NCBI GenBank assembly: GCA_046331425.1
Contig: JAXLQU010000020.1
Coordinates: 8,788-72,787, forward strand
Reading direction: 5' to 3'
From: Acidobacteriota bacterium
Lineage (GTDB): Bacteria > Acidobacteriota > Polarisedimenticolia > J045
Length of the DNA stretch: 64,000 nucleotides
Both the position numbers and the translations under genes were made by a program. Shown here piece after piece: positions 1 through 64,000 of the stretch (its first letter is position 1; each line of letters begins with the position of its first letter). The notes under the pieces were generated by a model. That model did not search any database and was not told the origin of the DNA. It saw only the letters and a list, made by a program, of their open reading frames with translations.

Positions 1-136
1 GGTGCTCGCCAAGCTCGGAAAGAAGTCCGAAGCGATCACGGTCGCCCAGCAATCGCAGAACTTGGGTAAGGGGAACGAGACCTACGCGTTCTTCAGCGCT
101 CAAATCGCCAAAGCGATCGAGGACTGGAAGAAGTAG
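1..136 (+). CDS. 3' end of a CDS truncated by the window edge (VLAKLGKKSEAITVAQQSQ...AIEDWKK*), helical TPR-like tail
   Basis: Open frame 2..136 ending in TAG, 13 bp before bshC; product not identifiable. Confidence 0.6.
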   Translation, partial: VLAKLGKKSEAITVAQQSQNLGKGNETYAFFSAQIAKAIEDWKK

Positions 137-149
137 GCGAGCCACACGG

Positions 150-1739
150 GTGTCTTCCAGTCTGTTCCAAGCGTACGTAACGGGTGAGGCTCGACGATTC
201 TTCGGGCCTCATCCGTTTTCTGTCGACGAGCGCCGCGCAGCAGTCCGCCGAGCGGTGCGTCCACTCGAGGCAGCCGTCGCGAGTGGTCTCACGACCCAGA
301 ACGCGCGATACGCATCGAGCGCCGCGCGCGAGGCACACCTCGATGCGCTCCGATCGGGCGCTGCTGCGGTCGTCACCGGACAACAAGTCGGACTGTTCCT
401 CGGACCGCTCTACACCATCTACAAGGCGGCGACCGCCGTGCGTGTCGCGCAGTCGTTGTCGCAAGAGTCGGGGCAGCCCGTGGTTCCGATCTTCTGGCTG
501 CAAACCGAAGATCACGATCTGGTCGAGATCGCGAGTTGTGCTGTCTCCCATGGCCAGGCCGAGACGCTCACGCTCTCGCTGCCTGCCGACCCGCATCAGC
601 GCGTTTCGATCGCGCATCACTCACTCCCTGCGTCGGTGATCGAGCAACTTTCCGTACTGCGCACGGCTCTCGCGCACTTGCCTCATGCCAACACTCACCT
701 CGAGCGACTCGAGCGTCACTATCGAGCGGGCGTTGGATGGGCGGATGCGTTCGCGCACGTGCTTGCGGAACTGTTCGCAGACGACGGTCTGGTACTGATC
801 GATCCGCGTGATCGCGCGTTCGGCGTAGCTGCGGCGCGGGTCCACCGAACAGCGCTGCGAAACGCCAGCCCAATCGCGGACGCCTTGGCGCAGCGTGTCT
901 TGGAACTCGAGGCGGCCGGATACGAGGCTGCGATCGCTGTGCGCCCGAAAGCGCCACTCGCGTTCTTCCATCCGCTCGGCGCCACCGGAGCACGCTATCG
1001 ACTCGAACCGGCCGCGGGCCGATTCGCCGAAGTCGGCGGCAACAGCGTGCACTCTCTCGAGGAACTGTGTGCGGCACTCGATGCCGACCCGCTGAGCTTC
1101 AGCACCAGCGCGCTGCTGAGACCGATCCTGCAGGACACGTTGCTTCCGACCGCCGCCTATGTCGGCGGCCCAGGCGAGGTTGCCTACTTCGCGCAGATGG
1201 CGCCGCTGTACGCTGCGTTCGATCTCGCCATGCCGCTGGTGGTTCCACGGGCGCGGTTTCGGGTTGTCGACGATCGCGCGCGCCGGCTGCTGGAACGCTG
1301 GAGACTCACGCCCGCCGATGCAGAACGATCGGAAGATGCATTGCTCGCGCACTGCCATGCGTTGTCGGGTAAGGCCGTCGCAACCGACTCGCTCGAGCAG
1401 GCGCTGCTCACGCCGTTTTGCACCGCACTCGAGCAACTCACGCCGCAACTCGTCAGCGCCGGTCCGGGGGTCGACGTGGCGATCGAGAAGACACGAGACA
1501 GGGTCAAGTCCGACGTGTCCAAGTTGCTCGCCAAGTACCAGAAGGCCTCGATCCATCGCGATGCGGTGATGGTCGATGAAGTGCGCCGGCTGAGGCGACT
1601 TTTGTTTCCCGAGAACAGACCTCAAGAGCGCACCTACGGACTGGCGTCGTTCGCCGCACGATTCGGAGAGCGCGCCTTCATCGACAAAGTGCTTGCGAGC
1701 GTCGTGCCGTTCGATGCTGCGATAAGGGATCTTGCATGA
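150..1739 (+). CDS. bshC: Bacillithiol biosynthesis cysteine-adding enzyme BshC
   Basis: Motifs VVTGQQVGLFLGPLYTIYKA, PIFWLQTEDHD, YVGGPGEVAYFAQ and C-terminal PQER; adjacent to bshB1/bshA. Confidence 0.93.
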   Translation: MSSSLFQAYVTGEARRFFGPHPFSVDERRAAVRRAVRPLEAAVASGLTTQNARYASSAAREAHLDALRSGAAAVVTGQQVGLFLGPLYTIYKAATAVRVAQSLSQESGQPVVPIFWLQTEDHDLVEIASCAVSHGQAETLTLSLPADPHQRVSIAHHSLPASVIEQLSVLRTALAHLPHANTHLERLERHYRAGVGWADAFAHVLAELFADDGLVLIDPRDRAFGVAAARVHRTALRNASPIADALAQRVLELEAAGYEAAIAVRPKAPLAFFHPLGATGARYRLEPAAGRFAEVGGNSVHSLEELCAALDADPLSFSTSALLRPILQDTLLPTAAYVGGPGEVAYFAQMAPLYAAFDLAMPLVVPRARFRVVDDRARRLLERWRLTPADAERSEDALLAHCHALSGKAVATDSLEQALLTPFCTALEQLTPQLVSAGPGVDVAIEKTRDRVKSDVSKLLAKYQKASIHRDAVMVDEVRRLRRLLFPENRPQERTYGLASFAARFGERAFIDKVLASVVPFDAAIRDLA

Positions 1740-1790
1740 GCGACTTCGGAGTCGGCATCACCGTGGGGCATCTTGCATGAGCGACTTCGG
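1729..1790 (+). repeat. 21-bp direct repeat ATCTTGCATGAGCGACTTCGG (1729-1749 and 1770-1790, period 41 bp) at the bshC/bshB1 junction
   Basis: Two exact copies read directly from the sequence. Confidence 0.95.
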
Positions 1791-2538
1791 TATCGACGTG
1801 CTTGCCTTTGGCGCTCACCCGGATGATGTCGAGCTGTTCTGCGGGGGCACGATGATTCGGCTCGCCGACCTCGGTCATAGCACCGGCATCGTCGATCTCA
1901 CGCGTGGCGAGCGGGCCAGTCATGGAACGCCCGAGCAGCGGGCGATCGAAACCGCCAACGCCAGCCGTGTGCTCGGCCTGCGACATCGCGAGAACGTGGA
2001 ACTTCCGGACACCGGCCTCGACCCCGCGTCACGGCCGCAACTCACCAAGGTGGTCGAGGTGTTGCGACGGCTGCGACCCGAGATCGTGCTCGTGCCGTGG
2101 ACCGAGGAACGACACCCCGATCACGCCGCCGCAGGCGAGTTGCTGCTACGCGCCGTGTACTACAGCGGTGTGCGTCAGTTCGAGTGCAGTCCGCCAGCCG
2201 ATCGATTCGTGCCGCGACAGCTTCTGCACTACCCGATGCGTTATCGCATCGCCCCCAGTTTCATCATCGACACCTCAGATGCCGCCGAGCGAAAGCTGCA
2301 GGCGATCGCCTGCTACATCAGCCAGATCACTCGCCAACCGGGCGATGATCCAACGCTCATCAGCTCGCACCGCGCCATGGCGGCGATCGAGGCGCGCGAT
2401 CGCTACTACGGCAGCATGATCGGCGTCGCTCAGGGGGAACCGCTGCGCACCGTCGCAACGCCAGGGTTGGTCGATCTGGTGAAGCAGTTCCGCGACAACC
2501 CATTCTCCGACGCGCACGCCTTCGAGCCACTGCGGTGA
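1777..2538 (+). CDS. bshB1: N-acetyl-alpha-D-glucosaminyl L-malate deacetylase BshB1 (PIG-L family)
   Basis: DVLAFGAHPDDVE, DLTRGE and HPDH motifs; lies between bshC and bshA; start placed at ATG 1777 rather than the ORF-track 1732. Confidence 0.9.
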   Translation: MSDFGIDVLAFGAHPDDVELFCGGTMIRLADLGHSTGIVDLTRGERASHGTPEQRAIETANASRVLGLRHRENVELPDTGLDPASRPQLTKVVEVLRRLRPEIVLVPWTEERHPDHAAAGELLLRAVYYSGVRQFECSPPADRFVPRQLLHYPMRYRIAPSFIIDTSDAAERKLQAIACYISQITRQPGDDPTLISSHRAMAAIEARDRYYGSMIGVAQGEPLRTVATPGLVDLVKQFRDNPFSDAHAFEPLR

Positions 2539-3713
2539 GCCGACCGCTCTCGATCGGCATCGTCTGTTTCCCGACTTTGGGGGGCAGTGGAGTCGTCGCC
2601 TCCGAGTTGGCCGCAGGACTTGCGCAGCGCGGACACGCGATTCACCTCATTGCGAGCGCGCATCCGATTCGCGAGTTCGCGCCCTCGTCCAAGGAAACGT
2701 TCCACGAAGTGCAAGTGCCAACCTATCCATTGTTGGAACACGCGCCGTACGCGCTGGCAGTTGCCTCCAAGATCGTCGACGTCGCGCAAGCTCACGGGCT
2801 CGACCTGCTGCAAGTGCATTACGCGGTGCCGCATGCCGCCAGCGCGCTGCTTGCACGGCAGGTGCTTGGCCGTGCGGCCCCAGCGCTGGTCACGTCGTTG
2901 CATGGCACCGATGTCACCAAGGTCGGCGCTCATCCCGCCTATCGTGCGGTCACGGCGTTCGCTGTCGCCGGCTCCGATGGAATTACGGTTCCCTCCGACT
3001 TTCTGCGTCGCGAGGCGCGCGCGCAACTTGGGATCGCGGACACACACGCCATCGATGTGCTGCCCAACTTCGTCGACACCGATCACTTCGTACCGGCCGC
3101 CATCCGCGATCGCTCGCAACTCGCCTCGCTGTTTGCGCCCGGCGCGCACGCGAGCAACGGCCCGTACCTCATGCATGTCTCCAACTTTCGCGAGGTCAAG
3201 CGCGTCGGCGATTTGATGGAAGTTCTCGTGCGCGTTCGGCGCCACCTGCCGGCACGACTCGTGTTGGTCGGCGACGGGCCGACGCGCGAGCTTTCAGTGA
3301 GTCGCGCCAACGCACTGGGTGTTACCGATGCCGTACGATTCCTCGGCCGACGCGCCGAATTCGTGCAATTGCTCCAACATGCCGACGGCTTCTTGCTCCC
3401 CAGCGAGTCGGAGAGCTTTGGAGTGGCTGCACTCGAAGCACTCAGCACCGGCGTTCCGGTCTTTGCGTACCACGTGGGCGGGTTGCCAGACGTGGTTGTC
3501 GATGGTGTCGGCTGTCTCGTCACCCCCTTCGATCTCGACGCCTTGGCGCAGGCGGTGATCGACGTCCTTATCAACCCTGAGCGACACGCTGCGATGGGCC
3601 GGGCCGCACGCGCACACGCTGTCGCCACATTCGGCGAGCAGCCGGCACTCGATCGATACGAACACTACTTCCGGCAGGTGATCGCCCGCCGTCAGACCGA
3701 GACGACATCATGA
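2535..3713 (+). CDS. bshA: N-acetyl-alpha-D-glucosaminyl L-malate synthase BshA (GT4)
   Basis: IGIVCFPTLGGSGVVASEL, HYAVPHA, TSLHGTDVT, HVSNFREVKR and ESFGVAALEA motifs; GTGA overlap with the bshB1 stop. Confidence 0.93.
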   Translation: MSRPLSIGIVCFPTLGGSGVVASELAAGLAQRGHAIHLIASAHPIREFAPSSKETFHEVQVPTYPLLEHAPYALAVASKIVDVAQAHGLDLLQVHYAVPHAASALLARQVLGRAAPALVTSLHGTDVTKVGAHPAYRAVTAFAVAGSDGITVPSDFLRREARAQLGIADTHAIDVLPNFVDTDHFVPAAIRDRSQLASLFAPGAHASNGPYLMHVSNFREVKRVGDLMEVLVRVRRHLPARLVLVGDGPTRELSVSRANALGVTDAVRFLGRRAEFVQLLQHADGFLLPSESESFGVAALEALSTGVPVFAYHVGGLPDVVVDGVGCLVTPFDLDALAQAVIDVLINPERHAAMGRAARAHAVATFGEQPALDRYEHYFRQVIARRQTETTS

Positions 3714-6175
3714 AGAGATTTGCCCTTGCCTTTGCAATCATGAGCGCAGCCGCCACCGGCGCGGTGGCGTTGGAGTCCGGCATGAATGCAGGAGCCTTGG
3801 CGCACGAGCTCGATCGTGTCGCAAACACCACCCGCGTGTTGTACGTCGCCGCGCATCCCGACGACGAGAACACACGACTGCTTGGGTATCTCGCCAACAA
3901 CCGCCACATGCTGGCTGCGTATCTTTCGATGACGCGTGGCGGTGGCGGGCAAAACCTGATCGGTTCGGAGCAAGGTGTTCTGCTCGACGTGATTCGCAAC
4001 GAGGAACTGCTCGCGGCGCGGCGTATCGACGGCGCGGTGCAGCGCTTCACGCGGATGCGCGACTTCGGCTATTCCAAGTCGGCCGCCGAGACCTTGGCGA
4101 TTTGGAATCATGACGAAGCGCTGGCCGACGTGGTCTGGGCGATTCGCTCGTTTCAACCCGACATCGTGATCGCCCGCTTCGATGAAGATCCGCCCAATCA
4201 CGGGCACCACACGGCATCGGCGATTCTTGCGCGCGAAGCGTTTACCGCCGCCGCGGACCCCAAGCGATTTCCCGAGCAACTCAAAAGCGGCGTGATACCT
4301 TGGCAAGCCGCTCGGCTGCTGCGCAACATTTCGTCGTGGAGCGATGAACCGCCGCCACCCGAAGCGATCGCCTTGCAGGTCGGCGACTACGACGTGCGAC
4401 TCGGTGTCAGCTACGGCGAGTTGGCGGCCCAATCGCGCAGTCAACACAAGAGCCAAGGCTTCGGTGTTTCAGGGTCGCGCTCCCCTTCTGTGGAACGTTT
4501 CCTATGGTTGGCCGGCACGAAGCCACAATCCGACATTTTTGAAGGGCTGGACTCCACCTGGGGTCGCTTCGGCGCGCCGGCCGCAGCGCTCGAGAAGGCA
4601 CTCGACGAGGCGCGCGCAACGCTCGAGCGCGATCGTCCCGAGCGCGCCCTCCCGGCTCTGCTCGCCGCGCATCGCGCCTTCGACCCGCTGCCCGACGAAC
4701 CTCGTGTGCGTGACGCCAAGCAGCGTCTCGATCGCCTGATTTGTGTTGCCGCCGGTGTGTTCGCACGCGCGACAGCCGAGAAGCCGGTTGCTGTTCCTGG
4801 CAGCGACGTGAAGCTGAGCATCGAGGTGGTGATGCGTCAGCCCGCGTCGATCACTTTGCAACGGCTGCTGCTGCCACAAGGGCCGGCGATCGATGTTGGC
4901 GCCGCGCTGGTGCCCGGCACGCCAAAGGTGCTCGAACAAAGGCTCACCATTCCAGGCGATGCCGCCATCACCACTCCGTTCTGGTTGGCGTCGACACCGC
5001 AAGCGGGGCACTACGTCGTCGCCAACCAACGACTGGTCGCCGAGCCAAGCACGCCGCCGGCCGTCGCCGTTGAACTTCAGTTCACGATCGGCGATCGACA
5101 GATCGTGCTGCACGAGCCGGTGCTTCATTCGTGGACAGACCCAGTGCAAGGCGAGCGGTTGAGACCGTTGATGATCGTGCCGCCCGCCACCGTGACACCG
5201 ACGCGCGAGGCCGTGATGTTCCCCAACGGAAGAAGCACGACGGTATCGCTACGCGTGCGCACCGGGCGCGACGATCTGAAGGGTGACTTGAGCTTGCCGA
5301 TGCCGGCAGGCTGGAAAGTCGAGCCGGCATCACAGCCGGTAACGTTGGCGAAGGTTGGCGACGAAGCGACGCTCGAGTTCACCGTCACGCCGCCTGCCGA
5401 CGCCAAGGCGGTCGCCGCTACGCCGGTCTTCACGAGCGACGGCCGCAACTGGTCGTATCGCGAAGACCGCATCGACTACCCGCACATCCCGTTTCAGCTC
5501 GTGCTTCAACCCGCCGCGCTGAGACTCGTTCCCCTCGCGCTGAACCTCCCCAAGGGGACCATCGGCTACATTCGCGGTTCGGGCGATAGCGTCGCCGACG
5601 ATCTCGCGCACGTCGGCTTGCATGTCGAGATGCTCGACGACGAGGCGCTGCGAAGCGGCGATCTCGGTCGCTTTGCCGCGATCGTTGTCGGCATTCGCGC
5701 CTACAACACGCGCGACGTCGTGCGCGCTGCGCATGCGCGCCTGATGAAGTATGTCGAGGCCGGTGGCACGGTCGTGGTGCAGTACAACACGAACAATCGG
5801 CTTTCCTCGTTGGACGGATCACTCGGTCCGTTTCCGCTCGAGATCGGGCGCGATCGCGTCACCGACGAGAAGGCGATCATGACCACCTTGATACCCGATC
5901 ACCCTGTGTTGAACAGGCCCAACAAGATCTCCACCGCCGACTTCGAGGGCTGGGTTCAAGAGCGCGGCATCTACTTCGCCCTCAAGTGGGATCCGCGCTA
6001 CAAGCCGCTGTTCTCGGCAGCCGATCCCGACGAGAAGCCGACGCAGGGAAGCACGCTGATCGCGGAGTACGGCAAGGGGCGATACGTCTACACGGGGCTG
6101 GCGTTCTTCCGGCAGTTGCCTGCCGGCGTGCCCGGTGCCTATCGCCTGTTCGTCAACTTGATTGCCGGACAATAG
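3710..6175 (+). CDS. Exported LmbE/PIG-L family deacetylase with NEW3-like Ig domain and C-terminal class I GATase-like domain
   Basis: Signal peptide MKRFALAFAIMSAAATGAVA; AHPDDE, DFGYSK and HGHH metal motifs; C-terminal GLAFFRQLPAGVPGAYRLFVNL; ATGA overlap with bshA. Confidence 0.85.
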   Translation: MKRFALAFAIMSAAATGAVALESGMNAGALAHELDRVANTTRVLYVAAHPDDENTRLLGYLANNRHMLAAYLSMTRGGGGQNLIGSEQGVLLDVIRNEELLAARRIDGAVQRFTRMRDFGYSKSAAETLAIWNHDEALADVVWAIRSFQPDIVIARFDEDPPNHGHHTASAILAREAFTAAADPKRFPEQLKSGVIPWQAARLLRNISSWSDEPPPPEAIALQVGDYDVRLGVSYGELAAQSRSQHKSQGFGVSGSRSPSVERFLWLAGTKPQSDIFEGLDSTWGRFGAPAAALEKALDEARATLERDRPERALPALLAAHRAFDPLPDEPRVRDAKQRLDRLICVAAGVFARATAEKPVAVPGSDVKLSIEVVMRQPASITLQRLLLPQGPAIDVGAALVPGTPKVLEQRLTIPGDAAITTPFWLASTPQAGHYVVANQRLVAEPSTPPAVAVELQFTIGDRQIVLHEPVLHSWTDPVQGERLRPLMIVPPATVTPTREAVMFPNGRSTTVSLRVRTGRDDLKGDLSLPMPAGWKVEPASQPVTLAKVGDEATLEFTVTPPADAKAVAATPVFTSDGRNWSYREDRIDYPHIPFQLVLQPAALRLVPLALNLPKGTIGYIRGSGDSVADDLAHVGLHVEMLDDEALRSGDLGRFAAIVVGIRAYNTRDVVRAAHARLMKYVEAGGTVVVQYNTNNRLSSLDGSLGPFPLEIGRDRVTDEKAIMTTLIPDHPVLNRPNKISTADFEGWVQERGIYFALKWDPRYKPLFSAADPDEKPTQGSTLIAEYGKGRYVYTGLAFFRQLPAGVPGAYRLFVNLIAGQ

Positions 6176-6178
6176 CTC

Positions 6179-6322
6179 GTGGACGTACGACAACAGGCAA
6201 TCCCAGCAACGGAAGAGCCGCCACCGGTGGTGAAACACTGGCGCACTGTCTATCTGCTGGTCGTCGCCGAACTCGCGCTGTTGGTGTTGCTGTTTTGTCT
6301 GCTGAAGCAGTGGGCGTCGTGA
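6179..6322 (+). CDS. 47-aa single-TM small protein (MDVRQQAIPATEEPPPVVKHWRTVYLLVVAELALLVLLFCLLKQWAS), not in the ORF track
   Basis: GTG 6179 to TGA 6322; fills the gap exactly; GTGA overlap with the symporter start; one hydrophobic helix. Confidence 0.7.
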   Translation: MDVRQQAIPATEEPPPVVKHWRTVYLLVVAELALLVLLFCLLKQWAS

Positions 6323-8007
6323 CCGCTCTCGACTGGTTCGTGCTGATCGGCACGTTGGCCTTCATTGCGATCTACGGAGCTTGGAAGTCGCGCGATGTGC
6401 GCACTGTCGACGACTACATGCGCGGCGGCAACACGCTCCACTGGCCGACCATCGGCCTGAGCATCATGGCGACGCAGGCCAGCGCCATCACGTTCCTCTC
6501 GACGCCCGGTCAAGCCTACGAAGACGGCATGCGCTTCGTGCAGTTCTACTTCGGGCTGCCGCTGGCGATGATCGTGATTGCTGCCGTGTTTGTGCCGATC
6601 TATCACCGGCTGAAGGTCTACACCGCATACGAGTACCTCGAGCATCGCTTCGATCATCGGGTGCGCTACCTGGGAGCGGTGCTGTTTTTGATCCAGCGCG
6701 GCCTTGCGGCCGGAATCACGATCTATGCGCCGTCGATCATTCTCAGCACTCTGATGGGCTGGCCGTTGCATCTGACCAACGTCGCAATGGGGTTGTTCGT
6801 GGTCGCCTACACCGTTTCAGGCGGCACCCGCGCGGTGAGTCACACGCAGAAGCAACAGATGATCGTGATGCTCGGCGGGATGGCGCTTGCCGGTGTGGTG
6901 ATTGCGTACAACCTGCCCGAGTCGGTGTCGTTGCCGAGCGCCGTGAAACTCGCCGGCGCACTCGGTCGCATGAATGTGGTCAGCTTCGACTTGGATTTCA
7001 GCAATCGGTACAACTTCTGGTCCGGTATCACCGGCGGGTTCTTTCTGGCGTTGGCCTACTTCGGCACCGACCAATCGCAGGTGCAGCGGTACCTCGCCGG
7101 GCGATCGGTAGGCGAGATCCGTTTGGGCCTGCTCTTCAACGGTCTGTTCAAGATCCCGATGCAGTTCGGCATCCTGTTCATCGGCGTGCTGGTCTTCGTG
7201 TTCTACCTGTTCAACGCGCCGCCGCTGTTCTTCAACAAACCCACGCTCGATCTCGTCGCACAGACGACGCACGCGGCCGAGCTCCAGTCGCTGGAGCAAC
7301 GATTCGGCGAGGCGTTCACCCTGCAGAAGGATGCGGCGAGCGCGTATGTAGCGACGCTGCGGTCGGGTCAGGGCGAGGACGCCGCAAAGTTGGCGCTACA
7401 AGATGCGTTCAAGCAGACCCAGGCATTGAGGCAGGAGGCAAAGGCGCTCGTCGCCGACGCGCTTCCGGGCAAAGAGACCAAGGACACCGACTACGTCTTC
7501 ATCTCGTTCGTCCTGAAATACCTGCCGCACGGCTTGGTTGGACTGTTGATCGCGGTGATCCTGTGTGCCGCGATGAGTTCAACGTCGAGCGAACTGGCTG
7601 CACTCGGGTCGACCAGCATGATCGACTTGTACAAGCGGCTTGGCTCTGGCTCAGCCGCGACGGTCGAGACCTCCGCATCGGATCTTCGAATCTCCAAGCT
7701 GTTCACGGTGCTGTGGGGATTTGCGGCTGTCGCATTCGCCACGTTCGCCTCGCTTGTCGACAACTTGATTCAAGCGGTGAACATCTTGGGTTCGATTTTC
7801 TACGGAACGCTTCTAGGGCTGTTTGTGGTGGCCTTCTTCTTGCGTCGCGTGACGGCCACACCGGTACTGGTTGCAGCGCTGATCGCGCAAGCTGCGGTGA
7901 TCGTGCTGTTCTTCAGCTCCGACCTCGGATTTTTGTGGTTCAACGTGGTCGGCTGCGGAATCGTCGTGGTGCTGTCGTCAGTCTTCGAGGCAATGCGGCG
8001 GAGGTGA
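6319..8007 (+). CDS. Sodium:solute symporter (SSS family)
   Basis: Starts MTALDWFVLIG (GTG 6319); SIMATQASAITFLSTPGQAY, YFGTDQSQVQRYL and AAMSSTSSEL motifs; many TM helices. Confidence 0.9.
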   Translation: MTALDWFVLIGTLAFIAIYGAWKSRDVRTVDDYMRGGNTLHWPTIGLSIMATQASAITFLSTPGQAYEDGMRFVQFYFGLPLAMIVIAAVFVPIYHRLKVYTAYEYLEHRFDHRVRYLGAVLFLIQRGLAAGITIYAPSIILSTLMGWPLHLTNVAMGLFVVAYTVSGGTRAVSHTQKQQMIVMLGGMALAGVVIAYNLPESVSLPSAVKLAGALGRMNVVSFDLDFSNRYNFWSGITGGFFLALAYFGTDQSQVQRYLAGRSVGEIRLGLLFNGLFKIPMQFGILFIGVLVFVFYLFNAPPLFFNKPTLDLVAQTTHAAELQSLEQRFGEAFTLQKDAASAYVATLRSGQGEDAAKLALQDAFKQTQALRQEAKALVADALPGKETKDTDYVFISFVLKYLPHGLVGLLIAVILCAAMSSTSSELAALGSTSMIDLYKRLGSGSAATVETSASDLRISKLFTVLWGFAAVAFATFASLVDNLIQAVNILGSIFYGTLLGLFVVAFFLRRVTATPVLVAALIAQAAVIVLFFSSDLGFLWFNVVGCGIVVVLSSVFEAMRRR

Positions 8008-8161
8008 GCCGCGAGCGTTGCAGTGGTCACGATCGACCTCGGTGTGCTGCACTCGTCAACTGCTCGGCGATCACTGTCTCCGCAACCAGCGATCAGAGGT
8101 GCACGACTCTGCACTCGGAGCGCACTCTGGATCGTTCTTCGCTAGCTTCAGTTCAACCGAG

Positions 8162-11100
8162 CTATGGGCAGGCGCGTCCCGTGCGCTGGACGCCGTTCGA
8201 TCTCGCGCCAAGCGTGCCGACCCCACACGAGTTCTTGGCGCGCACGAGGTAGAAGTACGCGTTCGCTGCAACTGGCTTGGACGGCTCGGCCGTTGTGTTG
8301 TCCGTGCCATCGGACTCCAGGCACGTGGCGGTTGCGCCGAAATCGGAGGCGATGCTCGAGCGCAGCGTGTCGTAAAGCGGCGCCGTGCCGCCGGGAGTCA
8401 ATGGCGCACTCCAGGTCAGCGCAGTCTTCGTCGTGAAGATCAGTGCCCGCGCCTCACCTGGAATCGACCAGACGGTGTTGCTCGCGTCGTTGCAGTCGAA
8501 TTCCGGACCGAAGCGCCCATCGCCATCGTCATCGGCGAGGCCGAGTGCAGAATTGGAGCGAATCGAGTGATAGTCGCTGCGATGATCGACCCACGCCACG
8601 TGAGTCCATCTGTCCGCGCTGAAGCTGAGCGCAGGCCACGCGGCGTCGGAGCAGCCTGGACCGTCCCCGGCTTCAACGCGGATCGAAGCCGCATGCCACG
8701 ATTGCCCCGCGTTCTCCGAGTAGTTGACATAGGTATCAAACCCCGGCTTGCCACCGCAGCTATTGCGGTTGTCGACCCAGGTGACACGCGCGTTGCTGCC
8801 GCGAAGCGCCACGGTCGGGACGATGAACCCCTCGGTCATCGCCGATTGATGAGCCCCAGGCGCATCCCCCGTGTCGACCTGTACGGCGCTTGCAAGCCAG
8901 GTTGCTCCTTGGTCTGTCGAGCGATTCGCAAAAACCTGGTCTTTTCCAGTTCGATCGTCGGTCCAGGTCACGAGCACGTTGCCTGCGTCGGCCGCCATCA
9001 CCACGTTGAACGAACTGTTGGCGCCGAGCGCGTCGCCATCGAGTCGCTGGTCCGTGCTCCAGGGTGGATCGCCGTTGGTCACCGAGCGTCTGACGAACAC
9101 GTCGTACGCACCATTGCGAGCATCAAACCACGCGATGTAAGCGCCGCCCGAGTTATCCGCGGCAATCGTGGTTCCGTTGGGAGGCGCTCCGACGATTCCA
9201 CCCGCGAGGTCGATCGCCCCGCGCCAGGTGTTGCCCGCATCCCAAGAGCGATTGACATAGTAGTGCCACGTTCCGAGCGGACCATTAGCGGCGTTGAACA
9301 ACACATAGACATGCCCGCTGGCATCGGACGTCATTCCGTCGAGCCATGCACCGCTGACACCGGTACCGTTGACCTTCGTGTCGGTTGGAAACTGCCACGT
9401 CGAGCCGCGGTCGTGGGAGACGTTGACGTAGGCGTCCATATCTTGGTCCGAGCCGGACCCGGTGACGCGATCGTCTGACCAACCGAGATAGACGTTGCCG
9501 CTCGCATCGCACGACAGGAATGCGGGGTTGATCATCGAGGCCTGTGTTCCGGCGTGGTCGACTCGGACCGGGGACGCGAGCCAGGTGCTGCACAGGTCGC
9601 ACGATTTGTTGAAGTACACGGATGGACTGGAACCGTTCCCCATCTCGGTCCACGCCACATAGACACAGCCACTGCCGTCGGTACAAACGCGCGGGACGAA
9701 CGAAGCGGCCGATCCTGCGCTGGTGTTGGTGTCGAGGCGCACATCGTTGACTCGCCAGGTTGCCCCGTGGTCTGCCGAGCAGTTCGCGTAGATGTCCTGG
9801 CGTCCATCGCGTTCGTCCATCCATGCGGCGAAGACCCGGCCCGTTCCATCACTCGCGACGGCCGGCAACATTGCTGCGCTGTTGCTCATGCTCGGTGTGC
9901 TGTCGAGGCGCGTGTCGGCCGCGTTCCACGTGTCGCCGCTGTTGCTGGAGTGGTTGGCGAAGATGTCGTTGTCGGCGCTCGGCCGCGCGTCGTTACGGCG
10001 GTCGTTCCAAATCGCAAACCACCCGGTCGATGTGTCGTGCGCGAGCCGCACTTGTCCCGCCGTGGTGGCGGCCGCCGTGCCGGTGTCGAGGCGTTGATCG
10101 CCCAGCCATGTGGCCCCTGTATCGTGCGAGCGATTGGCGTACGGCTCCTGACCACCGCGCCGCGTGTCGAGCCACGCGACTCCCGCGTCCGTGCCGCTTG
10201 CTGCAAGGCGCGGCGCTGATGAAGTGCCGGCAGTATTGCCCGGATCGAGTCGCTGGTCGGGACTCGCCCAGGTGCTGCCGAAATTCGTCGAACGCGTCGC
10301 CCAGACATGTGTCGCACCGGTGCGGTTGTCCTGCCACGCCACGTGAACCGCGCCCGCTGTGACCGCGATGTCGGGCAGCTCGGCTTTGGTACCCGCCGAC
10401 GCGTGGTCGACGCGCGCCGCAGTTCCCCATGTCGAGCCGTTGTTGGTGGACACGTTGACATACACCATCGAGGCCAATCCTGCGGCACGTTGCCACACGA
10501 CGTAGACACGAGAGCCGGCTGGTTCGAGAGCGATGCGCGGCTGAGTCGACGCGGGCGTTGCATCGTTGTCGAGTCGTTTCGCAGCGAGCCACGAGGCGCC
10601 GGCCGTCGTTGTGCTGCTGGCCCAGATCTTTCCGCTGCTGTCGGCCCACGTCACATGCGCGAAGCCACCCGAACGAGCGACGAGACTCAAAGGACTCGTG
10701 CCACCGTTACCGCTGTCGACGATTTGCGGCGCGCCCCACGTCAAACCTGCGTCCGTCGAAACGCTGACCGAAACGCTCTCCGTCGACCAGCTCCAGGACC
10801 ATGCTGCGTAGACGGTTCCCGATCCGTCGGTGGCGATCTCGGGTGAATGCAGTGTCTTCTTGCCGCGGAACTCATCGGTGTTGAGGCGCTTCACTTCGCG
10901 CCATGTGGCCGCGCCATCGATTGACGAGACGGCGTAGAGGTCATCGTTGTCGGTGATCGCTTCTCGCCACAGGACGACGACTCGCGACGAAGCATCGCAG
11001 GTAATGCGCACTTCGGGCGGGCCGAACGGCAACATCCCCGCCGGAAGAGTGCGCTTCACGCGCGTCGCCGCGGACCAGGTGGCTCCGCCATTGGTTGTTT

Positions 11101-11362
11101 TGCTGAGGTTGATGTCGCCGGAGAAACCGGAAGCGCCATGGCTGCTGTCGATCCAAACCGCGTAGGCAACGTTGGGCGATGGCGAGCAGATCTCGGCACC
11201 GGAGGAATCACTCGGCCCGGCGAGGCCGGTCCGTCGCAGGGCTTTGTCGGGAGACGAGAACTGGCCCAGGGCAAGGAACGGAAAGGCGATCGCTACGAGC
11301 GAGACGAGTAGCTGGCGCGCGGTTCTGTGTGACGTCGATCGGCCGACTGCTGCTGTCCACAT
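8162..11362 (-). CDS. Large exported Asp-box (BNR/sialidase-like) beta-propeller protein with a C-terminal Cys-containing domain
   Basis: 1066 aa; N-terminal hydrophobic signal; ~15 SxDxGxTW-like boxes; ends DCND...YFYLVRAKNSCGVGTLG...RACP. Confidence 0.8.
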   Translation of the reverse strand: MWTAAVGRSTSHRTARQLLVSLVAIAFPFLALGQFSSPDKALRRTGLAGPSDSSGAEICSPSPNVAYAVWIDSSHGASGFSGDINLSKTTNGGATWSAATRVKRTLPAGMLPFGPPEVRITCDASSRVVVLWREAITDNDDLYAVSSIDGAATWREVKRLNTDEFRGKKTLHSPEIATDGSGTVYAAWSWSWSTESVSVSVSTDAGLTWGAPQIVDSGNGGTSPLSLVARSGGFAHVTWADSSGKIWASSTTTAGASWLAAKRLDNDATPASTQPRIALEPAGSRVYVVWQRAAGLASMVYVNVSTNNGSTWGTAARVDHASAGTKAELPDIAVTAGAVHVAWQDNRTGATHVWATRSTNFGSTWASPDQRLDPGNTAGTSSAPRLAASGTDAGVAWLDTRRGGQEPYANRSHDTGATWLGDQRLDTGTAAATTAGQVRLAHDTSTGWFAIWNDRRNDARPSADNDIFANHSSNSGDTWNAADTRLDSTPSMSNSAAMLPAVASDGTGRVFAAWMDERDGRQDIYANCSADHGATWRVNDVRLDTNTSAGSAASFVPRVCTDGSGCVYVAWTEMGNGSSPSVYFNKSCDLCSTWLASPVRVDHAGTQASMINPAFLSCDASGNVYLGWSDDRVTGSGSDQDMDAYVNVSHDRGSTWQFPTDTKVNGTGVSGAWLDGMTSDASGHVYVLFNAANGPLGTWHYYVNRSWDAGNTWRGAIDLAGGIVGAPPNGTTIAADNSGGAYIAWFDARNGAYDVFVRRSVTNGDPPWSTDQRLDGDALGANSSFNVVMAADAGNVLVTWTDDRTGKDQVFANRSTDQGATWLASAVQVDTGDAPGAHQSAMTEGFIVPTVALRGSNARVTWVDNRNSCGGKPGFDTYVNYSENAGQSWHAASIRVEAGDGPGCSDAAWPALSFSADRWTHVAWVDHRSDYHSIRSNSALGLADDDGDGRFGPEFDCNDASNTVWSIPGEARALIFTTKTALTWSAPLTPGGTAPLYDTLRSSIASDFGATATCLESDGTDNTTAEPSKPVAANAYFYLVRAKNSCGVGTLGARSNGVQRTGRACP

Positions 11363-11621
11363 TGTGTCGCCCTCATGCGATTGAGCCGATGGCCTACCGA
11401 ATTAAGCCGACGCCCGAGGTTGCCGCTCCCTGCGCTTCCCGGCGGTGCCGGCATTGTGTCACAGCGTGGGCGTTGCCGAAGGTACGGGCAGGTTGGGTCG
11501 GCGTCTTGTCCTTTTGCAGATCACAGGTCAGGGCGCTGTTCGGAGAATAGGCCGGAGGCAGGTAACGACCGTTGAGCGTGTGATCGGCGTGAGGTGCGCG
11601 AAGGTTTGATTGACGCACCGT

Positions 11622-11875
11622 ATGCGCGGCGGGTTGCGCTGGCGATCGAGATGAACCATGAGGCCAATGGTACCGATCGCGTCGTCCCGATGGCCGATGA
11701 CAGAGCGCTTCTCGTGCCTGTATGTCAACGTCGACCGCCCGTTGGTCCCGCCGAAGCAGATTCTTCGAGCGTTGTTGTTGTTGGACTTCTACTCGATCCG
11801 AAGCGAGCGACGACTGTTCGCTTTCGGGAGTGCTGCAATCAACCTGGTGCGACTCAGAAACATCGCGAGCGGCAA
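11622..11875 (+). pseudogene. Internally deleted IS5-family transposase remnant
   Basis: MRG start at 11622; LYVNVDRPLVPPKQILRALLLLDFYSIRSERRL (DUF772-like N-terminus) joined directly to FAFGSAAINLVRLRNI (C-terminal end motif); no DDE core. Confidence 0.7.
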
Positions 11876-11894
11876 CGTGACGTCGACATGTTCT

Positions 11895-12500
11895 TCAGGG
11901 CTTGCCCCCCTTCTTGGGCTTTACCTCTCGGCCGGCGTACCGAAAGCCATCGAACTCGCCTGTCTCACTGATGTCAAAAACAGTGGGCACGGCTGTCGCG
12001 TATCCAAGAACAGCATCCGTGAATGGGTACTCGACAAGATAAACCGGAAACCTCGACCGAACAGTCTCATAGAGCTGGCCTTTGGTTGTGTAAAACAAAA
12101 ACACGAGGTTGCTTTCGCCGTCTAGTTGCCAGCCCGCAGCCTCGATTTGCTGGAAGAGCTGTCTCCCAGCTTTGCAGTTCATCCCGAAGAAGACCACCTT
12201 GGCTCGTTTCCCTCGAATGACCTCGGAAAGTCGCAGCTTCGGTTGTTGGTTGTTGGTTCGAGCCTCGGATGGCTCCAACAAAAGTTCCGGATATGGCTTT
12301 CCCAACGCGTCGCGCAACCTCTTGCAAGACAGCTCGTACGCGCGCGCGTCTTCCTTAGCAGCGTAGAGTTGTGCGAGATCAAGTGGTAAGTCCCTCCTCA
12401 GTGGGCGTCGTCCAGGTACATCACCAACTGTTCCGCCACATGCGGTGGCCAGCCCAGCAATGGCAAGGATCATCGCCCAGCGTTTGAAGACAACTCTCAC
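11895..12500 (-). CDS. Hypothetical lipoprotein, probable thioredoxin-like fold
   Basis: Lipobox LATAC; VVFFGMNCKAG and PTVFDISETG...RYAG resemble TlpA-type elements; AT-richer than flanks by eye. Confidence 0.55.
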   Translation of the reverse strand: MRVVFKRWAMILAIAGLATACGGTVGDVPGRRPLRRDLPLDLAQLYAAKEDARAYELSCKRLRDALGKPYPELLLEPSEARTNNQQPKLRLSEVIRGKRAKVVFFGMNCKAGRQLFQQIEAAGWQLDGESNLVFLFYTTKGQLYETVRSRFPVYLVEYPFTDAVLGYATAVPTVFDISETGEFDGFRYAGREVKPKKGGKP

Positions 12501-12526
12501 GTGTTTTCCATCCGTTCAGTCGTGGC

Positions 12527-12679
12527 GCGGAAGCAATTCAACCGGCGTTTCATTGTCTTGGCCGACTATCGCGGATATCTGGGCGCAGGGAAAGCGATCG
12601 TTCTCGCGGTGAGGGCCAGGTCGACGCCACCGTGATCAGTCTTCAGCGCGCTATCTGACTCGCTGCGCAATCGCGCCGG
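12527..12679 (-). repeat. Repeat copy A: 113-bp core (12567-12679) plus oriIS-like terminus
   Basis: Core differs from copy B at 4 of 113 positions; minus-strand end GCCGGTTGAATTGCTTCCGC. Confidence 0.9.
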
Positions 12680-12919
12680 TACACACACTCGCCAGCCTGA
12701 CACCTCAACCGAACGAGGTGCAGAGACTTGGTTGCAATCAACAGCAAGGGCGTTGGCAGGTACGCACAATGGCTGACCAGCAACATCGCCGTGAAGCCAC
12801 CACGGTCGGCGAGCGTGTCAGAAACGACCGGGACTGTGTGCGACAGCAGCGGGAGTAGGTTCGGTTTTGTGATCGACTGCATCGATGGCGAGGCTCCAGG
12901 ACGCAACCCGCACACCTTC

Positions 12920-13969
12920 TCAGCGCAACGAGTACCAGACCCCGCGCCCACGTCCGTGCTGGTTGAGATGGCCATGCTCGACGAGCGCCCGGAAGTGCTG
13001 CTTGAGCGTGTTGCGGCTCGTGCCGGTCAGCTTGATTGCCTCGCCAATGGTCACGCGGCCGTGCGCGCGTGCGAACTCGACGATCCGCAGCGAGAGATCC
13101 GGCAGCACGCCAAGGACCAGCTTCTCGCGCTCGACCTTCCTCTCGAGCCGCCGAACCTGCTCAGCCAGCGAGCGCAGGAAGAACTCGAGCCACGGCTGCC
13201 AGTTCGGAGCGTCGGTCCTGATCGTGCACTGGGTCTGTCGCAGCGCAAGGTAGTAGGCCTCCTTGCTCTGCTCGATCACGCTCTCGAGCGAACTGTACGG
13301 CACGTACGCGTAGCCAGCCTGCAGCAACAGCAACGTCGTCAGCACGCGGCTGAGTCGACCGTTCCCGTCCTGGAATGGGTGGATCTCGAGGAACACGACT
13401 GTGAACAGGCCGATGATCAACAGAGGGTGTAGGTGACGCGCCTCGCGCTGCTCGCGCACCCATGTCACCAGTTCGAACATCAATCGGGGCGTGTCGAAGG
13501 GTGTGGCTGTTTCAAAGACAACACCAAGCTGCGTGCCGCTCTCGTCAAACGCGGCGACGCTGTTGGAAGTGGTCTTGTAGTTTCCTCGGTGCCAGGTGTC
13601 CTTCGCGCTGTGGCGGAGCAGGATCTGATGCAACTGCTTGACGTGGTTCTCGGTAATCGGAATGTCCTGCCACGAGGCAAACACCAGATCCATCAGCTCC
13701 GCGTAGCCGGCGACCTCCTGCTCGTCGCTTGTGGAGAGCGTCGTGATCTCGAGGTTCGAGAGCAGACGTTCCACGTCGCGGTCGGACATCCGATTCCCCT
13801 CGATGCGGGTGGACGAGCCGATGCTCTCGATCGTCGCCACGCGTCGGAGGGCCGAAAGTCGTTCCGGAGCAAGCGCACTCAGAGCGCGCCACGCGCCCTT
13901 GAACTCGTCGATCCTGGCAATCAGCCGCAGGATCTCGGGTGTGATCTGGACGGTTTCGGACCGGAGCAT
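12920..13969 (-). CDS. Fic family protein with C-terminal winged helix
   Basis: Intact HPFQDGNGRLSR motif; N-terminal STRIEG inhibitory-type motif; C-terminal wHTH (GRVTIGEAIKLTG...GRGRGVWY). Confidence 0.92.
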   Translation of the reverse strand: MLRSETVQITPEILRLIARIDEFKGAWRALSALAPERLSALRRVATIESIGSSTRIEGNRMSDRDVERLLSNLEITTLSTSDEQEVAGYAELMDLVFASWQDIPITENHVKQLHQILLRHSAKDTWHRGNYKTTSNSVAAFDESGTQLGVVFETATPFDTPRLMFELVTWVREQREARHLHPLLIIGLFTVVFLEIHPFQDGNGRLSRVLTTLLLLQAGYAYVPYSSLESVIEQSKEAYYLALRQTQCTIRTDAPNWQPWLEFFLRSLAEQVRRLERKVEREKLVLGVLPDLSLRIVEFARAHGRVTIGEAIKLTGTSRNTLKQHFRALVEHGHLNQHGRGRGVWYSLR

Positions 13970-14194
13970 GGGCCATCACTACACCCAATTGCACCCATTT
14001 TCGAGCACCAAGACCACAAACGCGCCCGAGTCCACCGGGGGGCTGCGGCCACCCAGTTCGGCTCTCCAGCACGTCGCGGACATTCATCCGTCTGTGGAAT
14101 CCCCTAACGCTCGGCTGATTGCACTCCGCGCACTCCTTGCGCGCCAAACTCGCACTCTTGGTGGACCGGGACTAGGAGGCAGCGACTCCTGCCG

Positions 14195-14351
14195 CCGCAA
14201 AAATACGAGTCAAGCCGCGCTTCATTGACCGGACCGTGTATCGCGGATATCTGGGCGCAGGGGAAGCGATCGTTCTCGCGGTGAGGACCAGGTCGACGCC
14301 ACCGTGATCAATCTGCAGCGCGCTATCTGACTCGCTGCGCAATCGCGCCGG
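14195..14351 (-). repeat. Repeat copy B: 113-bp core (14239-14351) plus terminal extension
   Basis: 109/113 identical to copy A; similarity continues as CAATGAAGCGCGGCTTGA on the minus strand. Confidence 0.9.
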
Positions 14352-14375
14352 CATGTTGGGCGATGGGCGCGTCTT

Positions 14376-14516
14376 TCAACCCAGACACTCGAGAGTCTGG
14401 CGCGAGGTCTCGCGCGCATGGCTCTGCGCCGCGATCTGCATCGGTGCTTGGCGGCGTGCACGCTGAAGCACGTCGATCGCATGCACGCCGCGCATTAGCG
14501 TCGCCCAGGTGTAGTA
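14376..14516 (-). mobile_element. IS91-family transposase C-terminal remnant
   Basis: YYTWATLMRGVHAIDVLQRARRQAPMQIAAQ...TLECLG resembles the IS91 C-terminal W.ELM.RVF.IDVL.C..CGG.M.I.A...IL.HLG pattern; abuts repeat B. Confidence 0.65.
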
Positions 14517-14652
14517 GCAGACCTGCTGTCCGTGACCGAGAGCCGCTCCGAGAAGTGTTGCCTTACACGCCAGCACAAGAGGGCCCCTACGGATGAAACC
14601 GTTGCCGGCAGTCGACAACAATTAATTGTCGCCGACCAGCCAACTCATGTTG

Positions 14653-14678
14653 TATACTGAACCATATGGTACAGTATA
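14653..14678. promoter_or_regulatory. ArsR-type operator palindrome TATACTGAACCA-TA-TGGTACAGTATA overlapping the regulator start codon
   Basis: 11/12 inverted repeat spanning ATG 14666. Confidence 0.75.
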
Positions 14679-15031
14679 GCCAGGCCCACCTCGATGCCTC
14701 GTTCGGCGCACTCTCGGACCCCACCCGACGCGGCGTGCTGGAGCAACTCGGGCGTGCGGACGCTTCGATCACAGCACTTGCCGAAAGGTTCCACATGACC
14801 CTTTCGGGCATGAAGAAACATGTAGGCGTGCTGGAGCAAGCGGGGCTCGTCAGAACAGAGAAGGTTGGACGCGTGCGGACCTGCAAGCTTGGGCTGCGCG
14901 GACTGGAAGAAGAGGCGGCATGGATCGAGAGGTATCGCCAGCTCTGGGCCGCGCGCTTCGATGAGCTGGACATTGTTGTCGAGGAACTGAAACGGAAGGA
15001 GAAAGCAAATGGACGTAAATGGAGAAAGTGA
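14666..15031 (+). CDS. ArsR/SmtB family transcriptional regulator
   Basis: LDASFGALSDPTRRGVLEQL...KKHVGVLEQAGLV...GRVRTC; precedes SRPBCC gene. Confidence 0.9.
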   Translation: MVQYSQAHLDASFGALSDPTRRGVLEQLGRADASITALAERFHMTLSGMKKHVGVLEQAGLVRTEKVGRVRTCKLGLRGLEEEAAWIERYRQLWAARFDELDIVVEELKRKEKANGRKWRK

Positions 15032-15518
15032 CGCCGCGCCCACGAAGAACCGCACGCGGGTGGAGCGGAAGTCCGAACGCGAACTCGTCGTCGAACGCAC
15101 CGTCAACGCGCCTGCGCGCCTCGTGTTCGAGGCGTGGACCAAGGCAGAGCTGTTCAGGAGGTGGTGGGTACCGAAATCCTACGGGCTGAACCTGCTTTCG
15201 TGCGAAATGGATGTTCGCGTCGGGGGGCAGTATCGCCTGGTGTTTCGCCACGAAGACTCGACCATGGAGTTTTTCGGCACGTACCTCGAAGTGATACCGA
15301 ACTCGCGCCTCGTTTGGACCAACGAGGAGGGTGGCGACGGCACAACCGTCACCACGGTGACCTTCAATGAAACCGACGGCAAGACGCAGTTGGTGGTGCA
15401 CGATCTTTACCCATCGAAGGAAGCGCTTGACTCCGGATCGATGGACGCGATGCCCGAGTCGCTCGACCAACTCGACGAGCTACTCGCGAGCCTAGGATCA
15501 GGTACGGAGACAAAATGA
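15009..15518 (+). CDS. SRPBCC/AHSA1-like domain protein
   Basis: [43 protein letters not shown]. Confidence 0.88.
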
Positions 15519-16408
15519 CCCGGCCAATCGACCAAGCAAACGCATCTGGACGGCGTTCGGCAGTGCGGAAGACAGCTTTCCTCTTGATGACGCTCGCTGT
15601 GACCGCCGTGTCGGCGCAGCAGAAACCAGCATCGGGCTACGCGCCAGTCAATGGAATCAACATGTACTACGAGGTCCACGGCAGCGGTGAAGCGGTGGTG
15701 TTGCTCCACGGAGCGTTCATGACCATCACCAACAACTGGGACGGGTGGATCAGCGAGCTCTCCAAAACACGGAAAGTCATTGCCGTCGAAATGCAAGGTC
15801 ACGGCCGCACGGCGGACGTCCCACGAGATATCACCTACGAACACCTCGCCGACGACGTGGCCGCACTGCTCGATTATCTCGAGGTCCCGCGAGCCGACCT
15901 TCTCGGTTACAGCATGGGTGGAGCCGTGGCGATGCAGTGTGCGATCCGCCATCCGGACAAAGTGCGCAGGGCAGTCATCATTTCGTCTACGTTCCGCCGT
16001 GACGGCATGATCGCGGAAGCGGTCGAGGCTATCCAGAAACTCACGGCGGATGCTTTCAAAGGCTCGCCCATCGAGGCCGAGTACAAGAAGCTGAGTCCGA
16101 CTCCGGACGACTTTCCGAAGTTCGTTCAGCGAATCGTCGCGACGGCCTCGAAAGGGTACGACCTTGGAGCCGACAAGCTCAAGGCCACCACGACGCCCAT
16201 GTTTTTCATCCACGGCGACGCTGACGGCGTGCGGCTCGCGCACGTCGCGGAGATGTTTCGCCTAAAGGGTGGCGAGATTCACGGCGACATGAGGCCGCGC
16301 TCCGCATCGCGCTTGGCCATCTTGCCCGACACCACGCACGTGACACTGATGCAGCGCATACCCATCATCATCCCGATGGTGAACGACTTTCTCGACGCCA
16401 AGCCGTAG
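15515..16408 (+). CDS. Exported alpha/beta hydrolase
   Basis: [17 protein letters not shown], nucleophile elbow GYSMGG, catalytic-type D and H; signal-like N-terminus; ATGA overlap. Confidence 0.88.
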
Positions 16409-16529
16409 CCGTGCTTCGACTCGCGCCGTTTACCGAAAGCGAGACTCGTACCGCAGTCAACACGACCGTCCTGCTGATCGAAACGGCACCGTCGACAGTT
16501 CCTCCTCCTGCTTCGCGCCGCATACCTGC

Positions 16530-16684
16530 GCGGATCAGCGATTCAAGCTGCGGGTCACGAGTCGGGCCGGGTATTGCGGATCTTCGGGTGCATGGAGATC
16601 GATCGTTGGCGTGGTGCAGGTGACGGCATCAACACCGTGGTTGATCTGCCGCGCTCCACTTGACTCACTGCGCAACCGCGCCAG
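16530..16684 (-). repeat. Repeat copy C: diverged copy of the 113-bp core (16572-16684) plus oriIS-like terminus
   Basis: Shares TAT.GCGGAT, CGATCGTT, CACCGTG and TGACTC.CTGCGCAA.CGCGCC blocks with A/B; minus-strand end GCAGCTTGAATCGCTGATCCGC. Confidence 0.75.
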
Positions 16685-16752
16685 CACACAAGCCCACATT
16701 CGCGTCACATCGATCAGGTGGGGTTCAACATCGGTCGCCGGTCGGGCGTTGC

Positions 16753-17400
16753 TCATGCCCGTGCAAACACGCGAAACACTGACTCGGCCCAGGTGTAGTA
16801 ACGGTCACGGGGACTTCGAGATGTTCCCGGCACTCGTGGTTGCGTGGCGCCGGCCGCGAGGTTGCCGGGAGCAGGGCTGCGTGACCAGCACGACGATGAT
16901 GCGCTCTCTGCCTCATCGCACTGCGGCACGATCCGATCGCGTTTCGTGGCACCGAGCGCCAGCACCTCGGCGATTTTGCTCATCGCTTCGAACCGATCGA
17001 GGACCGGTATCAGTCCTTCACCGTCGCCCCAGAGATGCAGGCGGGCAACGAGGCGCTCACGAGCGCGCTGGATTCGAATACGCGCTGCGCCGGCATCGAG
17101 GTTGATTTACACCAGCTCGACGAGTGCATTGCGCAGATCGAGCTGCGATTAGGCCAGCCTGCGGATCAACGCGAGTGGATCGTGCGGCCCCACCCTCCCG
17201 CATGCGGCTACATGACGTGATTTGGACGGTAGCTTTCGCGACATTGACGTGGATCCTGTGCCGAGCTGCGCAGACGCAGCAAGGGATTTGCTCGACGCGT
17301 CGGTTTGCAGCCGGTGGCGCTTCCGTGAGCATGGTTCCCGGAGGGTGCTATGCGGCCGACACTGATTGGGACAGGACGGGTGATCTGATCGCAACACGGA
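16753..17400 (-). mobile_element. Degraded IS91-family transposase (multiple stops and frameshifts)
   Basis: Motif remnants in the expected order: QITRPVPI (YITRP), DPLALIRRLA, VLALGATKRDRIVP, RYYTWAESVFRVFA. Confidence 0.6.
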
Positions 17401-17504
17401 CGACGCCACCAAGTTGTCACACCGTTGCGTGGCCGGCGCGGGCCGTTTTGTGGTCAACTCCGCGCCGGGAAACCAGATCATCACAGCGTGACCCAGAGGT
17501 TTGC

Positions 17505-17720
17505 ATGGGTGAGCAGCGCTCCGTTCGGCTGGGCTTTGCGGAAGCTCAACAGAAGCTCGGCCTGACACCAGGGGACGTGCTTTCGTTGGTGGAATCGGGA
17601 CGGCTCAGTGCGGTGCGCGCGCCGTTCGGGCTGCGATTCGAAGCCGACGATGTGAATCGCGTCGCAGAGGAGCTGCTCGCAAGCAAGCGCAAGCGTGGCG
17701 AACCAGGACTGGATCACTGA
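17505..17720 (+). CDS. Small helix-turn-helix (excisionase/HTH_17-like) DNA-binding protein, 71 aa
   Basis: LGFAEAQQKLGLTPGDVLSLVESGRLSAVR...LRFEADDV pattern; embedded in a longer spurious ORF-track entry. Confidence 0.6.
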   Translation: MGEQRSVRLGFAEAQQKLGLTPGDVLSLVESGRLSAVRAPFGLRFEADDVNRVAEELLASKRKRGEPGLDH

Positions 17721-17786
17721 GCATCTGCTTCGCGGCGAGCAGCGCTTGCCGAAATACGGCGCTGGAAAATCGTTCGTCGGACTCGT

Positions 17787-18749
17787 TCACGACTCCACGG
17801 CGAGTGTGTGCACCCCGGATTCCAACGTCGGATAGACCAGACTAGGGATCAACTCCTCGCGCGCGCGGCGAGTATCCCCCCAATACGACACTCGCCCGAT
17901 CTGAATGAAATCTCGCGTCAAGGGTGACGCACTGCCGGTCATCGTCGCGAAAATCTCGCACAACCTGGCCGCTGTGACGATGCTCCAAACCGGCAGCCGC
18001 ATCGGCGGTGCAACGCCCCAGACTCGACAGGCTGCATCGAGAAACTGCTGCAACGTGACAGGTTGCTCGTCACCAAGGTGATACGTGCCGCGCACTCCTT
18101 GCTTCACGATGGCCGCTTCGGTTGCGTGCAGAAAGTCCACCTTCGACAGCAGATGAACCCATGTCGGCTCTCGCCACACTCCCAGCAGATGTCGCCTTGC
18201 GAGCCAGCGCGCCGCATCGATCATCAGTATTCCGCTTCCGTAGACCATCCCGAGTCGCAGCACAGCGGGCACCGTTGCGCTGCCTTCGGTTTTTGCAAAC
18301 AAGAGCCGCTCTTCTTCCAATCGTGTCTGCGCATGAACCGAGATCGGCTGCCGATCCAGCCGCCCTGTGGCCGGGTGCTCGACACTCGTCGGGCCTTCGA
18401 CATGCGGAAACGAGATCAACACGACTCGACCGACACGAGCTCGAAGGCACACGTCCAGCAGATTGCTGAACCATCGCGTGTTGGTCTCGGGAAGAAAGCG
18501 CTCCGGTCGCGGCGCGAATAGCCGCCCCGCGAAGTGAACCACCACGTCGCTACCCGCCACAGCGCGTCTCAAAGACTGCATGTCCGCCAAGTCGGCCTGC
18601 ACGGCAGTCACATTCGCTGCCTGCGCGATCTCCAGCGCCAACGGCGTCTTGTGGAACATCAGCCGTAGCGGGTAACCCGCCGACTGCATGTGTCGCGCGA
18701 GCAGCCCACCCAAGTTGCCGGCCGCGCCTGTTATCAGCACGGGGCGCAT
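17787..18749 (-). CDS. NAD-dependent epimerase/dehydratase family protein
   Basis: LITGAAGNLG Rossmann motif, VVHFAG, LRLGMVYG, YHLGDEQP. Confidence 0.88.
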   Translation of the reverse strand: MRPVLITGAAGNLGGLLARHMQSAGYPLRLMFHKTPLALEIAQAANVTAVQADLADMQSLRRAVAGSDVVVHFAGRLFAPRPERFLPETNTRWFSNLLDVCLRARVGRVVLISFPHVEGPTSVEHPATGRLDRQPISVHAQTRLEEERLLFAKTEGSATVPAVLRLGMVYGSGILMIDAARWLARRHLLGVWREPTWVHLLSKVDFLHATEAAIVKQGVRGTYHLGDEQPVTLQQFLDAACRVWGVAPPMRLPVWSIVTAARLCEIFATMTGSASPLTRDFIQIGRVSYWGDTRRAREELIPSLVYPTLESGVHTLAVES

Positions 18750-18794
18750 TGCATCCCCTGTGTCGAGCGAGTCGATCCTTGAATCCGCGCCACA

Positions 18795-19211
18795 CTACTT
18801 TCCCCAACCGAACCCGAGCACGAGCCCAGCCTGGAAGTAGTCGGCATCGCCGAACACGTCGAGCACCTCGCCGTCCGTGCCACGCAGCAGACGAGCATCA
18901 ACTCCAAGATTGAATCGCTTGCCAAGTCGCCAGTCGACGCCGGCGTTTGCGTCGTAGCCGAGTGAGCTCTCGTTGTCATCGATGTCATACGGCCCCGTAT
19001 CGACAGTGATCGTCGCGGTGAGATTGGCCAATCCAAAACCGATGTAGGGATGCACGACGCCTTTGAGCTTCGGCTTCCAAAGCATACCTGCCGAGACATC
19101 GCGGATCGCACACGTGATGTCGTCCTCTTCGCGGGCTGAACCGTGCGCGCGTTCTGTCGCGAACGGCAAGGCCGTGGCGAGCACGACTCTGCGCTCGATC
19201 GCGACCCGCAA
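18795..19211 (-). pseudogene. Outer-membrane beta-barrel (OmpW/porin-like) protein, probably 5'-truncated
   Basis: HPYIGFG, LGYDANAGVDWRL, NLGVDARLL and terminal AGLVLGFGW strands; only 138 aa with no clean signal peptide. Confidence 0.55.
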
Positions 19212-19333
19212 GGCTGACGCACACGCGACTCTGCGCTTCGGGATGTTTCGGTCAAGCGACGTCGGCTCCTAGTCGCCCCCAGTCTGGTTAGGCCGGCTGT
19301 GCCCCCCGCTCTGGCAGCCAGGATCGCATTTTA

Positions 19334-19374
19334 TGTAAAGAAAACTTGACACCGTGTATGGTTTTCCATACCTT
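19334..19374 (+). promoter_or_regulatory. Sigma70 promoter (TTGACA 19346-51, 17 bp, TACCTT 19369-74) overlapped by two palindromic operators
   Basis: TGTAAAG-AAAA-CTTGACA (19334-51) and GTATGG-TTTT-CCATAC (19356-71). Confidence 0.7.
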
Positions 19375-19393
19375 GGCTCCCGAAGGACACCCG

Positions 19394-19600
19394 ATGACCA
19401 ACCGCGTCCGCCATTACCGGTTCCTCCACGGCGAAATGACCCAGGCCCAACTTGCCGACCGGGTCTCGGTCTCGCGGCAGACCATCGTTGCGATCGAAAA
19501 AGGGAACTACAGCCCGTCGGTCGAACTCGCGCTGCAACTCGCGCGAGCGTTTCAAACGACCGTCGAGGAGTTGTTTCAACTCGAGGAGGTTTCGCGATGA
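19394..19600 (+). CDS. XRE-family (HTH_3) transcriptional regulator, 68 aa
   Basis: MTQAQLADRVSVSRQTIVAIEKGNYSPSVELALQLARAF; AAGGA SD. Confidence 0.92.
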   Translation: MTNRVRHYRFLHGEMTQAQLADRVSVSRQTIVAIEKGNYSPSVELALQLARAFQTTVEELFQLEEVSR

Positions 19601-20301
19601 CACGGCGCTCGCTGTTCATCATCCGTTCGCTTTGGATCGTGGCAACCGCTGCTTTGGCTGCGCTATGGCGCATCGAAGCGTTGGTATTTCTCGTGCCGCT
19701 CGCCTTCATCGGGCCGGTTGTTTCCGAGGTTCTTCCCTGTCGCGATGTCGACGAGCGCGAGCGCAACTTGGATTACCACGCAAGCCACCTCGCACTGATG
19801 GCGGTTTACCTGTTGGTCTTCGGTTTGTTCTGCCGCGCCGTCTTCGTCCTTGGGAGCGAACCGAACGAGTTGTATCTGCTGCTAGCGGTGCCGCTACTGG
19901 TTCGTGCCGTGATCGCGATCGGCCGAGGTCGTGGGGGACGGCGCTTGGGGCTGGTGTTGGGTTTCGTATTCAGCGCGGTCTGGCTGACGTTCACTCTTCT
20001 CTCGCATGGCATCTCGTGGGAGTCGCTCGGTGAATCGGTGGTCGGAGGGGTGATCTTGCTGGGAACGTTGCTGGCGTTGCGCTGGCCGCGCATCGGTGGC
20101 GGTGTGCTGTTTCTGGCCGGACTTGCGTTCTTGGTTTTCGTCCGCGCTCCCTTCGAGCGAGGGCAGTACCTGTCCGCGTTGCTGATGATGGCGACGCTTG
20201 CGCTCCCGCCGATGATCGCCGGCACAGCGCTGTTCGTATCGCGAGGGAGTGACCCTGACGACGAGTTCGAGGATTTGCGTGGGTCGTCATCGACCTTATG
20301 A
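19597..20301 (+). CDS. Multi-pass membrane protein (DERER motif, DUF2178-like) coupled to the XRE regulator
   Basis: ATGA overlap; ~7-8 hydrophobic segments. Confidence 0.75.
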   Translation: MTRRSLFIIRSLWIVATAALAALWRIEALVFLVPLAFIGPVVSEVLPCRDVDERERNLDYHASHLALMAVYLLVFGLFCRAVFVLGSEPNELYLLLAVPLLVRAVIAIGRGRGGRRLGLVLGFVFSAVWLTFTLLSHGISWESLGESVVGGVILLGTLLALRWPRIGGGVLFLAGLAFLVFVRAPFERGQYLSALLMMATLALPPMIAGTALFVSRGSDPDDEFEDLRGSSSTL

Positions 20302-20317
20302 CTGAGGAGACGTTCCA

Positions 20318-20902
20318 ATGAGAATCTCGAGCAGCTTGTGGCTGACGATACTGACAACCGTAGTGGTTTCCTCGGCGTGCGGCGCTGGAGCGGGCGAGCG
20401 GCGTGAGCGAATCGACGGCATGCGTGAAATCGAAGGCATTCCGTGTACCGACTACGCTTGGTACGAAGCGGAAACCGGGCGATTCAAGGGGTGCACGCTA
20501 GCGCGCGAGATCGTGGTCGATACCTCGCGTATTCCCGCCGGCACAAAAGTCGACGTCGACACCGATCACAAGCCGGTCATGCTTTTCCTTCCGCACGACA
20601 CCGAGATCGATGGCCATGTCTGCCGTGGAGAGGGGCACGAGTACCAGACCAAGTTGCACCCCAACGGGCGTCTCGCGTTCTGCAATCTCCCTTTGCCGGC
20701 CAAGATTGACGGCGTGCCTTGTGAGAAGTCGACGTTCTGGACTTGGACTCTGGTAGGCCCTGCCGGTGTTGACTTTCATGACGACGGTAGCCTGAAGGGG
20801 TGCCTGCTTGCAGAGGATTACTCCCTTGATGGGACCACCTATCGGAAAGGAACGCGGTTCCAACGCGACGCTGCGGGAAGGGCCATCGCCGCGCCGCACT
20901 GA
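20318..20902 (+). CDS. Exported hypothetical protein with internal Cys-containing beta-hairpin repeats
   Basis: Signal peptide; repeats of type I.G.PC...G.L..C.LA.D..IDG; GAGGAG SD. Confidence 0.7.
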   Translation: MRISSSLWLTILTTVVVSSACGAGAGERRERIDGMREIEGIPCTDYAWYEAETGRFKGCTLAREIVVDTSRIPAGTKVDVDTDHKPVMLFLPHDTEIDGHVCRGEGHEYQTKLHPNGRLAFCNLPLPAKIDGVPCEKSTFWTWTLVGPAGVDFHDDGSLKGCLLAEDYSLDGTTYRKGTRFQRDAAGRAIAAPH

Positions 20903-21014
20903 CAGCGAGCGGACCGCTATGTAGATTGCGGATGCAGCGCGCTCCACAAAACTGCCGTCAATCGTGCAATGCTCCGCAACGCACGTCTTGTTCGGGCGTC
21001 GCTAGGGGCATGCA

Positions 21015-22505
21015 ATGCAGGCGGATTCGGCGGGATCGTCTTTGTCCAGCAACTCTTTCGCGCCGCGTCTCGAACGGTTCGTCGTCGCCGTGTTCGTCTG
21101 TGCCACCACTATGCCGATGGCTTATGTCGGACTGCGCGGACTCTCGATCTCGGCATGGGTGGCGGGGCCAGTAGCGCTGGCAGCCGCGGTTGTTTTCCTG
21201 CGACCGCTTGCGCGCGCGCTCCCAACCAAACTCGATGGCTGGTCCCGCGGACGGGCGATGTGGAGTTCGATCTGGCTGCTCGGAGCGCTGCTCGCCACCA
21301 CGCAAAGTGCCCGGCTCTCGGTCTTCATGCTCGATCCGAACCTCCCGTCCTACTCACTGATCCCCTCCGATCGATGGCTGGTAGAACACTCGTGCCTCAC
21401 CGCTTACACCGAAGGGGCACGACTGGCGCTCGAGGGGGAGTCGAACGTCTATGTTCCCGAGCTATATCTCGATCGCAAGATAGGCAATTTCACTGTCGAT
21501 GCGTTTCATTACCCGCCGCCGTTTCTGTTTTTCACGCTGGCGGTTCGTTGGCTCGGCGGCGGTGACTATGTCTCGATGCGCGCGCTCTGGTACGCGGCGA
21601 GCGGGTTGGGGCTCATCGCTGCGCTGATGTTGGTTGCGTGGCGCCTCGACGAGCGCGTACGGCTACGGATGATCGCTACGGCACCGGCGCTTTGGGTCGC
21701 GATGCCAATCCAGATCGCGCTGCAAATGTCGAATGTTCAGATCTTGGTGGTGGTGGTCTCGATGCTGGCGTGGGTCGCACTGCCAAGCAGCCGATTGCTT
21801 GGCGGGATTCTCCTAGCCTCTACCACGGTGGCGAAACTGTTCCCCGGCATACTTGCGGTTCTGCTTACGGTTCAGCGGCGCTGGCGCGAGCAGTTCTGGG
21901 CTGTCGCCACGGCCGTGCTGATTACGCTTCTCACGTTCGTCGTCTTCGGTTGGGCGCCGTTTCAAACATTCGTTCGCTACGAGCTGCCGAAACTTTCCAG
22001 CGGTGAAGCTTTCGCGCGGCCGTTGTCCCGCCCGTTTGCAGTGGCAAGCAACAACGCGCCGTTTGGAATCCCGTTGAAGCTCGCGGAACTAGGGGTTCCT
22101 GGAATGTCACTCGGCGTTGGCCGCGCGATCTCGACGATCTACGGGCTTGCGCTACTCGCGCTCACGATCCGCGCCGGACGCAACCGTGATCGCGGCGGCG
22201 CACAGGAAGCAGCGGTCTGGCTGTCGCTTTTGAGCCTGGGGCAACTCGCCAGTCCGTTCGCTCCAGCAAACTACGTCATGGTGGGAACGCTCTGGTTGGT
22301 CTGTCTCGATCGCGAGCGATTCTCGCCATGGAGCGTCGCTCTGATTTGGATCCTGCTGTGTGCACCGTTCATTCTGCCGCGCGAGATCGAGTACACGATT
22401 CGAGCCGCCGCGTTCTTGCCGTCGCAGGTGGTCTGCCTTGCGGTTCCTGCGTGGGTATTGTGGCAGCTCGGTGCCCGGGCGGACGCATCGGTGGCGCGCG
22501 CGTAA
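21015..22505 (+). CDS. GT87/DUF2029-like polyprenol-dependent glycosyltransferase
   Basis: FHYPPPFL, ALQMSNVQIL and VAKLFPG motifs; many TM helices. Confidence 0.75.
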   Translation: MQADSAGSSLSSNSFAPRLERFVVAVFVCATTMPMAYVGLRGLSISAWVAGPVALAAAVVFLRPLARALPTKLDGWSRGRAMWSSIWLLGALLATTQSARLSVFMLDPNLPSYSLIPSDRWLVEHSCLTAYTEGARLALEGESNVYVPELYLDRKIGNFTVDAFHYPPPFLFFTLAVRWLGGGDYVSMRALWYAASGLGLIAALMLVAWRLDERVRLRMIATAPALWVAMPIQIALQMSNVQILVVVVSMLAWVALPSSRLLGGILLASTTVAKLFPGILAVLLTVQRRWREQFWAVATAVLITLLTFVVFGWAPFQTFVRYELPKLSSGEAFARPLSRPFAVASNNAPFGIPLKLAELGVPGMSLGVGRAISTIYGLALLALTIRAGRNRDRGGAQEAAVWLSLLSLGQLASPFAPANYVMVGTLWLVCLDRERFSPWSVALIWILLCAPFILPREIEYTIRAAAFLPSQVVCLAVPAWVLWQLGARADASVARA

Positions 22506-22658
22506 CGCGCGTCGATCGGGAGTGACGGTGTCGTTTGTGTGCGTGACCGCGCTGCTTGCCAGGTCCCGAAACCGAGTTCGAGTTTGCGTGGGCCTGCGGT
22601 CACCGATTCCATCGCGATTCGAAGTCTGAATCGGTGATGCGCGAGGCCGCGCTCCCCT

Positions 22659-24134
<1,476 letters not shown>

Positions 24135-24352
24135 GGGTTGGAGTCTATGTCACAGGCCCTCGATCTAGAGCAGCCCAAGCCGACAACCGAAGCCCGCGGG
24201 CAGGCAACAACGGACGCCGATTGTGAGGGGTGGTTTCGCCCGGAAACGCTTATCAGCCGGGGGTTTCAGGGGCCGGCGGTTGCGAGGAGGACGGCCGCGG
24301 AGCGAGCCGGGCGCCGTTACAAGCTTTTGACCTATTAATACAGCCTCCGCTC

Positions 24353-24381
24353 TTGACGATGAATGAATGTTCATTCACTGT
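24353..24381 (+). promoter_or_regulatory. TetR-type operator TGAATGAA-TG-TTCATTCA (24360-24377) downstream of a TTGACG -35 box
   Basis: Perfect 8-bp inverted repeat just upstream of the TetR gene. Confidence 0.75.
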
Positions 24382-24391
24382 GCCTGACTCT

Positions 24392-25054
24392 ATGACTGGA
24401 CACCTCCCCCACCGGTCCGCCGCGCCGCTAGAACAACGCCGCCTTCAGATCATCGACGCAGCGATGACCTGCTTTGCCCGTCGCGGCTTTCACCAAACCA
24501 CGATGCAGGACATCAGCCAGGCTGCCGGGATCAGCGTCGGCCTGATCTATCGCTACTTTCAGAACAAGGAAGAAATGATCGCTACGATGGCGAGCGAGCA
24601 TATGCGCGAGTTGCAACGCAAGCTCGACCACGCCAAGTCAATCGCCAATCTGTTTGAAGCGCTGGAGCACGTGGTGTGGTGCGACCAGCAAGAAGTCGAG
24701 GCCGACATCGAGGCTTCGTTCGTGGTCGATCTGTTCGCAGAGTCGTCGCGAAATCCAGGCGTTCGCGAGTTGGTATCGCAGATACAGATTGCCGTGCTGG
24801 CGGGAGTGACCGATTTGATCGCTGCATCGCCCCAAGCCCCACATCTGGCAGCGGGGATGCAGCCGCAGCACGCGGCCGAGTTGATATTTCATACGTTGCA
24901 TGGACTAATGTTCGACGAAATTCTCAACGCTAGCACCCGGACACCAGCGCAGACCCGGCAGAATCGAACCGAAACGCTGCGCAGACTGTGGATTCTCCTC
25001 TTCCCCACGCTGAATGCCCCCGCATCCGGCGCACCGGCAACCGAACATGCGTAA
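24392..25054 (+). CDS. TetR/AcrR family transcriptional regulator
   Basis: RRLQIIDAAMTCFARRGFHQTTMQDISQAAGISVGLIYRYFQNKEE; start uncertain (24359 or 24392). Confidence 0.88.
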   Translation: MTGHLPHRSAAPLEQRRLQIIDAAMTCFARRGFHQTTMQDISQAAGISVGLIYRYFQNKEEMIATMASEHMRELQRKLDHAKSIANLFEALEHVVWCDQQEVEADIEASFVVDLFAESSRNPGVRELVSQIQIAVLAGVTDLIAASPQAPHLAAGMQPQHAAELIFHTLHGLMFDEILNASTRTPAQTRQNRTETLRRLWILLFPTLNAPASGAPATEHA

Positions 25055-26174
25055 ATACTTCATTGCAGGACTCATCTTGTTCGTGATCATAGGCAGTCTC
25101 GTCGGCGTCAAGGCATTGCAAATTGGCGCCATGATTCAAGCGGGAGAGAGTTTCTCGATTCCACCCGAAACTGTCAGCAGCGCCCAAGTGCGTCACGAGA
25201 CGTGGGAAGCATCGCTTTCCGCAGTCGGTACCGTCACCGCAGTGCAGGGCGTGCTGTTGCGCAGCGAGGTCTCGGGCACCGTCAGCCGCATCGCGTTCGA
25301 GTCGGGCGGCGTTGCCAGACAGGGCCAGTTGTTGGTCGAGCTGGAGGCCTCTACCGAGCAGGCGCGATTGCGCGCCGCTCAAGCGCGGGCCGAGTTGGCG
25401 AACTCGAACCTCATGAGGATGCGCGACCTTCGTAAGCAGGACCTGGTGTCGCAGTCCGACCTCGATTCGGCAGAGGCGGCATTCAAGCAGGTTGCTGGTG
25501 AGATCGACGAGATCCGCGTTGCCATCGCCAAGAAGAGCATCCGCGCGCCGTTCACAGGCCGCATCGGGATTCGCCAGGTGCAACTTGGCCAGTACTTGGA
25601 TGTGGCCGCACCAATCGTGCAGTTGCAGTCGATCGACCCGGTCTACGTCGACTTCACGCTGCCGGAGCAACGGGCCAGTGGCGTGCGCCCGGGAATGGCC
25701 GTGCGTGTCATCACCGACGCTTCGCAAGGACGCGACTTCGTGGGGCGCCTGACGGCGATCGATCCGCAGATCGACGCTTCGACCCGCAATCTCAAACTGC
25801 AAGCAACACTCTCCAACAAAGACGGTGCGTTGGTCCCTGGCATGTTCGCGCGCGTTGCGGTGATTCTGCCCGAGGTCAACAACCCGTTGGTGATCCCGGT
25901 CACGGCCGTACTGAACGCACCGTACGGTGACTCGGTCTTCGTGATCTCCGACGAAAAGGACGAGAAGACAGGCCAAATGGTCAAGCGCGTGAAGAATGTC
26001 ACCGTGCGCTTGGGAGAAACGCGCGGCGATTTGGTCGCAGTGGAAACCGGGCTGCAGGAGGGTCAACTGATCGTCTCCGCTGGCGTCTTCAAGCTGCGTA
26101 ACGGAACAGACATCGTGATCAACAACGAACTGGCGCCGGCGGCGGAAGCGAGCCCTCGCCCCGCCGATTCTTGA
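25047..26174 (+). CDS. RND efflux periplasmic adaptor (MFP)
   Basis: N-terminal TM, GTVTAVQGV, IRAPFTGRIGIR, LVPGMFARV. Confidence 0.92.
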   Translation: MRKYFIAGLILFVIIGSLVGVKALQIGAMIQAGESFSIPPETVSSAQVRHETWEASLSAVGTVTAVQGVLLRSEVSGTVSRIAFESGGVARQGQLLVELEASTEQARLRAAQARAELANSNLMRMRDLRKQDLVSQSDLDSAEAAFKQVAGEIDEIRVAIAKKSIRAPFTGRIGIRQVQLGQYLDVAAPIVQLQSIDPVYVDFTLPEQRASGVRPGMAVRVITDASQGRDFVGRLTAIDPQIDASTRNLKLQATLSNKDGALVPGMFARVAVILPEVNNPLVIPVTAVLNAPYGDSVFVISDEKDEKTGQMVKRVKNVTVRLGETRGDLVAVETGLQEGQLIVSAGVFKLRNGTDIVINNELAPAAEASPRPADS

Positions 26175-26185
26175 TGGACTGAGCG

Positions 26186-29100
26186 ATGCAATCGATCACC
26201 GATATTTTCATTCGCCGGCCGGTGCTGGCGATCGTCGTCAACATCTTGATCGTGATCGCCGGACTGCAGGCGATGCGATCGTTGATTGTGCGCCAGTACC
26301 CGAAGAGTGAGAACGCTTCGGTGAAGGTCACCACCGTCTACGTTGGCGCCAACGCCGACTTGGTGCGCGGCTTCATTACCGCACCGATGGAGCGCGCCAT
26401 CGCGGCGGCTGACGGAATCGAGTACCTCGAGTCGCAGAGCGTGCAGGGACTCTCGACCATCACCGCACGACTGAAGCTCAACAAGGACGCTTCCAAGGCG
26501 CTCTCCGAGATCAGTTCGAAGGTCGATCAGGTGCGCGCCGATCTGCCGCCATCCGCCGAGGTGCCGGTAATCAACATCGAGCCGGCGGACTCGACGTTTG
26601 CCGCCGCGTACCTGAGCTTCAGTTCCGAGCTGTTGAAACAGAACGAAATCACCGACTACTTGGTGCGGGTGATTCAGCCGCGACTGTCGGCGGTCGACGG
26701 CGTGCAGCGCGCCGATATCTTGGGAGCGCGCACGTTCGCGATGCGTTTGTGGCTGAAGCCCGAGCGCATGGCGGCCCTCAACGTTTCCCCCGGCGATGTG
26801 CAACGAGCGCTAGCCGCCAACAACTACCTGGCGGCCGTCGGACGCACCAAGAGCCTTTTGGTGCAGGTCAACCTTACCGCCAACACCGACCTGCGCTCAG
26901 TCTCCGAGTTCGAGCAGATGGTGATCCGCGAAGACGCTGGCAACTACGTGCGCCTGGGCGATGTCGCCGATGTCGCGCTTGGAGCCGACGACTACGACAC
27001 CGAGGTGCGCTTCTCGGGCGAAACCGCGGTGTTCATGGGGATCTGGGTCTTGCCCAGCGCCAACTCGGTGGACGTGATCCAGGCGGTGCGCAAGGAAATC
27101 GATTCGATTCAGGCCGATCTGCCGACCAGCATGAAAGCCAAGGTCGCCTACGATGCAACTGCCTACATCAAGGACGCTCTGAGCGAGGTGATCCGGACAC
27201 TTGGCGAGACGTTGATCATTGTCGTGATCGTGATCTTTTTGTTCCTCGGATCGTTGCGTTCGGCATTGGTGCCCGTGGTAGCAATCCCGGTGTCGCTGAT
27301 CGGTGCGATCTTCTTGATGGAGGTATTCGGTTTCACGATCAACCTGTTGACGCTTCTGGCAATTGTGTTGTCGGTTGGACTGGTGGTCGATGACGCCGTG
27401 GTCGTGGTTGAGAATGTCGAGCGCCGAATGCGGCAAGGGCTGTCGGCGATCCAGGCCGCGCTGCTCGGCGCACGTGAACTGGTCGGCCCGATCATCGCCA
27501 TGACGATCACGCTCGCTGCGGTCTACGCACCGATCGGCTTTCAGGGTGGACTGACCGGGACACTGTTCAAGGAGTTCGCATTCACGCTTGCCGGCGCCGT
27601 CACGATTTCTGGAATCGTGGCGTTGACCTTGTCGCCGGTGATGTCATCGGTGCTGATCAACCCCAAGGGACTCAACAAAGGGTTCACGGGGCGCATCAAC
27701 CGCGACTTCGATCGTTTCCGAAATTTCTATGGCCGCCTGCTCGACAAGACGCTTGGTGCGCGCCCCGCTGTCTACACCGTGTGGATTGTGTTGAGTTTGC
27801 TTACGGTGCCGTTGTTCATGATGTCGCCCAAAGAGTTGGCGCCAACCGAGGATCAAGGGGTCGTCTTCGGGATCTTGGAAGGACCTGCCAACTCGACGAT
27901 TGACCAAGCGATGGTCTACGCCAACGAGGTCAATCGGATGTTCATGGAGATTCCCGAAACACAGTTCACATTCCAGCTCACCTTCCCCAGTGGCGGATTC
28001 GGTGGCGCGGGGTTGAAGCCGTGGGGCGAGCGCGATCGTACGGCATTCGAGATCATGCCGGAGATTTCGGAGAAGCTCGCGAACATCTCGGGGCTGAGGG
28101 TGTTCCCTGTGATGCCGCCGGCATTGCCGGGCGGCGGCCAGTTCCCGGTTGAGTTCGTGTTGGCCTCGACGGCCGAGCCCGAGCGGATCTTGGAATTCGC
28201 AACGCAACTGGAGCAACGAGCAGCCGCCAGTGGTAAGTTCGCTTTCCCGCCGATCATCGACACCAAGATCGATCAGCCGCAGACAGAGATTGTGATCGAT
28301 CGCGAGAAGGTCGCCGCAATGGGGTTGAGCCTGGAGCAAGTCGGCAACGATATCTCGGCTATCGTGGGCGGCAACTTCGTCAACCGCTTCAACATCGATG
28401 GGCGCAGTTACAAGGTGATTCCGCAAGCCAAGCGCACCGCGCGGCTGTCTCCCGAGCAGTTGACCAGCCTGTATGTGACGGGGCCCGAGGGAAAACTCGT
28501 ACCGCTGAGCACTCTGGCGACGCTGAAGAACAGTACGGAGCCGCGTTCTCTCAACCGGTTCCAACAACTCAACGCGGTCAAGCTCAGTGGCGTTTCGATG
28601 GTGCCGCTCGATCAGGCTTTGAAGTACCTGGAGGACGAGGCCAAGAAGATCCTCCCCGACGGCTATCAAATCGACTACACCGGCGAATCGCGCCAGCTCC
28701 GTACCGAGGGAGACAAGTTCCTGCCGGCGATGACGCTCGCGGTGGTTTTGATCTTCTTGGTGTTGGCGGCACAGTTCAACAGCTTCCGCGACCCACTCGT
28801 GATTCTCGCTGGCTCGGTGCCACTGGCGATGTTCGGCGCGCTCACGATGACGTTCCTCAAGCTTCCCAATCCCAACATGCCGTTCTGGACCGACGGTTGG
28901 ACTACCACACTCAACATCTACTCACAGGTGGGGCTGGTGACGTTGGTCGGGTTGGTTTCGAAGAACGGAATCCTGATCGTGGAGTTCGCCAACGAGCTGC
29001 AGCGCGAGGGGAAGTCGAAACTCGATGCGATTCGCGAGGCGGCGCGGACACGACTACGCCCGGTGCTGATGACCAGCGTGGCCACCGTCGCCGGGCACTT

Positions 29101-29305
29101 CCCCTTGACGTTGGTGACGGGAGCCGGCGCCGAGGCCCGCAACTCGATCGGCCTGGTGCTGGTGTCGGGGATGGCGATCGGCACGGCATTCACGCTGTTC
29201 ATCGTGCCGTCGCTGTACATGTTGTTGGCCAAGCAACATGCGACTAACGAGCTGACGGCGATCGAAGAGACCGAGGTACCGAACGAAGATCCGATCGCGG
29301 TCTGA
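26186..29305 (+). CDS. RND efflux permease (AcrB family, MexW/MexI-like)
   Basis: 1039 aa; FIRRPVLA, proton-relay motifs VDDAVVVVEN, KNGILIVEF and RLRPVLMT. Confidence 0.95.
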   Translation: MQSITDIFIRRPVLAIVVNILIVIAGLQAMRSLIVRQYPKSENASVKVTTVYVGANADLVRGFITAPMERAIAAADGIEYLESQSVQGLSTITARLKLNKDASKALSEISSKVDQVRADLPPSAEVPVINIEPADSTFAAAYLSFSSELLKQNEITDYLVRVIQPRLSAVDGVQRADILGARTFAMRLWLKPERMAALNVSPGDVQRALAANNYLAAVGRTKSLLVQVNLTANTDLRSVSEFEQMVIREDAGNYVRLGDVADVALGADDYDTEVRFSGETAVFMGIWVLPSANSVDVIQAVRKEIDSIQADLPTSMKAKVAYDATAYIKDALSEVIRTLGETLIIVVIVIFLFLGSLRSALVPVVAIPVSLIGAIFLMEVFGFTINLLTLLAIVLSVGLVVDDAVVVVENVERRMRQGLSAIQAALLGARELVGPIIAMTITLAAVYAPIGFQGGLTGTLFKEFAFTLAGAVTISGIVALTLSPVMSSVLINPKGLNKGFTGRINRDFDRFRNFYGRLLDKTLGARPAVYTVWIVLSLLTVPLFMMSPKELAPTEDQGVVFGILEGPANSTIDQAMVYANEVNRMFMEIPETQFTFQLTFPSGGFGGAGLKPWGERDRTAFEIMPEISEKLANISGLRVFPVMPPALPGGGQFPVEFVLASTAEPERILEFATQLEQRAAASGKFAFPPIIDTKIDQPQTEIVIDREKVAAMGLSLEQVGNDISAIVGGNFVNRFNIDGRSYKVIPQAKRTARLSPEQLTSLYVTGPEGKLVPLSTLATLKNSTEPRSLNRFQQLNAVKLSGVSMVPLDQALKYLEDEAKKILPDGYQIDYTGESRQLRTEGDKFLPAMTLAVVLIFLVLAAQFNSFRDPLVILAGSVPLAMFGALTMTFLKLPNPNMPFWTDGWTTTLNIYSQVGLVTLVGLVSKNGILIVEFANELQREGKSKLDAIREAARTRLRPVLMTSVATVAGHFPLTLVTGAGAEARNSIGLVLVSGMAIGTAFTLFIVPSLYMLLAKQHATNELTAIEETEVPNEDPIAV

Positions 29306-29318
29306 TTCTCGCGGCGGG

Positions 29319-29915
29319 TCACAGCCCTTTGACGAAATCGCGAACGCCACCGAGCAGCATCTCGGTGGCGATGGCCGTGAGGATCAGCCCCATCAGCCGC
29401 TCGAACGCATTGACTACCTGCTCGCCCAACAACGCTGCGATCTTCTCTGCAAACCCCAATACAAGCGCGTTGACCGTCATCACCAAGGTCAACGCCAAGA
29501 CCCACTGCCAAACGTGCGTCGGATCGCGCGCCACGAGCAGCAACACGGTCGCCAAGGCGGATGGCCCGGCTAGAAATGGAATCGCCAACGGCACGATCAA
29601 CGGCTCCGCGTTGCGCTGCTTACCGAACATCCCCTCCGATGGCGGAAAGATCATCTTGAGTGCAATCAGAAACAAAACAACCCCGCCCGCAATCCCCAGC
29701 GAGGTATCCGACAAGCGCATCGCCGCCATGATCGGCTTGCCGAACAGCATGAAGACCAAAAGCACGCCGTAAGCAATCAGCACCTCGCGCACGATGACTC
29801 GCAATCGTCGTTGTTGCGCCACCGGCTCGAGCGCCACGATGAACAGCGGCATGTTCCCCAGCGGGTCGGTCACCAGCAAGAGCAGGATCGCGGCGGAAAG
29901 GAATGTGTCGTCCAT
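29319..29915 (-). CDS. MarC family membrane protein
   Basis: LLVTDPLGNMP, VPLAIPFLAGPS, ERLMGLILTAIA. Confidence 0.9.
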   Translation of the reverse strand: MDDTFLSAAILLLLVTDPLGNMPLFIVALEPVAQQRRLRVIVREVLIAYGVLLVFMLFGKPIMAAMRLSDTSLGIAGGVVLFLIALKMIFPPSEGMFGKQRNAEPLIVPLAIPFLAGPSALATVLLLVARDPTHVWQWVLALTLVMTVNALVLGFAEKIAALLGEQVVNAFERLMGLILTAIATEMLLGGVRDFVKGL

Positions 29916-29983
29916 GGCGGATGGATTATGGCTTAGCCGGGGCAGATGCAGACCGGCCTCGGGGCTGTTACCGTCTCGCGCCC

Positions 29984-31650
29984 ATGACCGCACCCTCGAG
30001 CCCTCGCGACAACGGCGGCCAGCGCACGAGCACGGCAGCCGCGCTCGTCCTGCTGTGGCTTGCCGTGATCGTGCTGCCACTCCCAGTGCGCGAGGTCATG
30101 CCGCCCGACGAATCGCGCTTCGCACACCAGGCCGAGGTAATGCACACGAGCGGCGACTGGATCGTCCCGCGAATCGGCGACGTGCCGAATGCGGACAAGC
30201 CGCCAGGGTTGTTTTGGTCGGTGAATCTGGTGTCGCTCGTGACAGGCCACGTGACGGAAACGACGGCGCGGGTTCCGTCCGCGCTGGCTGCACTGATGGT
30301 TATGTTTCTGACGGTACGACTCGGCAGGCGGCTGTGGGGCGACGCGACACTCGGGCTAGGCGCTGCCGCGATGCTCGTCACCGGCGTCGAGTTCTCGCAG
30401 AAGGGGCAGTGGTGCTCATGCGACATGCTGCTGACGGCGTTTTCGCTCGGTGCGTCGACGCTCTGGCGCGAGGCAGTCTTCGAACGCGAGCGCGGCGGGC
30501 ACCTGATGATCGCGGCGGGCTGGCTGTGCGCAGCGATCGCGACGCTAACGAAGGGACCGCTCGGGTTGCTGTGGCCGTTGTGGTGGGTGATCGCCGAAGC
30601 GGCGGCTCGGCGCCGCTGGAAACCGACGCTCGCACTGCTCGTACCTAGCGGGCCGGTCTTGTATCTGTTGCTCGTCTTCGGTTGGCTCACAGCGTTCAAG
30701 GCGGGCGCCGGCGAAACTCTCGCTCACGAAGCGCTGTTCACGCAAACCGTCACGCGATACCTGAACTCGTGGAACTCATTCCAGCCCCCCTACTTTTTCT
30801 TGATTCAGACGCCCGGCGACTTCTTTCCGTGGTCGTTGTTCTTTCCTGCGGCTGCCGTCGCGTGGTGGCGTTTGCGCCGTGACGCCGATGCAACGACCGG
30901 TGTCGATCGTGTCGCATGGCGCGCGAGCCTTGTTTTCTTGGGGATTGCGCTGGTCTTTTTCTCGCTCTCGCCGGGCAAGCGCGGTGTGTATCTGCTGCCG
31001 GCATTCCCGATGCTTGCGCTGTGCACGGCGCGCGGATTTCTGTCGATCGGCGGACGCTGGCGTCGAGTTCCGCTCAGACTGCTGGCCTGTGTTGGGATCG
31101 TCGTCGGGCTGGTGATCCCCCTGGTGGTTGCGGTGATTCGGCCCCGCGTCGCACTCGATTGGGGAGAGCGTGTCGGTTTCGGTTGGGTCGCGGCGCTGGT
31201 CGCGTGCGGAGCCTCGCTCTCGATCGGAGCGCTGTTCGCGCTGCGCCGTCACGACTCCGCACCTCGCGCTCTCGCCTCGGTGGTCGCCGGTATGGCCGTC
31301 TGCCTCTCCATTCTTGGGACGCTCGGCGGTGCGGCGTGGAGTCGCTATCAGGACGGCTCAGGATTCGGCACGGTGGTCGCGACGATCGTCCCCGCGCGGA
31401 GCGATTGGTGATGGGACGGGGCAAGTTCGAATTGGTGCTGTTCTACTCGAACCGGCGCGGCACCGAGGTGCAGAACGAAGAGGCACTGGTCGACGAGCTA
31501 CGGTCGGGGCGTGCGCGCTATGTCGTGTTGAGTCGCGAGTTTTATCAGCAGGTGAGGGGTCGACCCGAGGTAGCCCAATTGACGCTGCTCGCCGATCGTT
31601 GGGTGGGCAATACCAACCTCCTGCTGCTCGGGCCGCCCTCCGCAGCAGGT
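29984..31650 (+). pseudogene. ArnT/PMT-like GT39 glycosyltransferase, frameshifted near 31395 (true lesion or sequencing error)
   Basis: PPDESRF, DKPPG and TKGPLG motifs; stop at 31411, but the C-terminal domain continues in another frame (ERLVMGRGKFELVLFYSNR...LLLLG). Confidence 0.75.
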
Positions 31651-32222
31651 GTCGACGAAATACCTCGCCTGCGAGCCGGGCACTGGACGAGTACAGCCGC
31701 GTACCCCTGTTGCTCAGCAAGCGAATCGGTGACTAGGAGGCTCATAGGCTTCGCAAGGCCATCGGCGCTGCCAGGTAGGGGGCATGCTCCGGTCGCTGGC
31801 CAAGAAGTCGGCCCGGTTCGATCGGAAGCCGAGGTTGGCGAAGGATCTTGTCAGTCGACAGCTCTTACAGGACACGGGAACACCGGCGCTCGACGCCGAT
31901 CCGCTGCATATCCAGCCAACGCTGCGGGGCAAAGCAGCTCGGCCCGAGGCTCAACGGCCGTCCCGGCCATCGCCGGGAAACTATGCGGGAGGCGATCGAT
32001 CGGATCGGCAAGGAGGTTAGAGTTCGAGCGCGGTCGGACCGTCCGAGCGCGGCGGACGCTACCGACCGCCGAGGAATGGCCCGTGTGGAGATCCACCATT
32101 TGCGAAACTGTCGATTCTCTCTCCCCTGCGGTGCCGGGCCGCCCCCCTGGGGACAGCGCCCACCGTGGAATGCGATCCGCAATCGACATCGGCTCGACGC
32201 CCGCGAAAGCTGAGCGCTGACG

Positions 32223-34184
32223 ATGTGCGGAATTGCTGGTATCGCTGGACGGCCAGGTTCTGATCCGGAGCGCAGGCAGGCGGTGCGCGCGATGGCACGA
32301 ACGCTCGGCCATCGCGGCCCCGACGGAGAGTCGGAGAGCCAGCACAACGGCTGCGGCTTCGGCTTTCGCCGGCTTGCGATCGTCGATCTGGCCGGCGCGC
32401 TCCCGCCGTTTTCGAACGAGGAGCGGACCATTTGGTCGATCTGCAACGGTGAGATCTACAACTGCGAGGAACTGCGTGAGTGGCTGATCGCGCGCGGCCA
32501 TCGCTTCCGCACCGGCGTCGATACAGAGGTCATCTCGCACCTCTACGAAGAGTACGGCGCCGGGTTCGTAACGCACCTGCACGGAATGTTCGCCTTCGCC
32601 GTGTGGGACGAATCCCAGCAGCGTCTGTTGCTTGGCCGCGATCGCGCGGGTGAGAAGCCGTTGTTTTACTGGAGCGATGGGCGCGAGTTGGTCTTTGCTT
32701 CGGAGTTGCGCGGAATCCTGGCGCACCCGCGTGTCGTTCGCGCGGTCGATCCGGTGGCCCTATCGCGTTTCCTCTTGCACGACTACTTTCCGGCGCCGCT
32801 CACGCCAATCGCGGGGGTCTACAAGTTGCCCGCGGGACATCTACTCACTTGGCGAGATGGCCAGGCCGAGGCGAGCGAGTATTGGGACCTCGCGGCGTCG
32901 TTTGGACGACCTGCACCGAAGACCGAGGATGTGGTCGCGGCGGAGGTCGACCGGCTCGTCGGGCAGGCGGTTCAGCGTCGAAAGAAGAGCGACGTTCCGG
33001 TCGGCGTGTTCTTGTCGGGAGGGATCGACTCGACGGTTGTGCTCGCGCACATGACCGAGCAGAACGGTCGCGGCGTTCCGGTCTTCTCGCTTGGCAACCG
33101 CGACGTGGCATTCAACGAGGCCGGGTTCGCGCGCGAGACGGCGGCGTTTTATGGAGCCGAGTTCCACGAGCTGATCGTCGATGAACCCGAACTCGAGGAT
33201 GGACTGCGGCGGATCGTCGAGGGGTTCGATGAGCCGCTGGGTGACGCATCGATCATTCCGACACATCTGCTCGCTCTTTTCGCTCGGCAGAAGGTCAAGG
33301 TGGTGCTTTCGGGCGAAGGCAGCGACGAGATGTTCGCGGGCTACCCAACCTATCTGGCCGATCGAGTGGCCGAAGGGTATCGGCGCTTGCCGGGACCGCT
33401 GCGCCGCGGCTTGGTCGACGGACTGCGCCGCTTGCTCCCCGTGCGAATGGGAAACAATGGCCTGGACTACCTACTCGGCCGATTCGCGCAGGGGGCCGAG
33501 CGACCGCGCGTCGAACGCCACCACTGTTGGTTTGGAAGCCTTTCGCCGGAACGCCAACATCGTCTGTTCTCGCCGGCGTTGCGCGCCGCTCTCGACGGAG
33601 ACGACTGCTTCGCTGCCGCGCGCACGCGCCTGGCCGGTACCTCGTTTCCCGACGGACTCTCGCAGTTGCTCTACATGGACTTCACGATGTTCTTGCAGGA
33701 CGACCTGCTGACCAAGGTCGACCGCGCGACGATGCTCGCATCTTTGGAAGCGCGCGCTCCATTCCTCGATCACGAGCTCGCCGAGTATGTCGCGGGATTG
33801 CCGTCGCACTTCAAGGTGCGCCGCGGAACGACGAAGTGGATCTTGCGCCGCGCCGAACGCCATCGCTTGCCGCCCGAGGTTCTGTCGCGCCGCAAACGCG
33901 GTTTTACGATTCCAATCTCGCGCTTCCTCTTGGGCGGACTCTCGGCGCGAATGAGAGAAAAGTTCGCCCCCGAACGCGTCGCCGCACGTGGCCTGTTCGA
34001 CCCTGGCGCGGTATGGGCATTGCTCGAGGAACACATGGGGCGTCGTGCCGACCACAAGAAGGCGCTCTTCACGCTGCTTGTGCTCGACTTGTGGTGCGAT
34101 CGAGTCTTCGGCGACGGCGCATTCGTGCCGCTCGCGGCAGCCTCGAGCAACGGCGAGCAGCGCGTGGCTGGCCTCGCCGGATGA
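32223..34184 (+). CDS. asnB: Asparagine synthase (glutamine-hydrolysing)-like amidotransferase
   Basis: N-terminal MCGIAG, NGEIYN, RDRAGEKPL, LSGGIDS, SGEGSDE, EARAPFLD. Confidence 0.92.
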   Translation: MCGIAGIAGRPGSDPERRQAVRAMARTLGHRGPDGESESQHNGCGFGFRRLAIVDLAGALPPFSNEERTIWSICNGEIYNCEELREWLIARGHRFRTGVDTEVISHLYEEYGAGFVTHLHGMFAFAVWDESQQRLLLGRDRAGEKPLFYWSDGRELVFASELRGILAHPRVVRAVDPVALSRFLLHDYFPAPLTPIAGVYKLPAGHLLTWRDGQAEASEYWDLAASFGRPAPKTEDVVAAEVDRLVGQAVQRRKKSDVPVGVFLSGGIDSTVVLAHMTEQNGRGVPVFSLGNRDVAFNEAGFARETAAFYGAEFHELIVDEPELEDGLRRIVEGFDEPLGDASIIPTHLLALFARQKVKVVLSGEGSDEMFAGYPTYLADRVAEGYRRLPGPLRRGLVDGLRRLLPVRMGNNGLDYLLGRFAQGAERPRVERHHCWFGSLSPERQHRLFSPALRAALDGDDCFAAARTRLAGTSFPDGLSQLLYMDFTMFLQDDLLTKVDRATMLASLEARAPFLDHELAEYVAGLPSHFKVRRGTTKWILRRAERHRLPPEVLSRRKRGFTIPISRFLLGGLSARMREKFAPERVAARGLFDPGAVWALLEEHMGRRADHKKALFTLLVLDLWCDRVFGDGAFVPLAAASSNGEQRVAGLAG

Positions 34185-35770
34185 CGCGCGCTCAGACCGA
34201 TCGATGGCTGCTGCTCTGCGCGTTCGCCCTCTTCTTCTGCAACGCGTGGGGCTACGACCTGTGGGCACCCGATGAGCCGTACTTCGGCGAAGGGGCACGC
34301 GAGATGGTCGCCGACGGACAGTGGCTCGTCCCGCATGTCAACGGCGTGATCACAACCGACAAACCACCGTTGTTCTTCTGGCTGATCGCGCTGATGTCGG
34401 CACCGTTCGGCGCCGTCTCGCCGCTGCTGGCGCGACTGCCGTCGATTCTTGCCGGAGTCGGCTCGGTGGCGCTGGCGATCAGGCTTGGTCGTCGCCTCGG
34501 CGGTGACCGAACGGCACTGCTCGCCGGCGTTGTCATGGCCACCGCTTACCTACCGTGGGACAAGGCGCGCTCGGCACAGATCGACGCGTTGCTGATGTTT
34601 CTGGTGCTTGCGGCGATGAGTTGCTTCGAAGCACATCGCGCGCGCAGCAACTCAGGGCGCAGCGACGGCCGCGCGCTCGGCATCGCCTTCTGGACGTTTG
34701 CGGGACTCGCGACGTTGGCCAAGGGCCCGGTTGGAGTCTTGCTTCCCGTTGGGGCGGCACTGCTGACGCTTGTGTTTGATCGCGATCTGCGTGCGTGGCG
34801 ACGATTCGCGCCCCTGCTCGGTCCACTGGCCTTTGCGATCGTGGTGGGAGCATGGGCGATTCCAGCGGAGTTGTGGGGTGGCGAGTACTCGCTCTTCGGT
34901 GCGCTGGAAACTCACTTCGTGAATCGCAGCTTGCATGGAATGCACCATCCCAACCCGCCCTGGTACTACTTGCAGACGATCCCGGTGCAGTTTCTCCCTT
35001 GGTCCGGGTTGCTTCCCGCCGCGTTCGTCGTTGCGTGGCGACGACGCGACGCCGGCTCGCGTCTGTTGGTCGCTTGGGTGCTGTTTGTCGTGTTGCTGTT
35101 CACGCTGTCGGGTGAGAGACGCGACCTGTACGTGTTGCCGGCGTTCCCGGCCTTGGCGCTGCTCGTCGCGCGCGCGTTCGATGCGCCCGAGATCTCGCGA
35201 CGTTGGATTACCGTGCCGCTCGCCATCACGGGTGTGCTGCTGCTGATGCTCGGCGTCGCTGCGCCGCTGATCGCCCGGCAACACGTGCCGGGGGGCATGA
35301 CGGCGATCGTGGTGTTTAGCGCGGCGGCTTTCGCGGCAGGACTGGCGCTGTTGTCAACCATTCGGCGTGGCGATCCGACGCGGGCGGCACTCGTCGCGGG
35401 CGGCGGAATGGCCGCGATCTATCTCGTGATCTCGATCGCCGTGATGCCGACGTTCGATGGGGTGAAGTCGGCCCGCGGCTTCGCGAATGAGATTTCCGCC
35501 GCGACAGCCGACGCGCGCGCAGCAGGAGAGCGAGTGCTGGCCTATCGGCTTGGCAATCTGCCCGAGGCGATCTCGTTCTATTCGGCGGTCTACACGGTCG
35601 AGACGAGTGATCGCGCGCGGCTCGCCGCACATGTCGCTGACGGCAACCGATGGTTGGTCGCCGATGCGAGCCGCTTGAAAGAGATTGCGCCGGAGATCCG
35701 CGCGCGAATGACACCGACGGCGCGTGCCACCCTATCGCGGATGGATGTCGTGCTCTATCGCGTTGACTGA
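34181..35770 (+). CDS. ArnT/PMT-like GT39 glycosyltransferase
   Basis: ATGA overlap with asnB; WAPDEPYF, DKPPLFFW, AKGPVG, PPWYYL. Confidence 0.85.
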   Translation: MTRAQTDRWLLLCAFALFFCNAWGYDLWAPDEPYFGEGAREMVADGQWLVPHVNGVITTDKPPLFFWLIALMSAPFGAVSPLLARLPSILAGVGSVALAIRLGRRLGGDRTALLAGVVMATAYLPWDKARSAQIDALLMFLVLAAMSCFEAHRARSNSGRSDGRALGIAFWTFAGLATLAKGPVGVLLPVGAALLTLVFDRDLRAWRRFAPLLGPLAFAIVVGAWAIPAELWGGEYSLFGALETHFVNRSLHGMHHPNPPWYYLQTIPVQFLPWSGLLPAAFVVAWRRRDAGSRLLVAWVLFVVLLFTLSGERRDLYVLPAFPALALLVARAFDAPEISRRWITVPLAITGVLLLMLGVAAPLIARQHVPGGMTAIVVFSAAAFAAGLALLSTIRRGDPTRAALVAGGGMAAIYLVISIAVMPTFDGVKSARGFANEISAATADARAAGERVLAYRLGNLPEAISFYSAVYTVETSDRARLAAHVADGNRWLVADASRLKEIAPEIRARMTPTARATLSRMDVVLYRVD

Positions 35771-35855
35771 GGCGCTGAACCGCTCACAAGTACGGGTTTT
35801 CGGTTCTCAGCTCGCTCGCTTTGGGTGTGAGATCTTTGCGCCGCGGCTAACCGCA

Positions 35856-37349
35856 CTAGAACTTGATCCGCCACTCCGCGCGTACCCCGGCGAGACTGTC
35901 CTCGATCCCACGGTCGGCGTACATGCCATCGAACCGCACGATCATGTTGTGTGAGAGCTTCATCTGATAGCGGATTCCCAATCCGTACTGATCGTCCTTC
36001 GCGATCCGCTCGGTGATATCTCCGCTCGTTTGCAACGCGGCTAGCTCCACAACCAACTGACGATCGAGGCCAAACAGATACTCCACTCCAAACGCGCCAC
36101 CCCACGTGTTGTTGCCCGACGACTCCATCGACGCCAGGCCGGTAAGCGCGTTTCCTTCAAACAGCAAACCGGTGTTCTTCAAGATGCCGCCTGCCCCTGG
36201 ATCGCGCGCCAACGACTGCGGCGAATCGATGCCGACGAACAGATTGAGGTACGGCACCAGCGTGAGCGGCTTGTGGGTGATGAACGAGTTTTCGATCAGA
36301 AGCAGCGCACCATCGGCGGTGCGTACACCGGCGGTCGGTTCTTCCTGCCCGAAGTTGCCGATCACCCGCACGCTGTTGGACAGCCAATTGCCGTACCGGC
36401 GCGTGAATGCCAATCCGACGTTGTGGTAACTGCGATCGGGCCCCGACTTGACATCCTCGGTGTAGCCGTAGTCGATCTCCCAATACCCTTGGTTGGCTTC
36501 TGCGAAGATCGCGACACCAGCCACGCGTGGGTCCTGGTTCTTCGCAATGGTCGCGCGGCTGCTGACGCGATCCAGACCGACGAAGAACGTGATGTCGGCG
36601 TTGCTGATGTCGAGCTTGCGGCTGTTGCGCGCTGGAATCGTAAAGGCCAAGCCGGTGAACGCGTCTTCGAGCCACACGCCGTTTTGCAGCAACAGCGGCA
36701 TGAAGCCGACCGCAAAGGGCAGGTCGAACTTGCTGGGCTTGTCGCGCCAACCTTGGAGCATCGCGCCGAGCTCTCCCTCGAAGAACAGTGCATCGAGGTT
36801 GCCGTCGAAGCTGCGCGTAAAGTCGGCGTTGCTGTTTTGATAGTCGTACGACAGGAAGCGTCCTTCCTTGTCGAGGGGGCGTGCGAAGGCGTGAATCCGC
36901 TCGGTGGAAGTGAAACGCCAATCCATGTCGAGATTCAGACGGGCCGCAAGGCGCGAGGAATCTTTGTCGCCGACCTGGTTCCAGCCGGTTCCGAGCTGAA
37001 AGTCGCCGTGCGCGATGAACTGTTGATTCATTGGGTTCTTGCGGCCGAAGAGGGTCGAGGTGGCCGGCTTCAACGGACCTGCCGCGTACATTTCACGGCC
37101 TAGCTCGAGCAACGGGCGCTGCGTGAGGTTGGCGTATTTGCCGCCGTAGATCTGAAGTTGGGCCGAGGCGTCGTAGCTTTTGTCTACGTAGCTGGGATCG
37201 GGCCGGAAATTCTTGGGATCGTTGTCAGCGGGTTTCGCTTCGGGCGACGCCGCGGGTGCTGCCGGCTTTTGTTCTTCAGCAGCCCCAAGAGTTCCGGCGG
37301 CCATGATCGCCATGGCTCCCAACAAGATCGGCAGACGGAGCGCGTGCAT
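35856..37349 (-). CDS. Putative outer-membrane beta-barrel protein co-transcribed with the multiheme cytochrome
   Basis: Signal peptide; amphipathic strands; C-terminal GVRAEWRIKF BAM-type signal; 1 bp from the cytochrome stop. Confidence 0.7.
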   Translation of the reverse strand: MHALRLPILLGAMAIMAAGTLGAAEEQKPAAPAASPEAKPADNDPKNFRPDPSYVDKSYDASAQLQIYGGKYANLTQRPLLELGREMYAAGPLKPATSTLFGRKNPMNQQFIAHGDFQLGTGWNQVGDKDSSRLAARLNLDMDWRFTSTERIHAFARPLDKEGRFLSYDYQNSNADFTRSFDGNLDALFFEGELGAMLQGWRDKPSKFDLPFAVGFMPLLLQNGVWLEDAFTGLAFTIPARNSRKLDISNADITFFVGLDRVSSRATIAKNQDPRVAGVAIFAEANQGYWEIDYGYTEDVKSGPDRSYHNVGLAFTRRYGNWLSNSVRVIGNFGQEEPTAGVRTADGALLLIENSFITHKPLTLVPYLNLFVGIDSPQSLARDPGAGGILKNTGLLFEGNALTGLASMESSGNNTWGGAFGVEYLFGLDRQLVVELAALQTSGDITERIAKDDQYGLGIRYQMKLSHNMIVRFDGMYADRGIEDSLAGVRAEWRIKF

Positions 37350-37350
37350 C

Positions 37351-39080
37351 TCACTTCACCTCGAACGTAACGGTGCGTGGGTGGACATCGAGCATCCATT
37401 CGTTCATCGATTGCTGCATGTCGACGGTCGCGCCGACGAACTGCATGAAGTAGATCGGTTCGGCGCGGCTGCGCAGCCGGACCGCCAGCTTGTAGGTGCC
37501 CGGTTGCGCGAGAAGCTCGCCGGGGATCTTGTACTCGGCCTCGCGTTTGCCGAGCGGCGGAATGCTGCGTTGCTCCATGCGAATGAACGGCGGGTGATTC
37601 ATCACCGAGTTGGGTGTACCGGCCGGCCGAATGAACGGCAACTGATCGACATCGAGGTTGACCGGCAGATACATCTCGCGGTCGGTGCCCTTGACGTTGG
37701 TGGTGATGAACTTGGTCTGCAAGTTGAACAGTTGATCATCGTGCGCCAGCTTGCCGGCGCGCACATCGAGCGAGTGCAGGTCGGCGAAGTCGCCGTTGCT
37801 GTCGAGGTAGCCCGATTCCCCACGTTCTTACCAGACGGGTCGACCAATGCGACGTTCAGCCACAGTTCCGGCTGCGCTCCCAGGCTTCCCGACGGCAGGT
37901 CGTGGCCGTCGTCGATATTGTTGACGACGTAGCTGAACTCCAATGGCTTCCCGGTGCGGGGCGGGCGCTCGAAGAACGGTCCATCGATGCGCGAACCGGC
38001 TTCCATAACCTGACGGCGCTGCTCGAACTTCTTCTTCAGCTTGGCGAGATTCTCGTCGACGATGCCGCGTGCCGTCTCGCGGTCGTAGTCGTCTTGCCAT
38101 TCCTTGGGGAACGTCACGCTGAGTTGCTTCTTGTAGACCTTGTCCTCGAACTCGGGAGCACCCCATCCGGCGCGGTAGTCGAACTTCAACCACGCTTCGA
38201 TCGGGAACTGCTCGGCCTTGGGGTTTTGCGGAAAGATCCCGGGGTGCGCGATCGGATAGCCGGGCCCGTAGAACGCGTGATTGTGATGCTCGCGTTTTTC
38301 GCTGACCTTCTTGCCGCTCACGATGGCGACAGCCCCCACCTCGAAGCCGGAGACAACACCAGGCTGCTTGCCCATGTGACATTGCTGGCAGGTGATGCCT
38401 TGCTTGAACGCGGGACTATCGCGGTATTGGTCCCACACCACCTCCAACTTGATGCCCGGGTGGACCGCCACCTGATGACATGACAAGCAGAAGTCGGAAG
38501 TGGAGAGCGGCTCGAACTTGATGCCGGCGACATGAATGTCCATGCCGGGGCCTTTGTCGCCGGGCAATGGTTTGACCTTGTAGAAGTCTTTCTTGGAGAT
38601 CACCTCGGCCACGCCATCACCCCCGAAGTTGCCGTAGACGGGATCGTGAATGTCGCCGGGCTCGATGCGCCGTTCGCCGTTGACGTGCCCATACTCTTCA
38701 CGCACGCGATGGCACGTGATGCAGGTGACTCCTTCGCGTGCCACCTTGGTCCGCTTCCAAATCGGTAGCTCGCGCGGCTCGCCCAACGTGGTCCCGACGC
38801 TGGCGTGGCAGCGCACACAAAAACTCCCGATCGTGCCGTTGGCCAGATCGTTGATGCGTTGCTCGAATTTGTGGAACATCGGAGAGACCGAAGCGTAGGC
38901 GTGATTGGACGAGGCCCACTCGTCGTAGATCTGCTGATGACACTTGGCGCATTCAGTGGCGCTGGGGTATTTGCTGGTCGCGTAGACCGCGGCGTGCGGG
39001 TCATCGCCGGCCCAGGCGGTAAGCGCGTTGAGCGCCGTGAACAAAACAGCCATCCCCGCAATCGTTGACGTCAATCTCAT
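37351..39080 (-). pseudogene. Exported pentaheme cytochrome c (c554/c552-like), split by a 1-bp frameshift near 37822
   Basis: Signal peptide; five CxxCH (CAKCH, CVRCH, CITCH, CLSCH, CQQCH); frame switches after PSGKNV to (W)ESGYLDSNGD...TFEVK. Confidence 0.8.
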
Positions 39081-39200
39081 CAGCCCCTCGTGCGCATGGT
39101 CCGGCCTAGGATAAGCGCAACGTCGTTCAAAGATGGTGGGCGTTCGCCGCTTTTCCAAGGCGAAGTCGACTCGGCGATCCAAGCCGGGCGAGCCCTGGGC

Positions 39201-40028
39201 TCAAAGGTCGATCTTCAGGCCTTCTGAAGCCACCTCGACCTGAGGAAACTCGCGCCGGGCTTCGCTCAGAATGGCATCGAGCTGGTCATCGGTTCGATCG
39301 GGGTCGTGATGAAACAACACCAGCTTGTCGACAGCAGCGCGCTTGGCCAACGCCACCGCGTCGCGCCATGAGCTATGCCCCCAGCCGTGGTGAGCGGCCG
39401 CGTCTTGGGGCGTCCACTGAGCGTCGGCAATCAATGTCGAGGCGCCGTGAGCAAACATTGCGAGCCGTTCGTCGATGGCGCTATCACCGCATTCGTGGTC
39501 GGTCGCAATCACGACCGCGCGCCCCGCATGCTCGAGGCGATACGCGTGCGCCCCCTGGGGGTGATTCAGCGGACACGACTTCACGTGCAGAGGGCCTAAC
39601 TCGACGGTGCTCCCGTCCAGGTCGTGATAGTGGCAGCGTGACTGCACGGCATTCAGCGCGACCGGAAAGAACGGGGCTTGAAGGGCGCGCTCCAAGATCG
39701 ATCGCAGCCCTTCCGCTTCCGATGGAAAACCGTGTAGCTCAAAGGTTCCCGCCGGATCATGCAGCGGCGCAAACAGCGGAAAACCCAGCAGGTGATCCCA
39801 GTGGTAGTGCGTGAAGAACAGATGCCATTTCGAGGCTCCCCCACCCTCGGCACGCCACACCGCCTCGAGCGATTTGAGCCCGCTGCCGGCGTCGATCACC
39901 AACCGCTCGCCCTTGCCCAGCGCGAGATCGAGGCACGTGGTGTTGCCGCCGTAGCGGATGAATGACGGTCCCGCGACGGGCATCGATCCACGCGCGCCAC
40001 GAACCGTCAAGCTGAAGGGCGTCGACAT
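39201..40028 (-). CDS. MBL-fold metallohydrolase (putative cyclic-nucleotide phosphodiesterase/RNase Z-like)
   Basis: GARGSMP...YGGNTTC, IDAGSG, THYHWDH, LNHPQG, GWGHS, LFHHDPDR. Confidence 0.88.
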   Translation of the reverse strand: MSTPFSLTVRGARGSMPVAGPSFIRYGGNTTCLDLALGKGERLVIDAGSGLKSLEAVWRAEGGGASKWHLFFTHYHWDHLLGFPLFAPLHDPAGTFELHGFPSEAEGLRSILERALQAPFFPVALNAVQSRCHYHDLDGSTVELGPLHVKSCPLNHPQGAHAYRLEHAGRAVVIATDHECGDSAIDERLAMFAHGASTLIADAQWTPQDAAAHHGWGHSSWRDAVALAKRAAVDKLVLFHHDPDRTDDQLDAILSEARREFPQVEVASEGLKIDL

Positions 40029-40138
40029 CGCCGGGCATTATCGACGACTCCGGCTCGCCGAAACCTCACACGAAGCGACGAAAAGCAGATCGATCCGGCT
40101 CTAGAATGCCGAGGTTCCAAAGGGTAGGGACCGGAGGT

Positions 40139-41767
40139 ATGAGTCAGATGAGCGTATTGGGTCGCTGGACTCTGGCTGTCGCGCTGTCGGTCGCGGTGCT
40201 TGCACCGACCGGTCGCGCCGCAGAACTGCCTGCGAACTTGGCGGGCGACTCAGAGGCAGCCGGGTTTGCCGACCTGTTCTTCACGCAGGCGCTATTGAAG
40301 TTGTCGGGCGGCGATGTTGCCGGTGCACTGGCATTGGTCGATCGCGCGGTTGCCACCGTGCCGGCCGATGCGACGTACATCTACTTCCGCGGCGTCTGCT
40401 TGACGCGCCTGTCGCGCACCGATGAGGCGATCGAGGCATTTCGCAAGGCTTTGCCGCCGGCCAAGTGCAGCGTGCCCGAGGCGACCGTGCGACTCGATTT
40501 GGGCAGCGCGCTGCTAACCAAGGGCGATCTGGCCAACGCCGAGATCGAGTTGGCCAAAGCGGTGGACCTGGCACCCGAAAATGGTCGTACGCGATTCACT
40601 CATGGACTTGCCTTGCTGCGGGCCGAGAAGTACGACGAAGGGTTGAAGGAGATCGATCGCGCCACCGGGCTCGACGCCACGCTCGAGCCGGAAGGGGCGT
40701 TCTACAAAGGGATCGCAGCGTACCGCGCCGGTAACTTGGACGAGGCCAAGGAACAGTTCAATCGCGCGCAGGCACTCAACACCGAAGCCGGGGTCAACGC
40801 CGCTGCGTGGTTGAACGCACTGAAAGAGGCGGCCACGTTCTCGCAACCGCCCGCTTGGGAAGCGCGACTGTCGCTCGGTTTCGATTGGGATGACAACCCC
40901 GCGCAACTCACGAACGATTTGATTGCGATCCAACAGTTTCTGGGTGATGACGTCAAGGACACGCGCAGTTCGGCGCAGCTACGCGGCAGTTGGTTGCCTG
41001 TGCGCGATCGCGGTGGCTACACGCTGCAACTCACCGCGCTTGGGTACGCCAATCGTCACGCCGACTTCGATAACCTCGATTCCGACGGGTGGGGCGCGTT
41101 CGTTGGGCTGGCCCGCGGTGTGAATCCGCTAGGATTCATGAACGGCCCGTTGGGGTACGTAAGGGTGCCGACGCGCGACGGCGGATTCGGCTGGTTGCTG
41201 CAAGCCGGTGCCAATCGCTTCAACCTCGACGGTGAGAAGCTGCGCAGCGACCTGTCCGGCGACATCAGCCTGTTCCTCAACTCAGCCTCGATCGGCGTCA
41301 CACAATTGGACCTGCAGTATGAAGATCGCACCTTCGAACCGGTGGCAATCGAGGGACTCTCGGGCGGAGCGTTCACGGCAAGGCTCTCTCAACAGATCTG
41401 GCTCGGCGCCAACCCCTCGCGCTTTATTCGCGCGTCGATTGCCTGGACCGATCACAACCCCGACGACAGCGGCCTGAAGCGAACCGAACGCCAAATCGCC
41501 GCGGAAATGGCCTGGCCGCTCGGAAAACGCTGGACGCTGTTTGCGTACGGCGCGCGCACGCGCACCCACTTCGACAGCTTCGAAGGGTTGGAACGGATCG
41601 ATCGCCGCTTCGAGTTGAAGGGCTCGGTCGCGTTCGCGATCACACGCTGGATGTACCTGTCGGCGCGCTACGGTACGACGCAGTTCACGGTCGACCCCAG
41701 CGTGCTGGGCGCCAATCTCGATTTCGATCGCAAGGTCGGATCGTTCAACGTCAACTTTCACTGGTAG
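40139..41767 (+). CDS. TPR-containing outer-membrane beta-barrel protein (Slam/DUF560-like architecture)
   Basis: GGAGG SD; signal peptide; N-terminal TPRs; C-terminal strands ending FNVNFHW. Confidence 0.75.
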   Translation: MSQMSVLGRWTLAVALSVAVLAPTGRAAELPANLAGDSEAAGFADLFFTQALLKLSGGDVAGALALVDRAVATVPADATYIYFRGVCLTRLSRTDEAIEAFRKALPPAKCSVPEATVRLDLGSALLTKGDLANAEIELAKAVDLAPENGRTRFTHGLALLRAEKYDEGLKEIDRATGLDATLEPEGAFYKGIAAYRAGNLDEAKEQFNRAQALNTEAGVNAAAWLNALKEAATFSQPPAWEARLSLGFDWDDNPAQLTNDLIAIQQFLGDDVKDTRSSAQLRGSWLPVRDRGGYTLQLTALGYANRHADFDNLDSDGWGAFVGLARGVNPLGFMNGPLGYVRVPTRDGGFGWLLQAGANRFNLDGEKLRSDLSGDISLFLNSASIGVTQLDLQYEDRTFEPVAIEGLSGGAFTARLSQQIWLGANPSRFIRASIAWTDHNPDDSGLKRTERQIAAEMAWPLGKRWTLFAYGARTRTHFDSFEGLERIDRRFELKGSVAFAITRWMYLSARYGTTQFTVDPSVLGANLDFDRKVGSFNVNFHW

Positions 41768-41778
41768 GCGGAGACACC

Positions 41779-42627
41779 ATGCGCCGCTTGATTGTTTTGA
41801 TTGTCGTACTGACCACAGGACTTGCTTGGGCTACCGAGGTGGGTCGCTTTGCGTTCGTGCAGAAGGAGGTGAACTCCTTCAAGCCGAGCGTCACCGAACC
41901 GGTGCAAGCCAAGGCTGGTGATGCGGTGGTTGTCGGCGAACGTGAGGTCACGGGCGCCGCGTCGGGGGCGAAGCTCCTTTTCGGCGAGGGCGGCGTGGTC
42001 TCGCTCGGGGCCAACACCTCGTTCGCGGTCTCGCAGTTGGCTGTCGATCAAGCCACCGGCAAGAACACCAGCTCGCTGTCGGTGTTGTTTGGCAAAGCGC
42101 GTGTGTTTCTTTCGCGCTTTTGGTCGGATCGCCCCGAGGTCAAGATCGATCAACCGACGGCGGTGGTTGGCATCAAGGGGACCGAGGTGGGACTCGAACA
42201 GTTCCGCGATGGACGCTTGACGATCACCTGCTACGGCGGCACGGCAGGCGTTCTAACGAAGGCAACGCCCCCGCAGACGTTCGAGTTGCGCGAAGGGATG
42301 CAGCTCAAGCTCGACGCGTCGGGGAAACCGGTCGGCCCACCGTCGACACTCTCGGCGGCCGAACTCGATGCGCTGCGCAATAGCGTCGACATCATCGCCG
42401 ACGGTGCCGGCGGCGGCGTCTCGGGTGGCCAACGCGCGATGGCGGCGCCATCGCCCAGCGACATCGCGTCGCAGTTCAGCGGACTGGGGAGCACAGCGGG
42501 TCGCGCGGCGGTGAACACATCGTCGAACTCGGCGAACGGTGGCGCGTGGTCCGATCCCGCCGGCACGTTGCTGCCGCCTCCCGTCGACTCGGGTTGCAAC
42601 TGCGATCAAGGCGGGCGAGGCAACTGA
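41779..42627 (+). CDS. Exported FecR-domain protein
   Basis: Signal peptide; TGAASGAKLLFGEGGVVSLGANT and QPTAVVGIKGT FecR-type motifs; low-complexity tail. Confidence 0.85.
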   Translation: MRRLIVLIVVLTTGLAWATEVGRFAFVQKEVNSFKPSVTEPVQAKAGDAVVVGEREVTGAASGAKLLFGEGGVVSLGANTSFAVSQLAVDQATGKNTSSLSVLFGKARVFLSRFWSDRPEVKIDQPTAVVGIKGTEVGLEQFRDGRLTITCYGGTAGVLTKATPPQTFELREGMQLKLDASGKPVGPPSTLSAAELDALRNSVDIIADGAGGGVSGGQRAMAAPSPSDIASQFSGLGSTAGRAAVNTSSNSANGGAWSDPAGTLLPPPVDSGCNCDQGGRGN

Positions 42628-42654
42628 CGCGGTGAGCCGCCCCGCGGGCTGTCG

Positions 42655-44733
42655 TTGAAACGCTCTCGCTTGTGGATCGGACCGACGCTCGGCCTGTTGG
42701 TCGCGCTCTTGGTTTTGCCCTTGATGCGCACCACGCTGTTCGCCGGCTTCGAGAGCAAGACGGTCGACGCGCGCATGCGCTGGAGCCGCGGTCAGCAAGC
42801 CGACGACAGAATCGTGGTGGTGGCGGTCGATCCGGAATCGATCAATCAACTCGGTCGATGGCCGTGGCCGCGCTCCACGGTCGCCGAATTGGTTCGACGC
42901 ATTCACCAGGGCGGCGCCAGCGTGATCGCGCTGGACATGATCTTCAGCGAACCGACGCGCGGTGACAGCACCGAGGACGATGCACTCGCCGCGGCGATCC
43001 GCGACGCGGGGAATGTTGTTCCTGGCTTTTTCCTTCGCCTTCAAGCCGATCTCACGAAGCCACCGGTTCTCCCCTCGCCGATCGAGAGCGCGATCCAACC
43101 GCAAGCGGGGTTTCCCGGCATTCGCCGCTACGGAGGGATCGAGACGCAGTTGCCGGCAATCACCGAAGCGGCGCCGCAAGGTGGCCACTTCGTCGCGCGC
43201 GAGGATTCCGACGGCACCATCCGTCACTACCCGCTGGTGCTGTCGTACGACGACGCGCTGTATCCGGCGCTGGCCTTGCGCGCGGTGCAACGTCAACTCG
43301 GCAATCCGCCGATCGCGGTGACACCGGTTCAATCTGTTGTGCCGCAACTGACCTTGGGTGAGAAGAGCATCCCGATCGACGAGAGCGGCGAGTTGTGGAT
43401 CAACTGGATCGCACCGTGGAAGGCGTTTAAGTACGTCCCTGCGGCTGCGGTGCTCAACGGCACCGCCGACCCATCTGCACTTCGCGACAAGCTCGTGTTC
43501 GTGGGTTTCACCGAAACCGGCCTGGCCGACTCGATCACCTCCCCGTGGGATACGGCGATCCCCGGGGTCGAAGTGCATGCGATGGTGGCCGATAACCTGC
43601 TTAGGCATCGATTCGTGCGCGATGGAGCGCTCGAGTTGGCCTGGTCGATGGTCGCAACGCTGTTGCTTGGTGCACTGTGCGGTATGTCGGCAACCTGGAC
43701 GCGCCGGCCATTGATGGGCGCACTGCTGGGTGCGCTGGTGTTGTCAGGCTATCTCGTGTTGGCACAGCAGGCGTTTCAGTTTGGCGCTCGACACTTGCAA
43801 CTATTCTTGCCGCTGATCGCCGGGGCCGCAGCATTCACCGCCAGCACCGTCTGGCGCAACGTGTTTGCCGAGGCGCGCGCCAAACAGATTCGCCGCGTCT
43901 TTTCACAGTACGTCTCCCCTGCAATCGTCGATGAGATGTTGAAAGACCCGGACGCCGTGCGTTTGGGCGGAGAGCGGCGTGAGTTGACGGTGCTGTTTGC
44001 CGATATTCGTGGCTTCACGTCATTGGCAGAGACCATGCCGCCGGAGCAAACCGTCTCGCTGCTGCAGGAATACCTCACACCGATGACGCAGCTCATCCAG
44101 GCGCAGGGCGGAACGCTCGACAAGTACATGGGTGACGGGATCATGGCGTTCTTCGGCGCACCGGTGGCGCAGACCGATCATGCGCCGCGCGCCGCCGCGG
44201 CGGCGCTGGCGATGCGCGCGGCGCTCGATGACTTGAACAAGGGCTGGGACGCGCGCGGACTGCCGGAGATTCGTTGCGGGATCGGACTCAACAGCGGGCC
44301 GATGGCGGTCGGCAACATCGGATCGTCGATGATCTTCGACTACACGGTGATTGGCGACAATGTCAACTTGGGCTCGCGCATCGAAGGGCTGACACGCACG
44401 TACGGTGTGGATGTGATCGTCAGCGCAACGACCGCCGAGCTGCTGTCGGAGAGCCTGGTGATGCGTGAGCTCGATGCGGTTCGCGTCAAAGGGCGGCGAG
44501 AGCCGGTGCAGATTTTCGAATTGACCCCTCCCGGCGAGCTTTCGCAGCAATTCCGGGCGGCGTACGCAGAAGGGCTGCGGCTATATCGGGCGCGTCGATT
44601 TGCTGCCGCACGGGTCGAGTTCGAAGCGGCGCGTGGTGAGCGGCCCGCCGACCTCCCCTGCCAGCTCTTCATCAAACGATGTCGATCGTATGAACTCGAC
44701 CCGCCCGACAGCGACTGGGACACCGTCTCGTAG
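42655..44733 (+). CDS. CHASE2-domain class III adenylate cyclase
   Basis: LGRWPWPR and PGVEVHA (CHASE2); three TM; LFADIRGFT, DKYMGDG, YTVIGDNVNLGSRIEG (K/T pair indicates ATP). Confidence 0.92.
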   Translation: MKRSRLWIGPTLGLLVALLVLPLMRTTLFAGFESKTVDARMRWSRGQQADDRIVVVAVDPESINQLGRWPWPRSTVAELVRRIHQGGASVIALDMIFSEPTRGDSTEDDALAAAIRDAGNVVPGFFLRLQADLTKPPVLPSPIESAIQPQAGFPGIRRYGGIETQLPAITEAAPQGGHFVAREDSDGTIRHYPLVLSYDDALYPALALRAVQRQLGNPPIAVTPVQSVVPQLTLGEKSIPIDESGELWINWIAPWKAFKYVPAAAVLNGTADPSALRDKLVFVGFTETGLADSITSPWDTAIPGVEVHAMVADNLLRHRFVRDGALELAWSMVATLLLGALCGMSATWTRRPLMGALLGALVLSGYLVLAQQAFQFGARHLQLFLPLIAGAAAFTASTVWRNVFAEARAKQIRRVFSQYVSPAIVDEMLKDPDAVRLGGERRELTVLFADIRGFTSLAETMPPEQTVSLLQEYLTPMTQLIQAQGGTLDKYMGDGIMAFFGAPVAQTDHAPRAAAAALAMRAALDDLNKGWDARGLPEIRCGIGLNSGPMAVGNIGSSMIFDYTVIGDNVNLGSRIEGLTRTYGVDVIVSATTAELLSESLVMRELDAVRVKGRREPVQIFELTPPGELSQQFRAAYAEGLRLYRARRFAAARVEFEAARGERPADLPCQLFIKRCRSYELDPPDSDWDTVS

Positions 44734-44780
44734 CAACGACACCAAGCCGCGGTGACGAGCCGTCACTCGGCGTCAGCGTC

Positions 44781-45584
44781 TCAATAGCGCGTGATTACTT
44801 TGGTCACTCCGCCGCACTGCACTGTCAGATGCCCCTCACTCAAACGTGCCGGAGCGTTGCGGCAACTCCGATCGGTGGGTCCGATCACCGAATCACCCAA
44901 ATTGTCCCGCTCGTCCAGCTCGCGCAATCGATCGGTAACGTCGATCTTGAGAATCAAGAACTTCCCGGTCACGCTTTGGTCCGGTTTGAGCCGCTTGACG
45001 ATTCGTTTCTCGAAAACCTGGTCCGGGCCGATCGACTCGGTAAGGAAGCGCGTGATCGTGCGGTCCTTCGCGTCGAGCTTGGTGTCATCCGACAAATAAA
45101 CCTGCACCGCCACCGGGCAGCCACACAATGTCCCGTTGTTCGCGATCGCGGCGATTGCGTCGATGACACAGGTGTTGGAGTCGGCGTTGCAGATCTGTTC
45201 GGCAGTGATGAACCCGCCCAACAGATTGGCAGCATCGAGAATGTTGATCGTCACCGTCGCCGTGTCCGGCACACCCCCCTGCAACGGGGTCAATGTGTAG
45301 TTGAAACTGGTGGTGCCGACAAAGCCGTCGTTGGCGATGAAGATGAACTCACCGGGGAGTTGTCCTGCAACCAGATCGCCGTGCGCGGGGCGCGTGACAT
45401 CGGTGATGTTGGTGACCCCAACCTCGAACGTATCGTTGGCCAGCACGTCGATCGTGACCGAACCGTTGCGTGGACAAACCGCGCGGTCATCGCGTGCGTC
45501 CAGAGTAATTTGCTGTGCTTGGGCCGGACCGAGCAGGGCTGCGCAGGCCAGCGAGAGCAGCGAGATCGAGCTGATTCGAGTCAT
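44781..45584 (-). CDS. Exported protein with cadherin-like Ig (Big_9) and CARDB domains
   Basis: ARDD...IDVLAND...P.HG...F.G...F.YT and IDVTDRLRELDERDN; ATGA overlap with the TerC gene. Confidence 0.75.
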   Translation of the reverse strand: MTRISSISLLSLACAALLGPAQAQQITLDARDDRAVCPRNGSVTIDVLANDTFEVGVTNITDVTRPAHGDLVAGQLPGEFIFIANDGFVGTTSFNYTLTPLQGGVPDTATVTINILDAANLLGGFITAEQICNADSNTCVIDAIAAIANNGTLCGCPVAVQVYLSDDTKLDAKDRTITRFLTESIGPDQVFEKRIVKRLKPDQSVTGKFLILKIDVTDRLRELDERDNLGDSVIGPTDRSCRNAPARLSEGHLTVQCGGVTKVITRY

Positions 45585-46327
45585 GGGGTTTCCTTCCTCT
45601 CGTGCAGCTTAACCGGTGGGGACTTCTTTCGCAGTCGCATGTTGATCATTTCCACAAACAAAGAGAACGCCATCGCGAAGTAGATGTACCCCTTGTTGAT
45701 GTGAGTTCCCATCGACTCGGCCACCAGCATGGTGCCGATCAATAGCAGGAACGAGAGCGCCAGGACCTTGATGCTGGGATGGCGCTCGACAAAGCCGCCC
45801 ACCGCGTTCATCGCCAGCATCATGGCCACCATCGCAATCGTCATCGCGACCACCATGATCGGAACGTGACTTGCCATCCCGACCGCGGTGATCACCGAGT
45901 CGAGCGAGAACACGATATCCAGAACGGCGATCTGCATCAGAATCACCATCGCCTTCTTCCCGCGCTCTGCGGCGGAGGCTCCGTCGTGCGGATCGGCCTC
46001 CAGCTTCTCGTAAATCTCCCAAGTCGCCTTGAACATCAGAAACAGGCCGCCGCCGAGCAAGATCAGATCACGACCGCTCCAGTCCTTGCCCAACAGCGAA
46101 AACCAGGGCGCAGTCAGCGACATCAGCGTGCTCAGAAAGAGCAGCAGAATGATTCTTGTCCCGAGGGCCAACAACAACCCGAGGCGGCGAATTCTGGGCT
46201 GCTGATCTTTCGGCAACTTGCCGGTTAGAATCGCGATGAAAACGATGTTGTCGACACCGAGGACGATCTCCATGAGGGAGAGCGTCACCAGTGAGATGAG
46301 TCCGTCGGCGGTAAGAAATCCTTCCAT
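45581..46327 (-). CDS. TerC family membrane protein
   Basis: MEIVLGVDNIVFI, DIVFSLDSVITAVG, YIYFAMAFS. Confidence 0.92.
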   Translation of the reverse strand: MEGFLTADGLISLVTLSLMEIVLGVDNIVFIAILTGKLPKDQQPRIRRLGLLLALGTRIILLLFLSTLMSLTAPWFSLLGKDWSGRDLILLGGGLFLMFKATWEIYEKLEADPHDGASAAERGKKAMVILMQIAVLDIVFSLDSVITAVGMASHVPIMVVAMTIAMVAMMLAMNAVGGFVERHPSIKVLALSFLLLIGTMLVAESMGTHINKGYIYFAMAFSLFVEMINMRLRKKSPPVKLHERKETP

Positions 46328-46428
46328 GGGTCGGGGATGCTAGCAGGGATCGACCCCAAGAAGGCTGGGCCGCCGGGCCGCTCAATATCGAGTTTTGCAC
46401 CGTAAGGTCGGATCCAGGACGTCATCAG

Positions 46429-48723
46429 ATGACTTCAGCGCGCGACCCGGTTTGCGGCATGACGGTCGATCTCGAGACGGTCTCCCATCGGTTGGAGCAC
46501 GAGGGGACGACCTACGGCTTTTGTCACGTCGGATGCCTCGAAAAGTTCCGACGCGATCCGCTTCGGTACTCGAGCCCCGAGGCTGCACCGACGCAACAGG
46601 ATGCTCACCCCTCGGGAACGTTGTGGACCTGCCCGATGGACCCGGAGGTGGTGCAGGATCACCCAGGCAGTTGCCCCAAATGTGGAATGGCGCTCGAGCC
46701 CGCGGTGCCGACTCTTCATACCGGCCCCGATCCGGAGCTCGTTTCGATGCGTCGGCGCACGCTGTTGGGTGCTTTGTTGACCGCTCCCGTCGTCGCGCTG
46801 GGAATGATCGAGCATTTGGTACCGCAGGCCTTCGGTGGCAGCGCAGCACCGCGCGTCGCCCAAGCGCTGTTCACCACGCCGGTTGTACTGTGGTGCGGCA
46901 ACCCATTGTTGCGGCGCGCCATCGATTCGTTGCGCAATCGGTCCGCCAACATGTTCACCCTGATCTCCATGGGCGTCGTGGCCGCATTCGGCTACTCCTT
47001 CGTCGCGCTGATAGCGCCGCAGTCGATTCCGAGCGCACTCGGCCGAGATCACGGTGCGCCGACGCTGTACTTCGAGGCTGCAGCGACGATCGTGACCCTT
47101 GCGTTGTTGGGGCAAGTGCTCGAACTCTCGGCGCGGGCTCGGACCGGCGACGCGTTGCGCTCGCTACTTTCTCGCGCGCCGAGTATCGCGCGCCGCATGG
47201 GAAACGACCTCAGCGAACGCGACATCGCGATCGACGAGGTCCGTCCTGGCGATCGACTTCGCGTGCGCCCCGGCGAGCAGGTTCCGGTCGATGGGGTGGT
47301 GATGCGCGGGAACAGTTCGATCGATGCCTCGCTACTCACGGGCGAATCGTGGCCGCAGCCGGTGACCGCGGGCGACGTTGTCTACGGTGGAACGCTGAAT
47401 GTCGATGGCGCGCTGGTGGTGCGCGCGACCGGCACCGGCCACGACAGTTTGTTGCGCAGGATCGTGACGCTGGTGGCCGAAGCGCAGCGCAGCCGCGCCC
47501 CCGTGCAGCGGGTTGCCGATCGCGTTTCAGCCTGGTTTGTTCCACTCGTGATCGGCGCTGCTGCCGTTGCCTTTTTGATTTGGTACAGCGTGGGGCCGCA
47601 GCCGCGGCTATCGCACGCGCTGGTGGCGGCCGTGTCGATACTGATCGTGGCCTGTCCCTGCGCACTCGGGCTGGCCACGCCGATGTCGATTGCGGTGGGC
47701 GCGGGGCGCGGAGCACAGGCCGGCATCTTGGTGCGCGACGCCGCCGCGCTGGAGGCGTTGGCCAGTGCGGACGTGGTGTTCATCGACAAGACCGGCACGT
47801 TGACGCGAGGTACGCCGCAAATCGTGCAGATTGTGGCGGCCGCGGGCGAGAACGAATCCGAGGCGCTCTCACGTGCCACAGGTTTGGCGCGCAACTCGAC
47901 CCATCCGCTGAGCGCTGCGATCCAACATGCCGCGCGCGCGGCCGCGATCATGCCTGCGAACATCGAGGCAGTGGAGGCGGTCCCTGGTCGCGGACTGCAG
48001 GCCGAGCACGACGGTGCGACGCTGCGACTTGGATCGAGACTCTGGCTCGAGGAGTGCGGTGTCGATCTCAGCCCGCTGCACGACGCGATGCAGCGCGTGC
48101 AGCAAGCCGCGCGGAGCGTCGTCTTGTTGGCCCGCGATCGAACCGTGGTTGCGTTGTTCGCCGCCGAAGATCCGCTGCGTGAGTCGAGCGCCGACGCGGT
48201 GCGAACGCTCCAGCGCGACGGCATCCACGTTGCGATGATCACGGGCGATGTCGCCGAGGTCGCGGTCGATGTGGCGCATCGCGTTGGGATTCAAGACGTG
48301 ACTGCCGGTGCACGACCCGACCAGAAGGTCGCCGCGGTCGAACGGGCGCGCCGCCAAGGTCATACGGTGGTAATGGTCGGTGATGGAATCAACGATGCTC
48401 CAGCCTTGGCGGCAGCGGCCTGCGGGATCGCCATGAGCACCGGTTCGGACGCGGCGATGCGCAGCGCCGGAATCACGCTCTTGCATGGCGACCTATCGCG
48501 CCTGGTCAAAGCGCGAGCGCTGGCCAGGGGTGTGATGCGCAACATTCGGCAGAACCTGTTCTGGGCGTTCGCCTACAACGCGCTGGGCGTGCCGCTCGCA
48601 GCCGGAGTTCTGTACCCCCTGTGGGGGGTCGGTTTCGACCCGATCGTCGCGGCACTCGCAATGACGTTCAGTTCGGTGACCGTAATCGGGAACGCCCTGA
48701 GATTGCGCCGACTGTCACTCTGA
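46429..48723 (+). CDS. copA: Cu(I)/Ag(I)-translocating P1B-type ATPase with N-terminal YHS and heavy-metal-binding domains
   Basis: DPVCGM, CPMDP...CPKCGM, TGES, ACPCALGLATP, DKTGT, HP, GDGIND, YN and MxxSS motifs. Confidence 0.9.
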   Translation: MTSARDPVCGMTVDLETVSHRLEHEGTTYGFCHVGCLEKFRRDPLRYSSPEAAPTQQDAHPSGTLWTCPMDPEVVQDHPGSCPKCGMALEPAVPTLHTGPDPELVSMRRRTLLGALLTAPVVALGMIEHLVPQAFGGSAAPRVAQALFTTPVVLWCGNPLLRRAIDSLRNRSANMFTLISMGVVAAFGYSFVALIAPQSIPSALGRDHGAPTLYFEAAATIVTLALLGQVLELSARARTGDALRSLLSRAPSIARRMGNDLSERDIAIDEVRPGDRLRVRPGEQVPVDGVVMRGNSSIDASLLTGESWPQPVTAGDVVYGGTLNVDGALVVRATGTGHDSLLRRIVTLVAEAQRSRAPVQRVADRVSAWFVPLVIGAAAVAFLIWYSVGPQPRLSHALVAAVSILIVACPCALGLATPMSIAVGAGRGAQAGILVRDAAALEALASADVVFIDKTGTLTRGTPQIVQIVAAAGENESEALSRATGLARNSTHPLSAAIQHAARAAAIMPANIEAVEAVPGRGLQAEHDGATLRLGSRLWLEECGVDLSPLHDAMQRVQQAARSVVLLARDRTVVALFAAEDPLRESSADAVRTLQRDGIHVAMITGDVAEVAVDVAHRVGIQDVTAGARPDQKVAAVERARRQGHTVVMVGDGINDAPALAAAACGIAMSTGSDAAMRSAGITLLHGDLSRLVKARALARGVMRNIRQNLFWAFAYNALGVPLAAGVLYPLWGVGFDPIVAALAMTFSSVTVIGNALRLRRLSL

Positions 48724-48873
48724 ATCATGAGTTTCGGGCCTTCTGGGCCTGTTCGTGCTGATTCCATCCTGCCTTCCGGCCCGGACCGGTCGCACGTCGC
48801 CTATCATTTGCAAAACGCCCGGGCGTGGTCTTAACTCCCGTCCGCCTAATAGGGATTGGGTCAAGGAGCAGAG

Positions 48874-50364
48874 ATGAAAAGCACTATTCGGGATTTGGTA
48901 GCGGCCGCCGCGGCCGTCCTCGCCGCTTACGGTGCGTCGGTGGCGTGGGCCGGAGAGGATCCGTTCGAAGTAGGGGTTGTCGTCGGTGCCACCGCGGCTG
49001 ATTCAGGTGTCGATTCCGACAAACTCGCCGATTCGCTGACCCCCACGTATGGCCTGCGCCTGGCGTGGAACTTCAACGATCGACTCGGTTGGTTCATCGA
49101 TGGCACACGCGCCAAATTCGATGCCGCTAACCTGATTGGAGATGTGAAAGAGACTGCATTCCGAACCGGCTTGGAGTGGGACATTCCGACCAAGACGAGT
49201 GATTTCGGCTGGTTCATCAACGGTGGTGTCGGCCGCTCTTCATTCGATGTTCCAACCTTCAGCGACAACGACAATCGGACCTTCGGCTCGGCTGGTATCG
49301 GCGTGAAGCAGTTCTTCGATAGCGGCAACAATCTGCGCTTGGAAGCTCGCCTGGATCGAACCTTCGGTGGTGACAAGGGCGATCCATTGGGCGATGACTC
49401 GTACAACATGATTCGCTTCCTGCTCGGCTATTCGTTCGGCATTGGCGGCAAGCCGGTCGATACCGATGGCGATGGTGTGTTCGATCGCAAGGACAAGTGC
49501 CCCGATACACCCAAGGGCGCCACCGTCGACGAGAAGGGTTGCCCCAAGGATAGCGACGGCGACGGTGTGCTCGATGGTCTGGACCAGTGCCCCGATACGC
49601 CGAAGGGTTGGCCGGTCGATGCCAAGGGCTGCCCGCTCGATGCCGATGGTGACGGTGTTGCCGATGGCGCCGACAAGTGCCCGAACACGCCTAAGGGCTG
49701 CAAGGTCGATGCGAATGGCTGCCCGCTCGACAGCGATGGTGATGGCGTTTGCGACGGACTCGACAAGTGCCCTGGTACTCCGAAGGGGACGCCGGTCGAT
49801 GCCTCGGGTTGCGCCAAGGACAGCGATGGTGACGGCGTCACCGACGACAAGGACAAGTGCCCGGGCACGCCCGCCGGCATCAAGGTCAACGCCGATGGAT
49901 GCCCCGCCGATAGCGATGGCGACGGTGTCACCGACGACAAGGACAAGTGCCCCAACACTGCGGCCGGCATCAAGGTCGGTGCTGATGGATGTCCCGAGGT
50001 GGCGCCGTTGTTCACGCCGGGTAACGACGTGTTCGTGTTGGAAGGCGTGAACTTCGACAGCGACAAGTCCGACATTCGCAGCGATGCCAAAGAGATCCTC
50101 GATCGCGTGGTGCGCAGCCTCAAGGCGTACCCGGATGTGAATATCGAGATCCAAGGGCATACCGATTCGCAATCCAGCGATGCGTACAACCTCAAGTTGT
50201 CGCAGCGAAGGTCCGATGCCGTGATGAACTACTTCGTCGAGAACGGTATCGCGGCGAGTCGCATGACGGCCAAGGGGTACGGCGAGAGCAAGCCGATCGC
50301 CGACAACAAGACCAAGGAAGGTCGCGCCAAGAACCGCCGCGTGGAGTTGCATCGCGCTAACTGA
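48874..50364 (+). CDS. OmpA family protein: N-terminal beta-barrel, six TSP3 repeats, C-terminal peptidoglycan-binding domain
   Basis: AAGGAG SD; DxDGDG repeats; IQGHTDS, LSQRRSDAV, NRRVE. Confidence 0.93.
   Translation: MKSTIRDLVAAAAAVLAAYGASVAWAGEDPFEVGVVVGATAADSGVDSDKLADSLTPTYGLRLAWNFNDRLGWFIDGTRAKFDAANLIGDVKETAFRTGLEWDIPTKTSDFGWFINGGVGRSSFDVPTFSDNDNRTFGSAGIGVKQFFDSGNNLRLEARLDRTFGGDKGDPLGDDSYNMIRFLLGYSFGIGGKPVDTDGDGVFDRKDKCPDTPKGATVDEKGCPKDSDGDGVLDGLDQCPDTPKGWPVDAKGCPLDADGDGVADGADKCPNTPKGCKVDANGCPLDSDGDGVCDGLDKCPGTPKGTPVDASGCAKDSDGDGVTDDKDKCPGTPAGIKVNADGCPADSDGDGVTDDKDKCPNTAAGIKVGADGCPEVAPLFTPGNDVFVLEGVNFDSDKSDIRSDAKEILDRVVRSLKAYPDVNIEIQGHTDSQSSDAYNLKLSQRRSDAVMNYFVENGIAASRMTAKGYGESKPIADNKTKEGRAKNRRVELHRAN
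49459..49998 (+). repeat. Six tandem 90-bp (30-aa) thrombospondin type-3 repeats
   Basis: DxDGDGVxDxxDxCPxTPxGxxVDxxGCP repeated six times. Confidence 0.9.
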
Positions 50365-50418
50365 TGCCGCGTGGCGCCGATGGGCGCTTTCTGTTGATTT
50401 CTGCTAGAACGTTCAGCC

Positions 50419-50454
50419 TTCGGGGCGGGTGCAATACCCGCCCCGAACTTTGTT
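50419..50454 (+). terminator. Intrinsic terminator-like hairpin after ompA
   Basis: Perfect 12-bp stem TTCGGGGCGGGT/ACCCGCCCCGAA, 5-nt loop, followed by CTTTGTT. Confidence 0.7.
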
Positions 50455-50492
50455 CGCCAAGGGGCTCGGGGCCTCGGCGAGGAGATTTGACG

Positions 50493-51362
50493 ATGAAGCG
50501 TCTTGTGGGAATTGCAGTTTCACTGTTGGCCGCGGCCAGTGTTGTCGGCTATGCCGCGGACGAAAAGAAGCTCGGCTGGTCCGACACCTCAGACTTCAGT
50601 TACGTGCTCACCAACGGAAACTCCAGCACCAACACGTTTGGTTTCAAGAATGTGCTCAAGCGCGATTGGCAGAACGCGGCGTTCACGCTGCGGGCCGGTG
50701 CGGTGCGAGCGAGCAACGAGGTAGTGACACGCGCGGCGATTCAGCGGCCAAGCGGTGTAACGTTTCTGGAAGACTCCGAGAACGTGACGTCGACCGAGTT
50801 CTACTATCTCAACGGTCAGTACGATCGGAATATCTCCGAGAACTTCTATTGGTTCGCTGGCGCAGGCTGGGAGCGCAATGAACCGGCCGGAATCTCCAAT
50901 CGCTACGTCGTGTCGGGCGGTGTCGGAAACATCTGGAACAATACCGACGACCTCAAGTTCAAGACGTTCTATGGAGCGACGTGGACCAACCAGAAGCCTG
51001 TCGTTGGTGACAGCGATAGCTTCGTCGGGGTCCGTGCCGGTTATGACTACTTCAACAAGCTCACCGCCACGACGACCATGGGGAGCGTGTTCATCATCGA
51101 TCTCAACGCTTCGGAAACGAGCGATTGGCGTGGTGACTTGACCAACTGGGTCGCGGTAGCAATCAACGACCGCATGGCGCTGAAGGCTGGGTTGCAACTG
51201 CTGTATGACAACCGGCCTTCGTTCCGGGACGTCGATTTGTACGAGCAAGTCCCGATCTTGGCGCCGGATATCCCACCAGGGTTTGTGAAGACCGGCACGG
51301 TCGCTCAGGAGTTGGACAAGCTCGACTCGATCTTCACGACGTCGCTGGTGATCAACTGGTAA
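50493..51362 (+). CDS. DUF481-like outer-membrane beta-barrel protein
   Basis: GGAG SD; signal peptide; GNSSTNT, YYLNGQYDR; ends TTSLVINW. Confidence 0.8.
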   Translation: MKRLVGIAVSLLAAASVVGYAADEKKLGWSDTSDFSYVLTNGNSSTNTFGFKNVLKRDWQNAAFTLRAGAVRASNEVVTRAAIQRPSGVTFLEDSENVTSTEFYYLNGQYDRNISENFYWFAGAGWERNEPAGISNRYVVSGGVGNIWNNTDDLKFKTFYGATWTNQKPVVGDSDSFVGVRAGYDYFNKLTATTTMGSVFIIDLNASETSDWRGDLTNWVAVAINDRMALKAGLQLLYDNRPSFRDVDLYEQVPILAPDIPPGFVKTGTVAQELDKLDSIFTTSLVINW

Positions 51363-51429
51363 GCGTGATTTCGTCCGTTGTTATCGCTTGAAGTCTCGAG
51401 GGCGGACACCGCGTGATCGGTGCCCGCCC

Positions 51430-52569
51430 TCATTCTTTCGCCCGATCGTGAGCACGCACCAGGGCTTCCGTGACATCGGCCGCAGCAGCCAGCGCTGCCT
51501 GGTCCAAATTGGCGGCCACATCGTTTGGTGTGTGAATCGACAGCACCGCTTTGGAGAGTTTGGCGGCGGTGATCGTCACGACCTTCAAACCGCTCGCGGT
51601 CAACGGCATCGCATCGGTGCCGGTGCCGAGCGGCAGCATGATTCGTCGAGCCGAAACGCCGGCGGCGCGCAGTTGTCGAAGCGCTTCTCGGACCAACGAT
51701 CCTTTCCCCACGATGCCGATGCCGCCAGGCGCGCCGACCCCGTCGTGGTTGATGACCAGGGTCTTGCCGCTATTCCAAACCGCGGCATGATCGCGGGCCG
51801 CGATGCGCGCGCCGGCCATCGCGTGCTCCTCGGCCCCGGTGAACAATGCGACCACCTCGATCTGCACGGGCGGCGATTGCTTCAATCGCCCCAAAACATT
51901 CAGTACCACGGCAACCGAGGCAGCGTTATCCAGCGCGCCGGGTGATTCGTTATCGAACGACAGTCGACCGAGCGCTCGCAGAGCAATCGCTGCGGCGATC
52001 GGCCCCAAGATCGTCCACACGGGCGGCTCCGCTCGCAAGCACAACGGCAGCGTCAAGGTTCCCAACACAGCTATGGTTGTGAGGGCGCCGCGCCACAGAA
52101 ACGAGATGTTCTGCGACTTGCTGTCCAAGTGTGCGACCAGAACTACCCGACGAGACGATCCGGCGCCGAGCTTGACCGAGATGTTCTGCGTTTCCAGCTC
52201 GGCATCCTGCCGATCGTCGAGCGCGAAGCTCTCGTCATCGAAGAGCGCCCGACGCAGATCCCAAACTCCAAACCCTCCACAGAACAAGAGTACGAAGAGC
52301 GCCGGCCAACCCCACAGCGAACCAGCCAATGCGGTTAGCGCGATACCGACGGAAAGCAACAGCAACCCGGTGCGCATCCGGGCCAAGGGTTGCTGCAGCG
52401 AATAGCGAAATCGTCTTTCGAACGGATCGTGGCCGCGCTGACGCAGCGTGTTCAACAACCACTCGCGAGCCCGTGCATCACCCGCCGTTGCTGCCGCGCG
52501 CGGGAACGACAATGCGGCGGCATCGGCAAGGATTTGCTCGCCGGCCTGGGCCGGTGGGGCTTCGCTCAC
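51430..52569 (-). CDS. M28 family metallopeptidase with membrane segments
   Basis: AHLDS, GALDNAASV, GAEE, NHDGVG, IHTPND. Confidence 0.85.
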   Translation of the reverse strand: MSEAPPAQAGEQILADAAALSFPRAAATAGDARAREWLLNTLRQRGHDPFERRFRYSLQQPLARMRTGLLLLSVGIALTALAGSLWGWPALFVLLFCGGFGVWDLRRALFDDESFALDDRQDAELETQNISVKLGAGSSRRVVLVAHLDSKSQNISFLWRGALTTIAVLGTLTLPLCLRAEPPVWTILGPIAAAIALRALGRLSFDNESPGALDNAASVAVVLNVLGRLKQSPPVQIEVVALFTGAEEHAMAGARIAARDHAAVWNSGKTLVINHDGVGAPGGIGIVGKGSLVREALRQLRAAGVSARRIMLPLGTGTDAMPLTASGLKVVTITAAKLSKAVLSIHTPNDVAANLDQAALAAAADVTEALVRAHDRAKE

Positions 52570-53027
52570 GTCTCAACCGTAACGGTGAGCTCCACGGTTT
52601 GAATCAGCGGCATCACGTAGTTCAGCGTCAGTCTCGTCAAGGTGAACTCGCGTGTCTTTCCCAACCACGACTTGCCGCCAAACTCGAATTCGTCGATCAC
52701 CGCCCCGGCCGCATCGAGTAGCTTCACACCGATCCTGACGTCGTAGGCGTCCTTCCCTTGGTTTTGGACCTGGACCAGGGTTTTGAGCCATCCGAACCGG
52801 GTCTGACCGCCGCGCGGCGGCAACACCACATCGACGAGTCGTCGATCCTCTTGCGTGATCGAAGCGCCGTTGACGCGCACCGGGCCCATCACGAGATCGA
52901 GCTTGTGCGGAGTCCTGAGATCGAACGGCAGCTTGACGGTTTGGGAGAGTGTCTCGGCGTGAGTGGTGGCAACAGTACCGGCCACTACCAAACACAAGGC
53001 GACGGCGCGCGTGAATGAACCAAGCAT
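52566..53027 (-). CDS. Exported hypothetical protein (153 aa)
   Basis: Signal peptide MLGSFTRAVALCLVVAGTVATTHA; GTGA overlap with the M28 gene. Confidence 0.7.
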   Translation of the reverse strand: MLGSFTRAVALCLVVAGTVATTHAETLSQTVKLPFDLRTPHKLDLVMGPVRVNGASITQEDRRLVDVVLPPRGGQTRFGWLKTLVQVQNQGKDAYDVRIGVKLLDAAGAVIDEFEFGGKSWLGKTREFTLTRLTLNYVMPLIQTVELTVTVET

Positions 53028-53144
53028 CGTGATCTCCTGTGGTAATGAGCGTCGGATTGTAGCCCTTTGATCGATCCCGCCCCATCTTAGGTCGGGGTCG
53101 ATCGCGGCTCTTGTTTCAACCCGAAACGAGCGACGAGGGAAACG

Positions 53145-53519
53145 GTGTACAAGCCGGTCGCGTTGGTGATCGAAGATCACGAGAGTGTGCGGGAGGTGCT
53201 TTCCACGGCGCTGCGCCGGATGGGCTGCACCGTGCTGTCGGAAGCTGACGGTGATGCCGGTCTGCGCACCGCGCGCACGGCGAAGCCCGATCTGGTGCTG
53301 GTCGATATGCGGTTGCCGGGGCTCGACGGGCTGAGTCTCGTGGATCAGGTCCGCCGAAGTTTCAGCACCAAGCCGCCCGCCGTGATCGTGCTCACCGGGT
53401 ACGCGTCGGCCAATCGGCGCGATCAGGTCCTGGCTGGCGGGGGTGATGCGTTTTTCGAGAAGCCGGTCGACTTGGGCGAGTTGGAGCGGACCGTCTCTTC
53501 CCTGCTCAAGCGCTCTTGA
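53145..53519 (+). CDS. Single-domain response regulator (CheY-like)
   Basis: VIEDH, LVDMRLPGLDG, LTG, FEKP. Confidence 0.9.
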   Translation: MYKPVALVIEDHESVREVLSTALRRMGCTVLSEADGDAGLRTARTAKPDLVLVDMRLPGLDGLSLVDQVRRSFSTKPPAVIVLTGYASANRRDQVLAGGGDAFFEKPVDLGELERTVSSLLKRS

Positions 53520-53576
53520 GCCGCCGGGTCTGACGACCTGGGCCGTAGCTCGGCAAAACAGGGCTGAAAAAAGTTC

Positions 53577-53612
53577 TTGCTCGCTCGAGAACATCTTGCA
53601 TAATCATGCACT
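53577..53612 (+). promoter_or_regulatory. ARG box CTTGCATAATCATGCACT (53595-53612) overlapping a putative promoter (TTGCTC / CATAAT)
   Basis: Perfect TGCAT-N4-ATGCA palindrome directly before the argG ATG; argR ends the operon. Confidence 0.8.
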
Positions 53613-54803
53613 ATGCAAAAACAACCCCAGCAGCCCTTGGCCCTCGCCTTCAGCGGCGGACTCGATACTTCCTTCTGCGTCGCCAAGCTCAAAGACGAGG
53701 GCTGGGATGTCCACACCGTCTTCGTCGACACGGGAGGGATCGAGGCCACGGGTCGCGCCGGTATCCGCAAACAGGCCGAGGCCCTAGGCGCCGCCGCGCA
53801 CTATGAAATCGACGCCAAGCAAGCGGTGTTCGAGCGGTTCGTCAGCGTTCTGATCCGCGGCAATGTGTTGCGTGGCGAGGTCTATCCCCTTTCCGTCGCC
53901 GCCGAGCGCACGCAACAGGCGCTGTCGGTGGTCGAGGTGGCGCGGAAGATCGGAGCCAAGGCGCTCGCGCACGGGTCGACCGGAGCCGGCAATGATCAGG
54001 TTCGATTCGACATCGCGTTCCGTGTGCTGGCTCCCGAGCTGCCGATCCTGACCCCGATACGCGACGGCTCGTTGCCGCGCGAGACCACGATCGCGTTTCT
54101 GCGTGACCGCGGCTTACCGGTGCCGGCGCGAGCCGTGACCTATTCCGTCAACGAGGGATTGTGGGGAACGACACTCGGTGGCGGCTGGACTCACGATCCG
54201 TGGGCTGGACCGCCAGAGACATGGCTCGATCCCCCGGACAGATCCCTTCCGGCGCGCGAGTTGATCCTCGGTTGGGAACAAGGACTCCCCGTCAGCATCG
54301 ATGGCGAGCGGATGCCGGGACCGCTGTTGGTCGAGCGGCTCGGTTCGACTGCCGTCGAATACGGCGTGGGGAAGAACATCCACGTCGGTGAGACCGCTCT
54401 CGGTATCAAGGGGCGAATCGGATTCGAAGCGGGGGCCGCGCTGCTCTTGATCGGCGCTCACCGCGAACTCGAGAAGCTGGTGCTGACACGCTGGCAGACA
54501 TTCTGGAAGGATCAGTTGGCGCGTTTTTATGGCGATCGTCTGCACGAAGGGCATTGGTTCGACCCGGCGCTGCGCGACATCGAAGCGATGATCCTTTCGT
54601 CGCAGCAACGCGTCACCGGCGAGACACGAGTGCGGCTGGTGCCTGGACAGTTTCATGTGGTGGGCACGCGCAGCCCGCATTCGTTGATCGATCATGAAGT
54701 CGCTACCTACGGTGAAACCAACCGACTTTGGGATGGAAACGAAGCGAGGGCTTACGCCCGAATCGCCTCGATCCCCTCGCTGCTCGCTGCAAAGAGAGGC
54801 TGA
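53613..54803 (+). CDS. argG: Argininosuccinate synthase
   Basis: LAFSGGLDTS, AHGSTGAGNDQVRF, YSVNEGLWG, IKGRIGFE. Confidence 0.93.
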   Translation: MQKQPQQPLALAFSGGLDTSFCVAKLKDEGWDVHTVFVDTGGIEATGRAGIRKQAEALGAAAHYEIDAKQAVFERFVSVLIRGNVLRGEVYPLSVAAERTQQALSVVEVARKIGAKALAHGSTGAGNDQVRFDIAFRVLAPELPILTPIRDGSLPRETTIAFLRDRGLPVPARAVTYSVNEGLWGTTLGGGWTHDPWAGPPETWLDPPDRSLPARELILGWEQGLPVSIDGERMPGPLLVERLGSTAVEYGVGKNIHVGETALGIKGRIGFEAGAALLLIGAHRELEKLVLTRWQTFWKDQLARFYGDRLHEGHWFDPALRDIEAMILSSQQRVTGETRVRLVPGQFHVVGTRSPHSLIDHEVATYGETNRLWDGNEARAYARIASIPSLLAAKRG

Positions 54804-54804
54804 G

Positions 54805-55875
54805 ATGGTTGCCACCACGCGCGTGCGACTCGACCGGATCGCAAGCTCTACCAAGAACGCAAAACTGACGCGCGATGCCACGCTGGGACCCGAGATCGTG
54901 AGCCAGGAGGGTTATGTCATCGCGGTGCGGATCGTGTCGGACAAGTCGAGCTACAACACGGTCGAGGATTTGGCCGGGCGAATGGTTCCGCTGCGCTCCG
55001 GCGACATCCTTGCCGGGACTTTGGGCGAGCGACGCGCGCTGCGCGGTTACTCGGGGGTCGTGCCCAACAGTTTGGTTCCGGGCGATGTCATCGATGTGCT
55101 GAACTTGGGCGGAGTGCTCGGCCGCGCGACGTCGATCAATCGCGATTTGGGCGAACCTTTGAAGGCTGAAGTGCTGGGCGCGATCTTGGCGTTTCCCGAA
55201 TTGGGCGATCGCATCGGGCGCCCCGCGCACATCAAGCACGGCACCGTACCCGGCGCACAGAAGTTGGAGATCGATCTGCCGGTGATCTACGTCGCGGGTA
55301 CCTGTATGAACGCGGGCAAGACCGTCGCGGCAACAGAAATCGTGCGGGGGCTGACGCGGCGCGGGAAACGGGTGGCTGCCACAAAACTCACCGGCGTGGC
55401 GTTGATGCGCGACACGCTTTCGATGTTGGACGCCGGTGCGATTCATGCGTTGACGTTCAACGATGCGGGCGCTGCCAGCACCAAGAGTGGAATGACGGTG
55501 CCGGTCGCCAAGGGAATCTTGAACCTACTCGCGATCGAGTCACGACCGGATGTGGTCGTTGCCGAGCTTGGCGACGGGATCTTGGGCGAGTACGGCGTGC
55601 AGGACATTCTGATGGACGCCGAGCTGACCGGTGTGGCCGCAGCATTCGTGATGGCCGCACCCGATCCGGTCGGCGCGTGGGGCGCGCTGCAGTTGATGCG
55701 CGATCGATTCCACTTGCCTGTGAGTGTGATCACCGGCCCGGCCACCGACAACGAGGTCGGCAAGCAGTACATCACTCGGCACTTGGAGCTTCCGGCGTTC
55801 AATGCGCGCTACGACGCCAACGGGTTGGTAGATGTCGTTGAGACAGCGCTGACCTCTGTGAATAGCCGGCAGTAG
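54805..55875 (+). CDS. DUF1611-like P-loop protein embedded in the arg operon (candidate glutamate N-acyltransferase)
   Basis: GTCMNAGKT (55297-55323), KLTG, VVAELGDG; starts 1 bp after the argG stop. Confidence 0.7.
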   Translation: MVATTRVRLDRIASSTKNAKLTRDATLGPEIVSQEGYVIAVRIVSDKSSYNTVEDLAGRMVPLRSGDILAGTLGERRALRGYSGVVPNSLVPGDVIDVLNLGGVLGRATSINRDLGEPLKAEVLGAILAFPELGDRIGRPAHIKHGTVPGAQKLEIDLPVIYVAGTCMNAGKTVAATEIVRGLTRRGKRVAATKLTGVALMRDTLSMLDAGAIHALTFNDAGAASTKSGMTVPVAKGILNLLAIESRPDVVVAELGDGILGEYGVQDILMDAELTGVAAAFVMAAPDPVGAWGALQLMRDRFHLPVSVITGPATDNEVGKQYITRHLELPAFNARYDANGLVDVVETALTSVNSRQ

Positions 55876-55896
55876 CGGCGAGCGAGAAGAGACGCC

Positions 55897-56916
55897 ATGA
55901 AAGCCGTTGTCATCGGAGCCGCGGGATACGCCGGCGGAGAGTTGCTGAGACTGCTGCTGACACACCCGCAGGTGGCGTCGGTGCGAGCCATCAGTCGTAG
56001 CGCAGGCGGGAGCTTGCTCAGCGAAGTTCACCCGCAACTCGCCGCGATCACCGAGGCGCGCTTTGAATCGATCTCTCCCCTCTCCGCGGCGGCGGAAAGC
56101 GATGTGGTCTTTCTTGCGCTCGAACACGGCGCCTCGTCGCACCTGGCCAAGGAGCTGCTTTCCGCTGCGCGCGGGGTTGTGATCGATATCGCTGCCGACT
56201 TCCGGATTCACGATCAAGCGCTCCACACGCGTTACTACGGAGCACACCCCGAGCCGTCGCTGGTCCCAGAGTTCAAATACGCGCTGGCCGATGTCGAGGG
56301 GCCAGCGTTGCGCGGACATCGTGCCTTGGCAATCCCGGGCTGCTTCGCCACCGCTGCCGCGCTGGCAATGCGCCCGCTCGCGATGTCAGCTCCGCGCGCG
56401 CACGCCTCGCTGTTCGCGGTGACCGGATCATCGGGAGCCGGAGCGCAGCCAAAAGAGACGACGCATCATCCTCGCCGCGCCACCAATCTGCGCGCGTATC
56501 AGCCGTTTTCGCATCGTCATCAGGCCGAGATCGACCAATGCTGGCAGGCTTGGGCCGGAAACGATGCCGCGCCTCGCTTGCTCACACACAGCGGACCGTT
56601 CGTGCGCGGAATCGCGCTCACGCTGCACGCGCGTGGACGATTCGAAACCGACGGCCCCTCGCTGTTGGCCCGCACGTATGAGGGCCGGCCGTTCATCCAT
56701 CGGCTCGACGCACCGCCGGCGCTCAACCACGTGGTTGGAACGAATCTCGCGCTGATGTTTGCTCAGGTGAGCGAGGACGGTCACGAGCTGATGATCTGTT
56801 GCGCGATCGACAACCTGATCAAGGGCGCCTCAGGCCAGGCGGTGCAAGCGATGAACCTGACTCTGGGTTTGCCGGAAGAGGCAGGATTGCGCCTGGCAGG
56901 TCCGTTCCCATGTTGA
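55897..56916 (+). CDS. argC: N-acyl-gamma-glutamyl-phosphate reductase
   Basis: GAAGYAGGEL, PGCFATA, GSSGAG, IDNLIKGASGQAVQAMN. Confidence 0.93.
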   Translation: MKAVVIGAAGYAGGELLRLLLTHPQVASVRAISRSAGGSLLSEVHPQLAAITEARFESISPLSAAAESDVVFLALEHGASSHLAKELLSAARGVVIDIAADFRIHDQALHTRYYGAHPEPSLVPEFKYALADVEGPALRGHRALAIPGCFATAAALAMRPLAMSAPRAHASLFAVTGSSGAGAQPKETTHHPRRATNLRAYQPFSHRHQAEIDQCWQAWAGNDAAPRLLTHSGPFVRGIALTLHARGRFETDGPSLLARTYEGRPFIHRLDAPPALNHVVGTNLALMFAQVSEDGHELMICCAIDNLIKGASGQAVQAMNLTLGLPEEAGLRLAGPFPC

Positions 56917-58070
56917 GTGCCAAACCTCCCGCTGCGTTGCTGCCGGTGTATGCAACGATGCCCGTGCGTCCGGTCGCCGGCCGCGGAAGCTGGCTGATCG
57001 ACGAGGATGGGCGGAAATGGCTCGATGCTTACGGTGGACACGCGGTGGCCTCGTCGGGGCATTCGCATCCTCGCGTCGTCGACGCGATTGCTCAGCAAGC
57101 GGCAACGTTGTTGTTCTATTCCACGGCCGTGCGGCTGCCGCAGCGCGAAACCCTGGCCGAATCGTTGGTGGCGCACTGTCCCGCGCCCTTGGCTCGAGTC
57201 TTCTTTTGCAACAGCGGCGCCGAGGCCAACGAGAATGCGTTGAATCTGGCGCGACGCGCCACCGGCCGACAGCAAATCGTGACGTTGCAAGGCGGCTGGC
57301 ATGGACGCACGGCGGCGACGCTGGCGTTGTGCGATGGCGCGCGCTACGAGCAGGGGGCGACACGTGCGGGAGTCGAGTTGTCGCGACGCGTGCCGTTCAA
57401 CGACATGGCCGCGCTCGATGCCGCGCTCGACAGCACCGTGGCGGCGGTGTTGATCGAACCGGTGCAAGGGATGGCCGGCGCGCGCGCGGTGTCGCGCGAG
57501 TTTCTGGAGGCGGCGCGTTCGCTTTGCACGCGGCGAGGGGCAGCCTTGATCTTCGACGAAGTTCAATGCGGTGTCGGTCGCTGTGGCGCATTCACGGCGG
57601 CAGAGGTTTACGGCGTGGTGCCTGACCTGCTGACGCTCGCCAAGGGGCTCGGCGCTGGTCTTCCGATCGGCGCCACGATCGCCAGCGAGGCGATCACCAG
57701 CGAGGTCAGTGTGGGCGACTTGGGGAGCACCTTCGGTGGTGGACCGGTACCGTGTGCCGCTGCATTGGCGAATCTGAAGGTAATCGAGGACGAATCGCTG
57801 ATCGACAATGCGCGAACGATCGGCAACTGGTTGCGCGAGCGTGCGGTTGCGATCGGTCTGCCGCGACCCGATGGGCTGGGGCTGCTCATCGGTGTGCGAT
57901 TGCCGCAACCGGCAGCACAGATTCAGTCGCTGCTGTTCGAAAAGCGGATCTTGACCGGTACATCGAGTGATCCGTACGTGATGCGCTGGATGCCGCCGTT
58001 GTCTTTCTCGATCAGCGAGGCGCAGTTGTTGATCGATTCGCTGCAGGAGGTACTGAATGCTCGAGCGTGA
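56910..58070 (+). CDS. argD: N-acylornithine aminotransferase (class III PLP)
   Basis: FCNSGAEANE, FDEVQCG, TLAKGLG, STFGGGP. Confidence 0.88.
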   Translation: MLSAKPPAALLPVYATMPVRPVAGRGSWLIDEDGRKWLDAYGGHAVASSGHSHPRVVDAIAQQAATLLFYSTAVRLPQRETLAESLVAHCPAPLARVFFCNSGAEANENALNLARRATGRQQIVTLQGGWHGRTAATLALCDGARYEQGATRAGVELSRRVPFNDMAALDAALDSTVAAVLIEPVQGMAGARAVSREFLEAARSLCTRRGAALIFDEVQCGVGRCGAFTAAEVYGVVPDLLTLAKGLGAGLPIGATIASEAITSEVSVGDLGSTFGGGPVPCAAALANLKVIEDESLIDNARTIGNWLRERAVAIGLPRPDGLGLLIGVRLPQPAAQIQSLLFEKRILTGTSSDPYVMRWMPPLSFSISEAQLLIDSLQEVLNARA

Positions 58071-59076
58071 CTTTCTCGCCGTCGAGGATTGGGCTTACGA
58101 CGATATCGATGCGCTGTTGATGCTGGCGACGCGGGTCAAGCGCGGAGACGTCTCTGGTGGCCTGACCGGGCTGACGCTGGCTGCGCTGTTCCTCGATCCC
58201 AGCCTGAGAACTCGAGCGAGTTTCGAGGCGGCGATGGCGCTCCACGGCGGTCATACGCTCGTGCTCGAGCCTGGACGCGGTGCATGGCCACTCGAACTGG
58301 AGCCGGGCGCCGTGATGGACGGCGCAACGGTCGAACACGCGATCGATGCAGCGCGCGTGTTGGGACGTTACGCCGACTTTCTGGCGGTGCGTTGCTTCCC
58401 TCGTGGTGCCACTTGGCAAGATGCACGACGTGACGATGTGCTGAATCTGTTTGCGAAGCACTGCGAGAAGCCGGTGATCAATCTGGAATCGGCGCGTCGC
58501 CATCCGTGTCAAGAGCTTGCCGACATGCAGACGATCGTTGAGAAGGTCGGGCGCACGCAGGGAAAGAAATTCGCGCTGACCTGGAGTTGGCACCCCAAGG
58601 CGTTGCCGACCGCAGTCCCAGCCAGCGCTGCCTTGGCCGCGGCACGACTCGGCATGGACCTCACGATCGCTCGCCCTGATGGTTACGATCTCGACAGCGA
58701 CGACATGGCGACTATTCAACGGATCGCAGAAGAGCGCGGCGGAAGCGTGACCACCACGGAGGATATGGACGATGCCGCCACCGGCGCCGTGGTGGTGTAC
58801 GCCAAGTCGTGGGGCGCTTTGGGAGATTTTGGCAACCCTGAACGCGAGTCGGAACGGCGTGCCGGACTTCGTCACTGGCGTGTGAGTAGCTCCCTGATGA
58901 AACGCACACACGATGCTGCCGGCGCCTTCATGCATTGCCTGCCGGTGCGCCGAAACGTCGAGGTCGATGACGCCGTGATCGATGGGCCATGGTCGGCGGT
59001 GGTCGACCAAGCGGAGAATCGTCTCCATGCTCAGCGCGCGCTGCTGTTGACTCTGGCTCGGGAGACACGCCGATGA
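58057..59076 (+). CDS. argF: N-acylornithine carbamoyltransferase ArgF' (AOTCase/SOTCase family)
   Basis: SLRT, VMDGATVEH, HPCQ, TWSWHPKAL and HCLPVRRN; these motifs are typical of ArgF' rather than classical OTC. Confidence 0.9.
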   Translation: MLERDFLAVEDWAYDDIDALLMLATRVKRGDVSGGLTGLTLAALFLDPSLRTRASFEAAMALHGGHTLVLEPGRGAWPLELEPGAVMDGATVEHAIDAARVLGRYADFLAVRCFPRGATWQDARRDDVLNLFAKHCEKPVINLESARRHPCQELADMQTIVEKVGRTQGKKFALTWSWHPKALPTAVPASAALAAARLGMDLTIARPDGYDLDSDDMATIQRIAEERGGSVTTTEDMDDAATGAVVVYAKSWGALGDFGNPERESERRAGLRHWRVSSSLMKRTHDAAGAFMHCLPVRRNVEVDDAVIDGPWSAVVDQAENRLHAQRALLLTLARETRR

Positions 59077-60002
59077 CACCAACATCGCAGCCTGGACTTT
59101 CGGGGTTGAAGGGGGCGCTGCGTTACGTCCGCGCCTACCGAGATCGAACCTTCGTCGTCAAGCTGGGTGGTGACGTGCTGGCCGATGCAAGGGCGCTCGA
59201 CAACGTCGCAACCCAGGTGGCGCTGTTGAACTCGTTGGGAATTCGCGTCGTGGTGGTTCACGGTGGTGGACCGCAAGCCAGCGCGTTGATGCGGCGGCTC
59301 GGCCTCGAACCGCAGATCGTGGCCGGCCGGCGAGTCACCGATGCTGCGGCACTCGAAGCGGCCGTGATGGTGTTTGCCGGTCAGCTCTCGACGCTGGTCT
59401 GCAGCGCACTTCGTCATCACGGCGTCGCGGCGGTCGGACTTACGGGCGTCGACGCCGAGTTGATCACGGCCGTTCGACGCCCACCGATGAGCGTGCGTCA
59501 TGACGACGGGCAAACCAGCGTGGTCGACTTCGGGCATGTTGGCGATATCACGGCGGTAGATCCACGGTTACTGACACATCTGCTCGATGCGCGATTCGTT
59601 CCTGTCGTTGCTTCCTTGGCGGGCGATCACGACGGCAACGTCTTCAATGTCAACGCGGACACGGTAGCCGGGAGGATTGCGGTCGCCTTGCAGGCTCAGA
59701 AGTTGATCTTTCTCACCGGCGCGCCTGGTGTGATGCGTGATCGTGCCGACCCTTCGACGTTGATCAGCTTCGCCGATGCCGATGACCTACAACCCTTGAT
59801 GTCCAGCGGTGCGATCGCCGGCGGGATGCAGCCGAAAGTAGAAGCGTGTCTTCGCGCCGTCGCGCACGGTGTGGAACGGACGCATGTCATCGATGGGCGC
59901 GCCGCCGACTCGTTGCTGCTCGAGGTGTTCACCGGTAGTGGCCTCGGCACGATGATCGTTCAGCGCAAGGGAATCGCCGATGCCGACGACGACGCTCAGT
60001 GA
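59073..60002 (+). CDS. argB: N-acylglutamate kinase
   Basis: VVKLGG, VHGGGPQ, NVNADT, GGMQPKVEAC; no fused GNAT domain. Confidence 0.92.
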   Translation: MTPTSQPGLSGLKGALRYVRAYRDRTFVVKLGGDVLADARALDNVATQVALLNSLGIRVVVVHGGGPQASALMRRLGLEPQIVAGRRVTDAAALEAAVMVFAGQLSTLVCSALRHHGVAAVGLTGVDAELITAVRRPPMSVRHDDGQTSVVDFGHVGDITAVDPRLLTHLLDARFVPVVASLAGDHDGNVFNVNADTVAGRIAVALQAQKLIFLTGAPGVMRDRADPSTLISFADADDLQPLMSSGAIAGGMQPKVEACLRAVAHGVERTHVIDGRAADSLLLEVFTGSGLGTMIVQRKGIADADDDAQ

Positions 60003-61053
60003 GGAGACTGCGCTTCTGGCGCAGCTCGTCGCACTTCCCTCGGTCAGCGGCGAGGAGCAGATCGTCGCCGCCGCCTTGCAGCGCGCGGCAACGGCACTTG
60101 GGTTGAAGGTGTGGTGCAACGACAACGGCGTCTTCATCGAGGTCGCGGGACGGTCTTCTGGTCCGACACTCGCGTTCCTATCGCACATCGATACGGTGCC
60201 GCCGGGCGACGGTTGGTCACGCAATCCTTTCGGCGCCGAGGTCGACGATGGACGCCTGTTTGGTCGCGGCAGTAGCGATGCCAAGGCATCGGTTGCCGCG
60301 ATGCTCTACGCAGCGCACGACCTGCAGCGATCGGGGTTGCCGTCGCGCGGGCGGCTGCTGGCGATTTTCGGGTTCAACGAGGAAACCAAGGCAACCTCGA
60401 TGCCGGCCGCGGTTGCAGAATGCGGCCGCTTGGATGCGGCGGTGATTGGTGAGCCAACGTCGTTGTCGTTGGCCTGCGCGCAGCGCGGATTGGTGGTGGC
60501 AGAAATAACCGCAAGCGGCACACAGCGACATGCTGCTCACTCGTCGACAGACGATGACAACTCGATCCTGCGATTGGCCCGCGACCTGCTGTGCGCCGAG
60601 ACGTTGTTCGCCGAGCGCGAGCACGCTTTGCTCGGTCGGGTCAGCGTCACGCCCACCATGATCTCGGGCGGGGTGGCACGAAACCTCACCGCACCGGCAG
60701 CCCACGCCGTGCTGGACATCCGCACCACACCTGATTGGACTCACGATGAAATCGAGTCGCTGTTGCGCAGCACTCTGAAGGCCGACGTCGTCATCGCCTC
60801 CAAGCGACTGCTTCCGTGCGAAACACCGCGCGAGTCGAGCTTGCTGGCGCTCGCCCAGCAATTGCGGCCCGAAGCGCGCCGCTACGGCAGCCCGACCTGC
60901 AGCGACTGGGTCTTCGTGAGGCATCTGGATGCGTTCAAGTGCGGCCCTGGCGACAGCGCGCTTTCGCATCGCCCCGACGAGTCGGTCGATTTGTTACAAG
61001 TCCGAGAGGCAAGGAAGTTCTACGCGGCGCTCGCCGCAGGGTATCTGTCGTGA
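59980..61053 (+). CDS. argE: M20 deacylase (N-acylornithine/N-acylcitrulline deacylase)
   Basis: SHIDTV, GRGSSDAK, NEE, GEPT, HRPDE; operon context. Confidence 0.85.
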   Translation: MPTTTLSEETALLAQLVALPSVSGEEQIVAAALQRAATALGLKVWCNDNGVFIEVAGRSSGPTLAFLSHIDTVPPGDGWSRNPFGAEVDDGRLFGRGSSDAKASVAAMLYAAHDLQRSGLPSRGRLLAIFGFNEETKATSMPAAVAECGRLDAAVIGEPTSLSLACAQRGLVVAEITASGTQRHAAHSSTDDDNSILRLARDLLCAETLFAEREHALLGRVSVTPTMISGGVARNLTAPAAHAVLDIRTTPDWTHDEIESLLRSTLKADVVIASKRLLPCETPRESSLLALAQQLRPEARRYGSPTCSDWVFVRHLDAFKCGPGDSALSHRPDESVDLLQVREARKFYAALAAGYLS

Positions 61054-62345
61054 AACACACACTGTGGGTCCAGAAGTCGAAGCCGCATCCGCGACTACTA
61101 GCGTTGACGGCCGGGAGCGACCGCGAGTGGGACACGAAACTGTTGCCATTCGATATCCAGGGCTGCATCGGTCACGTCGCAGGACTGCAGGCCAGTCGTT
61201 TGATTAGCGCCAACGAGGCAAGGAAGCTGACGAAGGCATTGCAGGCCGCTGCGTTGGCGTGCGAACGGGGCACGCTGACCGTTACCGAGCAGGACGAAGA
61301 CTGCCACAGTGCCATTGAAGCGTTCGTTACCGCACGACTCGGTGCATTGGGCGGCAAGCTGCACACCGCGCGCTCACGCAACGATCAAGTCGCCGCAGCG
61401 TTGCGGCTCTTCATGAAAGCGGCGCTGCTTCAGGTGCATGCGCGCGCGATCGAATTGGTAGAGTCGCTCCTTGGCCTCGCCGAGAAACACGGAGCCGCAC
61501 CCTTGCCCGGCTACACGCACACGCGACGCGCGATGCCGTCGTCGGTCGCGCTGTGGGCGGGAGCGTTCGCCTCCGGCCTGCTCGACACTCTCGATACATT
61601 GCCGGCGCTTTGGGTCAGCCTCGATCGATCTCCCCTGGGGAGCGCCTCCGGATACGGTGTGCCGCTTACGCTGGACCGCGCGGCAGCGGCCAAGGCGCTC
61701 GGATTCTCCGATGTCGATCTGCCGGTAACGCTCACCCAGAACTCGCGCGGCAAGCTGGAGGCTTCTGCCTTGTTTTGGTGCGTTCAACTCGGACACGACG
61801 CAAGCAAATTGGCCTGCGACGCAATTCTTTTCTCCGGCGAGGAGTTTGGATTGTTCGCAATCGACGGCTCCTTGACCACGGGGTCGAGCCTGATGCCTCA
61901 CAAACGCAATCCCGATCTGTTCGAGCTGGCGCGAGCCCGCGCTGCCGCACTCGAGGGAGATTTGGCTCGAGTGCGTGCCGTACGCGGTGGTCTCGCCAGC
62001 GGTTATCACCGCGATTTTCAGCTCCTCAAAGAGCCGCTGATGCGTGGACTCGACCGCGCGGCGGAGATGCTCGAGATGTTGGCGATTGGTATGGCGGGGC
62101 TCACACCCGATCGTGCGCGCGGCGCCGCAGCGATCGATGACGGTGTGCGCGCCACCGGCGAAGCGTTACGTCGTGCGAGAGCGGGCGTACCGTTTCGGCT
62201 GGCGTACCAACAGGTCGCTCGCGAGCTGGAGCAGGGGCTCACGCCACCACCGACAGCAGCGGCATCGTTAGATCTGAAGCCGTTCCGACGCCGGGTCGTC
62301 GCTGCAAGGCGCTGGTCGGTTTCATCCAAAGCGAGGCGCGCTTGA
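61050..62345 (+). CDS. argH: Argininosuccinate lyase (short form, ~431 aa)
   Basis: LHTARSRNDQ, PGYTH, SPLGSASGYG, TGSSLMPHKRNPD; GTGA overlap with argE. Confidence 0.92.
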   Translation: MKHTLWVQKSKPHPRLLALTAGSDREWDTKLLPFDIQGCIGHVAGLQASRLISANEARKLTKALQAAALACERGTLTVTEQDEDCHSAIEAFVTARLGALGGKLHTARSRNDQVAAALRLFMKAALLQVHARAIELVESLLGLAEKHGAAPLPGYTHTRRAMPSSVALWAGAFASGLLDTLDTLPALWVSLDRSPLGSASGYGVPLTLDRAAAAKALGFSDVDLPVTLTQNSRGKLEASALFWCVQLGHDASKLACDAILFSGEEFGLFAIDGSLTTGSSLMPHKRNPDLFELARARAAALEGDLARVRAVRGGLASGYHRDFQLLKEPLMRGLDRAAEMLEMLAIGMAGLTPDRARGAAAIDDGVRATGEALRRARAGVPFRLAYQQVARELEQGLTPPPTAAASLDLKPFRRRVVAARRWSVSSKARRA

Positions 62346-62547
62346 TTTCGATGTGCGTCGATCACGTCTTGCAGGATGCGCCCGCTCTCTCGGCGTTCGC
62401 ATGTCGTGAAGCGCTCGAACGACGCGGGGCGAGGGCGCCACGCTTCACGCTCGACGCCCGACCACCTGGGCGACGGTGGAATTCAATTTCGACAGGGCGC
62501 GATATCCTCAGCGCTGCCAACAGCGCTGACTACGATTGCCCACGACC

Positions 62548-62988
62548 ATGAGCGAGCACCGGCAAAAGCGCCTGTTGCGCATCCTCGAGCTGATTTCCAC
62601 CCACCCGATCGGAACGCAGGAAGGGCTCGCTGCAGCGTTGAAGGCCGATGGCTGGGACGTAACGCAGTCTTCGGTCAGCCGCGATATCGCAGCACTCGGC
62701 TTGGTCAAGGCCAAAGGGATCTATCGCAAACCGACGCGCATCGCGCCCGAGCCACAGAATCCGGATATCGAACGGATCCGCGAAGGGGTGTTGATGGTCG
62801 ACAACGCGGGCGATCACTTGGTGGTGATCCACACGCCGCCGGGTGAGGCGAACCGCGTGGCGGTAGCACTGGACCGGCTCACGTGGGAGGAGATCGCGGG
62901 GACGATCGCCGGCGACGACACCATCTTCGTCGCCGTACGCAGCGCGTCTGCTAGCAAGAAATTGGTGGCGCGACTGCGCGATCTCTAG
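62548..62988 (+). CDS. argR: Arginine repressor
   Basis: TQEGL, VTQSSVSRDI, GTIAGDDTIFV. Confidence 0.95.
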   Translation: MSEHRQKRLLRILELISTHPIGTQEGLAAALKADGWDVTQSSVSRDIAALGLVKAKGIYRKPTRIAPEPQNPDIERIREGVLMVDNAGDHLVVIHTPPGEANRVAVALDRLTWEEIAGTIAGDDTIFVAVRSASASKKLVARLRDL

Positions 62989-62995
62989 TGCTCGT

Positions 62996-63445
62996 TCACG
63001 TCCCGATGTCGACCGTCGCGCGCCACTTGCCATCCTCGCCTTTGCGCCAAACGGTGAGGTAGTTGCCGCGCCCTTCGATCGGCTTGCCGTCTTTGTCTTT
63101 GCCTTTGTACAGGTAGTGTCCGGTCGTGAAACCCAGATCTCCCGAAGGGAACACGGTGGCGGTATCGGGCCACCATTCCAGCGACGGCCCTCCCGGTGTC
63201 AGCAGCTTCGCCCACGTTTCGGCGATCTGTTGCGGACCGATGCTCTGCTCACGTCCATAGAACACAGCGTCCGCTGCGATCAGCGACTTGAAAAGCGGTG
63301 TGTCATCCTGCGCAACCGCGCGAGCCAATTCCAGGTCGGCCGCCTTGATCGCCGCCTCCGCCGCGACGATCGAAGCCCCTTCAGCCGCCAGCACCGCGGC
63401 AGGACTCGCCAACAGAACTGCCATGAGTCCCAGACTCATACGCAT
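62996..63445 (-). CDS. Exported NTF2-like (DUF4440/SnoaL) protein
   Basis: Signal peptide; SGDLGFTTGHY, GNYLTVWRKGEDGKWR. Confidence 0.85.
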   Translation of the reverse strand: MRMSLGLMAVLLASPAAVLAAEGASIVAAEAAIKAADLELARAVAQDDTPLFKSLIAADAVFYGREQSIGPQQIAETWAKLLTPGGPSLEWWPDTATVFPSGDLGFTTGHYLYKGKDKDGKPIEGRGNYLTVWRKGEDGKWRATVDIGT

Positions 63446-63583
63446 AAGAACCTCCTCGACAGATTGTCCCCTGAGTGGCCCACAAGGCCTGTAAAAGCAT
63501 GTGATTGGTTACTAACGAGAGTTATCGAGTACGAACACCACCCGGCATAGAATCGCCGGCGCGAGGGTCTCGTTGGAGGGGCG

Positions 63584-64000
63584 ATGCGTTTTTTCGGGTG
63601 GTGGTGGGTCGTTGCGATCGCCGTGTCGGCCGCGAACGCCAATGGCAGCAGTTCGAAAATCGATCGACTCGGGACGGCGGTGGTGCCCACGGCACAGTCG
63701 TTGGAACTCAGGGTCGATGCACGTCAGGACAATTACCAAGGTCGCACCACGATCGCACTTCGGGTGAAGCAGGCCACGAACAGTTTCCGGCTGCATGCCG
63801 CGGAACTCGAACTCGAGAGCGTCGCACTCACCCGCGCTGGAAAACCGATCACGATCACATTCGCCGCCGCGGGCGACGACCAGCTCGAGATCAAAACCTC
63901 CAAGCCGTTGACACCTGGAGGTGACTATTCGTTGAGCATCGAGTTCAAGAACAACTTCGATACGCGGGCGAATGCACTCTACAAACTGAACTACGAAGGG
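63584..64000 (+). CDS. 5' part of an exported M1-family aminopeptidase (runs off the window; absent from the ORF track)
   Basis: GGAGG SD; MRFFGWWWVVAIAVSAANA signal; RLGTAVVP, Y.G.TTI.L, RLHA.EL, GLY-like ALY motif. Confidence 0.75.
   Translation, partial: MRFFGWWWVVAIAVSAANANGSSSKIDRLGTAVVPTAQSLELRVDARQDNYQGRTTIALRVKQATNSFRLHAAELELESVALTRAGKPITITFAAAGDDQLEIKTSKPLTPGGDYSLSIEFKNNFDTRANALYKLNYEG

Follow-up and report, generated by a model that had tools for sequence, protein, structure and literature searches.

A predicted-exported LmbE-type hydrolase and a sodium symporter are joined to bacillithiol biosynthesis genes in several Gram-negative phyla

The window, a 64,000-nucleotide stretch of DNA from an uncultured sludge Acidobacterium, holds at positions 150-8007 most of an operon of seven genes. 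In order, the genes specify an exported DUF2911-TPR protein, BshC, BshB1, BshA, an exported 821-residue zinc hydrolase of the LmbE type, a 47-residue membrane protein and a Na+ symporter of the SSS family (Table 1). The junctions within this segment are tightly coupled, and the gene that follows the symporter (8162-11362) is convergent in the ORF map. An earlier account of this DNA, made from its letters and hereafter called the sequence-only reading, had reckoned the operon from bshC. Its first gene actually lies one further upstream: the translation of the window's first coding segment is identical to the C-terminus of a 288-residue protein (P0243) encoded on a contig of the same organism. 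The precomputed family of P0243 is PF11138 (DUF2911), for which a Bacteroidota partner scores 157.9 bits against a gathering threshold of 27. The AF2 model of the DUF2911 protein (pLDDT 89) consists of a β-sandwich and three TPR-like hairpins, and its matches in the PDB are confined to the TPR part.

Table 1. Features of the operon and its flanks (window coordinates)
Feature	Position	Strand	Basis or remark
DUF2911 + TPR-like gene, 3' end (last 44 codons + TAG)	2..136	+	first gene of the operon; translation equals P0243 C-terminus
bshC, bacillithiol cysteine-adding enzyme, 529 aa, GTG start	150..1739	+	TIGR03998, PF10079, PF24850
29-nt direct repeat, spacing 41 nt, doubling the bshC-stop/bshB-start junction	1726..1795	+	sequence
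bshB1, GlcNAc-malate deacetylase, 253 aa, ATG start	1777..2538	+	TIGR04001
bshA, GlcNAc-malate synthase, 392 aa, GTG start	2535..3713	+	TIGR03999
Predicted-exported LmbE/PIG-L-superfamily zinc hydrolase, 821 aa	3710..6175	+	PIG-L and NEW3 domains, AHPDD, signal-peptide-like N-terminus
47-aa single-TM protein, GTG start	6179..6322	+	conserved motif; absent from public annotation
SSS Na+/solute symporter, 562 aa (GTG 6319) or 565 aa (GTG 6310)	6319..8007	+	TIGR00813
Weak terminator-like hairpin 3' of the symporter	8115..8140	+	count of such sites not above shuffled expectation

The three bsh products all exceed their NCBIfam equivalog cut-offs (BshC, 411 bits vs. 265.8; BshB1, 263 vs. 182.5; BshA, 396 vs. 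273.7), which identifies a bacillithiol (BSH) biosynthesis operon; the PIG-L and SSS products pass their profile cut-offs as well (scores below), and the sequence-only reading of a bsh operon extended by an exported PIG-L enzyme and a Na+ symporter is borne out to that extent. Its description of the coupling, as 4-bp overlaps or a 3-bp gap from bshC through to the symporter, is accurate for the bshB/bshA (GTGA, 2535-2538) and bshA/hydrolase (ATGA, 3710-3713) junctions but needs correction elsewhere. The 3-bp gap leads to the 47-residue ORF, not to the symporter, and the bshC/bshB junction is duplicated, with 29-nt copies at 1726-1754 and 1767-1795. The ATGA at 1736-1739 opens a 14-codon mini-ORF (1736-1780) whose stop overlaps the genuine bshB ATG; the mini-ORF has ATGA overlaps at both ends because the repeat doubles the junction. 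The profile alignment of BshB1 begins at residue 21 of the ORF that opens at TTG-1732, and the public record has the 253-residue form. The duplication is identical across contigs of four independent metagenome runs and is absent in a relative (L081).

The 821-residue protein matches PF02585 (PIG-L) over residues 44-177 with 52.3 bits (gathering cut-off 28.2) and NEW3 over residues 523-567 with 25.6 bits (cut-off 24.4). Its AF2 model (pLDDT 91, pTM 0.90) comprises a signal peptide (1-20), an LmbE domain (~40-270), a helical linker (284-347), three β-sandwiches (~350-610) and a ThuA-like α/β domain (615-821), this last a resemblance only, at 16.5 bits and E 0.01 against a gathering cut-off of 33.4 for ThuA (PF06283). 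The zinc motif, A48-H49-P50-D51-D52 with H164-G-H166-H167, is invariant or nearly so among 70 sequences, and H-P-D-D, T-R-G and H-x-x-H are invariant in the family. Alignment with BshB by hhalign (91% probability) brings the AHPDD, TRG and HxxH motifs into register, with HPDD and HPDH in BshB. The N-terminus is signal-peptide-like (MKRFALAFAIMSAAATGAVA preceding LE): within MKR-FALAFAIMSAAATGAVA-LE a charged n-region, a hydrophobic h-region and a small-x-small cleavage site can be discerned. The claim that an 821-residue enzyme here carries both a signal peptide and AHPDD thus stands, and the first of these features is family-wide. Export was called on N-terminal sequence features and on Kyte-Doolittle hydrophobicity across homologues: ahead of the catalytic domain, 102 of 124 reach a 12-residue mean of 2.0 or more, and the majority of the others fall just under. 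Signal-peptide-like N-termini are present essentially throughout, clusters devoid of bshB included, which supports an extracytoplasmic location. This family of PIG-L deacetylases is large: at 50% identity it divides into at least 1,431 clusters.

What this enzyme cleaves cannot be read off its relatives. Foldseek places its LmbE domain, a Rossmann-like fold, with MshB, LnmX and diacetylchitobiose deacetylases (probability 1.00), and the best structural matches are MshB/Mca entries of the actinobacterial mycothiol pathway (1q7t, 4ewl, 1q74; E ~1e-8 to 1e-9). Mca is also the top NCBIfam match (57.9 bits for a Bacteroidota homologue); the score for the protein in the window, 38.6 bits, is far short of the Mca equivalog cut-off (TIGR03446, 277.15), as are its scores for BshB1 (TIGR04001, 23.3 vs. 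182.5) and BshB2-Bca (TIGR04000, 16.9 vs. 195.25). The LmbE domain thus constitutes a separate subfamily, and the substrate is therefore not transferable from those enzymes. The BshB1/BshB2 (Bca) enzymes of Firmicutes share the superfamily fold, the aligned H-x-D-D, T-R-G and H-x-x-H zinc/catalytic motifs and a genomic tie to BSH genes, but they are cytoplasmic, single-domain proteins of ~220-250 residues, whereas the present hydrolase is predicted to be exported and carries five extra structural units. MshB and Mca are likewise cytoplasmic, serve another thiol in another phylum and have no transporter partner; Mca nonetheless provides the precedent for an LmbE enzyme that cuts thiol conjugates at the Cys-GlcN amide. 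The diacetylchitobiose deacetylase (Dac) of Thermococcales, which feeds an uptake and catabolic route for an amino sugar, also has the LmbE fold (TM ~0.6 to the hydrolase; 3wl3, 4xm2, 8bgo), but this archaeal enzyme is cytoplasmic, consists of a single domain, is ~20% identical and lacks a BSH context. MshB, Mca and the chitobiose deacetylases all remove an N-acyl substituent from C2 of a GlcN glycoside.

The small ORF that follows the hydrolase gene had been merged with the symporter in the sequence-only reading; it is a separate conserved gene, left uncalled in the public annotation and read in a different frame from the symporter. Its product has a PPxxxxW-x3-Y motif followed by one TM helix and has no match among the Pfam or NCBIfam families. 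Across phyla, 115 of 120 related loci have a motif-bearing ORF that runs up to the start of the SSS gene; its C-terminus always lies exactly 26 residues past the Trp, and in 86 of the 115 its stop and the SSS start share a 4-nt overlap. In the window that overlap is the GTGA of the symporter's start at 6319; the public record starts the symporter at GTG 6310. The 47-residue protein is probably an accessory subunit of the symporter. SSS carriers paired with small coupled membrane partners are familiar from PanF/YhdT (DUF997), ActP/YjcH (DUF485) and the VC_2705 family/DUF4212, and here too a small, translationally coupled membrane protein precedes the carrier. The resemblance is one of arrangement: the 47-residue protein belongs to no Pfam family of the DUF997, DUF485 or DUF4212 type, and the carrier fails the PanF, PutP, YidK and VC_2705 cut-offs.

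The symporter itself scores 207.4 bits for TIGR00813 (cut-off 184) and 115.6 bits for PF00474; its scores for the characterized SSS subfamilies lie well below their cut-offs (PutP, 55.8 vs. 515; PanF, 44.1 vs. 328; YidK-type PRK10484, 121 vs. 401; VC_2705, 35.6 vs. 321). The closest solved structures are NIS, SMCT1, SiaT and SMVT (E 1e-38 to 1e-42), with SGLT/vSGLT at 1e-22; by sequence similarity the carrier belongs to the anion/carboxylate branch and is further removed from the glucose SGLTs. Arg127 in TM3 is invariant (118 of 118 sequences) and lies one helical turn from the place of Arg135, the carboxylate-binding residue of the sialic-acid carrier SiaT. A ~90-residue insertion (residues ~304-392), conserved in length within the family, is absent from all solved homologues.

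Conservation of the neighborhood was the test that the sequence-only reading had set beforehand for the pairing of LmbE-NEW3 and SSS genes with bsh, and the outcome favors it. In the 80 loci anchored on bshC, which come from Acidobacteriota, Binatia and Myxococcota, the hydrolase gene adjoins bsh genes in 67 (most of the rest are truncated contigs), an SSS gene is adjacent in 63, and the DUF2911 gene adjoins bshC or bshA in 75. The layout is co-directional, DUF2911-bshC-(bshB)-bshA-hydrolase-small-SSS, or, in Myxococcaceae, divergent; an Aminicenantes locus (L061) is ordered hydrolase-bshC-bshB-bshA-SSS and a Chthoniobacterales locus (L080) hydrolase-small-SSS-bshB-bshA. The bsh linkage thus occurs in at least four lineages with differing gene orders. 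An arrangement that recurs in dozens of species-level genomes is far beyond chance, and a linkage that outlasts rearrangement argues for a functional tie between these genes and bsh. Of 72 loci that could be assessed, 52-54 retain all three of hydrolase, small ORF and SSS. With the DUF2911 protein these three form a conserved 'hydrolase + importer' module of Gram-negative phyla (Bacteroidota, Ignavibacteria, Acidobacteriota, 'delta-proteobacteria'/Myxococcota, Verrucomicrobiota) that is predicted to be extracytoplasmic. This module is physically joined to the BSH biosynthesis genes in Acidobacteriota, Binatia, Myxococcota, Aminicenantes and Chthoniobacterales. Bacteroidota account for most members of the family; there the DUF2911/hydrolase/small-ORF/SSS module is conserved, but bsh genes do not adjoin it. 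The module's taxonomic range overlaps that of the Gram-negative phyla for which BSH production has been predicted (PMC6282198).

That several Gram-negative phyla share this linkage suggests a pathway, so far undescribed, by which BSH would be broken down and recovered outside the cytoplasm. From the bsh linkage, the chemistry of LmbE enzymes, predicted export, the coupled SSS carrier of carboxylate type and the taxonomic overlap with BSH makers, we infer that the hydrolase may cleave the 2-N-acyl bond of BSH, BS-conjugates or GlcNAc-malate outside the cytoplasm, with Na+-coupled re-import of GlcN-malate for BshC; this is a reading to which we give slightly less than even weight. The enzyme, attacking a GlcN-malate glycoside at its 2-N-acyl bond, would work in either of two ways: as a Bca/Mca-like amidase that releases Cys or Cys-S-R and GlcN-malate from exported BSH, BSSB or BS-conjugates, or as a deacetylase of GlcNAc-malate. 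The symporter and its small subunit would then carry the anionic GlcN-malate, a dicarboxylate and the direct substrate of BshC, back into the cell for re-ligation to cysteine, and the DUF2911 protein would serve as an extracytoplasmic accessory. The logic, though not the protein, resembles that of periplasmic γ-glutamyltranspeptidase (GGT), whose part in glutathione salvage in Gram-negative bacteria is established: the cell's low-molecular-weight thiol, free or conjugated, is cut in an extracytoplasmic compartment by an exported hydrolase, and the cell takes the products up again. GGT is an Ntn-hydrolase and not homologous to LmbE, and the BSH side of the comparison is drawn by analogy. The complete Gram-negative cycle, in which periplasmic BSH or conjugates would be cleaved by the multidomain LmbE amidase with DUF2911 help and a two-component SSS (transporter plus a micro-protein of ~45 residues) would return GlcN-malate to BshC, is a more tentative proposition.

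Several facts weigh against BSH salvage. The LmbE scores lie under the BshB1, BshB2 and Mca cut-offs, bsh adjacency is lacking in Bacteroidota, and the hydrolase occurs without an SSS gene in ~18 of the 72 loci. We know of no BSH exporter or periplasmic BSH pool in these organisms, which also counts against it, and we found no literature on an extracytoplasmic pathway of cleavage and re-import of this kind. Three β-sandwiches, NEW3 and a ThuA-like domain are what one typically sees in enzymes acting on glycans, and the substrate could accordingly be a larger carbohydrate. A rival reading is amino-sugar or glycan scavenging, in which the exported enzyme would deacetylate environmental GlcNAc oligosaccharides (chitin, peptidoglycan fragments) or another N-acetylated sugar acid for import by the symporter, the bsh link reflecting GlcN(Ac) precursor supply or shared regulation only. 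The diacetylchitobiose deacetylases fit the hydrolase fold almost as well as MshB, the family abounds in polysaccharide-degrading Bacteroidota and Myxococcota, in the former of which it is not adjacent to bsh, and SusC-like receptors lie near a few loci. We nevertheless consider scavenging unlikely: it leaves unexplained an adjacency to bshC and bshA kept through at least four gene orders in several phyla, the carrier, with its invariant TM3 Arg, resembles carboxylate/anion carriers more than sugar SGLTs, and in most genomes the module lies outside typical polysaccharide-utilization loci.

The evidence for BSH salvage would serve equally for piracy of exogenous BSH, BSSB or GlcNAc-malate from other bacteria (e.g., Firmicutes prey of myxobacteria or members of the sludge community), with the same chemistry and a different source and purpose. 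The bacteria with the module are indeed predators or degraders in dense communities (Myxococcota, Bacteroidota, activated-sludge Acidobacteriota), but the module's close integration into an operon for BSH synthesis suggests that it serves the cell's own BSH economy, and there is no evidence of free BSH being available in these habitats; we hold piracy to be improbable. Very improbable, in our estimate, is modification of the cell envelope by de-N-acetylation of GlcNAc in LPS core, exopolysaccharide or peptidoglycan, with a functionally unrelated symporter: LmbE/PIG-L enzymes do serve glycolipid and glycopeptide pathways (PIG-L, LnmX-like) and an extracytoplasmic protein with large β-sandwich domains would suit the task, but translational coupling and joint conservation tie the SSS to the hydrolase and the small ORF, LPS and EPS clusters do not contain the module, and the bsh link is left unexplained. 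That the 821-residue protein is a cytoplasmic BshB for clusters lacking one (about a third, e.g., L084, L087, L095, L116 and L118, have bshC and bshA and no bshB beside the hydrolase) scarcely deserves credence in view of the signal-peptide-like N-termini of those very clusters and the bona fide BshB1 of the window, and an adjacency that recurs in dozens of species cannot be due to chance.

To our knowledge, BSH biology is so far entirely cytoplasmic and largely that of Firmicutes, with no transporter, salvage route or periplasmic enzyme described. If correct, extracytoplasmic BSH salvage would provide the first of each, and functions would be gained for DUF2911 and an unannotated micro-protein family. 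It has been argued that no other low-molecular-weight thiol is as widespread among bacteria as bacillithiol (PMC6282198). A hydrolase/importer module joined to bshCBA offers a testable entry to BSH export, turnover and recycling, and also bears on the thiol shuttle proposed to link periplasm and cytoplasm; the analysis supplies genomic context for the 'PIG-L family deacetylases' family, for DUF2911 and for a conserved micro-protein missed by gene callers. The module is present in Myxococcus xanthus and flavobacteria, both genetically tractable, so that the hypothesis is directly testable.

The exported 821-residue hydrolase of the LmbE/PIG-L superfamily, a micro-protein, a Na+/solute symporter (SSS) and an exported DUF2911 protein form a conserved module that is recurrently joined physically to bshC and bshA, with or without bshB. 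All genes of the operon in the window, whose source is an uncultured Acidobacteriota bacterium of activated sludge or wastewater, lie on the plus strand (ORF listing and translation), and bshC, bshB and bshA are ordinary members of their families. A sequence-only reading had the operon run from bshC onward. It starts upstream of the window: an exported DUF2911+TPR gene opens it, and only the 3' end of that gene falls within the window. The complete product is P0243, an exported protein of 288 residues, and on the same organism's contig L161 its gene is preceded by divergent genes.

Features of the bacillithiol (BSH) operon and its downstream neighbour (window positions)
Feature	Position	Strand	Evidence or remark
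DUF2911+TPR gene, last 44 residues	2-136	+	window translation identical to the C-terminus of P0243
bshC	150-1739	+	TIGR03998, 411 bits, well above equivalog cut-off
29-nt direct repeat, spaced 41 nt	1726-1795		doubles the bshC-stop/bshB-start junction
Mini-ORF, 14 codons	1736-1780		arises from the duplicated junction
bshB1	ATG 1777-2538	+	TIGR04001, 263 bits, well above equivalog cut-off
bshA	GTG 2535-3713	+	TIGR03999, 396 bits, well above equivalog cut-off
Hydrolase, 821 aa	3710-6175	+	signal-peptide-like N-terminus, PIG-L/LmbE with AHPDD, marginal NEW3
Small ORF, 47 codons, single TM	GTG 6179-6322	+	3 bp after hydrolase
SSS Na+/solute symporter	end at 8007	+	TIGR00813, 207 bits
Convergent 1066-aa gene	8162-11362	-	after symporter

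The tight coupling that had been proposed from bshC to the symporter holds at the bshB/bshA (GTGA) and bshA/hydrolase (ATGA) overlaps; the 3-bp gap precedes the small ORF and not the symporter. A symporter start 3 bp past the hydrolase is ruled out by its different reading frame and by conservation of the small ORF. The start is either GTG 6319, in a GTGA overlap with the small-ORF stop, or GTG 6310, the public gene call. The overlap formerly assigned to bshC and bshB is more intricate: ATGA does occur at 1736, but it opens the mini-ORF of the duplicated junction rather than bshB. ATGA overlaps chain the mini-ORF to both neighbours, its stop overlapping the true bshB ATG. The duplication is the same in contigs of four independent metagenome runs and is therefore real in this population; L081, the closest genus-level relative (72% identical), is without it. 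A promoter and terminator scan gave matches not above shuffled expectation, a search for RNA-seq or metatranscriptome runs with the locus found none, and a spot check of ten large ORFs at 8-64 kb of the window turned up no other BSH-related gene.

The signal peptide and AHPDD motif previously ascribed to the hydrolase are confirmed, the signal-peptide-like segment being MKRFALAFAIMSAAATGAVA|LE. The AF2 model (pLDDT 91, pTM 0.90) runs from the signal helix through the LmbE domain (residues ~40-270), a helical linker and three beta-sandwiches to a C-terminal alpha/beta domain with weak resemblance to ThuA (E 0.01). For the N-terminal domain, Foldseek retrieved MshB, LnmX and diacetylchitobiose deacetylases, and it retrieved no structural analogue of the whole protein; a PDB sequence search with the family profile gave weak LmbE matches, none of them full-length. 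The AHPDD, TRG and HxxH motifs coincide with those of BshB when the two profiles are aligned (91% probability), and 70 family members, with identities as low as 38%, all keep these residues. The hydrolase belongs to the LmbE superfamily, yet it stands outside BshB, Bca, MshB and Mca: against the BshB1, BshB2 and Mca models its LmbE domain falls far short of the cut-off (Mca being the best of the three), which makes it a distinct subfamily and bars transfer of a substrate by homology. The remaining 551 residues match at least 1,431 clusters at 50% identity (E ≤ 1e-30), and every full-length match is preceded by an N-terminal segment of ~270-320 residues; thus, the architecture is fixed. Public records name the family no more precisely than 'PIG-L family deacetylase' or 'LmbE family'.

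The small ORF is absent from public gene calls and has no family in Pfam or NCBIfam. It ends at the symporter start in 115 of the 120 loci that contain the symporter N-terminus, with a median length of 48 aa. These 115 share the motif PP-x-L-x-S-W-x3-Y and a TM helix, with the end exactly 26 residues past the Trp in every case, and in 86 the stop overlaps the symporter start by 4 nt. The window peptide (…EEPPPVVKHWRTVYLLVVAELALLVLLFCLLKQWAS) matches this pattern exactly. We take the small ORF to encode a real micro-protein that most likely serves the carrier as an accessory subunit; PanF/YhdT and ActP/YjcH, SSS carriers with small subunits, follow the same logic with partners that are not homologous to those here. 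Chitinophagaceae loci L011, L031, L041, L072, L073 and L076 have an extra two-TM ORF of ~55 aa (for example MSKKHEQHRPKLRIAAIFCIILGLLLGFTIKRVQVGLVIGIALGLLTGSMWSKSSD) between the hydrolase and the conserved small ORF.

The closest solved relatives of the symporter are NIS, SMCT1, SiaT and SMVT (E 1e-38 to 1e-42; glucose SGLTs, 1e-22), carriers of anions or carboxylates. An insertion of ~90 residues (~304-392), predicted to be helical, is absent from these four and conserved in length across the orthogroup. Arg127 (TM3 motif LFLIQRGLAAG) occurs in every one of the 118 symporter sequences; in its place NIS, SMCT1 and SMVT have either T or M. Alignment with SiaT places Arg127 three residues off Arg135, which binds the sialate carboxylate. 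An anionic sugar acid such as GlcN-malate would fit these features as a candidate substrate. The carrier falls in no characterised SSS subfamily.

The idea of a possible BSH salvage operon had been staked on linkage of the hydrolase-symporter pair to bsh genes. It survives its own test, in a system larger and more conserved than was first seen: among 80 listed loci anchored on BshC, from Acidobacteriota, Binatia and Myxococcota, the hydrolase is adjacent in 67 and the symporter in 63, and the loci lacking one or the other are mostly contigs that end too early. Thus, the pair is very often bsh-linked in these three groups, and the linkage has outlasted several rearrangements. Clusters of the Myxococcota/Acidobacteriota type also occur in records labelled 'Fredinandcohnia sp.' (L098, DATGOH010000084.1) and 'Comamonas sp. 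KCTC 72670' (L143, BNCN01000001.1), with BshC ~49-51% identical to that of the window; these are probably misbinned or mislabelled.

A second set, anchored on the hydrolase, comprises 80 listed loci of species-level genomes, at 38-61% identity; they come from Bacteroidota, Myxococcota, Acidobacteriota, Verrucomicrobiota, Ignavibacteria, Binatia and Eisenbacteria. A same-strand symporter lies directly downstream in 52 of the 72 assessable loci listed; inserted genes and an assembly gap split the pair in one further locus each. Genes for BSH synthesis lie within 6 kb of the hydrolase in 10 of the 80, all non-Bacteroidota. Their layouts are several: bshC-bshA-hydrolase-small ORF-symporter (L001), bshA-bshB-bshC divergent from hydrolase-symporter (Myxococcus, L003), hydrolase-bshC-bshB-bshA-symporter (Aminicenantes, L061) and hydrolase-small ORF-symporter-bshB-bshA (Chthoniobacterales, L080). 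The Bacteroidota conserve the module without adjacent bsh genes; bshB is ~9 kb away in some flavobacteria, which we treat as family-level synteny. Upstream of the module, between -8.4 and -1.3 kb relative to the hydrolase, Flavobacteriaceae loci L028-L054 have conserved synteny (by eye: a ~1060-aa CcsBA-type cytochrome c biogenesis protein, a KdsC-like phosphatase, a UbiA-like prenyltransferase, Maf and CorA), and this too may be synteny at the family level only. Some Bacteroidota without the symporter have a different carrier after the hydrolase (L012:12524-13849; L047:12506-13840), which by eye looks like a DctA/GltP-type dicarboxylate:cation symporter in Pedobacter gandavensis and like an MFS transporter in L047; such carriers may be non-orthologous replacements of the importer.

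Clustering of neighbouring ORFs showed that 36 of the hydrolase-anchored loci have an exported DUF2911 protein of ~285 aa (PF11138, E 2e-46); its gene is convergent and just after the symporter in Bacteroidota, and immediately precedes the hydrolase gene in Chthoniobacterales and Aminicenantes. Of the 80 listed bshC-anchored loci, 75 have it too, either immediately before bshC or in convergent orientation past bshA. In the AF2 model of the protein (pLDDT 89), three TPR-like hairpins come after a beta-sandwich; Foldseek matches in the PDB were limited to the TPR tail, with none for the beta-sandwich, and a PDB sequence search gave no match.

Outside the cytoplasm, the hydrolase would cut the 2-N-acyl bond of a GlcN-malate glycoside, either by Bca/Mca-like action on BSH, BSSB or BS-conjugates, or as a deacetylase of GlcNAc-malate; the symporter would bring GlcN-malate, the direct BshC substrate, back in. 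The logic would be like that of the known GGT salvage of glutathione, of which the module would be a BSH analogue with non-homologous partners. This scheme of cleavage and re-import is tentative, and we hold its chances to be somewhat short of even; a functional tie of some kind between the module and BSH metabolism is a weaker claim, and one we consider probable. A full-text literature search found no paper that describes the module or its DUF2911 link, nor one on any BSH transporter; Hiras et al. mention periplasm-cytoplasm thiol shuttling as speculation only (PMC6282198).

The main rival is general scavenging of amino sugars or glycans, with which the CAZyme-like accessory domains of the hydrolase and the Bacteroidota modules remote from bsh accord well, but which leaves both the persistent bsh linkage and the carboxylate-type carrier unexplained. 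Piracy of exogenous BSH would entail the same chemistry as cleavage and re-import, and de-N-acetylation of envelope glycans by the hydrolase is a further alternative. About one-third of bsh-linked clusters (including L084, L087, L095, L098, L103, L110, L114, L116, L118 and L121) have bshC and bshA and no bshB beside the exported enzyme; that the hydrolase is a cytoplasmic BshB substitute there is contradicted by the signal-peptide-like N-termini that essentially all its homologues have, among them the 'A-x-A|Q' type that typifies Bacteroidota. Chance adjacency to bsh is contradicted by recurrence of the arrangement.

Beyond the symporter, the convergent 1066-residue ORF has only sub-threshold matches (BNR/Asp-box, Reelin-subrepeat, 'PDIAV lipoprotein') and is probably unrelated to the operon. 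The segment 11500-13970 has a GC content of ~0.57, against 0.62-0.66 in the rest of the first 14 kb; a minus-strand Fic/DOC-domain gene (12920-13969) lies partly inside it, and the patch may therefore be an acquired islet.

Follow-up and report, generated by a model that had tools for sequence, protein, structure and literature searches.

What does a multiheme cytochrome do when its gene is joined to that of an outer-membrane barrel? The question is raised by a gene pair of an Acidobacteriota bacterium (GenBank assembly GCA_046331425.1), which we analysed within a window of 64,000 nucleotides, the window being the whole stretch of contig JAXLQU010000020.1 under study. An earlier note, made from the letters of the window, had proposed that the pair might be a new porin-cytochrome conduit and had named a periplasmic redox enzyme with a substrate channel as the alternative.

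The gene pair and its identity

Both genes are read from the minus strand. The upstream gene, ptdA (39080..37351, starting at ATG 39080), encodes a c-type cytochrome with five hemes that is exported and, counting a base missing from the assembly, 576 aa long, and the downstream gene, ptdB (37349..35856), encodes an exported outer-membrane protein of 497 aa that is modelled as an 18-strand beta-barrel. The junction is TGA-G-ATG, with ptdB starting one base past the ptdA stop at 37351, and the observation that a barrel-like protein begins 1 bp downstream of the cytochrome was correct.

As assembled, ptdA is split into two open reading frames (39182..37602 and 37764..37351) by the loss of a base near 37820. 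In a DNA alignment a 98%-identical relative (L001) reads GTGTGGGAA, whereas the window has GTG-GGGAA at the same place. The one-base deletion site was assigned to 37815..37825 of the minus strand, where the window has GTG-GGG and the relatives have GTGTGGG, by use of this alignment and of short-read contigs from three public runs (X1, X2 and X3), one of which represents the likely source sample and two of which come from independent studies. The contigs of all three runs have an extra A after plus-strand position 37820. As these contigs carry the missing base, the frame break is an assembly error, and both a ptdA pseudogene and a programmed frameshift were ruled out. Intact ptdA orthologues of 573-604 aa are present in L001 and in two further loci (L002 and L003).

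The pairing of the two genes is far beyond chance. ptdA lay directly upstream of ptdB, in the same orientation, in all 77 loci that had enough upstream DNA, and these loci represent at least seven phyla; a second locus set gave adjacency in 75 of its 80 loci. Conservation of the pair as a unit thus extends across phyla. In about three-quarters of the loci ptdAB is surrounded by genes for an NAD(P)H-binding flavoprotein and for Fe-S proteins, and in the source genome and several others it stands without an adjacent CDEFG set. One alphaproteobacterial chromosome shows the full arrangement, which runs D (four hemes), E (cNMP-binding plus 4Fe-4S), F (membrane), G (ten hemes), A, B and C (FNR plus 2Fe-2S), giving a cluster total of about 19 c-hemes and an outer-membrane barrel. 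The Ptd cluster has neither a lipoprotein gene nor one for a surface cytochrome, and no surface cytochrome gene lies near ptdAB here. A relative of PtdA is present in at least 580 genomes at species level, the habitats being oceans, lakes, groundwater, soil and sludge, and most hosts of the system are water-column and sludge heterotrophs. Cultured organisms that carry it include Kordiimonadales bacterium IMCC3096 (L143), Marinobacter sp. CHS3-4 (L079) and Minwuia thermotolerans.

The ptdABCDEFG cluster was named in a 2023-24 preprint by Elbon, Stewart and Glass (bioRxiv 10.1101/2023.11.21.568154), which found it in Alpha- and Gammaproteobacteria, Nitrospirales and Planctomycetes of saline habitats and reported that ptdAB is highly transcribed in a marine oxygen-deficient zone. 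The leading idea of that preprint for PtdAB was a porin-cytochrome conduit. Our literature search found no peer-reviewed functional study of Ptd. The window PtdA is 60-70% identical to PtdA proteins embedded in full clusters, including that of L146, a metagenome-assembled genome from an ocean region also sampled by the preprint. Given this identity, the gene-by-gene match of architecture, the A-B adjacency and the genome's own ptdC-F genes (below), the pair is PtdA and PtdB of the ptdABCDEFG system. It is therefore an already-named pair and not a new one, as the earlier note had thought possible. ptdA and ptdB are the invariant core of this multiheme system.

Properties of PtdA and PtdB

PtdA has a Sec-type signal peptide (MRLTSTIAGMAVLFTALNALTAWA) and five CxxCH motifs, at residues 44-48, 88-92, 120-124, 198-202 and 231-235, with no cysteine elsewhere. 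By computed motif coordinates the heme-binding region, from the first to the fifth motif, occupies 38951..38376 of the minus strand, and it is followed by about 340 residues lacking a heme motif that extend to the stop at 37351. Both the exported five-motif cytochrome and its large non-heme C-terminal part, as first described from the letters, are thus real features of the protein. None of the ten Cys and five His of the motifs varies among 41 homologues, identity is 57-78% across at least seven phyla and many His and Met residues outside the motifs are also invariant. The protein begins with a helical domain that binds the five hemes, continues with a helical insert and ends in an Ig-like beta-sandwich, and the C-terminal half is beta-rich in the model. 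The overall pLDDT of that model is 69; the heme domain was poorly predicted because no hemes were included, and a nearly invariant loop (residues ~445-506) is also of low confidence.

Pfam and NCBIfam searches with PtdA gave generic multiheme matches only. The protein scored 28 bits against TIGR03508, the DmsE/MtrA family (cut-off 192), and 21-25 bits against NF040886, the MccSep family (cut-off 250). The best solved relative, and the only clear one, was the pentaheme c552 of Thermochromatium tepidum (5ze8), which was found by sequence profile (E 8.9e-11) and was the sole significant match in the fold search (E 1.2e-6). An MccSep-type polysulfide reductase was ruled out by the missing Cys/Sec, and a NrfA pentaheme nitrite reductase was ruled out by the presence of five CxxCH motifs with no CxxCK and no match to Cytochrom_C552 (PF02335). 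No in-frame TGA was found in PtdA.

PtdB has a signal peptide, no cysteine and a C-terminus (...WRIKF) that ends in Phe. Its AlphaFold model (mean pLDDT 81) is a beta-barrel of about 18 strands formed by residues ~106-497, and the N-terminal ~100 aa are conserved and of low confidence. By use of Foldseek and VIA-align, the top structural matches were C. jejuni MOMP, OccK/OccD/OccAB, AlgE and chitoporin, with Z scores of 24.6-28.0, whereas the MtrB chain (6r2q_B) ranked 42nd with a Z of 11.9 and an rmsd of 8.6. PtdB is therefore predicted to be a channel of the outer membrane with 18 strands, in the structural class of MOMP, OprD and AlgE, and the suspicion that the partner of the cytochrome is a barrel was borne out. 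The protein falls in no family of Pfam (at E 0.1) or NCBIfam, a sequence search of the PDB gave no match and a protein atlas search returned only unnamed clusters and a remote Alginate_exp lead. There are at least 1288 PtdB homologues, none of them named; identity across phyla is 43-55% with about 80 invariant positions, many within the barrel region. Without cysteine PtdB has no heme site, and a Cyc2-type fused cytochrome-porin was ruled out by the lack of Cys on the barrel polypeptide. The initial impression that neither protein resembles the decaheme conduits also held, there being no MtrB_PioB match in addition to the PtdA score of 28 bits against 192.

Accessory genes and the cyclase neighborhood

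The source genome encodes ptdC, D, E and F, in that order, on the minus strand at C20:2-4931, which is about 40 kb from ptdAB on the same contig and strand. The matches ranged from E 1e-39 to 1e-187 and had the expected Pfam domains, and a stand-alone ptdAB devoid of accessory genes was thereby ruled out. PtdC has an N-terminal membrane helix followed by FAD_binding_6, NAD_binding_1 and Fer2 domains, and PtdE has cNMP-binding domains and two predicted 4Fe-4S clusters. PtdG, the membrane-anchored decaheme cytochrome, was not found with one protein query or with a 14-sequence profile in this genome, which is 96.7% complete and in which ptdF is cut by the contig end where ptdG would follow. Hence, the electron chain is incomplete as assembled.

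A gene for an MBL-fold hydrolase (39201..40028, minus strand; Pfam Lactamase_B_2) lies 120 nt upstream of ptdA and may be co-transcribed with it. Its NCBIfam matches, to RNase Z and to "cyclic nucleotide-degrading phosphodiesterase", were partial and far under the cut-offs, weak evidence that makes the protein a candidate cyclic-nucleotide phosphodiesterase. Homologues of the hydrolase gene are found directly before ptdD in two other loci (L151 and L169). Divergent from it on the plus strand is an operon (40106..44733) that encodes, by Pfam domains, TPR, FecR and CHASE2-adenylate/guanylate-cyclase proteins. The 4.4-Mb genome has no second match to PF00211 or to CHASE2 besides this cyclase, and CHASE2-cyclase homologues lie less than 10 kb from ptdA in 8 of 80 loci. 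The operon could possibly regulate the Ptd chain through the cNMP-binding PtdE. Scans for promoters, terminators and FNR/CRP boxes upstream of ptdA and of the MBL gene found nothing. A more ambitious proposal, which we regard as rather unlikely as a whole, would make PtdAB the terminal module of a cyclic-nucleotide-gated, NAD(P)H-driven electron export chain of a new kind. A soluble substrate supplied through the private 18-strand channel PtdB would be turned over by PtdA, a new multiheme enzyme of the periplasm. In this lineage the switch would be encoded next to the pair: the CHASE2 cyclase would make the nucleotide that the MBL hydrolase removes and by which PtdE gates the electron path.

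Function of PtdAB and comparison with known systems

The most straightforward reading is that PtdA is a soluble periplasmic multiheme redox protein that is fed by NAD(P)H and works beside a dedicated solute channel, PtdB, rather than a partner of a heme sheath. We consider this reading probable, though by no means assured, and an Mtr-type wire through the membrane less likely. A channel is favored over a sheath by the Z scores of 25-28 against 18-strand channels as compared with 11.9 against MtrB, and by the absence of Cys from PtdB. The strong identity of PtdA across phyla, its invariant His and Met residues, its kinship to 5ze8 and its MccSep-like build argue that it is enzyme-like, and the FAD_binding_6, NAD_binding_1 and Fer2 domains behind the membrane helix of PtdC argue for the NAD(P)H feed. 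Electrons would pass from cytoplasmic NAD(P)H to PtdC (membrane-anchored, with FAD and 2Fe-2S) and PtdE (two 4Fe-4S clusters plus cNMP-binding), would cross the inner membrane by way of PtdF and would then reach the c-hemes of PtdG and PtdD. PtdA would be the end point, reducing or otherwise turning over a small soluble substrate, and PtdB would admit the substrate from outside or release the product. The direction of electron flow in this scheme is assumed. Given its five plain CxxCH motifs and the absence of the catalytic Cys/Sec of MccSep, PtdA could instead be a pure electron carrier.

The main competitor is a true conduit, in which PtdA, or part of it, plugs PtdB and electrons reach other cells or Fe(III)/Mn(IV) minerals outside the cell. 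The supply of about 19 c-hemes and a barrel in one cluster and the invariant cytochrome-barrel pairing, as in MtrAB and PioAB, are in its favor, and the PtdB N-terminus and the PtdA loop, both of low confidence, are what would be expected of docking segments. Moreover, Cyc2 accommodates one heme domain in a small barrel, and PtdA might reach into the 18-strand lumen of PtdB with a hairpin or an extended loop. However, the barrel is 18-stranded, with MtrB far down the list of its matches, and PtdA is a ~60-kDa two-domain globular protein far below the DmsE/MtrA cut-off rather than a slender MtrA-like rod. The missing lipoprotein or surface cytochrome and the water-column and sludge life of most hosts also argue against a conduit, which we judge unlikely. 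Of the conduit first proposed for this locus, the exported cytochrome with its barrel remains, whereas the barrel class, that of an 18-strand channel and not of the 26-strand MtrB sheath, does not agree. The alternative then offered, in which a substrate channel serves a redox enzyme of the periplasm, fits the evidence better.

Two further readings were considered. PtdA might run in reverse, oxidizing a reduced solute (e.g., sulfur or nitrogen species or Fe(II)) that enters via PtdB and passing the electrons inward, first to carriers in the periplasm and then into the respiratory chain. Genomes that have ptdAB without an adjacent CDEFG set favor this, since PtdA must then be able to use other partners, as do the sulfur-metabolism role suggested for the T. 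tepidum homologue and the transcription of sulfide-oxidation genes by the Ptd hosts of the preprint (bioRxiv 10.1101/2023.11.21.568154). We find reversal improbable, however, as the flavoprotein and Fe-S proteins of most loci form a layout suited to outward electrons, and c552 is described as low-potential, which suits a reductase. Least probable is that the adjacency reflects assembly and not catalysis, PtdB being a general porin or an export or anchoring factor for PtdA with no substrate traffic. The N-terminal ~100 residues of PtdB are conserved and of low model confidence, and in Geobacter the amounts of other heme and membrane proteins changed on loss of ExtI, both of which are consistent with such a role. 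Against it, the identity and invariant positions of PtdB are unusually strict for a general porin, and the pairing with ptdA is kept where the other cluster genes lie at a different site.

The pair matters beyond this locus because Ptd is among the most widespread multiheme systems without a known function. Whether Ptd exports electrons to minerals or reduces soluble compounds bears on how frequent extracellular electron transfer is among ordinary heterotrophs, and also on how iron, nitrogen or sulfur is cycled where oxygen is low. The copy described here extends Ptd to Acidobacteriota and to freshwater engineered habitats. In it A and B have stayed together though the rest of the cluster has moved off, which points to A-B as the functional core; its barrel class argues against an Mtr-like sheath, and its cyclase/hydrolase neighborhood suggests a control route for PtdE.

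MtrCAB, PioAB and MtoAB resemble the present pair in that a multiheme cytochrome gene adjoins an outer-membrane barrel gene and further multiheme cytochromes are encoded in the cluster. In those systems a decaheme MtrA rod is sheathed by a 26-strand barrel of the MtrB type, whereas here there are 18 strands and a pentaheme protein with an Ig-like domain, neither the MtrB_PioB nor the DmsE/MtrA family is matched and a surface cytochrome is absent. The published Ptd shares with this copy a PtdA with five motifs and a beta-rich C-terminal half, a PtdB porin gene directly after ptdA, accessory proteins of types C (FAD/NAD(P)), D (tetraheme), E (cNMP, two 4Fe-4S) and F (membrane), and the homology of PtdA to T. 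tepidum c552. It differs in that the host here is an acidobacterium of activated sludge or wastewater, the cluster is split with AB in the window and CDEF ~40 kb off, and the neighboring genes encode the MBL hydrolase and the one class III cyclase of the genome.

T. tepidum c552 (PDB 5ZE8) likewise carries its five hemes in the N-terminal domain, and its C-terminal domain is Ig-like and includes an H-x-x-P-[ST]-G region. However, it has 435 residues to the 576 of PtdA, with ~16% identity and a TM of ~0.5; PtdA has an extra helical insert of ~75 residues and the long conserved loop, and no porin partner has been reported for c552. MccSep (ExtKL) of Geobacter sulfurreducens is built of a periplasmic pentaheme "cap" and an Ig-like "stem" and is encoded in one cluster with the porin-like outer-membrane ExtI and further multiheme cytochromes. 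Its sequence similarity to PtdA is marginal (E 0.04), its catalysis needs a Cys heme ligand and Sec/Cys whereas the Cys residues of PtdA are confined to the heme motifs, ExtI is described as weakly similar to phosphate-selective porins whereas PtdB is predicted to belong to the MOMP/OprD/AlgE class, and the Ext cluster has a bc-type membrane module in place of an NAD(P)H flavoprotein. MccSep is a proven periplasmic polysulfide reductase encoded beside a porin, and it serves as a precedent for a reductase that works beside a channel.

The ptdA and ptdB genes

The ptdA gene (minus strand, start ATG at 39080 and stop at 37351) has a GAGGGG Shine-Dalgarno sequence 5 nt 5' of the ATG. Its product carries a signal peptide of the Sec type, and all of its cysteines belong to five CxxCH motifs between residues 44 and 235. 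The ptdB gene (37349..35856, minus strand) encodes a 497-residue protein that has a signal peptide, lacks cysteine and ends in ...WRIKF. The junction is TGA-G-ATG, the ptdB start lying one base past the ptdA stop, which together with the five motifs confirmed the arrangement described in an earlier note: an exported five-CxxCH cytochrome followed 1 bp later by a barrel-like protein.

As assembled, the ptdA frame is lost after ...GKNV near 37820 and resumes in a different frame up to 37351. Two related acidobacterial contigs, 98% identical (L001) and 85-91% identical (L002), encode an unbroken PtdA (573-576 residues) containing ...GKNVWESGYLD..., and DNA alignment showed one T to be absent from the ptdA of the window (GTG-GGG versus GTGTGGG). 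The window stretch was detected in activated-sludge and wastewater metagenomes of 11 studies, and contigs from the probable source run and from two runs of other studies contain an additional base after plus-strand position 37820. The frame break is an assembly error and, as contigs of three runs have the extra base, ptdA should be read as intact (576 residues). A second 1-bp frameshift, also seen in the earlier note, lies at about 31380-31420 in the first GT39 gene and, given the ptdA case, may likewise be an assembly error. Before an indel in this assembly is taken as the mark of a pseudogene, the reads should be checked.

Distribution and gene order of the ptd cluster

Profiles run against a set in which a single genome stood for each species found the barrel in 372 genomes and the cytochrome in at least 580. 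The two genes are conserved together: of the initial 80 loci, 77 include enough upstream DNA to judge, and every one of these has the cytochrome gene immediately ahead of the barrel gene in the same orientation; in a second set with 10-kb flanks the barrel directly follows the cytochrome in 75 of 80. Hosts include Acidobacteriota, Nitrospirota, Planctomycetota, Verrucomicrobiota, Gemmatimonadota and Alpha-, Beta- and Gammaproteobacteria from sludge, soil, groundwater, lakes and sea water. Within Acidobacteriota the barrel is patchy: about four of 200 sampled further genomes had a clear orthologue, and three same-family and 14 same-class genomes had none. As this distribution is patchy and the acidobacterial orthologues (47-48% identical) are no closer than the proteobacterial ones (50-55%), the sequences suggest that the barrel spread laterally.

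The system is not new, as the earlier note had thought possible, since Elbon, Stewart and Glass (bioRxiv 10.1101/2023.11.21.568154) had named the cluster ptdABCDEFG. [quoted passage not shown] What is new here is a Ptd member whose layout is split and whose phylum and habitat are both new; the kind is named but uncharacterized, and its function is a worthwhile question.

Clustering of neighbors gave two more genes at most ptdAB loci: upstream, a membrane-anchored cytochrome of about ten hemes with a conserved Cys-rich cytoplasmic N-terminus and, downstream, a membrane-anchored FNR-type flavoprotein with a C-terminal 2Fe-2S domain. The seven-gene architecture was confirmed in one alphaproteobacterial chromosome and across a set of 80 loci, among which C was found in 53, D in 57, E in 59, F in 58 and G in 58. 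Gene orders were DEFG-AB-C, AB-CDEFG or divergent GFED/ABC, only A-B being invariant. In PtdG of several loci (L009, L010, L015, L018, L024 and others) about nine conserved cysteines lie in a cytoplasmic N-terminal segment before the single membrane helix (alignment, YERP..RCGR..W.KPC..GP...CGG..EC.P...GDR.ECRR...GG.C..GP.PDG.C...RPPC.P), a possible metal or Fe-S site on the PtdC/PtdE side.

In the window no C-G genes adjoin ptdAB. Genes ptdC, ptdD, ptdE and ptdF lie at positions 2-4931 of the same contig, on the same minus strand. They precede the window by 4-9 kb, some 40 kb separate them from ptdB, and the genes still run A, B ... C, D, E, F. The ptdF gene is truncated at the contig end, beyond which a ptdG could still lie, and protein and profile queries for PtdG gave no match in the assembly. 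Just upstream of ptdC is a 671-residue ORF (contig positions 4984-6999, minus strand) having no Pfam match and a C-terminal HNH-like His/Cys motif, possibly a nuclease of a mobile element located where the two ptd halves are separated. Synteny with L001 and L002 extends over the ptdAB flanks (MBL hydrolase, TPR/FecR/cyclase operon and GT39/AsnB genes). A Nitrospirota ptdAB pair (L003:758-3865, minus strand) likewise lacks adjacent C-G genes; it is flanked by a divergent 1035-residue multiheme cytochrome, and downstream are a trypsin-like protease with TPR repeats, a Ser/Thr kinase and a TPR/CsgG-like protein.

Cyclase and MBL hydrolase neighbors

As a lead, the cyclase and MBL neighbors of ptdAB may belong to the Ptd system. 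A single protein of this 4.4-Mb, 96.7% complete genome matches class III cyclases (PF00211), and a single one matches CHASE2: in both cases the adenylate/guanylate cyclase encoded at 42655..44733, 3.6 kb from ptdA. Five proteins of the genome, PtdE among them, have cNMP-binding domains. Of 80 loci, 8 have a CHASE2-cyclase homologue no more than 10 kb from ptdA; several of the 8 come from related alphaproteobacteria and so do not count as independent cases. The MBL hydrolase gene (39201..40028) is 120 nt upstream of ptdA, and homologues immediately precede ptdD at two other loci (L151 and L169); its protein matched a cNMP phosphodiesterase model weakly (57 bits versus a cut-off of 400). TTGAT-N4-ATCAA-like sites with up to two mismatches number 27 in the whole window versus a shuffle mean of 12 (none of 100 shuffles reached 27), an excess that may be compositional; the window scan found none upstream of ptdA or the MBL gene.

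PtdAB compared with known systems

PtdB has no family in Pfam or NCBIfam, and its homologues (at least 1288, 43-86% identity) all lack names. That it is a barrel, as the earlier note had supposed, was borne out by a confident AlphaFold model (pLDDT 81, alignment of 46 sequences) in which about 100 low-confidence but sequence-conserved N-terminal residues precede about 18 strands. The top matches were 18-strand channels both by Foldseek and in an exhaustive search with VIA-align: C. jejuni MOMP (Z 28.0), OpdQ (27.2), OccAB3 (27.1), AlgE (24.7) and chitoporin (24.6).

The analysis shows two exported proteins in an invariant pairing, five heme sites and a predicted 18-strand barrel. The interpretation in the earlier note holds in part; we prefer a solute channel plus periplasmic redox protein, the alternative raised there, over an Mtr-like porin-cytochrome conduit. 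The barrel class and size match solute channels, PtdB lacks a heme site, PtdA is globular with two domains rather than rod-like, and no surface cytochrome is encoded. The conduit is less likely: MtrB of the Mtr complex ranks only 42 among the PtdB fold matches (Z 11.9, rmsd 8.6), although conserved, poorly modeled segments (PtdB residues 1-105, PtdA residues ~445-506) could dock or insert. The accessory genes encode NAD(P)H/FAD, Fe-S and c-heme domains. With a solute channel, electrons from NAD(P)H would enter PtdC/PtdE and pass to PtdF and then via PtdG/PtdD to PtdA, with PtdB bringing in or taking out a small solute.

PtdA has at least 3497 homologues across phyla (57-78% identity), the sole clear solved relative being the T. 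tepidum pentaheme c552 (5ZE8; phmmer E 3e-6; profile E 8.9e-11 covering all five hemes), which was also the sole significant Foldseek match (E 1.2e-6). The literature groups this cytochrome with Geobacter ExtKL and GSU2801 as the "PHC" family, built of a five-heme helical cap and an Ig-like stem. Later work identified ExtKL as MccSep, a polysulfide reductase that depends for catalysis on a Cys heme ligand and a selenocysteine; PtdA has neither. MccSep/ExtI, in which a protein of PtdA's build is a periplasmic reductase beside a porin, is a precedent that also favors the solute-channel reading.

Follow-up and report, generated by a model that had tools for sequence, protein, structure and literature searches.

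The arginine operon in the window (the whole stretch of DNA that was analysed, 64 kb in length) probably uses intermediates that are N-succinylated and not N-acetylated, and the gene between argG and argC (hereafter gene X) would N-succinylate glutamate. In the proposed pathway, gene X would catalyse step 1, the conversion of L-glutamate to N-succinyl-L-glutamate, with two possible acyl donors, succinyl-CoA (as DgcN would suggest) and succinate together with ATP, and ArgB, ArgC and ArgD are predicted to act on succinyl substrates. ArgF', on a Xanthomonas-like knotted AOTCase scaffold, would convert N-succinyl-L-ornithine to N-succinyl-L-citrulline, and the M20 hydrolase would take the succinyl group off to give citrulline, which would then pass to ArgG and ArgH.

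The window carries a complete, ArgR-controlled and translationally coupled arginine operon, whose tightly coupled genes are arranged in the order argG-X-argC-argD-argF'-argB-argE-argH-argR (Table 1). A 99.99%-identical NCBI record supplied the Pfam content of argG and argR, the gene call of argH and the argD start, which gives a 7-nt overlap of argD with argC. In 33 of 75 related loci, a strict operator pattern, TGCATnnnnATGCA, was found within the 150 nt that precede argG (0.005 occurrences expected per 160 nt). A genome scan with gene X covered the best 80 of at least 593 relatives (lowest identity 56%). In it, the operon order is kept in about 70 loci from several phyla; the order argG-X-argC is kept except at contig ends or where argG lies downstream (L070, L076 and L079). 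An ArgF' adjoining a gene X homologue was found in 65 cases, in metagenome-assembled genomes of Gemmatimonadota, Acidobacteriota, Myxococcota and Elusimicrobiota. These phyla are abundant and mostly uncultured, and occur in soil and sediment.

Table 1. Features of the arginine operon, with positions in the window
Feature	Position	Strand	Basis or remark
ARG-box-like operator TTGCATAATCATGCACTATGCAA	53596..53618	+	overlaps argG start codon
argG, argininosuccinate synthase, 396 aa	53613..54803	+	NCBIfam argG models, 1e-90 to 4e-79; Pfam Arginosuc_synth
gene X, 356 aa, candidate N-succinyl-L-glutamate synthase	54805..55875	+	starts 1 nt past argG stop
gene X Walker A/P-loop GTCMNAGKT, G165-T173	55297..55323	+	aligns to E. 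coli BioD GTDTEVGKT
gene X Lys194, invariant	55384..55386	+	aligns to BioD K37
gene X Glu254, invariant, Walker-B-like, end of hydrophobic strand	55564..55566	+	aligns to BioD Glu115
argC	55897..56916	+	TIGR01850, 4.4e-90, above cut-off
argD, acetylornithine/succinylornithine-family aminotransferase, 386 aa	56910..58070	+	NCBIfam TIGR00707 and NF002874, about 1e-100
argF', knotted-type N-acylornithine carbamoyltransferase, 339 aa, predicted N-succinylornithine-specific	58057..59076	+	alignments; NCBIfam
ArgF' Val92, codon GTC (Xc Glu92, Bf Pro90), acetyl/succinyl switch	58330..58332	+	translation; alignment
ArgF' Pro184, codon CCG (Xc Asn185, Bf Pro181), second discriminator	58606..58608	+	alignment; PMC4581275
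ArgF' Glu302, codon GAG (Xc Lys302, Bf Ile282), third discriminator	58960..58962	+	alignment; PMC4581275
argB, N-acylglutamate kinase, 309 aa	59073..60002	+	TIGR00761, 4e-67; 4-nt ATGA overlap with argF'
argE-like M20 deacylase, 357 aa, predicted N-succinylcitrulline desuccinylase	59980..61053	+	Pfam Peptidase_M20 and M20_dimer
argH, argininosuccinate lyase, 431 aa, GTG start	61050..62345	+	TIGR00838, 4e-77; 4-nt overlap with argE
argR, arginine repressor, 146 aa	62548..62988	+	TIGR01529, 4.5e-34; Pfam Arg_repressor and C-terminal domain

The preliminary description of this DNA had read a DGATVEH motif with a Val codon at 58330-58332, had set it beside DGDTEEH (Glu92) of Xanthomonas and DGDKPEH (Pro90) of Bacteroides fragilis, and had stated that replacement of Glu92 by Pro, Ser, Ala or Val makes an SOTCase; all of these points were borne out. 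Translation of 58312-58341 (+ strand) gives VMDGATVEHA, with DGATVEH inside the 339-aa argF' ORF and GTC as the codon of residue 92. The Xanthomonas motif matches the X. campestris (Xc) PDB sequence, and the B. fragilis (Bf) motif matches 1JS1 and 2FG6, with 2G7M being a P90E variant. In a phmmer search against the PDB, residues 4-166 of ArgF' aligned to Xc AOTCase without a gap, which pairs Val92 with Glu92, and a three-way MAFFT alignment placed Xc E92, Bf P90 and ArgF' V92 in one column. The top PDB match in this search was 3L06 (2.8e-91), a chain of the Xanthomonas E92V mutant that reads DGDTVEH, and PDB chains with V, A or P at residue 92 were among the matches. The conversion of AOTCase to SOTCase by substitution of A, P, S or V for E92 is restated in the literature (PMC4581275; bioRxiv 10.1101/2024.10.14.618325). 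Among the 120 listed nearest ArgF' homologues (63-94% identity) plus the query, column 92 holds V in 119 of the 121 rows and I in the other two; among the 65 ArgF' proteins adjoining a gene X homologue, residue 92 is V in 60, A in three, I in one and P in one, and E in none. Judged from these sequences, Val92 of ArgF' is not a chance substitution.

At Xc positions 92, 185 and 302, AOTCases have E, N and K, and SOTCases have A, S, P, V or Q at the first, P at the second and V, I or E at the third (PMC4581275, section 8). The alignment showed that the ArgF' triad is V/P/E, which is the SOTCase state at three of three positions and the AOTCase state at none. Since all three specificity positions are in the SOTCase state, ArgF' should carbamoylate N-succinyl-L-ornithine. 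The triad is V-P-E or I-P-E in all of the 120 listed nearest homologues, and the combination V, I, A or P, then P, then E, V or I was found in 65 of 65 ArgF' proteins next to a gene X homologue. A 26%-identical relative of gene X from a low-GC organism lies between a P/P/E ArgF' and argC.

Both Pfam OTCace_N and OTCace matched ArgF'; the carbamoyl-phosphate motifs SxRT, HPxQ and HxLP read SLRTR, HPCQ and HCLP and align with those of Xc and Bf; and the substrate-binding residues W77, E144, H179, K181, K250 and R298 are kept. The features of the knotted group, namely W77 of the 80s loop (GAWPLE) and the proline-rich WHPKALPTAVP, also align to both enzymes, and a knot in ArgF' would be expected from its 47% identity to solved structures. 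With Bf SOTCase (1JS1/2FG6/2FG7; EC 2.1.3.11), ArgF' shares the knotted type, the three carbamoyl-phosphate motifs, the 80s-loop Trp, the proline-rich loop, a non-acidic switch residue (Pro90 in Bf, Val92 here), Pro at Xc position 185 and a residue other than Lys at Xc position 302; both enzymes also belong to arginine biosynthesis. However, ArgF' differs from it in having longer, Xanthomonas-like loops, in an identity of only 36%, in Lys181 where Bf SOTCase has the succinyl-anchoring Arg178, and in two of the three discriminators, which are Val and Glu in ArgF' but Pro and Ile in Bf SOTCase.

Organisms that use AOTCase reportedly also encode a bifunctional NAGS/K, ArgA/B (PMC4490483). ArgB of the operon (309 aa) is monofunctional, with AA_kinase only and no GNAT domain in Pfam or NCBIfam; Xanthomonas AOTCase is paired with bifunctional ArgA/B, whereas the present ArgF' is accompanied by gene X and a monofunctional ArgB. 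Within the operon, NCBIfam and Pfam found no GNAT, ArgA or ArgJ gene. The ArgE-like protein had as its best PDB match 3CT9 (1.2e-42), far ahead of the Xc acetylcitrulline deacetylase 2F7V (5.3e-11), and it matched 7RSF, a PDB chain named acetylornithine deacetylase, at 3e-17. We take 3CT9 to be a Bacteroides enzyme, BT3549 of B. thetaiotaomicron. Gene X is the only non-canonical member of the operon and the sole one that has no assigned pathway step; as step 1 is in turn the sole step with no gene, glutamate N-succinylation was assigned to gene X. The preliminary description, which had suggested that the operon may use succinylated intermediates outside Bacteroidetes and that gene X is a candidate N-succinylglutamate synthase, is supported at the sequence level by the alignment of Val92, the reported effect of E92 substitutions, the two further discriminators P184 and E302, the monofunctional ArgB, and the operon content with its one unassigned gene.

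Gene X is well conserved, with an identity across loci of about 70% versus 50-65% for ArgC, ArgD, ArgF', ArgE and ArgH, a level similar to that of ArgG and ArgB. Four independent contigs encode a fusion of gene X with ArgB (P0338). Gene X itself consists of an N-terminal beta-rich domain and a C-terminal dethiobiotin synthetase (DTBS)-like P-loop domain. All 2494 homologues are named 'hypothetical protein', and no NCBIfam model matched gene X; Pfam DUF1611 (PF07755) scored 24.2 bits, under the 25-bit cut-off, and covered the P-loop only (residues 151-201). Among 56 family members, Pfam matches were to DUF1611 in 13, to MobB in 23 and to CbiA in 21, with a weak CobW match in some as well. An AF2 model of gene X (pLDDT 83.6) gave dethiobiotin synthetases (5e-6), HypB, MeaB and FtsY as top Foldseek matches; the DUF1611 structure 2OBN came fourth (8.9e-6, TM 0.36-0.39), level with FtsY and DTBS, and 7XRJ (DgcN) was absent from the top 50. 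The gene X sequence profile likewise had dethiobiotin synthetases among its top PDB matches (3.6e-4) and found no DUF1611 chain there, and a profile of close homologues gave nothing meaningful against the PDB. The N-terminal domain modelled alone reached a pLDDT of 59, and its best Foldseek match had an E value of 0.26.

The profile of the gene X family was also aligned by hhalign to E. coli BioD, whose sequence was checked against PDB 1A82. With this single-sequence template, the probability was 74% (E 2.9e-5), and the paired residues were K172/T173 with K15/T16, K194 with K37, D203 with D54 and E254 with E115. Lys37 of BioD, the partner of Lys194, is a catalytic residue. In the 56 diverse members (26-53% identical to the window protein), K172, T173, K194, D203 and E254 are invariant or at least 90% conserved, G171 and K172 being invariant and T173 near-invariant. 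BioD (1A82, 3FGN) shares with gene X the GTxxxxGKT spacing and an aligned second Lys, Asp and Glu, but it is a single-domain protein with other substrates, and its overall likeness to gene X is low. DgcN (D-glutamate N-acetyltransferase; DUF1611; 7XRJ) resembles gene X in having a C-terminal P-loop domain that belongs to the DTBS-like SIMIBI group, and the reaction of DgcN, acylation of a glutamate at its alpha-amino group, is of the kind proposed for gene X. However, the match of gene X to the Pfam family of DgcN is sub-threshold and covers about 50 P-loop residues, gene X has a beta-rich N-terminal domain with no PDB match, and the proposed reaction differs in substrate stereochemistry, acyl group and pathway. 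The tie of gene X to any known acyltransferase is weak.

Because the ATP/Mg2+ residues of dethiobiotin synthetase are conserved, gene X could carry out step 1 as an ATP- (or GTP-) dependent succinate:L-glutamate ligase instead of an acyl-CoA transferase of the DgcN or GNAT kind, the succinate carboxylate being activated as an acyl phosphate, as in dethiobiotin synthetase and the CobQ/CobB-type amidoligases. In DTBS, the five residues K15, T16, K37, D54 and E115 hold Mg2+ and the phosphates of ATP and keep the mixed anhydride stable; all five have aligned, conserved counterparts in gene X, and the top ranks of dethiobiotin synthetases in both the Foldseek and the sequence-profile searches, the latter free of DUF1611 chains, point the same way. 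However, the 3'-phospho-ADP part of CoA can also be bound by a P-loop, and conservation of the five residues may not discriminate a ligase from an acyl-CoA mechanism. In addition, the hhalign probability is moderate and comes from one template sequence, and in related families the one enzyme with glutamate as its substrate that has been characterised, DgcN, uses acetyl-CoA (bioRxiv 10.1101/2024.10.14.618325). We regard the ligase mechanism as rather unlikely, and it is equally doubtful that gene X represents a new class of first-step arginine enzyme, an acyl-phosphate ligase with an N-terminal domain that has no structural match.

Over its whole length, ArgF' is nearer to Xc AOTCase (47% identity, 310 bits) than to Bf SOTCase (36%, 167 bits). 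Xc AOTCase (3KZC, wild type; 3L06, E92V) is its best structural relative and belongs to the same length class; the wild-type enzyme has Glu92, Asn185 and Lys302 and uses N-acetylornithine, whereas ArgF' has Val, Pro and Glu. The NCBIfam AOTCase equivalog NF003384 was passed by ArgF' with 415 bits versus a 288-bit cut-off, although this model does not separate acetyl from succinyl specificity, and every public source labels the ArgF' clade AOTCase, names that are transitive annotations. Because ArgF' is nearer to Xc AOTCase overall and passes the AOTCase model, the specificity call rests on the three residues. The overall identity, the equivalog and the public names would fit an ordinary Xanthomonas-type N-acetyl pathway, in which ArgF' would use N-acetylornithine despite Val92 and gene X would be a novel N-acetylglutamate synthase. 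This is very improbable, as the AOTCase state is found at none of the discriminators, the single change E92V reportedly switches the specificity of the Xanthomonas enzyme, which has the same scaffold (PMC4581275; bioRxiv 10.1101/2024.10.14.618325), an E/N/K-type ArgF' lies beside 0 of 65 gene X homologues, and the bifunctional NAGS/K of AOTCase organisms (PMC4490483) is absent from the operon.

HypB, UreG, MeaB and CobW are metallochaperone-type NTPases for partner enzymes. The Foldseek matches to HypB, MeaB and FtsY, the weak MobB and CobW matches of some members and the metalloenzyme nature of the ArgE-like protein could be read as signs of an accessory P-loop NTPase (an M20 metallochaperone or a regulator) with step 1 encoded elsewhere, but such a role is scarcely credible: gene X is better conserved than ArgC, ArgD, ArgF', ArgE and ArgH, and its homologues are reported to show mutual exclusion with ArgA homologues (bioRxiv 10.1101/2024.10.14.618325), and a metallochaperone/GTPase function was judged unlikely because the GTxxxxGKT spacing and second lysine are those of the DTBS/CobQ group and not of G3E GTPases, the fusion partner is ArgB and not ArgE, and homologues are reported from clusters that lack argE.

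Neither a succinyl route outside Bacteroidetes nor the role proposed for gene X is new, as both have already been published, independently, as a prediction: Steroidobacter ACG33_RS14135 and its homologues were predicted to be N-succinylglutamate synthases by the residue-92 argument (GapMind 2026 preprint, Price et al., bioRxiv 10.1101/2024.10.14.618325, Appendix 2). According to that preprint, members of the family are hypothetical proteins whose genes almost invariably accompany argB, C, D, F', (E), G, H and R in arg operons; the nearby ArgF' has A, P, S or V (plus I or T) at position 92; some clusters lack argE, and there is mutual exclusion with ArgA homologues; and the similarity is only remote, to DUF1611/DgcN, with a Foldseek match to 7XRJ at 1.4e-7 (bioRxiv 10.1101/2024.10.14.618325). 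Gene X fits the ACG33_RS14135 (A0A127FCT3) family by description, that is, in its arg-operon position, in residue 92 of ArgF' and in its remote DUF1611 likeness. The two differ in that the S. denitrificans cluster lacks argE, whereas the window operon has it, and in that the preprint family hits 7XRJ, whereas gene X hits 2OBN in fourth place. No Steroidobacter was found among the best 80 of at least 593 gene X relatives. In B. thetaiotaomicron, BT3761 is a GNAT-type N-succinylglutamate synthase according to genetic evidence, and it shares with gene X the proposed reaction and a place in the arg operon, adjoining argG and argC (PMC8121099). However, the fold of BT3761 is GNAT and that of gene X is P-loop; as these folds are unrelated, the two would be analogous and not homologous.

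If the succinyl pathway is correct, the N-succinyl arginine route would not be peculiar to Bacteroidota: Gemmatimonadota, as well as parts of Acidobacteriota, Myxococcota and Elusimicrobiota, would use it as their standard route. Thousands of database entries called 'N-acetylornithine carbamoyltransferase' would then bear the wrong name, since the NCBIfam AOTCase model does not tell acetyl from succinyl specificity, and the missing argA gap would be filled by the gene X family, whose clusters at 50% identity number at least 1600. Should the less likely ligase mechanism hold, these phyla would N-protect glutamate without any acyl-CoA.

In the window, positions 58312-58341 of the forward strand translate to VMDGATVEHA within the 339-aa product of argF′, the predicted N-acylornithine carbamoyltransferase gene, and residue 92 of ArgF′ is Val (codon GTC, 58330-58332). 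A phmmer search of all PDB sequences showed that ArgF′ residues 4-166 align without gaps with the N-acetylornithine transcarbamylase (AOTCase) of Xanthomonas campestris (Xc), so residue 92 of the window protein corresponds to Xc residue 92. The top match was 3L06 (2.8e-91), a Xc chain with DGDTVEH, i.e. the E92V mutant, and the second-best was the K302E variant 3M5C. The Bacteroides fragilis (Bf) N-succinylornithine transcarbamylase (SOTCase) was retrieved by probing the PDB with a sequence that proved identical to 1JS1 at 318/318 residues; its motif is DGDKPEH, and 2G7M is its P90E variant. Three-way MAFFT alignment placed Xc Glu92, Bf Pro90 and Val92 of the window in one column. Both alignments thus bear out the preliminary description, which had proposed Val in place of Glu92/Pro90 at the acetyl/succinyl switch and had quoted the Xc and Bf motifs correctly.

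AOTCase and SOTCase are told apart by three residues: Glu92, Asn185 and Lys302 in the former, and A/S/P/V/Q, P and V/I/E in the latter (Shi/Allewell/Tuchman review, PMC4581275, section 8). The MAFFT result showed that the window ArgF′ has the SOTCase state at all three positions (Val92, Pro184, equivalent to Xc 185, and Glu302), and that it keeps W77, E144, H179, K181, K250 and R298, which bind the part that the substrates have in common, and the carbamoyl-phosphate motifs SLRTR, HPCQ and HCLP. Alignment of the query with its 120 best homologues (63-94% identity; named members are Gemmatimonadales MAGs) gave V-P-E in 119 and I-P-E in 2 of the 121 rows, indicating at sequence level that the SOTCase-type residues are a clade trait and not an accident. 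ArgF′ very probably prefers N-succinylornithine, judging from these residues. Lys302 of the Xanthomonas enzyme is reversibly carboxylated, and Glu302 (58960-58962) could mimic the carboxylated form.

As a whole protein, ArgF′ resembles Xc AOTCase (47% identity, 310 bits) more closely than it does Bf SOTCase (36%, 167 bits), and it clears the NCBIfam AOTCase equivalog model NF003384 (415 vs cut-off 288 bits). This explains why all public names of the V/P/E-type enzymes (window ArgF′ and homologues P0001-P0120) are 'N-acetylornithine carbamoyltransferase'. NF003384 does not distinguish acetyl from succinyl specificity, and on the published criteria the name is probably wrong for this clade.

Gene calls were taken from contig CAZSWZ010000018.1 of GCA_964611105.1, which is 99.99% identical to window positions 44805-64000, and combined with NCBIfam and Pfam. 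Among named relatives of ArgF′ and of gene X, the P-loop protein gene of the operon, the nearest are Gemmatimonadota MAGs, at only ~65-75% identity. Outside the operon, positions 48856-50364 encode an outer-membrane protein of the OmpA family that carries an extended series of calcium-binding repeats resembling thrombospondin type 3 (DxDxDGVxDxxDxCP); a DUF481 protein comes next.

Coordinates of the arg operon in the window and of the P0338 fusion gene in metagenome loci
Feature	Position	Strand	Remark
ARG-box-like near-palindrome TTGCATAATCATGCACTATGCAA	53596-53618	+	overlaps argG start codon
argG	53613-54803	+	
gene X	54805-55875	+	
argC	55897-56916	+	
argD	56910-58070	+	
argF′	58057-59076	+	
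argB	59073-60002	+	
argE-like M20 hydrolase	59980-61053	+	
argH	61050-62345	+	
argR	62548-62988	+	
P0338 gene	L086 8001-9881		
P0338 gene	L087 6077-7957		
P0338 gene	L088 402-2282		

At most operon junctions, stop and start codons abut or overlap (1 to 23 nt), indicating translational coupling. Of 75 related loci, 33 have the strict ARG-box pattern upstream of argG, vs 0.005 expected per 160 nt, and TTGCATAATCATGCACTATGCAA probably serves ArgR as operator of the entire operon, gene X included. NCBIfam and Pfam showed that ArgB is monofunctional and, together with the gene calls, revealed no GNAT, ArgA or ArgJ within the operon, leaving step 1 as the sole step without a gene. Gene X is the sole operon gene without a pathway step, and its genomic setting makes it likely that gene X catalyses step 1.

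The closest PDB relative of the operon M20 protein is 3CT9 (1.2e-42), which we take to be B. thetaiotaomicron BT3549; 7RSF, a chain named acetylornithine deacetylase (3e-17), and 2F7V, the Xanthomonas acetylcitrulline deacetylase (5e-11), score far below it. Genetics made BT3549 a candidate N-succinylcitrulline desuccinylase (bioRxiv 10.1101/741918). If 3CT9 is BT3549, this affinity gives a second indication of succinyl chemistry, independent of the first.

The 356-aa gene X product had no NCBIfam match, and its sole Pfam match was a sub-threshold DUF1611 P-loop (24.2 vs 25 bits, residues 151-201). A word index gave 2494 homologues, the named ones among those listed all being 'hypothetical protein', and the family comprises 1604 clusters (50% identity) at E 1e-3 or better. 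Gene X, ArgG and ArgB are ~70% identical to their Gemmatimonadota orthologues, vs 50-65% for ArgC, ArgD, ArgF′, ArgE and ArgH; gene X is conserved no less well than its neighbours of known function.

In the species genomes of GTDB, a scan detected at least 593 relatives. The best 80 of these came from Gemmatimonadota and from MAGs labelled Acidobacteriota/Thermoanaerobaculia, Myxococcota, Planctomycetia and Elusimicrobiota, and most of their loci with a long enough contig had the order argG-X-argC-argD-argF′-argB-argE-argH-argR; in Elusimicrobiota, argR is upstream. ArgF′ in gene X loci carried SOTCase-type triads in 65/65 cases (VPE 56, VPV 3, APV 3, and IPE, VPI and PPE 1 each), with E/N/K in 0/65. 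Three Myxococcota/'Deltaproteobacteria' loci (L070, L076, L079) have a rearranged operon that keeps X-argC-(argD)-argB-argE, argD being without a match in L079; no transcarbamylase was found within 8 kb, and argG and argH, 30-34% identical to those of the window, lie downstream. Even in a low-GC metagenome member with no more than 26% identity, the gene is flanked by argC and by an argF′ of the P/P/E type.

Three JGI metagenomes yielded four contigs that encode P0338 (626 aa), in which a gene-X-like domain (4-313) is fused to an ArgB-type amino-acid kinase (363-597), tying gene X to the step adjoining ArgB. The P0338 gene stands alone, divergent from an arginase-family gene. The same fusion logic is seen in classical N-acetylglutamate synthase (NAGS; kinase domain plus GNAT) and in the bifunctional NAGS/K of Xanthomonas. 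In the cluster representative P0357 (687 aa), a gene-X-like region is joined to an ArgC-type semialdehyde dehydrogenase domain, which may be a real fusion or read-through of adjacent X-argC genes.

The AF2 model of gene X (pLDDT 83.6, pTM 0.84) has a beta-rich N-terminal domain (~1-130) and an alpha/beta P-loop domain (~155-356). A separate model of the N-terminal domain had low confidence and gave no match. Foldseek aligned the P-loop domain alone, to SIMIBI-class proteins, the top matches being FtsY (4e-6), dethiobiotin synthetase (5e-6), the DUF1611 protein 2OBN (8.9e-6), HypB, MeaB and CTP synthase. Given these similar scores, DUF1611 is one among several equally good matches; 7XRJ, the DUF1611 D-glutamate N-acetyltransferase DgcN, was absent from the best 50. 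A diverse family profile matched FtsY and dethiobiotin synthetases among PDB sequences, and no DUF1611 chains. By analogy with acetyl-CoA-dependent DgcN, gene X may be a glutamate N-succinyltransferase with succinyl-CoA as a possible, still tentative, acyl donor. An ATP-dependent succinate:glutamate ligase using ATP and succinate seems rather unlikely, but hhalign against E. coli BioD, whose sequence was confirmed with PDB 1A82 (probability 74%, E 2.9e-5), paired K172, T173, K194, D203 and E254 of gene X, all of them invariant or ≥90% conserved across the family, with K15, T16, K37, D54 and E115. In dethiobiotin synthetases these positions are ATP-phosphate and Mg2+ ligands and residues stabilising the mixed anhydride. 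With BioD-like conserved residues on one side and the DgcN analogy on the other, both donor readings stand.

Succinylated arginine biosynthesis is established in B. fragilis, with SOTCase and with ArgB as N-succinylglutamate kinase; genetics extended it to B. thetaiotaomicron, Echinicola and Pedobacter, and the GNAT protein BT3761 is the probable N-succinylglutamate synthase (PMC8121099; bioRxiv 10.1101/741918). GapMind 2026 (bioRxiv 10.1101/2024.10.14.618325, section 11, Appendix 2) made the same argument for Steroidobacter denitrificans ACG33_RS14135, a hypothetical protein 'virtually always' set in arg operons, remotely similar to DgcN and never found together with ArgA homologues; A, P, S or V occupies position 92 in 90% of 70 ArgF′ neighbours. 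That preprint, which contains no experiment on the protein, predicted an alternative N-succinylglutamate synthase. The description fits gene X in every respect tested, and we infer from this match that the two are very probably homologous.

The preliminary description had suggested that the operon may be a succinyl pathway, with gene X as candidate N-succinylglutamate synthase. The succinyl reading is supported by the discriminator triad, being strengthened by Pro184/Glu302 and by clade- and operon-wide conservation, and further by the affinity of the deacylase, the fusion with ArgB and the ARG box. The operon and gene X belong to a type already described as a prediction; what stays new is how gene X may work chemically and how far the likely mis-annotation extends.
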